Of a stretch of DNA of 32,000 nucleotides, positions 1-32,000 are shown piece by piece. This DNA comes from Chlamydiota bacterium (GTDB lineage Bacteria > Auribacterota > JACPWU01): contig JACPWU010000026.1 of NCBI GenBank assembly GCA_016196885.1, positions 1-32,000 on the forward strand, given 5' to 3'. The position numbers were made by a program, and so were the translations under genes. Position 1 is the first letter of the stretch. Each line of letters begins with the position of its first letter. The notes beneath the pieces were generated by a model, which was not told the origin of the DNA, ran no database searches, and saw only the letters and a list, made by a program, of their open reading frames with translations.

Positions 1-11
1 CGAACAAAGAC

Positions 12-123
12 AGTTGGAGGTTAGAGGATCGAAGTTGGAGGAAAAAGATAAAAACACCTTCTTACTTCCAACCTCCAACTTCCAACCTTCAACCACTTCC
101 AACCTCGAACCTCCAACGTCCAA
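12..123. repeat. Heptad-periodic imperfect inverted repeat (GGNNNGA-type units vs CNTCCAA units)
   Basis: Left arm is AGTTGGA GGTTAGA GGATCGA AGTTGGA GG (12-41). The right side is eight CNTCCAA-type units (65-123, one unit 10 nt long). 72-94 is complementary to the left arm at 19 of 23 positions. It lies in-frame inside the open reading frame of the primase-helicase remnant. Confidence 0.75.
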
Positions 124-1392
124 CATCTCTGACGACACAGCCACATTCAAATATGGCGATCTCATTTACCACGTCAAAGACCTCAAAAACACAAACAAGA
201 ACTCACTCAAAATCATTTTAAAGCTCACCCACAAAGACAGTCACTTCACAGACAGAACGGATTTACACAGTGCAAAAGCCAGGAGATCATTCTCCAATCA
301 AGCCTCCGAGAGACTGAGTCTACAATCAGCGCAAGTGGAAGAGCATTTAGAAGCGATGATGGAAGAATTAGAAACTCAGTCATCCGTTGTTAGTCGTTCG
401 TCGTTAGTAAAAAAGGAAGAGATGAATGAAGAAGAAAAACAAGAAGCGTTCACATTATTAAAAGACCCTAATCATTGATGGAGCAAGTCCTAACACTCAT
501 GCCCCCCGAGGATGTACTCCTCTTCAGCCGAATCACACCCCAGAGTCTATTCTATATGGGGAAGGAAGCCCTTGACAGAAAGATACTGGCCATAGACGAA
601 CGAGAAGGATCACAACAGGCCGACTACTCAATCAGAACACTTCAAAGTCGTGGGAAACTCACATTAGCGGCGTCACAGAAAGACCCAAAAAGCGGAGAAT
701 GGAAAACATTAGTCAGAGAATTTGAAGCTCGTACTCCCTATATAGAGTCATCCACCCGCGATCGGATCAACGAAGAGAATCTGAACCGCTCGTTTGAGCT
801 CTATCTGGATGAAACGCCAGAACAAACGAAGAAAATCTTAGAAGCGCAAAGAAAAGCCGCGGCGGGAATCGATCAAATCACGGAAGCAGAAAAAACTCAT
901 TTAAAAAAACTCTATCAAAATGCACAAAGACTACTACACCCCATCGAAATCAAAATCCCATACGAGCTAGAGGTCAGCATTCCGCAGAACTGGCTTCGCA
1001 CGCGAAGGGATCATGAAAGATTTTTAAGTTTAATTAAAGTCATAGCGTTGGTACATCAAAAGCAAAGACCCACTGAAGAAGATCTAAAAGCCACACCAGA
1101 AGATATCGGAATTGCCCGAGCCTTACTTTCGCCTGTCATAGGTGAACTCACAAGCGACTTACCCAAACCCGTAGCGGTATTTTATGAACTATTGAAGAAA
1201 AAGGTTCATGAAGAATCGGGAGAAATCTCAATTGAAGACTATCAATTTACAAGGCGACAAGTCAGAACCTGGCTAGGCTTGCCGGATCACATCGTCAAGC
1301 GATGCATAAAAATGTTGGAAGAACTGGAATATGTAGACGTGAAGAAATCGTCTCGAGGGTCGAGGTACCAATATCACTTAGCGAGTCTTTGA
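14..1392 (+). pseudogene. Degraded element-encoded primase / replicative-helicase gene (two fragments, 14-478 and 475-1392; the frame is open to the window edge)
   Basis: Fragment 1 has YGDLIYHVKDL...LKIILKL...TDLHSAKARRSFSNQASERL. Fragment 2 has SLFYMGKEALDRKILAIDEREG, LTLAASQKDPKSGE, INEENLNRSFELYLDETPEQTKKI and RTRRDHERFLSLIKVIALVHQKQR. From memory, these are the conserved blocks of the plasmid/ICE primase-helicase family. The fragments are in different frames (stop TGA at 476-478). The P-loop (Walker A) block expected between ...LLKDPN and M.QVL...P.ED is missing. Confidence 0.6.
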
Positions 1393-1431
1393 CAATAATG
1401 TCCAAAAAAATCAAGCTCAAGTTATTCACAA

Positions 1432-1523
1432 GTGGAACAGTGGAACAAAAGTGGAACAAGCCCTTTGTCCCACTTTCAGGCCGATAAATACTGGGCCGAA
1501 GCCCAAAGTGGAACAGTGGAACA
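1432..1523 (+). repeat. Iteron-like cluster of GTGGAACA repeats between the replication remnant and the integrase
   Basis: Exact GTGGAACA starts at 1432, 1440, 1451, 1508 and 1516, all direct. A one-mismatch inverted copy (TTGTCCCAC) lies at 1465-1473. Confidence 0.8.
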
Positions 1524-1546
1524 AAAAAAGGTAGGGGTATTAAAAA

Positions 1547-3220
1547 ATGAGTCCCGAACACCACATCCAAAGATATTTAGAAGAAACGAAGCAGAATATC
1601 CAGAATGAATCCATCTTTGGAATGAAACGAAATGCCCTCAGGCATTACCTAGCCTTCCTAAACAAAGAAGGACAAACATCTTTAGATGTTTCAAGCGATT
1701 TGATCCATCGCTTTAGAGAAAGTATGTATTTTAATCTTAACTACAGCACATCGGCAATATGGACCTACACAAAAGCTCTAAGAGAATTTTACGAACATCT
1801 CAAATCCCACAACATCATTAATGAAAACCCAGTGAAAGTCTGTATCCTCAAGAAAACACCCGTAAGGGAACGTCATTACACAGACGAAGAAATCATCAGA
1901 GCCTACCTCATCAGCGTTCGACCCTACATGAACCGTCTCAGCATTGAAAAAGAGGTGTCATACAGCTGGAAAAGGATCAAAACCATTCTAAAGCGACACG
2001 ACTGGACATTAAAGAATCTGGACAGAGCTCATCTTGAAACCATCGCAAAAGAACTAGACCGATATCCAGGCCAGCACGGCCTACTCCTCAACTACCCAAC
2101 TCGAATCAGAACATTTAACATGTTAAGAGAACTCCTAAGATGGATGAAAAGAAACGGCCATAGGAATCTCGATCCTGGACGTGCGTTTAGATATCATTTT
2201 AGTCCAACGAGCCATGAGCGGGTGATCGAGAAACCGCCCGTTTTTGTGTTATGGCAAGACCATCTTCTGCGCTACATGAGAGAGTGCAGAATCAATTTAA
2301 GACCCACAACCACCCGGACGCGAGAATATCATTTAAGAACATTTTTTGAATTCCTCACCGAACAAAACATCCAAGATATCCAAGAGATCACAACAGAAGC
2401 CCTGGAGTCCTATAGAACCCTTATTTACGAAAACATACACTGGGCTGAATCCACTAAATATGCGAAGACGGGAACAGCCAGATACTTCATCGATTATCTA
2501 GAGAGAACAAATCAAATTTTGATAAACCCTGCTCGCAAAATAATCTGGCCCTATCGCCACGATGGGCTCCCTACACGACTCATGACACAACAAGATGTAA
2601 AAACTTTACTGGGTGCATTTGGCCCCTCATCAGCAACTAGCTTACGCAATCGCACCATTTTTGAAGTCATGTACTCAAGTGGCTTAAGGGCGTCGGAGGC
2701 GGGTGGAATTAGGCTAGAGGATATCAACTTTCAAGAAGGACTCCTTAAAGTACAAAATCCAAAAGGAGGAAAGAGCTTTCAAAGAGTTGTTCCTATTGGG
2801 AAAATGGCACTCGAGTGGATCCAACGTTATCTCAAAGAAGGTAGAACACACTTTATTGCGCTACCCAGCAATGAACAATATCTTTTTCTCTCATCCACAG
2901 GAAAACCCATCACATCTCACACCATCAATGGAATCATGCTGCAAGCAGAAGTAAAACGGGGTCTAAGAAGACACTACAGCTCTCACTCCTGGCGAGTCAC
3001 CTGCGCTACGGAAATGCTAAAAAACCATGCGGACATCCGACATGTCCAGGAGCAATTAGGTCATCGCTCTTTAAACTCAACACAAATCTACACACGACTC
3101 ATGCCCATGGACCTTAAAAAAGTTCATCAAAAAACTCATCCAAGAGAAAAGGAATATAGAAGACTCTATAAAGGCGAAGAAGAAAAAAATATAACGACAT
3201 CGGCCCCAATCGTTGTATAA
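1547..3220 (+). CDS. Tyrosine recombinase / integrase, 557 aa, with two tandem SAM-like core-binding domains
   Basis: The C-terminal catalytic domain has SSGLRASEAGGIRLEDI (Arg), HSWRVTCATEM (H-x-x-R) and LGHRSLNSTQIYTR (His...Tyr). Two N-terminal segments (aa ~1-105 and ~235-335) both fit the phage-integrase N-terminal SAM-like pattern ending in ...NP. The ATG is preceded by AGGTAGGGG. Confidence 0.9.
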   Translation: MSPEHHIQRYLEETKQNIQNESIFGMKRNALRHYLAFLNKEGQTSLDVSSDLIHRFRESMYFNLNYSTSAIWTYTKALREFYEHLKSHNIINENPVKVCILKKTPVRERHYTDEEIIRAYLISVRPYMNRLSIEKEVSYSWKRIKTILKRHDWTLKNLDRAHLETIAKELDRYPGQHGLLLNYPTRIRTFNMLRELLRWMKRNGHRNLDPGRAFRYHFSPTSHERVIEKPPVFVLWQDHLLRYMRECRINLRPTTTRTREYHLRTFFEFLTEQNIQDIQEITTEALESYRTLIYENIHWAESTKYAKTGTARYFIDYLERTNQILINPARKIIWPYRHDGLPTRLMTQQDVKTLLGAFGPSSATSLRNRTIFEVMYSSGLRASEAGGIRLEDINFQEGLLKVQNPKGGKSFQRVVPIGKMALEWIQRYLKEGRTHFIALPSNEQYLFLSSTGKPITSHTINGIMLQAEVKRGLRRHYSSHSWRVTCATEMLKNHADIRHVQEQLGHRSLNSTQIYTRLMPMDLKKVHQKTHPREKEYRRLYKGEEEKNITTSAPIVV

Positions 3221-3247
3221 TCTGGATCTTATTTAGCGAGGGGGTTC

Positions 3248-6200
3248 ATGCAACAGATTTTATCTAGTCTCCTAGCCGCAGTACAAATCTTCTGGGCCAT
3301 GCCCATTGACTTAAAAGCTGTTCAACAAAACCAAGCCAGTTCCATCAACCAAAGCGTTATCAGTGAAGAAGAAAACATAAAACCCCAGCCCCAAAATCTC
3401 GAAAAACAGCAGGGATTTATCACTTTTGAGATCAAAAATGACAGCTTAATCAATGAACACAGGGAAATGACGAACTTGGTAAGCGCATTAGACCCGAACG
3501 GAATCATGGGAAGAATCGCAGGCATCGCCTCCAGCGTCATCATGACCGTAGCGGGAAGCGCCATCGCAGGCCCCTTAGGCGCAGCCGTCATGTCGAGCCT
3601 CAACAGCATCAGCCAGGGCGTCATCGCAGGCCAAGACATGAGCACCATCCTCAAAGGAGCCGCGATCAACTTTGCCGTCACACTCATCACAGCAGGAGTG
3701 GCACACGGCGTAGAATCGGCCCTGGGAGCCACGACACAAACACTAGGCCAAGCCATGACCGCGCCAGCGTTCACGCAAGCGGCAGCCCAAGCGGCAGGAA
3801 CCACGGTCACCGGCCTCGCCCTCCAATCCGCAATGAAACAAATCTTCACCCGAACCCTGCTCACCTTTGCCGGAGACAAACTGGGCGTAGTAGGAAGCAA
3901 CATCGTAGGAGGCGTCATCACAGGCGCCTTAACCGGCGACCCCACACAAATCGTACTAGGAGCCATTAAAGGCACAGCCTCAGGCTACATTCAGAAAGGC
4001 CTAGGTAACAGCGTAGGAGCCCAATTCCTAAGTGCCGCGATCAGTGGCGTCACCGACACCGTCATACAAGTAGCTGGAACGAAAATGGTCGCAGACATCA
4101 AAGAAGGCATAAACCGCATGAAACACAACTGGACCGCTCGAAGCCAAATCCCGGATGGAGCCACCGCCCTAACAAACAGCAAAGGCTACATCACAAGCTA
4201 TGAAACAAAAACAGAAAACGGAACCGCGAAATACATCTACAACACTGAAACAAAAACCTACAACAGCGAACCCTTATACATAAAACGAGACGACGCAACA
4301 CTCACGACAGCGACAGCATTAAATAGCCCCTCAATGACGGTCGCAAGCCTAAACCCCATAACCCTCACCGTCACCGGCTCCACAAGACACAACAACGAAA
4401 TAGGAGCCACAGAAACATATGATCGCCTAGGCAACTTCATCGAAGCCATCCCCGACAATCAAATACCGATCTACAACGACTCTGGAGAACTCATCGCCAC
4501 AAAGCTACCATTATCCATGATGACACTTGGAATGGGACAAGACATATACTTCTCACCCATAACCCCTCCATCTCCCCTTAACTTAAGGGGAGGGGAAACG
4601 ACTCCATCAAGCGAGCCCCCCTCTTTAGTTCAAAGAGGGGCTGGGGGAGTTAGCCTTGAAGGCGGCCAAATGCTGGGCCAAGTCCCCATGAGCGTAGAAC
4701 CCGTTATCCAGCATGGAACTCTTCTAGGCTCCGCAAGGATCGAAGACGATGGAACAAGAACCTACTACAACACAAGTGGGGACACCTTATATCGTCTTCT
4801 ACCCAATGCAGAATTTACAATCAGCCCCTTAAACAAAATCGTTCAATACACCACAGACCTCAAAGGCTCAAACATCTACGACCTCCAAGGAAATCAAATC
4901 CAATACATCCCAACTGGGGCTGTAGGAACAGAGCTTAACGGCAACCTCGCATCCTACAGAAGAACACAAAGCGTAGAGGGAATCATCCACGTCGAATGGT
5001 TCGACAAAAATGGAGTCAGCGTCCCACTAGATGAGGCATTGTCAGGACTCGAAACAGGGCTCAACTTAGTGTCGGACTTCACTCAACAAAAAATAAATCA
5101 GACGGCAGAACTTGGAAAACAAATTTACACAAACTGGCTTGAAGGCATTCAACAAGAACAAGAAAAAAAGGACACCCTCATTTACCAAGCCAAAGAATAC
5201 TTCCGAGATAGAACAAAAGCAATCGCGGATTATTTTGGTTCAGACAACTTCAACAACACGCTCTCTAATGGACTCGACCAAGCGTACAACATATTGAAGT
5301 ACCCAGCAGGCCTTGGGAACATAATCATGGGAACGGTTGTGGGTGCGAAAGAATATTTAGGGATGACAGATGAATGGCAAAGCCGGAACTACAATGAGCT
5401 TAAGAGTGATGAACACCCTGGCTTTCAATTTGGAAGAACTGTCATCGGTCCCGTTACTGGAAACCTCATCGTAGACAGAGTCAACCTAGAAAAAGCAATG
5501 GACCCGCAGCTGTCCACATTAGAAAGAATAGGAGCAGCCTCAGGAGTTTTTGGCCATGTCATCATCACGGCTTTGGGAGCCGATGCACTCTTAGAAGGAA
5601 TAATGGGAAGAGCAGCAAGCGCAGCTGCAACTAAGACCGAACAAATCGCAGAAGTAGCACATACGGGCTACAAACTCCTCACCAAAAGCCACATCACAGG
5701 AGCTGTCTTAAATGGTGCAGTAGGATTCTTGAGTGTGTATAACGACGATGCATCATCAAAAGAAATAATTGCAAAAACTATTACCATGGCGGGGTTGGGG
5801 TTGGTGGGAAATCCTATTGAATTTATGTTTAAAACATCGGCGAGTAAAGCACTGAGTGGTGGGGTGGTGGGGGGCGTTGGGAACGCCGCAGTTCAAGCTG
5901 CGGAAATATATGCTGAGACAGGATCACTTAAAGAAGTGAGGACATTGAGGAATTATGACATTGCTAGTGTAGGTCAGTCTACAATTATGGGTATTTTTTC
6001 CCACGGCTTCACCCAATCCATCTTCCAAGGTCAGGCTGAATCCCATCCCTATCTGACTCAAGCGGCTAAGCAGGCGTTCAAGCAAGCCTACGGGCCTTTC
6101 GTGAAAGTATATGCACCTGCCTTGATAGTGTTTCTTGATCCAGTCACCAGTGTTCAAGCCTACGAAAGAGACGTACATTTAGATGTGACAAATTATCTAG

Positions 6201-7114
6201 CGATCAAGGGAGGTATGAGTCCTCAAGACGCCGTGGTTGTAGCGAAAGCAAATCAATGGACAGATGACGATCCTAAAAGAAGTCCATGGGCCAGTGAGGA
6301 AGCAAGACGCTTATACCATTTTGTAACACCTGCTAGACTAGCAGAGTTGAGAAAAGATGCATTTGACAGTCTGGATGCGGAAAAATTTGGGACATATCTT
6401 CATGCCTTTCAGGACTCTTTCTCCCATGCCGGATATGGCCCCAAAGTGGGGCACTTATTTAAACGTCATGAGCCTGATAAAACATATAATGATCCAGAAA
6501 AAGCGATGTTGATGGAACAAGGGACATACCAGGAGATATTACGATTTCAAAGCGCAAGAGGGTATGATGTCGCGGATCGGTTCCGAGAGTTATACGAGAG
6601 GATGAATACTTTTAACCGTGCTAAAGATGATGATGTAAAGAAGGGTGCTCTTGCTGGAGGAGTTATCCTTTCCCTGCTTATGATGGAAAAAAACGGATCG
6701 AAGAAATCGGGGGCAGAAGAAGCCAAGATTAAGGCTCGTGTGAAAGGATTTTGGTCAGTTTGGCAGTCGAGGCGATATGGGATGATGTGGAATTATATAT
6801 CTGCCAGCGTAAAGGAAGGGAATGAAAACGATCCGAAGAAATATGTTGAATACATAAAGAAATTTAAATTTGAAAAAGGATTTAGAAACTTTTCATACAC
6901 AGTGAAAGACATTAATACTGAAGGTCCTAAAGCACTGGTAAGGGTAGAATATAGCTTTATTGCAAATGACAAACTCAATAAAGGAGCAGAAGGCCAAATT
7001 TGGATTTATGAGAATAGCGATTGGTACTATAACGACAACCTCTATGCCGAGTCAGATGGAGAGTTTTATGGTGATCGGGCAGGAAAGAGGCGGTGGGAAT
7101 CGTTAAGTAAATGA
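3248..7114 (+). CDS. Large polymorphic-toxin-like protein (1288 aa): glycine-zipper tracts, degenerate YD-like repeats, zinc-phospholipase C / P1-nuclease-like C-terminal domain, NTF2-like tail
   Basis: ATG 3248 follows GAGGGGG. Residues ~85-290 and ~760-890 are Gly/Ala/Ser/Thr/Val-rich hydrophobic GxxxG/AxxxA tracts. Residues ~385-600 contain ETYDRLGNFIEAI, IYNDSGELIAT, YYNTSGDTLYRL, NIYDLQGNQIQYI and WFDKNGVSV. Residues ~970-1090 read VHLDVTNYLA...WTDDDP...YHFVTP...FGTYLHAFQDSFSHAGY...GHLFKRHEPD, which matches the His/Asp ligand order of zinc-dependent PLC. That it is coding is near certain; the functional call is tentative. Confidence 0.65.
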   Translation: MQQILSSLLAAVQIFWAMPIDLKAVQQNQASSINQSVISEEENIKPQPQNLEKQQGFITFEIKNDSLINEHREMTNLVSALDPNGIMGRIAGIASSVIMTVAGSAIAGPLGAAVMSSLNSISQGVIAGQDMSTILKGAAINFAVTLITAGVAHGVESALGATTQTLGQAMTAPAFTQAAAQAAGTTVTGLALQSAMKQIFTRTLLTFAGDKLGVVGSNIVGGVITGALTGDPTQIVLGAIKGTASGYIQKGLGNSVGAQFLSAAISGVTDTVIQVAGTKMVADIKEGINRMKHNWTARSQIPDGATALTNSKGYITSYETKTENGTAKYIYNTETKTYNSEPLYIKRDDATLTTATALNSPSMTVASLNPITLTVTGSTRHNNEIGATETYDRLGNFIEAIPDNQIPIYNDSGELIATKLPLSMMTLGMGQDIYFSPITPPSPLNLRGGETTPSSEPPSLVQRGAGGVSLEGGQMLGQVPMSVEPVIQHGTLLGSARIEDDGTRTYYNTSGDTLYRLLPNAEFTISPLNKIVQYTTDLKGSNIYDLQGNQIQYIPTGAVGTELNGNLASYRRTQSVEGIIHVEWFDKNGVSVPLDEALSGLETGLNLVSDFTQQKINQTAELGKQIYTNWLEGIQQEQEKKDTLIYQAKEYFRDRTKAIADYFGSDNFNNTLSNGLDQAYNILKYPAGLGNIIMGTVVGAKEYLGMTDEWQSRNYNELKSDEHPGFQFGRTVIGPVTGNLIVDRVNLEKAMDPQLSTLERIGAASGVFGHVIITALGADALLEGIMGRAASAAATKTEQIAEVAHTGYKLLTKSHITGAVLNGAVGFLSVYNDDASSKEIIAKTITMAGLGLVGNPIEFMFKTSASKALSGGVVGGVGNAAVQAAEIYAETGSLKEVRTLRNYDIASVGQSTIMGIFSHGFTQSIFQGQAESHPYLTQAAKQAFKQAYGPFVKVYAPALIVFLDPVTSVQAYERDVHLDVTNYLAIKGGMSPQDAVVVAKANQWTDDDPKRSPWASEEARRLYHFVTPARLAELRKDAFDSLDAEKFGTYLHAFQDSFSHAGYGPKVGHLFKRHEPDKTYNDPEKAMLMEQGTYQEILRFQSARGYDVADRFRELYERMNTFNRAKDDDVKKGALAGGVILSLLMMEKNGSKKSGAEEAKIKARVKGFWSVWQSRRYGMMWNYISASVKEGNENDPKKYVEYIKKFKFEKGFRNFSYTVKDINTEGPKALVRVEYSFIANDKLNKGAEGQIWIYENSDWYYNDNLYAESDGEFYGDRAGKRRWESLSK
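4572..4640. repeat. Two perfect palindromes embedded in-frame in the toxin gene
   Basis: CTCCCCTTAA-C-TTAAGGGGAG lies at 4572-4592 (10-bp arms). CCCCTCTTT-AGTTC-AAAGAGGGG lies at 4618-4640 (9-bp arms). Together they encode PLNLRGG...PPSLVQRGAGG. Confidence 0.85.
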
Positions 7115-7129
7115 TCCAAGAAGAGTAAC

Positions 7130-7621
7130 ATGCCTCCCCAAACAGATTATCTCTCCAAAGATTTTGTCTTCATGTACCCCAGCCGATTTCTAAATTGGAA
7201 ATGGGCGTTTATGCCGATTAATGTAGTTTTGTTAGGAATATTTTTCATTATAGTTATCGGAAGTTATGTTGAGGTTGGAGCCGAATCTCTAGAATTAACG
7301 TGGGACAATTGGGCGGTCCCACTTTTTTTCTTAATAGGAGATCTCTACTTCACAGGTAACTATTTTCGTCAAGCCCGCTGGCCGTTGCAATTTCAAAGAG
7401 ATGAAGATGGTCTAACGTGTATTCCAATTTGGGGAAAGCGTTGGAAGATTAAATGGGAAGACATTAGAAGAATAGAAGATGTGCCGCGTAAATGGTCGAT
7501 TAAAATCTATGCAAATGTTCCCTGGAGAAAGAGGTATTATTTTTATATTCAAAAAGATCTTGACGGTTTCAAGTACTTGATGGAAACGATTCGAGAGCAT
7601 GTGAGAGAGTGTGAGATTTAA
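7130..7621 (+). CDS. Membrane protein, candidate immunity protein for the 1288-aa toxin (163 aa)
   Basis: It starts 15 nt after the toxin stop. It has two hydrophobic helices (AFMPINVVLLGIFFIIVIGSYV, WAVPLFFLIGDLYF) followed by a basic soluble domain. The role is assigned by position only. Confidence 0.5.
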   Translation: MPPQTDYLSKDFVFMYPSRFLNWKWAFMPINVVLLGIFFIIVIGSYVEVGAESLELTWDNWAVPLFFLIGDLYFTGNYFRQARWPLQFQRDEDGLTCIPIWGKRWKIKWEDIRRIEDVPRKWSIKIYANVPWRKRYYFYIQKDLDGFKYLMETIREHVRECEI

Positions 7622-7675
7622 CACATAAAGGAAGCTCATCAAAAACATCACCCCAGGGAAAAAGACGAGAAATAA

Positions 7676-7710
7676 TTTTTTATTTTAGCTACCGCCGCTA
7701 AAATAAAAAA
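7676..7710. repeat. Perfect 14-bp AT-rich hairpin at the boundary of orphan cassette 1
   Basis: TTTTTTATTTTAGC (7676-7689), loop TACCGCC, GCTAAAATAAAAAA (7697-7710). The ATG of the next ORF starts at the last base of the stem. Confidence 0.85.
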
Positions 7711-14344: not shown

Positions 14345-15238
14345 ATGACAAAAACAAAATCACGAGCAAAAACTTTCACCCTTCAAGAGATGATTCTCTG
14401 TCTGGAATCCTACTGGTCCAGTCAAGGCTGCGTCTTGGGCCAGGCCTATGATGTAGAAGTGGGGGCCGGGACTTCCAATCCGCTCACCTTTTTTAAGGTA
14501 TTGGGAAGTGATCCTTGGCGGGTGGCCTATGTACAGCCTTCTCGCCGTCCGGCCGATGGTCGCTATGGCGACAATCCCAATCGCGTGTATCAGCATCACC
14601 AATATCAAGTGATTTTGAAACCTGCTCCTTTTGATGTTCAGGATCTCTATTTGGCCAGTCTCGAGGCGATTGGAATTGATCCTTACCAGCATGACATTCG
14701 ATTTGTGGAGGACGATTGGGAATCTCCCTCTTTGGGCGCGAATGGCTTGGGTTGGGAGGTTTGGTGCGACGGGATGGAAATCACTCAATTTACTTATTTT
14801 CAGCAAATGGGTGGGATTGAACTTCATCCCATTTCTGTGGAACTCACCTATGGCTTAGAGCGTATTGCCATGTATCTTCAAAATGTAGAAAATGTTTTTG
14901 ATTTAAAATGGAATGAAAAATTTTCTTATGGGGAGCTGCGTAAACAATGGGAATATGAATTTTCGCGCTTTAATTTTGAAGAGGCAAGCGCGCAAAGTTA
15001 TTTTCATCTTTTTGACGAGAGGGAGAAAGAAGCCAAAAAACTTTTGGAATTGGGATTGGTTTTCCCGGCTTATGACTCCGTGCTCAAGTGCTCTCATATT
15101 TTTAACATCCTAGATTCAAGGCGGGCCATCAGTGTGACAGAGAGAACGGGCTTTATCACAAGAATTCGTGGGATTGCTAAGGGGTGTGCGCAGAAATACT
15201 TGGAAAATCAAAATGCAAATATCAAAATGCAAAATTAA
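14345..15238 (+). CDS. glyQ: Glycine--tRNA ligase alpha subunit
   Basis: Highly conserved GlyQ sequence throughout (YWSSQGC...[15 protein letters not shown]...[19 protein letters not shown]...). Confidence 0.97.
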
Positions 15239-15274
15239 GGAATTTTTTATTAATAAAACTACATTAATTTTGCT

Positions 15275-15396
15275 ATGAAAGTTCTTTTTGTAGTCGCCCG
15301 ATTCATCGGGCAGCCCCATAAATGGGGCGACTACAAAAAGAACTTTCATCGCACACGATGATCTCGAAAGATCATTGAAATTGATATTTGATTTTT
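15275..15396 (+). repeat. Dispersed composite repeat, long copy B: T-shaped palindrome plus conserved 52-nt tail, between glyQ and glyS
   Basis: 15275-15299 and 15325-15349 are perfectly complementary (25 bp). Alternatively, a 21-bp stem carries two mini-hairpins: GCCCG-ATTCAT-CGGGC (15296-15311) and GCCCC-ATAAAT-GGGGC (15313-15328). The tail 15345-15396 matches 9723-9774 at 47/52. Confidence 0.9.
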
Positions 15397-15427
15397 GAAT
15401 TTAAACCATACGATTAAGCAGTTGTTT

Positions 15428-17566
15428 ATGACTAGAAAAATAACCAAAGAAATGAAAAGAGAAAATCTGCTTGTAGAAATCGGAACGGAAGAAATTCCAG
15501 CCCGTTTTTTAAAAGAGGCTTCGCTTCTTTTTAGAAATCTTCTGGAAGCTTTTCTCAAAGAAAATCACATTTCATATGACGAAAAAAATGTGAAGAATCT
15601 TTTCACGCCTCGACGTCTGACTCTTTTTATTCCGGAAATGATTTTGATGCAAAGTGAAAAAGTCGAAAAAGTAAAAGGGCCGCCTGTTTCAATTGCCTTA
15701 GATGCCCAGGGTGTTTGGACACAGGCCGCGCAGGCGTTTGCCTCCAAGAATGGGGTATCTCTGGATCAATTGATTCGTGAAAAAACAGAAAAAGGGGAAT
15801 ACCTTTTTGCCGAAAAGAAAATCAGGGGGCGTCTGACGGCAGTCCTTCTCAAAGAAAATTTGGGAACCCTTGTTCAAAAAATTCGATTTCCCAAATCCAT
15901 GCGCTGGGAGAATCGCGACATTTATTTTGCAAGACCCATTCGGTGGCTGATCGCCTTGTTGGGTTCAAAAGTCATTCCCTTTCAAGTGGGGGACCTCACG
16001 GCGGGTCGCGTGAGTTGGGGCTATCGCTGGGCTCAAAATCCGAAGGTGACGATTCCTCGGGCTAATCTTTCTCTTTATCAAAAGCTTCTCAAGTCAAAAG
16101 GCGTTTATGTGGATATTGCAGAAAGGTTAAATTTGATTCACCAGAATGCAAAAAAGGTTTTGGGAACTTCTTTAAAAATTTCTCCAGATGACGAGGATCT
16201 CTTGATGGAAGTCGCCAATTTGGTGGAATTTCCGAACGCGGCCGTTGGCCTTTTTGAAAAAAGATTTCTCTCGCTTCCTCCCCAAGTTCTTTCGATGGCA
16301 GTGAAGTATCACCAAAAGTATATACCGATTTATTCGAATGGAGAATTGACGGACCGCTTCTTGACGGTTTTTAACGGGCCCCGTTCCATTGTTCGCACGG
16401 TCCTTCTGGGGAATGAACGTGTGTTGAGGGCGAGGCTCACCGATGCTGCCTTTTTCTGGGAGCAAGATCAGAAGAAGAAATTGTCGGAAAGGGTAGAGGA
16501 TCTTAAACATGTTGTCTTTCAAGAGAAATTGGGGACTTATTTTGATAAGAAAGAAAGATTACTTCATTTTGTTGATCTCTTGAAGGATCAGTTAAAAAAT
16601 GAAAATGAAAGTAACTCCCCCAACCCCTCTTCATTTGAAAAATTAAAAAGAGCTATCAATCTTTGCAAGGCTGATTTAGTGACCTCCATGGTGGGCGAGT
16701 TTCCTGCGCTCCAGGGGATTATCGGTTCGGAATATGCGCATCTATCCGGAGAAGATCGAGAAGTGGCCCAGGCCATTGGAGAGCATTACCTTCCCCTCAG
16801 TGGCTCGGAGGGAAATTTACCCAAGACCCTTCTTGGATCGTATCTTGCCTTTCTGGATAAATTAGACAGCGTCGTGGCTTCTTTTAAAATGGGGCTGATG
16901 CCTACAGGTTCTCAAGATCCCTACGGTCTTCGGCGTCTGGGTTCAGGGCTTTTGAGAATCCTTTATGAGAAGGGGATTTCTCTCACTCTCACCCTCTTTA
17001 TTGAACGGGGTTTAAAGCAGGCCCCTATCAAGGATATTTCACCTGAGCCCCTTCTTAAATTCTTCGCAGAGCGTCTTGAAAATTTATTTTTATCTTTGGG
17101 ATTTCACCACGATTTGGTTCGGGCCGTTGTGGCTCAGCAATCCCAAAATCCTTCTAAGGCTTATCAGATTTTGAAAGAGCTGAAAGGTGTTCAGGAAGAA
17201 CCCTTTTTTCAAGAGGCGATCACCCTTGTCGAGAGAACTTCCAATATTTTAAAGGGAGCCCCAGTTCAAGATGGCTCGGTAGATGAGACTTTGCTCAAAG
17301 AACCTCAGGAAATAGAGCTTTACAGGACCTATCAATCCAACTATGATAGCGTGTTTCATTTGGCCCAAACGGGGGCCTTTGCCAAGGCGACTTCAGAGTA
17401 TGCAAGGATTTTTGGTCCCTGTGTTCATGCCTTTTTTGACAAGGTATTGGTGAATGTGAAGGAAGAGCCCGTACGTCAGAATCGTTTTCGATTGTTGAAG
17501 AAAATTCACGGGCTTTATGCAAATCAGATAGCAGATATTTCGAAATTAGGGAAAATACTGTCGTGA
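15428..17566 (+). CDS. glyS: Glycine--tRNA ligase beta subunit
   Basis: GlyS N-terminus LLVEIGTEEIPARF. I prefer ATG 15428 (or 15452) to the TTG at 15395, which lies inside the repeat. Confidence 0.95.
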   Translation: MTRKITKEMKRENLLVEIGTEEIPARFLKEASLLFRNLLEAFLKENHISYDEKNVKNLFTPRRLTLFIPEMILMQSEKVEKVKGPPVSIALDAQGVWTQAAQAFASKNGVSLDQLIREKTEKGEYLFAEKKIRGRLTAVLLKENLGTLVQKIRFPKSMRWENRDIYFARPIRWLIALLGSKVIPFQVGDLTAGRVSWGYRWAQNPKVTIPRANLSLYQKLLKSKGVYVDIAERLNLIHQNAKKVLGTSLKISPDDEDLLMEVANLVEFPNAAVGLFEKRFLSLPPQVLSMAVKYHQKYIPIYSNGELTDRFLTVFNGPRSIVRTVLLGNERVLRARLTDAAFFWEQDQKKKLSERVEDLKHVVFQEKLGTYFDKKERLLHFVDLLKDQLKNENESNSPNPSSFEKLKRAINLCKADLVTSMVGEFPALQGIIGSEYAHLSGEDREVAQAIGEHYLPLSGSEGNLPKTLLGSYLAFLDKLDSVVASFKMGLMPTGSQDPYGLRRLGSGLLRILYEKGISLTLTLFIERGLKQAPIKDISPEPLLKFFAERLENLFLSLGFHHDLVRAVVAQQSQNPSKAYQILKELKGVQEEPFFQEAITLVERTSNILKGAPVQDGSVDETLLKEPQEIELYRTYQSNYDSVFHLAQTGAFAKATSEYARIFGPCVHAFFDKVLVNVKEEPVRQNRFRLLKKIHGLYANQIADISKLGKILS

Positions 17567-17644
17567 GTCGTCGGTCGTGAGTCGTGAGTTTTAAAGGTGT
17601 TATTTTTTACTCACGACTCACCCCTCACGACTCACGACAGTATT
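17554..17644. repeat. TCGTGAG-family heptad hairpin, copy 1 (4 units per arm)
   Basis: Left arm AATACTG TCGTGAG TCGTCGG TCGTGAG TCGTGAG T (17554-17589). Loop TTTAAAGGTGTTATTTTTT. Right arm 17609-17644. 32 of 36 positions are complementary. The glyS stop TGA 17564-17566 lies in the left arm. Confidence 0.9.
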
Positions 17645-17665
17645 TAAAAACGGAGGATTTTTTTC

Positions 17666-20332
17666 ATGCAGAAGACGGAATCGGTGGCAACAAAAACTTC
17701 AAATCAATCCGTGAAATTTGTCTATTTTTTTGGGGGCGGCAAAGCTGAAGGCGATGCCAAAATGAAAGATTTGCTCGGCGGCAAAGGAGCCAATCTGGCC
17801 GAGATGACCCATTTAGGAATTCCTGTTCCGCCGGGTTTCACGATTTCGACTCAAGCCTGCCAACTCTATTATGAAAGGTCTCTTCAGTTTCCGCAGGGGC
17901 TCAAGGGAGAAGTGGAATCTGCCTTGCATCATTTAGAAGGCCTCATGGGGAAGCGCCTGGGCGATCCTCAGGATCCGCTTCTGGTGTCGGTGCGTTCAGG
18001 GGCTGCCGTTTCCATGCCTGGAATGATGGACACGGTTCTTAACTTGGGACTCAATTCTCAATCGGTGAATGGGCTTGCCACCAAAACTGGGAATGAACGC
18101 TTCGCATGGGACTCTTATCGCCGCTTTATTCAAATGTTTGGAGATGTGGTGATGGAAGTAGAGCATCACCGTTTTGAAGAGGCCTTGACTCAGATCAAGG
18201 AGAAAAAGGGGGTTCATTTCGATCATGAATTGGACGCCGTTGATTTAAAAGAATTGGTCAGTCAATATAAAAGAATCGTCCGAGAAATCAGGGGCCAGGA
18301 TTTTCCAGAAAGCCCTATAGACCAGCTTTGGCTGGCCATCAGTGCTGTGTTTGGATCTTGGAACAATTCTCGTGCGATTAAATACCGTCAATTGAATGAA
18401 ATTCGAGGCCTTTTCGGAACGGCCGTCAATATTCAGTCCATGGTGTTTGGAAACATGGGAAATACCTCCGGTACCGGCGTTGCCTTTACACGCAATCCTT
18501 CCACAGGAGAGAATAAACTCTACGGCGAATTTTTGATGAATGCGCAGGGTGAAGATGTGGTAGCCGGCATTCGTACGCCCCTTCCTTTGGCGGAGTTGAA
18601 AAAAGTGATGTCTCAAGTTTACGATCAATTCATGGATATTTCTAAAAAGTTGGAGCAGCATTACAAGGACATGCAGGATATTGAATTCACCATTCAGGAA
18701 GGGAAGCTCTATCTTTTGCAGACCCGTTCTGGGAAAAGAACCGCTCATGCGGCGGTCCGAGTCGCGGTGGAGGCTTTTAAGGAGGGGCTCATTGACCGAA
18801 AAACTGCGATTCTTCGTGTCAATCCGACCCAGCTTGATCAGCTTTTACATCCCATGATTCATTCCAAGACAAAATATCAAGTGGCCGCGAAAGGTCTTCC
18901 CGCCTCGCCCGGCGCTGCCGTGGGGCAAATTGTTTTTTCAGCCTTGAAAGCTGAGGAATGGGATGAGCAAGGTAAAAAAGTGATTTTGGTTCGCTCCGAG
19001 ACTTCTCCCGAAGACATTGGCGGAATGGCTGTGGCTCAGGGGATTTTAACCGCTCGCGGTGGAATGACTTCTCATGCGGCCGTGGTCGCTCGAGGCATGG
19101 GGAAATGCTGTGTCGCTGGCTGTCAGGACTTGGCGGTGGATGAGAGTGGCGAGAGTTGCCGCATAGGCAAGAAGGTTTTAAAGGAAGGGGATGAAATTAC
19201 CCTCAATGGTTCCACGGGAGAGGTCATTTTGGGGGCTGTCCCTCTGGTGAGTCCCGAATTTAGCGGTGAATTCGGAGAACTCATGAAATGGGCCGATGAA
19301 ATCCGCCGCCTCAAGATTCGCACCAATGCAGATACGCCCAACGATTGCAAAGTGGCTCGCCGCTTCGGTGCAGAGGGAATCGGTTTGTGCCGTACTGAAC
19401 ATATGTTTTTTGAAGGGGATCGCATTGACCCTGTTCGAGAGATGATTTTGGCGGAAGATCGGGTCGGCCGGGAAAAGGCTTTGGCCAAACTTTTACCTAT
19501 TCAGAAGGGAGATTTCATCGGAATTTTTGAGGAAATGGAGGGACTCCCTGTCACCATCCGTCTTCTGGATCCCCCCTTGCATGAATTTATTCCTCACACG
19601 GATGAAGAAATTCGAAATCTTTCTAAAAAAATAAATGTCTCTGCGGAAAAACTAAAGGCCAAGAGTGAGTCCTTGAAAGAATTTAATCCCATGTTGGGTC
19701 ATCGAGGATGCAGACTCGGAATCAGTTTCCCAGAAATTTACAAGATGCAAACGCAGGCCATTTTCGAAGCGGCCTGTGAAGTCTCCAAAAAAGGGGTTCG
19801 AGTCATTCCGGAAGTGATGATTCCCTTGGTGGGAGACGTGAATGAATTAAAGGTGCTCAGAACGGATCTGGAAGAAGTGGCCAGGGACGTGATGGAAAAG
19901 GCCCATGCCAAAATAGAATATTCCTTTGGCACGATGATTGAAATTCCCCGGGCAGCTTTAACGGCCGATGCCATTGCCGAGGTCGCGCAGTTTTTCTCTT
20001 TTGGAACCAATGATCTGACCCAGATGACATTCGGTTTCAGCCGGGACGACGCCGGTGTTTTCTTGAAGGATTATTTGGAGAAGGGAATTTTACAGGATGA
20101 TCCCTTTCAGGTCCTGGATCGAAGCGGAGTCGGAGCCATGATGAAAATTGCCATTGAAAAGGGCCGATCTACCAATCCCAAGATTAAGCTCGGTATTTGC
20201 GGAGAACATGGTGGGAATCCTCCTTCGATTGAATTCTGCCATATGTTGGGCATGGATTATGTTAGTTGCTCCCCTTACCGGGTTCCCATTGCCAGGCTTG
20301 CAGCGGCTCATGCGCAGCTTAAAAATGGTTGA
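17666..20332 (+). CDS. ppdK: Pyruvate, phosphate dikinase
   Basis: Full-length PPDK signature ([10 protein letters not shown], the [13 protein letters not shown] catalytic His loop, GICGEHGG). GGAGGA lies 8 nt upstream of the ATG. Confidence 0.97.
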
Positions 20333-20346
20333 TTCGTTCTTGGGAT

Positions 20347-20445
20347 CGTCGTTTGTCGTTCGCTATTGGTATTTCGTGAAATACAAATAAATAAGTGATA
20401 GAATAGCCTTCATACGAAATACGAATGACGAGATACGAGCGACGA
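20347..20445. repeat. Heptad-periodic hairpin (TCGTNNN-type x5 / NNNACGA x5) ending at the sigma-factor start codon
   Basis: Left arm TCGTCGT TTGTCGT TCGCTAT TGGTATT TCGTGAA (20347-20381). Right arm CATACGA AATACGA ATGACGA GATACGA GCGACGA (20411-20445). The arms are partly complementary. Confidence 0.8.
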
Positions 20446-20447
20446 AA

Positions 20448-21284
20448 ATGTCAGAATCGACAGCGGATCCCGTACAGATCTACTTGAAGCAAATCGGAGA
20501 GATCTCTCTTCTTTCTCGCGAAGAAGAGCAGAATCTGGCCCGGCTTTCTCAAAAAGGCAATGAAGAAGCCCGACGTGCGATGGTCAAGGCTAACTTACGT
20601 TTGGTTGTGACCATTGCTAAAAAGTACATGCATTTGGGCCTCTCCTTTTTAGACCTCATTGAAGAAGGCAATCTCGGACTTATGAAGGCGGTTGAAAAGT
20701 TTGATGTGGAAAAAGGTTGCAAGCTAAGTACCTATGCTTCCTGGTGGATCAAACAAGGGATTATGAGGGCGCTTGCCAATCAAGCCAAAATGATTCGCCT
20801 TCCTGTTTACATGGTTGAAAAGGTGACCTCGATTCACAAGGCTTCAGAGACCCTCTTTAAGAAATTAGGTCGCAAAGCCACCCCTGAAGAAATCGGAGGT
20901 TATATCGGGGTGGCTCCTGAAAAGGTTTTGGAGCTTCAAAGTATATCCAAAAATCCAGAATCTCTTCATGAAACTGTGGGAGAAGATGGGGTAAGCGAGC
21001 TCATTGATATGATCTCAGATGAGGGAACTGCCAGCCCTCAAAGGGCCCTTGCGGTTCAGATGGTACAGGACAATATCATGGAACTTTTACATGCGATGGA
21101 CGACCGAGAAGCTAAAATTGTGACCTGGCGATTTGGTCTTTTTGGAGATACTCCGAAGACATTAGAAGAGATTGGGCAAAAGATAGGAATCACTCGAGAA
21201 AGGGTCCGTCAGATTTGTGAGTTGGCGATTGGAAAAATGCGTGAGCTTTTGAACGCGAAACATCTGAAATACGAAGATTTTTAA
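20448..21284 (+). CDS. RNA polymerase sigma-70 family factor, RpoD/SigA-like (short, 278 aa)
   Basis: Regions 2 ([38 protein letters not shown]...YASWWIKQ) and 4.2 ([18 protein letters not shown]) are present. There is no long region 1.1. Confidence 0.9.
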
Positions 21285-21830
21285 ATGAAAACGCTTGAAA
21301 TTCCTCAAGACCTCACCCAACCATTAAAAGACATCATTCGAGATGTACCAGATTTTCCCAAGAAGGGGATTTTGTTTAAAGACATTACACCTCTCTTGAA
21401 AGAGGGCCCTCTTTTTCGAGAAGTGATTCAGCATCTAGCCCAGAGGTATCGTGATGCAAAACCCGATGTGATTGTGAGTGTAGAATCCAGAGGTTTTTTT
21501 CTGGGGGCTCCCCTGGCTTTTGAATTGGGAGTCGGTATTGTCCCCGTTCGAAAAAAGGGAAAACTTCCTCGAAAAACAAAATCTGTCAGCTATGAGCTTG
21601 AATATGGGTTGGATCATCTTGAAATTCATGAAGGCGATTTAAAAAAAGCTCATCGTGTTTTAATTGTGGATGACGTTTTGGCCACCGGTGGAACCATTTC
21701 TGCTGTTGTGAAATTGGTAGAAGATTCGGGGGCCCAAGTGATGGGCATTGATTTTCTCATAGAACTTCTCTTTCTTAAGGGGCGAGAGAAGTTGAAGAAG
21801 TATGAAGTGTTTTCGATGGTGCAATACTAA
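21285..21830 (+). CDS. apt: Adenine phosphoribosyltransferase
   Basis: PRPP-binding motif VLIVDDVLATGGT; typical Apt length and N-terminus (DFPKKGILFKDITPLL). Confidence 0.95.
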   Translation: MKTLEIPQDLTQPLKDIIRDVPDFPKKGILFKDITPLLKEGPLFREVIQHLAQRYRDAKPDVIVSVESRGFFLGAPLAFELGVGIVPVRKKGKLPRKTKSVSYELEYGLDHLEIHEGDLKKAHRVLIVDDVLATGGTISAVVKLVEDSGAQVMGIDFLIELLFLKGREKLKKYEVFSMVQY

Positions 21831-21833
21831 TAA

Positions 21834-21925
21834 AGCAGGGATTAGGGTTAAGGGTGTAGGGTTTTAGGGAGTAAGGATTTTTATTAATGAAATGCTTATG
21901 CCCTACACCCTTAACCCTAATCCCT
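21834..21925. repeat. NNNAGGG-family heptad hairpin / G-quadruplex motif, copy 1
   Basis: Perfect 25-bp stem (21837-21861 with 21901-21925) and a 39-nt loop containing AGTAAGGATTTTTATT. There are five GGG tracts spaced 4-5 nt on the + strand. It sits between the apt stop and the 3' end of tRNA-Arg. Confidence 0.9.
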
Positions 21926-21942
21926 ATCCCCTGCCTTAAATC

Positions 21943-22017
21943 TGCCCCCGAGACGAGTCGAACGTCCGACCTAGGCTTTAGGAAAGCCTCGCTCTATCCA
22001 AGCTGAGCTACGGGGGC
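21943..22017 (-). tRNA. tRNA-Arg (anticodon CCU)
   Basis: The reverse complement GCCCCCGTAGCTCAGCTTGGATAGAGCGAGGCTTTCCTAAAGCCTAGGTCGGACGTTCGACTCGTCTCGGGGGCA folds as a cloverleaf. It has a 7-bp acceptor, GCTC/GAGC D stem, AGGCT/AGCCT anticodon stem, loop TTCCTAA and T loop TTCGACT. No CCA is encoded. Confidence 0.9.
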
Positions 22018-22062
22018 GTTATAAGTTTCACTAATCTAATACAAAGCGGAGCAGGTGAAAAG

Positions 22063-22710
22063 ATGAAAAATAAAATTTTGCAAAAGAAAAATGTTCTTCT
22101 CCCTCCCAAAAAATCCCTTTCCATTCAAGTTTGGAAATGGTTGGTTTCTTATCGTTCCTCTTTGCTGGGGTTGACTTCGATGGTCTTGCTTGTAGGATTG
22201 ATGGGGGGAGGATGGTTCTCTTATCAAAATTGGCGTCAGGACAAGGCCATGCGTTTATTATCTGACGCAAAGGACGATAACGTATTGGATCAAGTCATCG
22301 AAAAATATCCTAAGACTCCCGCAGCTCTCTATGCCCTTATTGGACAGGGTGCAAGTAAAGTAGAGCAAGGCAAGATGTCGGATGCCATACAAGCTTATGA
22401 AAAATTTTTGTTTCTCTATCCCCGTCATCTTTTTGTGCCTTGGGTGAAAAATGCCCTTGGAGAGTGCTACCTTCATGAGAAGCGTTTTGCCGAGGCAGAG
22501 GTTCTTTTCAAGGCGCTTTCTCAAGCCCCAGATTCTTCTTTTCTAGAAATCCAGGTCAAGATGAATTTGGCTCGGCTAGAGATTATGAAAGGTCGGGTGA
22601 ACCAGGGAGTAGAGGAGATTAAGAAGTTTCGCGAGAATCATTCCACTGCGATATGGAAGGACAATTTTGAAGCTTTTGTAAGATTTAATTCTAAGAATGT
22701 CCAGAAATGA
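22063..22710 (+). CDS. Membrane-anchored TPR protein (YfgM-like architecture)
   Basis: One N-terminal TM helix (LLGLTSMVLLVGLMGGGWF) followed by TPR-like repeats (ALYALIGQGASKVEQGKMSDAIQAYEKFLFLYP...). Confidence 0.7.
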   Translation: MKNKILQKKNVLLPPKKSLSIQVWKWLVSYRSSLLGLTSMVLLVGLMGGGWFSYQNWRQDKAMRLLSDAKDDNVLDQVIEKYPKTPAALYALIGQGASKVEQGKMSDAIQAYEKFLFLYPRHLFVPWVKNALGECYLHEKRFAEAEVLFKALSQAPDSSFLEIQVKMNLARLEIMKGRVNQGVEEIKKFRENHSTAIWKDNFEAFVRFNSKNVQK

Positions 22711-22750
22711 GCTATTTTCCTTGTTTCAAAGGGGTTACGGAAAATTTTTC

Positions 22751-22779
22751 TTGACCTATTACAGTCAGTTAGATAAACT
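22751..22779 (+). promoter_or_regulatory. Candidate sigma-70 promoter giving a ~260-nt leader for the OMP gene
   Basis: TTGACC (22751-22756), 17-nt spacer, TAAACT (22774-22779). Confidence 0.35.
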
Positions 22780-23047
22780 GGCCTTGCTTATCATTAAAGG
22801 GGGTTTTGGGTTTACGGCATTTCTTTTTGAGAGGCTGTTCAGAAAGAGACATTCCAAAAGGTGTCCGGACGTGTGTCAGGATGACTTTAGGCGGTCTGTT
22901 TTTCAGCAGCCCAAACATCGCAAACAACATCATAGGCAGCTTTAGTCAGGCAAGAAAGGGGGGATGGTCTTTATTTTTTCGCCTTGAACTGCCCAGGTGA
23001 TGATGATCATAAATCTAAGTGAGAAAACAAGATAAGGGAGGGTATAG

Positions 23048-24364
23048 ATGAAAAAGATACTTTCGAGTATCGTATTCTTGCTCGTCCTCTCGGTATTTGC
23101 ATCTGCTGAAGTTCAGAATGTGAAGGTGTCTGGTGAATTGAGAAATCGTGGTATTTTCTCCACCAGCGTGATTGACCTTACAGATAATGAAGATACAGTA
23201 CCAGATGACGACATCGGCTATTTTGCGCAACGGGCGCGGATCAATGTTGAAGCCGATCTAACGGATAATGTCCTAACGGTGATCGAGCTGGAGGCTTCTG
23301 GCATTGTGGGCGATAAAGATGTGGTCCGCAATTCCGATGGCACCACCGACGTCGAGGGCAGTTTCCACACAGATGAGAATACTGTGAATGAAGGCAGGCG
23401 CCAGAAAGATGGCTACGAGGTTAGGGTGAGCCAAGCTTATGTCCAGGCAAGCGAGCTTTATTATACGCCGCTCACGGGTAAGATTGGCCGTCAGTATCTT
23501 AACTTCGGCAAAGGTTTTCTCATCAGTGATAATGAAAATGAAATTAATTTCGATGCCATTCGTACAACATTAGACTTTTATCCCATTATTGTGGATGCAG
23601 TCTATGCGCGTTTGGCAGAGAGAAGTTCTCAAGAAATCACGGCCACGGATGCAGATGATGCCAGTCTGTTTGTTGTGAACGGGCATTATGCTGCAGACCG
23701 GTGGAATGCGGAAGGCTATGTCATAGGTGTGGTAGATGGGGATACCCATTATCAACCTGTGACTGTCGGTTTAAGAGGCGATGCCTCTGTGATGGAGCCT
23801 CTGCAGCTCTGGGTTGAAGGAGACTATCAATTCAATCAGTATTCTTCAGTACAGGATTTAAGTGCTTGGGCTGTGAATGTCGGGGGAGTTTACACCTTTG
23901 ACTTCACATGGCATCCTTCGTTGAACGTTGGATACACTGTTGCCTCTGGAGATGAGGATCAAGGGGATACAACGGACGATTATGAAGGATTCCAGGAACT
24001 CTTTGAGTATAACTACTATGGTTATGCTTATAGTCCAAGACTGGAGAATATTCAATTCGTTAACGCCAAACTCAGCGTTCTTCCGATGGAAAATCTGACA
24101 TTGGCTTTCGACTACTATCATTACTGGCAGTTGGAAGATGCAATTCAGTCCATGGGGGATCCTTTCCAGGACAATGGGGGTATTCCTACATTGACCAATG
24201 GGACTGACAGTAACTTGGGCGATGAGTTTGACCTGATTGCCGCGTATGATTACACCGAAGATGTCAGCACTCAGCTTTATTTGGCTTGGTTCGTGCCAGG
24301 CTCTGCTTACACTCCGGATGATACAGCTTTTGAGATCAGAGGTGAGATCTTGGTAAGCTTCTAA
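23048..24364 (+). CDS. Outer-membrane beta-barrel protein, porin-like (possibly alginate-export-like family)
   Basis: Signal peptide MKKILSSIVFLLVLSVFASA. Acidic, Tyr/Gly-rich alternating pattern. The C-terminus ...EILVSF ends in Phe. The start of the mature protein resembles the VSGELRNR pattern of that family. Confidence 0.75.
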   Translation: MKKILSSIVFLLVLSVFASAEVQNVKVSGELRNRGIFSTSVIDLTDNEDTVPDDDIGYFAQRARINVEADLTDNVLTVIELEASGIVGDKDVVRNSDGTTDVEGSFHTDENTVNEGRRQKDGYEVRVSQAYVQASELYYTPLTGKIGRQYLNFGKGFLISDNENEINFDAIRTTLDFYPIIVDAVYARLAERSSQEITATDADDASLFVVNGHYAADRWNAEGYVIGVVDGDTHYQPVTVGLRGDASVMEPLQLWVEGDYQFNQYSSVQDLSAWAVNVGGVYTFDFTWHPSLNVGYTVASGDEDQGDTTDDYEGFQELFEYNYYGYAYSPRLENIQFVNAKLSVLPMENLTLAFDYYHYWQLEDAIQSMGDPFQDNGGIPTLTNGTDSNLGDEFDLIAAYDYTEDVSTQLYLAWFVPGSAYTPDDTAFEIRGEILVSF

Positions 24365-24387
24365 TCAGGAAAGTTGTTTCGAGTTTC

Positions 24388-24427
24388 AAATCCCCCCCGA
24401 CGTTACGTCGGGGGGGATTTTTTTTTG
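24388..24427 (+). terminator. Classic intrinsic terminator after the OMP gene
   Basis: AAATCCCCCCCGACG-TTA-CGTCGGGGGGGATTT followed by a T run (24418-24427). Confidence 0.9.
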
Positions 24428-24495
24428 GCTGACAGAAAGTAAAGTTAAAGATATCATGTTGCGCGCAATGGCTATGAGTGAGCCATAGACTTTTC

Positions 24496-24566
24496 TGCCG
24501 GATCGTCTAATGGTAGGACCGCAGACTCTGGATCTGTGTATCTAGGTTCGAATCCTAGTCCGGCAG
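24496..24566 (+). tRNA. tRNA-Gln (anticodon CUG)
   Basis: TGCCGGATCGTCTAATGGTAGGACCGCAGACTCTGGATCTGTGTATCTAGGTTCGAATCCTAGTCCGGCAG. Acceptor TGCCGGA/TCCGGCA, anticodon loop CTCTGGA, T arm CTAGG-TTCGAAT-CCTAG. Confidence 0.9.
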
Positions 24567-24574
24567 CTTTTAAA

Positions 24575-24676
24575 GGTAGGGGTTAGGGATTAGGGTGTAG
24601 GGTTTAGGGAGTAAGGATTTTTATTCAGTGAAAAACCTTGTCCCTTCACCCTAAACCCTATACCCTAATCCCTGCA
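24575..24676. repeat. NNNAGGG-family heptad hairpin / G-quadruplex motif, copy 2 (between tRNA-Gln and tRNA-Glu)
   Basis: GGTAGGG GTTAGGG ATTAGGG TGTAGGG TTTAGGG. 25-bp stem (24585-24609 with 24649-24673, one G-T pair). The 39-nt loop begins AGTAAGGATTTTTATT. Confidence 0.9.
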
Positions 24677-24682
24677 TTTTTC

Positions 24683-24755
24683 GGCCCCATCGTCTAGAGG
24701 CCTAGGACATTACCCTCTCAAGGTAGGGACACGGGTTCGAATCCCGTTGGGGCTA
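24683..24755 (+). tRNA. tRNA-Glu (anticodon CUC)
   Basis: GGCCCCATCGTCTAGAGGCCTAGGACATTACCCTCTCAAGGTAGGGACACGGGTTCGAATCCCGTTGGGGCTA. It closely parallels E. coli tRNA-Glu. Anticodon loop CTCTCAA; the G1-U72 pair is a wobble. Confidence 0.85.
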
Positions 24756-24763
24756 GTTTATAA

Positions 24764-24798
24764 AGCAGGGATGAGGGAGAAGGGCGTAGGGTTTAGGG
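24764..24798. repeat. NNNAGGG-family array, copy 3 (solo arm, no complement)
   Basis: AGCAGGG ATGAGGG AGAAGGG CGTAGGG TTTAGGG. It shares the lead-in ATAAAGCAGGGAT with copy 1. Three TATAGAT heptads follow at 24809, 24816 and 24832. Confidence 0.85.
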
Positions 24799-24855
24799 AT
24801 TTTTAAACTATAGATTATAGATCTTTGGTTGTATAGATTTTTTCATCGAGAGTTT

Positions 24856-27582
24856 ATGTCCTTTCATGAATCTTCTTCCTTAAAGAAAGATGTTCGTTTT
24901 CTGACGACGCTCTTAGGCGATGTGATTCGAGAGCAGGAGGGGGAAGACCTTTTTCTTAAGGTCGAAGAAATTCGAAAACTTGCCAAGAAGATTCGAGAAT
25001 GTCCTACAGACGAGAAGATTTCGGAGCAGAAAAGAATCATTCATCAACTCACCCTTGACGAAGCTTATAAAATTGCCAGGGCCTTTACGATTTATTTTCA
25101 ATTGGTGAACATTGCTGAAGAGCGCCATCGGGTTCGCAGGATCCGGTCTTACGAAAAGGACTTGTCGCTTTTTCAAGAGATGTCCCTGCACAAGCTTTTT
25201 CGGGATTTGTCGGAGGCATCTATTTCGAAGGAAGATGTTCAAGGTCTTTTGAAGGAATTGGAAATAGAATTGGTTTTAACCGCTCATCCGACGGAAGTCA
25301 AGCGCAGAACAGTTTTGGATCATCTCTTGAGAATTTCTTCCGTCTTGTCTTCCCTGGAGAGACTCGATGTGACCTTCCCTGAGAAAGAAGAGGCCGTGAG
25401 CCAAATCAAGGAGACGCTTGAGATTTTATGGCAGACAACAGAGGTGCGTCAAAAAAAAGTTGAAGTTTTGGATGAAGTCGAGCAGACCCTTTTTTATTTC
25501 CGGCATACCATTTTAGAATTGATGCCTCGTCTTTATCAGAAAATAGGGAGAGAATTCGAAAGGTTTTATCAGAAGGAATTGCTTTTATTTCCTTCTCTTC
25601 GCTTTGGGTCCTGGGTCGGGTCTGACCGGGATGGGAATCCGAACGTCACACCTGTTGTAAGCCTAAAATCCGTCATGCTTTATCGCAGGTTGATTCTGAG
25701 ACATTATTTGGGCGTTGTCGAAGATTTCATTCGAAGATTTAGTCAGTCTTTGCGCCGCATTTCTGTGAGTGAGGAGCTTTTGAGCTCTTTGAAAATGGAC
25801 AGAAAAAAGATGCCTTCTTTGGCTCGCGAGATGGAGCGTTTTGAGCCCACAGAAGTTTACCGGAAAAAATTCACCTTCATCCATCGGCAGCTCGAAAATA
25901 CCTTGAATCAGAAAAAGTCTGCTTATCCGAGTGAAGAGGTGTTTTTGAAAGATGTTTTGATCGTGAAAAGGAGTTTAGAAGCTCATCAAGGACATTTTGC
26001 TGCCCGAGGGGATTTGGATGACTTGATTTGCAAGATTAAAATTTTTGGTTTTCATTTAGCAAAACTTGATTTCAGGGATCACACAGGAAAGATTCGGAAA
26101 ACGCTCCAAGAGCTTTTTCCAAAAGAAGCTCTCAATGAAGAGATGATTTTGAAAAAAATAAAATCGGGTGAAAAAATACCTTCTCGCTCTTCTCTTTCAC
26201 CTGACGCCAGAGATATTTTAAGTCAGTTGGCGACCCTTCAAAAAAATCAGGAGCTCAACACCCAGGCTTTTGAAAATTATATTTTGAGCATGACAGAAAA
26301 GGCATGCGATGTGCTTTCTTTTTTCTATTTGGCCCAAGGGAGGAAATTGATCAAGGGGGTCGCAGGGCGTGTCAGGGAATCTCGCGTGGGGATTGTCCCT
26401 CTTTTTGAAACGATTGAATCTTTGGATCATGCGCATGAAGTGATGGATCATCTCTTTCAAAATCCGCTCTATCGCTCTTACGTGACATCCAGGGATGATA
26501 TTCAAGAGGTGATGCTGGGTTATTCTGACAGTAGCAAGGATGGAGGATATTTTGCGGCCAATTGGAAAATTTATGAAGCTCAAAAAAGATTGGTTGAAGT
26601 GGCTGAAAGGCATCGGGTCAAGCTTCGTCTTTTTCATGGTAAGGGAGGTACCATTGATCGTGGGGGAGGGGAATCCCATAAGGCCATTTTGGCTCAACCG
26701 GAGGCGGCCGTAGGAGGCCGTATTAAAATGACAGAACAGGGAGAGGTGGTCTCGCAAAAATATGCGAATCCTGTCATTGCCGAGAGAAATTGGGAGCAGC
26801 TCGTCAGTGCGGTGATGGAGGCCCAGCTTATTTCAAGGAAAAAACTCGAGGCAGAGCCTCGCATTGCGGTTTGGGAATCTCGAATGAATCACTTAGCGGA
26901 TTTGTCTTTCCATTTTTATCGGGAATTCATTCTTGGGACTCAGAATTTTTTAGATTTTTATCACCAGGCAACCCCGATTGAAATTTTGAAGGAGACTCGA
27001 ATTGCGTCGCGGCCTCCCTCTCGGATGGATCAAAAGAGTTTCGGGGCCCTTCGGGCCATCCCTTGGGTTTTTAGCTGGGTGCAATCCAGATACATTATTT
27101 CTGCTTGGTATGGGATCGGTCATGCCTTGGAAGCTTATTTGGATGAGCGTGGGAAAGGAGGTCTTGAGGAGCTTCGAGAGATGTATCGCGAATGGCCTTT
27201 TTTTTCTTCCTTGCTAAACAATGCGCAAGTTTCTTTGGCCAAGACGGACCTTTACATTGCTGAGCAATATGCATCCTTGGTAAAAGATGAGAGTTGTCGA
27301 GAGAAAATCCATGAGAAAATTGCCTTAGAGTACAAACGTTCTGTGAAATATGTTTTAGAAATTGCACAGAGTGACGAGCTTCTCAATTTTCATCCCGTTT
27401 TGAAAGAATCCATTCGCTTGAGAAATCCGTATGTGGATCCCTTGAATTACCTTCAGGTGAGATTCTTGAGAGAATCCCGTTCAGAAAAAGATCGCAAGGC
27501 TGAAGGCTTACAAAATAAAAGGAATGAAATTCTTCTTTTGACCGTGAATGGCATTGCGTTTGGAATGAAGAGTACGGGATAA
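24856..27582 (+). CDS. ppc: Phosphoenolpyruvate carboxylase
   Basis: Ppc motifs VLTAHPTE, GYSDSSKDGG, FHGKGGTIDRGGG and the C-terminal ...NGIAFGMKSTG. I prefer ATG 24856 (MSFHESSSLKKDVRFL) over TTG 24829. Confidence 0.96.
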   Translation: MSFHESSSLKKDVRFLTTLLGDVIREQEGEDLFLKVEEIRKLAKKIRECPTDEKISEQKRIIHQLTLDEAYKIARAFTIYFQLVNIAEERHRVRRIRSYEKDLSLFQEMSLHKLFRDLSEASISKEDVQGLLKELEIELVLTAHPTEVKRRTVLDHLLRISSVLSSLERLDVTFPEKEEAVSQIKETLEILWQTTEVRQKKVEVLDEVEQTLFYFRHTILELMPRLYQKIGREFERFYQKELLLFPSLRFGSWVGSDRDGNPNVTPVVSLKSVMLYRRLILRHYLGVVEDFIRRFSQSLRRISVSEELLSSLKMDRKKMPSLAREMERFEPTEVYRKKFTFIHRQLENTLNQKKSAYPSEEVFLKDVLIVKRSLEAHQGHFAARGDLDDLICKIKIFGFHLAKLDFRDHTGKIRKTLQELFPKEALNEEMILKKIKSGEKIPSRSSLSPDARDILSQLATLQKNQELNTQAFENYILSMTEKACDVLSFFYLAQGRKLIKGVAGRVRESRVGIVPLFETIESLDHAHEVMDHLFQNPLYRSYVTSRDDIQEVMLGYSDSSKDGGYFAANWKIYEAQKRLVEVAERHRVKLRLFHGKGGTIDRGGGESHKAILAQPEAAVGGRIKMTEQGEVVSQKYANPVIAERNWEQLVSAVMEAQLISRKKLEAEPRIAVWESRMNHLADLSFHFYREFILGTQNFLDFYHQATPIEILKETRIASRPPSRMDQKSFGALRAIPWVFSWVQSRYIISAWYGIGHALEAYLDERGKGGLEELREMYREWPFFSSLLNNAQVSLAKTDLYIAEQYASLVKDESCREKIHEKIALEYKRSVKYVLEIAQSDELLNFHPVLKESIRLRNPYVDPLNYLQVRFLRESRSEKDRKAEGLQNKRNEILLLTVNGIAFGMKSTG

Positions 27583-27584
27583 AA

Positions 27585-27648
27585 ACAGTCGTGAGCCGTG
27601 AGGGATGAGTCGTGAGTTTTAAAGGTGTTATTTCTTACTCACGACTGT
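27585..27648. repeat. TCGTGAG-family heptad hairpin, copy 2 (right arm truncated to one unit)
   Basis: Left arm ACAG TCGTGAG CCGTGAG GGATGAG TCGTGAG T (27585-27617). The 19-nt loop TTTAAAGGTGTTATTTCTT matches copy 1 at 18/19. The right arm is only ACTCACGACTGT (27637-27648). Confidence 0.9.
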
Positions 27649-27697
27649 CTTAATTCCTTCTGCTCAAAAGAGTTGTGTAACTATTTCTAACCTCTGT

Positions 27698-27726
27698 TTG
27701 ACATTTCAGCTTTTTCGCGCTATAAT
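27698..27726 (+). promoter_or_regulatory. Perfect consensus sigma-70 promoter for the 1039-aa gene
   Basis: TTGACA (27698-27703), exactly 17 nt, TATAAT (27721-27726). The ATG lies 31 nt downstream. Confidence 0.7.
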
Positions 27727-27756
27727 TTACTCTGTCCGTGATACATAGGCGAAAAT

Positions 27757-30700
27757 ATGCGCTTATCTTTTCAAGGCTATTTCCTTCGCATGTTTTTTTT
27801 CTTTCTATCCTTCATTTTTATTATCAAACAAGGCTACACCGAAAAAATTGATTTCCCCGAAGTTTTTGGAAAGGTGAATGAATCTTACGAAGGTCATTCT
27901 CAGCGCACGGTGATCATTATTCAGGACACTCACCGCAATGATGAATGTCAGGTGAACGCCGTTCAAATTCTGAATTCCATTTCTACGCGTGAGAGTATTC
28001 CTTTGATTGCGTTGGAGGGAGCCAAAGGACCTTTTTTGACTTCTATGATTCGAAATCTTCCAGATAAAAATTTGAATCAAGAAGTTGCAACTTATTTTTT
28101 AAGAGAAGGACGAATCACGGCGCCGGAATATTTTGCGATGGTGAGCGAGTGGGCTCTCCATACAGAACTTTTGGGTGTGGAGGATCGAGACCTTTATTTG
28201 AAGGATCTGGATCTTTTTAAGAAGGCTCATGAAGAGGCCAAGGGGTTGGAGAATGCCTTGTCCACGTTGGATAAAATGCTGATTCAGCTCAAGGCGGAGG
28301 TTTATTCCGGGGAGTTAAAGGATTGGGACGTTTTGGTGGATGAATATCAGAAGGGGAGAATCCCTTTCAAGGCCTATTTTAGAAAATTATTTCAGGGGGC
28401 TCAAGAAAGTCCTCAGATTTTGCAGGATTATCCAGAGGGGGTCAGTCAAGGTGAGATTTTTAAACTGGAGGAGAAAATCCAATTTTTTGTCCTCGATCAA
28501 GAACGATCTAAAATGATCACGGCCTTAAGCCAGAGGCTTTCTTCCAAAATGCTTTCGAAACTTTTGGTCCGTAGCCTTGACTATCGTATGAGAAGAATGT
28601 CTTCTTACCTTTATCATCGTCTCTTGTGGCGTTTGGCCCGAGGCGTTGGACTCAAGCCAGAGGATTATCCTAATTTAGACCTTTATGAAACGTACATTGA
28701 GAGGATTCACGGTCTTTCAGAGAAAAAGCTTTTTAAAGAATTGAGTGCCCTGACAGAATTCTTCCAAAAGAAGTCTGTTCAGAGTGAAGGTCAAAGAGAG
28801 TTGGTGGACATCTCTCGCCGGTTGAGTCTGATTGAAAAGATGATGCAATTGAGAATTTCAAATGAAGATTTTGAGGATTTCTTGTCTCATGAAGATACTT
28901 ATCGCTGGGAGAAAATGGTACGCCCACTTGAAGATCTGGCCCATTCCTTGGAGATCCATTTTGTCTTGCCTGAGGAATTGAAACAGTTGGATCAAACTTT
29001 ACCACTTTTTAGATCTTTTTATGAAGCGGCGCTCCAGAGAAATCAGGCCATGGTCCGGAATCTTCTTGAGCGGATGGATATTTTAAATGACCGCTTCGCT
29101 GTTTTATTCATCGGCGGTTTTCATATTCAGGGGGTGAGCGCATTGTTAAAAGAAAAGGGTGTTTCCTATTTTGTCATCACGCCTCGTGTGACCACGTTAC
29201 AAACGGGTGAGTCTCTCTATTTTCCTTTGCTTCTGAATGAAAAAAATATTTTTGAGAAATGGTCTACCCCCATTTCCTTTCTTCCATCTGCATTAGAGGC
29301 CCCCCACGTTTTGAATGATCCCCCTTTGGCCTATCCGGATCAGCAGGTGGCTGTGTTAAGGCTTTATGCCCTTTTCTTTGAAGGGGTTAAACTTTTGGAT
29401 CATCTTTCTGAAGAAAAATTGAACGGTGTCCCATGGCTGGAAAAAGACCGGGTGTGGGGTTCCTTGGAGAAGATAGTTGAAAAGGCAGGAGGCGATACTT
29501 TTAAAATGTGTTTTTCATCCAGCGTTTTGAAGGAAGGGGTATTGGAAGTTCCTGTGTATTTTCGAAATGAAGAGGGAGAGGAGTCGGCGGCCAGTGTCTT
29601 ATTTAGAGAGGGTCCGTTTGCCGAGGTGAAAATGGATGATCGGGTCATGACACAAGAAGGGTCCTCCCTTCTTGCCTTAGAGACTTTGCATTTTTCCCAG
29701 AGGGATATTCAGGTGTGTGTGGTTGAAAGAAATTCGGCTGAGATGAAGATTCACAGAGAATGGAGGGATCGGGTTTTGAGGGAGAAGCTCCAGGATTTGG
29801 GTTTTTCTAAGAGATTCTCCCAGGATTTGGCTTTTCAATTGACACACGCATGGAGATCTTCGGGAGAAAATTTAGAACGACTTAAAAAAAATTTTCGGGA
29901 GGAGTTTAAAGATAAAAATTTAGATGGGAAGAGGGCTTTAGAGATTTTAGAAGCTTTTCACCAAGCAGCGGTCAGCCCCTTTGATTTTTTAACCTTGGAA
30001 GATTGGGCGAAAGCCTTTCTAGAGGCAGGCCTTTACGAGAACGGGGCTGAAGGGAAACAATTTGAGGAAATGAAGGCGATGGCCTCTCTGGAGCGTCGTT
30101 CCTGGAATGAGTTTCAGGATTTTGGGGATGATTTTTTGAATCAGGAACTTCTGATGAAAAAGCCAGTGGTGATGGGCGTGGAATGGGAAAGCCTTTTCGA
30201 CGTGCAAGAGAAGGATCCGAACACTTTTGAAGTGAGATGGATGGCTCCCGAATTGGGACAGATTCTCAAGTGTTTTTGGGCTTATTCTGGAGAGAGGGGG
30301 CAAAGGGGAAAAGGTTTGAAATTCGTTTTTTTCAGTTTTCAACCAACCGTGGATAAGGCGTTGATGCGTCAGGTGCTTATTTCTGCAGGCATTCCTGAAG
30401 AGGGACTTCAGGGGTGTCTGATAGATAGGAGCGATCTTCAAAGAGTGGAAAATCCTAATCAAACCTTGTATCGTTTGATTCAGGATCAAACAGGAATTTC
30501 TCCAGAACGGGTGGCCTTGATTTGTTTGGAAGAAAGTCCTTTAAAATTTAAAAAGGTGAATCAAGTGGTTGCGAGACTCCAAAGGCCAGGGCTTGCGACA
30601 GGTAAGAGGGTTGATTTTTGTGATGCCTTGGCGACGGCGATGGTTCTTTTAAATGAGTCTATTGATAAAAAGGGAGACGGGATTTTAAATTCTTTTGTTC

Positions 30701-30876
30701 AGGTCTTGGCAAAACGATTGGGAAAGACCGAAGAAGAGGCATCAAGGGTTTTAAGATCGGTGATGGCTGCAAAGGGTTATACCTTTTCCGCTGAAGATGA
30801 TTTGACAGGAGCGAGTGAAATGGAGAGAATAGGGGTCCAAAAGGAAAACCCGGCGAGAGAAAAGGAGAAGGGATGA
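27757..30876 (+). CDS. Large signal-anchored protein: N-terminal TraB/GumN/TIKI-like domain with a long helical insert, then ~550 aa with no recognisable domain
   Basis: N-terminal hydrophobic helix FFFFLSFIFII. TVIIIQDTHRNDECQVNAVQILNSIS...IPLIALEGA and FAVLFIGGFHIQGVSALLKEKGVSYFVITP fit the two xxxH motifs plus Glu of the TraB/PrgY/GumN/TIKI superfamily. The assignment rests on motifs only. Confidence 0.55.
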   Translation: MRLSFQGYFLRMFFFFLSFIFIIKQGYTEKIDFPEVFGKVNESYEGHSQRTVIIIQDTHRNDECQVNAVQILNSISTRESIPLIALEGAKGPFLTSMIRNLPDKNLNQEVATYFLREGRITAPEYFAMVSEWALHTELLGVEDRDLYLKDLDLFKKAHEEAKGLENALSTLDKMLIQLKAEVYSGELKDWDVLVDEYQKGRIPFKAYFRKLFQGAQESPQILQDYPEGVSQGEIFKLEEKIQFFVLDQERSKMITALSQRLSSKMLSKLLVRSLDYRMRRMSSYLYHRLLWRLARGVGLKPEDYPNLDLYETYIERIHGLSEKKLFKELSALTEFFQKKSVQSEGQRELVDISRRLSLIEKMMQLRISNEDFEDFLSHEDTYRWEKMVRPLEDLAHSLEIHFVLPEELKQLDQTLPLFRSFYEAALQRNQAMVRNLLERMDILNDRFAVLFIGGFHIQGVSALLKEKGVSYFVITPRVTTLQTGESLYFPLLLNEKNIFEKWSTPISFLPSALEAPHVLNDPPLAYPDQQVAVLRLYALFFEGVKLLDHLSEEKLNGVPWLEKDRVWGSLEKIVEKAGGDTFKMCFSSSVLKEGVLEVPVYFRNEEGEESAASVLFREGPFAEVKMDDRVMTQEGSSLLALETLHFSQRDIQVCVVERNSAEMKIHREWRDRVLREKLQDLGFSKRFSQDLAFQLTHAWRSSGENLERLKKNFREEFKDKNLDGKRALEILEAFHQAAVSPFDFLTLEDWAKAFLEAGLYENGAEGKQFEEMKAMASLERRSWNEFQDFGDDFLNQELLMKKPVVMGVEWESLFDVQEKDPNTFEVRWMAPELGQILKCFWAYSGERGQRGKGLKFVFFSFQPTVDKALMRQVLISAGIPEEGLQGCLIDRSDLQRVENPNQTLYRLIQDQTGISPERVALICLEESPLKFKKVNQVVARLQRPGLATGKRVDFCDALATAMVLLNESIDKKGDGILNSFVQVLAKRLGKTEEEASRVLRSVMAAKGYTFSAEDDLTGASEMERIGVQKENPAREKEKG

Positions 30877-31358
30877 TGAGAATGAAAAAATTTTGTTTGA
30901 GCGTGTGTTGGATTTTTTTGATTTCTACTTTTTTAAATGCGGAAAATACTCCAGTCAGTGCTAAGGCAGAGGATCCCGTTTATGAAAAGGCATATGATCT
31001 CTATAATCAGGCCAAATACGATGATGCGATGGCTCTTTTCAAACAAATTTTGGAGAAGGATTCGAAAAATTTAAAGGCCCAGGTCTATTATGGGGTTTGT
31101 TTTATGGGGAAAGAGGAGTTCGATCAGGCGATTGTAGAGTTGGAAAAAGCCTTGAGTTTGGATGCAAAATTCCCTCTCACGAATTATGCCTTGTCCGTGA
31201 GTTATGCTCGAAAGTCTTCGCCGGATGCGATGAAGGCGGAAGAATATTTGGGGTTGGCCAAAAAATATGGATATCAAGTGCCTGCCTGGTTTGAGCAGTA
31301 TTTGGATCGCTTGAAAAAAGGGAAGGTTCCTGCCCAGAAAGAAGAGAAAAAACCTTAA
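30873..31358 (+). CDS. Secreted TPR protein (161 aa), translationally coupled to the 1039-aa gene
   Basis: ATGA start/stop overlap. Signal peptide KKFCLSVCWIFLISTFLNA. TPR repeats (YDLYNQAKYDDAMALFKQILEKDSKNLKAQVYYGVCF...). Confidence 0.8.
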   Translation: MMRMKKFCLSVCWIFLISTFLNAENTPVSAKAEDPVYEKAYDLYNQAKYDDAMALFKQILEKDSKNLKAQVYYGVCFMGKEEFDQAIVELEKALSLDAKFPLTNYALSVSYARKSSPDAMKAEEYLGLAKKYGYQVPAWFEQYLDRLKKGKVPAQKEEKKP

Positions 31359-31399
31359 GAATTTTAAGACTTAAAATAACCTATCCCATTTTTTCTTTC

Positions 31400-32000: not shown

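Follow-up and report, generated by a model that had tools for sequence, protein, structure and literature searches.

The REP/BIME elements of E. coli lie within operons, for example between malE and malF, where they act as stabilizers of the mRNA. REP units carrying a GTAG tag are a published class, as are the HH heterodimers in which two such units are inverted with their tags outside, and the text of Di Nocera et al. (2013, PMC3733652) includes PVC bacteria in its account of them. In Anabaena variabilis the GTAG-15 REP dimers are nested in long palindromes of the form ...ATTTGATTnnTGAAA--TTTCAnnAATCAAAT... (PMC3733652). As presented in the text of that paper and of Bertels and Rainey (2011, PMC3116915), REPINs and GTAG-tagged HH heterodimers are built from GC-rich hairpins with a 5′ GTAG tag, inverted with the tags outside and having partner stems that differ. 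They are found at extragenic sites between co-directional genes, both as dispersed copies and in tandem clusters, and the same units flank a RAYT gene. The element analyzed here has the same kind of hairpins, tags and inverted arrangement and is likewise extragenic between co-directional genes, and the family to which it belongs, with a spacer of 1–27 nt between the units, includes dispersed copies and tandem clusters and flanks a RAYT gene in one metagenomic contig (L197). On the basis of its sequence, the core of the palindrome is a new member of the known GTAG-tagged REP/REPIN class, and not a new kind of system.

The element lies between glyQ and glyS in the window, by which we mean the whole 32-kb stretch of DNA that was analyzed. 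The genes belong to an order, PhoH-YbeY-DAGK-DUF502-RecO-glyQ-glyS, that is common to this organism and its relatives. The initial annotation had drawn attention to the separation of the two cistrons, and this is borne out, as the stop codon of glyQ is at 15238 and no ATG in the frame of glyS precedes that at 15428. The resulting spacer is 189 nt, compared with 8 nt in three relatives, and judging from relatives the true start of glyS may be the ATG at 15452. When the full spacer is folded (15196–15410) an outer stem made of heptad repeats encloses a hairpin termed H1, a T-shaped palindrome and a further hairpin termed hairpin 3, with a free energy of −84.9 kcal/mol (z = −11.7). The spacer comprises three nested layers of repeats, in which a heptad hairpin contains, within its 3′ arm, a lineage-specific carrier that in turn bears at its apex a REP doublet, and we consider it probable that this doublet is a non-autonomous mobile element of the REPIN type.

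The palindrome is based upon a perfect inverted repeat of 25 bp (15275–15299 and 15325–15349), and can be extended to arms of 41 nt (15271–15311 and 15313–15353) that are 90% complementary. It had been proposed to refold into two mini-hairpins on a 21-bp stem, and both the sequence and the calculated folds agree with this. The T-shape is the minimum-free-energy structure under DNA and RNA parameters alike, comprising the 21-bp stem, the hairpin GCCCG-ATTCAT-CGGGC, an unpaired adenine at 15312 and the hairpin GCCCC-ATAAAT-GGGGC; with RNA parameters its advantage over the plain hairpin is only 2 kcal/mol (−53.8 versus −51.8). The center of the palindrome reads GTAGTC-GCCCGATTCATCGGGC, A, GCCCCATAAATGGGGC-GACTAC, and this is a pair of inverted, GTAG-tagged REP units that differ in their stems and make up a heterodimer. 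The first unit (h1, 15290–15311, + strand) consists of the GTAG tag, TC and the hairpin, i.e. GTAGTC GCCCG ATTCAT CGGGC, and the exact 22-mer recurs in the loci L095, L216 (twice) and L197 discussed below. It is separated by the single nucleotide at 15312 (A on the + strand) from the second unit (h2, 15313–15334, − strand), GTAGTC GCCCC ATTTAT GGGGC. GTAGTC is thus found immediately 5′ of either hairpin, read on the + strand for h1 and on the − strand for h2, and both units form hairpins in the DNA and RNA folds with stems within the range of about 5–13 bp that defines REP hairpins. The inverted arrangement is seen in the window at 15290–15334, in two further copies (C and D) and in 44 doublets from metagenomes.

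The doublet is flanked by the components of the carrier, all of which are given on the + strand. The left outer arm, ATGAAAGTTCTTTTT (15275–15289), is the perfect complement of the right outer arm identified in the inverted-repeat analysis, AAAAAGAACTTTCAT (15335–15349), and its terminus ATGAAAGT is common to copies A and C. The right arm is followed by the linker CGCACACG and by hairpin 3, CGATGATCT CGAA AGATCATTG, which together occupy 15350–15377. A third hairpin had been noted within the tail, and it is present with its core at 15358–15375; its stem can be extended to 9 bp at 15356–15377 in the folds. Its sequence is the 7-4-7 palindrome ATGATCT-CGAA-AGATCAT, followed by TTGAAA, and copies A, B and C do not differ in its 18-nt core, where copy B is that between glyQ and glyS. 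The general layout of the carrier is outer arms ATGAAAG.../...CTTTCAT, linker CRCACACG, hairpin 3 and then TRAAATTG. On the other side of the palindrome H1, GCAAAATTAAGGAATTTTT / AAAACTACATTAATTTTGC (15229–15273, + strand), is a 19-nt inverted repeat with 84% complementarity that is present in the minimum-free-energy fold. It spans the glyQ stop codon and forms the inner part of the heptad hairpin. A conserved small open reading frame beginning at the ATG of the palindrome was ruled out, as the reading frames differ between copies A and B.

The T-shape had led the initial annotation to compare the element with the terminal repeats of parvoviruses and with the origins of ssDNA replicons. The ITRs of AAV and other parvoviruses do have the same A-B-B′-C-C′-A′ topology and a flip/flop center. 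The element described here, by contrast, is non-terminal and is not on an ssDNA genome, and with no Rep gene seen nearby the likeness is geometric only. Any two tagged REPs in inverted orientation will give a T-shape, as each unit folds back by itself and the tags pair, GTAGT with ACTAC, as do the arms of the carrier, so that the analogy is one of shape alone, and most members of the family have a base stem of only 5–7 bp. An integrated, parvovirus-like ssDNA replicon with the element as its origin or its terminal repeat is thus scarcely credible. Its topology, with a stem, two small arms and a center that is flipped between copies B and C, would be as expected; the element is nonetheless chromosomal and internal, sited between glyQ and glyS with its flanks intact, and there is no Y1/HUH gene in the window or the related loci. 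Viral contigs gave no match to an 18-mer probe from hairpin 3 or a 22-mer probe from the palindrome arm. An integron attC site was also considered and rejected; the termini are ATGAAAG / CTTTCAT and there is no GTTRRRY, the neighbors are core syntenic genes and the sole integrase is 12 kb distant.

How general is the doublet? When metagenome contigs were scanned with the pattern GTAGTCGCCCSATNNATSGGGC at least 120 contigs matched, where on a rough estimate a few matches would be expected by chance. There were 143 pattern matches in 704 kb of metagenome loci. Doublets with the layout GTAGTY-hairpin-spacer(1–27 nt)-hairpin-RACTAC are represented there by 44 different examples, of which 41 are heterodimers. 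Single units and tandem clusters are also present in these loci, and several contigs contain two to four copies. The commonest variant is the 22-mer of h1 in the window, accounting for 46 of 94 matches in the first 80 loci. The exchange of G and C between h1 and h2 had been considered as a single compensatory change, and this is superseded by the finding that heterodimers are the rule in the family. Partner units were chosen by position alone and not by their ability to pair, and yet 95% of their stem positions are paired, with all five base pairs changing on both sides; this score was reached by none of 500 shuffled sets. In 20 unselected partner units the GTAGT tag is invariant, and the loop conforms to AT(T/A)(C/T/A)AT.

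These features distinguish the family from the REPINs as described in the text of PMC3116915 and PMC3733652. The tag is longer, GTAGTY, and the loop has a conserved sequence of six nucleotides, AT(T/A)(C/T/A)AT, while the doublet of the window differs further in being set within a perfect 15-bp carrier extension with an asymmetric tail (compared with the same two papers). A search of the text and supplements of PMC3733652, apart from the consensus table of its Figure 1, and of the other searchable literature gave no sequence of the GTAGTY family. No family in Rfam matches copy A or copy B even at E ≤ 10, apart from spurious matches to miRNA hairpins that fall far below the gathering scores, and a known cis-regulatory RNA such as the glyQS T-box was rejected since no curated covariance model matches. 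All 120 metagenome loci lacked the carrier and hairpin 3, and the perfect 15-bp extension of the stem beyond the REP tags is peculiar to copy B among 47 doublets examined. It is the REP doublet, and not the 122-nt feature as a whole, that has the widest recurrence.

The initial annotation had offered a miniature mobile element or a substrate for an HUH transposase among several possible roles, and this option is now favored by the head-to-head arrangement of GTAG-tagged REPs, their membership of a widespread family, the presence of family members on either side of a RAYT-type gene and the existence of empty sites in relatives. The gene in question is an open reading frame of 137 amino acids in the metagenomic contig L197 (7759–8169). 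It matches Y1_Tnp of Pfam (2.8e-9), and its best match in NCBIfam is REP_Tyr_transpos (4.4e-19), with a score of 68.8 bits that is below the curated cut-off of 80. Doublets of the family lie on either side of it (7644–7743 and 8169–8220), and their first unit matches exactly the 22-mer of h1 in the window. By its layout this arrangement is a REPtron. The search for a RAYT gene that had been suggested was therefore successful in this contig, but not closer to the element itself; the 32-kb window yielded no such gene, and neither did about 80 kb of related loci, among them L087, L089, L091, L095 and L216. By analogy with characterized REP/REPIN systems we infer that the doublet of the window organism would be mobilized by a RAYT. 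A second RAYT-like gene (L100/L103) is flanked by a different GTAG family.

Further copies of the element were sought in related genomes. An exact 23-mer probe from the tail gave no matches in genome and metagenome contigs, and this probe was too strict because copy C has TTAAAA where the probe has TTGAAA. Copy C was found by searching a protein database with the concatenated six-frame peptides of the element. The single match was to the MoaE protein of the L087 genome, the C-terminus of which is read from copy C. This copy is located at approximately 650–830 in L095 and 10450–10620 in L216 (the sister assembly GCA_016178055.1), directly after moaE. It might have been thought to disrupt that gene, but this is not the case; moaE is intact in L216, and its truncation in L095 results from a 158-nt deletion inside the gene. 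Copies B and C share the identical 18-mer of hairpin 3 and the arm termini ATGAAAGT/ACTTTCAT, their tails are identical at 59 of 63 positions (94%), and both h1 and h2 with their tags match at 22 of 22. The h1–h2 center of copy C is flipped relative to the tail when compared with copy B. Copy D (L216 1707–1771) has the h1/h2 pair with a 21-nt spacer and the same h2 22-mer, and is without the outer arms, hairpin 3, tail or heptads. Counting these, there are one intact doublet and one degenerate copy in the 32-kb window and two doublets in 20 kb of L216, and none in the L087, L089 and L091 loci. An attempt to estimate copy number from the points at which Logan contigs break (15298, 15304 and 15373) was abandoned, as there are no shared 31-mers to explain the breaks. 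The exact sequence of the window was found only in short Logan contigs, from three runs.

The close identity of the copies bears upon their origin. Between the window organism and L087 only 35% of 550 four-fold degenerate sites are identical, and synonymous positions are therefore saturated; it follows that the identities within the element do not result from neutral common descent. We have considered whether the palindrome could be a local inverted duplication generated by template switching, with neither function nor mobility, and the similarity of its copies the result of gene conversion among heptad hairpins. The restriction of the 15-bp outer extension to copy B among the 47 doublets would fit this, as would the resemblance of copy A to a decaying version and the high homogenization of the heptad hairpins, segments of which are identical at 26/26 and 17/17 positions across species. 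Yet the REP units are identical at non-orthologous loci of another species despite the saturation of synonymous sites, they belong to a metagenomic family with hundreds of copies and covarying stems, and that family flanks the RAYT gene of L197. Local duplication could account for the outer arms, but not for the core, and as an explanation of the palindrome we think it improbable. The 15-bp extension of copy B may itself have a local origin instead of arising by transposition.

Copy A is found upstream of the LysM gene, and is degenerate. It begins with a short H1, GCAAAT GAGTAGA ATTTGC (9655–9673, + strand), followed by a carrier palindrome GATGAAAGAC ... GTCTTCATC (9693–9728, + strand) that was located by alignment and includes a possible REP remnant, AAATGGG. 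It had been described as having the same termini as copy B on a shortened stem, and this is so; the termini are ATGAAAG...CTTCAT and the stem is short and bulged. No intact REP unit was found in copy A. In the position of the REP doublet there is TTTTGG-AAATGGG-AAAC, and the sequence aligns to copy B with two internal stretches removed. It is plausible from this alignment, in which two short matches remain, that copy A is a decayed, internally deleted derivative. The tail of copy A (9723–9778, + strand) has the linker, hairpin 3 with its core at 9736–9753, and the heptads TTGAAAT TGCATTT TGATTTT. The recurrence of the tail was a central observation of the initial annotation and it holds, with 50 of 56 positions identical between 15345–15400 and 9723–9778. 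A 26-mer is common to both tails; it occurs at these two sites only in the window, and this was reached in none of 100 shuffles.

The conservation of the tail raises the question of whether, with or without the palindrome, it is a cis-regulatory element shared by glyS and the LysM gene, acting as a promoter, an operator or a 5′-UTR RNA. Copies A and B end 16–32 nt upstream of the start codons of + strand genes, and the TTGAAA that comes after hairpin 3 is similar to a −35 hexamer. The only difference between copies A and B in the extended stem of hairpin 3 exchanges a G•U for an A-U pair, and is thus compatible with pairing in RNA. Moreover glyS is uncoupled from glyQ and has no obvious Shine-Dalgarno sequence. 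However, the position upstream of + strand genes, true of copies A and B as originally noted, is not general. Copy C is inverted with respect to the neighboring genes, so that its tail faces the end of moaE and not the downstream gene mobA, and copy D lacks a tail altogether. With a third copy placed in this way, inverted and immediately beyond moaE, the tail can hardly be a promoter that belongs to the genes downstream. In addition a scan for consensus promoters gave no site in either tail, and a promoter based on the TTGAAA of copy A would initiate at or beyond the ribosome-binding site. There is no match in Rfam, and both genes are retained in the nearest relative, which does not have the element. 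A role in shared regulation is consequently unlikely.

The form of hairpin 3 could also suggest a site of recombination. The sequence ATGATCT-CGAA-AGATCAT has the inverted-repeat-plus-spacer layout of a recombinase core site, and the first part of the window (1–9500) is an island that encodes a 557-aa protein with a Phage_integrase match (7e-40) together with a primase-like gene. The other end of the island falls outside the window. Copy A lies where this accessory region meets the conserved LysM-PhoH block, so that the repeats might be att-like sites of a tyrosine integrase island with hairpin 3 as their core. This does not fit, because the direct repeats A and B bracket syntenic housekeeping genes (LysM to glyQ) and not the island, and copy C belongs to an operon for the molybdenum cofactor that is more than 10 kb from any integrase. 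We therefore regard such a role as highly unlikely, and return to the insertion of a REP doublet as the reading that we prefer.

If the doublet has been inserted then sites that lack it should exist in relatives, and a search for these had been suggested at the outset. Relatives were identified through the protein database, as a search with GlyQ against genome contigs gave at most 65% identity among the matches listed. The closest GlyQ proteins are those of GCA_016196915.1, labelled ‘Chlamydiae bacterium’ (L087, 86%), of L091 (80%) and of GCA_964640155.1 (L089 and L090, 78%). In L089, L090 and L091 the spacer between glyQ and glyS is 8 nt. That of L087 is 244 nt and contains a heptad hairpin of the same family as that in the window, and the palindrome and hairpin 3 are absent from it. 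Thus the doublet is missing at the orthologous glyQ–glyS site in all of L087, L089, L090 and L091, which is the pattern of presence and absence that characterizes REPINs. A target-site duplication is not definable, because the flanks of the doublet are themselves repeats. Since L087 has the same heptad hairpin without the palindrome or hairpin 3, the heptads probably came first; their arrival in the spacer would date from an ancestor that the window organism shares with L087, and the palindrome and tail would have been added later in the lineage of the window organism. Homology between the inner loops of the two spacers is not significant, and the short matches ATAAAT..GGGGCG and TGAAAGTT that they share may be relics.

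The heptad layer extends well beyond this spacer. Nearly all of the intergenic regions in the window contain long hairpins with arms of tandem heptads, the units of which include GTGGAAC, AGCACGA, GTCGTGA, TAGGGTT, GCTGATT and AAAATCA. Hairpins of this kind, of which the one between glyQ and glyS is of the AAAATCA / TGATTTT family, fill most of the intergenic space in this genome and likewise in that of its nearest relative. In the glyQ–glyS spacer the 5′ array AAAATCA AAATGCA AATATCA AAATGCA AAATTAA (15204–15238, + strand; period 7 by TRF) encodes a C-terminal extension of GlyQ and provides the 5′ arm of the outer stem. The 3′ array TTGAAAT TGATATT TGATTTT TGAATTT (15377–15403, + strand; period 7 by TRF at 15381–15402) forms the 3′ arm and the end of the tail. 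The arms pair with 86% complementarity between 15204–15225 and 15381–15402. Both have close counterparts in L087; window positions 15204–15229 are identical at 26 of 26 positions to L087 17090–17115, in another element of that locus, and TTGATATTTGATTTTTG in the 3′ array is identical at 17 of 17 to the orthologous spacer. The element had been thought to lack heptad periodicity and to constitute a repeat class of its own. The palindrome and hairpin 3 are indeed not heptad-periodic, but the last ~25 nt of the tail have a period of 7 by TRF. Because these nucleotides are heptads that pair with those at the end of glyQ, the element is nested within the heptad hairpin and is not independent of it.

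A modest association with such arrays is found in the family at large. In metagenomes 11% of REP units are within 100 nt of a period-7 array, compared with 2.4% of random positions, and arrays of period 7 and period 8 are about 4.5-fold enriched within 100 nt of REP units. The genomes of heterocystous cyanobacteria are likewise rich in heptamer repeats, the STRR elements. The Anabaena GTAG-15 dimers are also central in a longer carrier palindrome, the arms of which share TGAAA/TTTCA and ATTTGATT-like motifs with those described here, a likeness that need not imply homology (PMC3733652). They differ in belonging to another phylum and another REP family, and the present element has the asymmetric hairpin 3 and an outer hairpin of tandem heptads in addition (PMC3733652). 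It is conceivable, if rather doubtful, that across many uncultivated bacteria heptad hairpins are preferred landing pads for the ssDNA machinery that moves GTAGTY doublets, or are made by it, and that the carrier with hairpin 3 is a second recognition module that moves a composite element of 100–140 nt as a unit.

The events at this locus can be envisaged as follows. A RAYT-type Y1 (HUH) transposase, the gene for which would be at some other place in the genome, would excise the doublet in the form of a single-stranded DNA hairpin and paste it in again. The target would be the apex of the carrier palindrome, which is exposed, and as the doublet could enter it either way round the flipped center of some copies would be explained. 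After insertion in the glyQ–glyS spacer the doublet would be transcribed as a very stable intercistronic structure, replacing the 8-nt coupling of the two genes that is seen in relatives. The translational coupling of the relatives has been lost for glyS in the window, and the transcribed structure of ~200 nt would uncouple it from glyQ and may stabilize the upstream message, as the REPs of E. coli do. In both cases a very stable palindromic repeat is sited between two cistrons of one operon, but the structure here, at about 200 nt and −85 kcal/mol, is far larger than those of E. coli and is composite.

Our analysis defines a family of REP sequences, met neither in the literature searched nor in Rfam, with a GTAGTY tag, a covarying 5-bp stem, an AT..AT loop and an assembly as head-to-head heterodimers, that is common in environmental metagenomes. 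A striking structure is thereby explained by a known class of mechanism, and exotic readings such as an ssDNA origin or an operator are removed. The RAYT of L197 and the GTAGTY family provide a concrete pair of enzyme and substrate that can be tested. At the glyQ–glyS locus the insertion of repeats has broken a tight coupling that is kept by relatives. The unusual aspect is the nesting of a REP doublet within heptad hairpins, together with the modest association of the family with such arrays. A lineage labelled Chlamydiae has genomes in which the intergenic regions are dominated by hairpins built of heptads, and this context merits separate study.

The window is pervaded by long hairpins whose arms are complementary tandem heptad arrays. 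These are found in almost all of its intergenic regions (1393-1546, 10333-10420, 12012-12060, 13455-13525, 14309-14335, 17553-17645, 20333-20447, 21831-21937, 24565-24680, 24760-24800 and 27583-27646), and the heptad unit varies from locus to locus. Some of the hairpins belong to dispersed families in which the loop is conserved. One such pair, at 17553-17618 and 27581-27646, shares 86% identity over 66 nt, and each member follows a stop codon directly. Hairpins of the TAGGGTT family border each of three tRNA genes (21943-22017 on the minus strand, 24496-24566 and 24683-24755 on the plus strand), with the repeat starting immediately at the tRNA 3′ end.

The locus of the nearest relative (L087, assembly GCA_016196915.1) contains a dense family of AAAATCA/TGATTTT heptad hairpins, at about one per 4 kb (3770-3877, 17088-17197 and 18509-18618; also 9863-10055 and 2920-3118). 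They have in common a conserved core, TTCTAGTGCTATTGCAGGGGAGA, that is not itself heptameric. The core is found in both orientations, and this is MITE-like behaviour. In the same locus the LysM gene is bracketed by a 143-nt inverted repeat (2827-2969 and 3844-3986) that is 98% complementary, and the gene is missing from the corresponding position in a further relative (L089, GCA_964640155.1). The LysM gene may therefore constitute a cassette that is invertible or mobile.

The final 11 residues of GlyQ are encoded by a heptad array at 15204-15238 and have no equivalent in relatives; the repeat has extended into the glyQ coding region. Another array (64-124) lies within the coding region of a primase-like gene. 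The latter is part of an accessory island (1-9506) upstream of copy A, the degenerate copy of the glyQ–glyS palindrome, together with a 557-aa tyrosine integrase (1547-3220), a 1288-aa protein of unknown function, a TPR protein and an RHS-tip-like remnant (8520-9095) that has no ORF. The GC skew changes sign near position 5000. In Logan contigs from two samples the primase-like gene contains an extra 150 nt (L093 958-1107, L094 143-292) that is absent from the window at position 473.

In three samples, independent short-read contigs stop within the palindrome, at 15298 or 15304, and one resumes at 15373. Further contigs break inside or beside repeat hairpins (9764 and 17587). No shared 31-mers were found that account for these breaks, and thus they probably reflect loss of coverage at strong hairpins. 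A 158-nt stretch of moaE in the sister assembly GCA_016178055.1 (L216 10268-10425) is missing from the gene in GCA_016196915.1 (L095, around 630), reflecting either a genuine deletion or a misassembly; the resulting frameshift carries the ORF on into copy C, the palindrome copy that follows moaE.

Among metagenome contigs with REP-motif matches (L096-L215), period-7 and period-8 tandem arrays are enriched about 4.5-fold within 100 nt of REP units, being found near 11 and 10% of units compared with 2.4 and 2.2% of random positions, respectively (e.g. L100, L105, L113, L163, L165 and L174). In some clusters a unit of heptads plus doublet is repeated every 82-109 nt. A second RAYT-like gene, with a Y1_Tnp match (9e-9), is present in L100 (4866-5800) and is identical in sequence in L103. 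It is flanked by another GTAG family, GTAGGGCAAGGCTTTACCCTTGC, in tandem with 84-nt spacing, and a GTAGTC-GCCCG unit lies 4 kb from the gene on the same contig. Thus multiple REP families co-occur within one organism.
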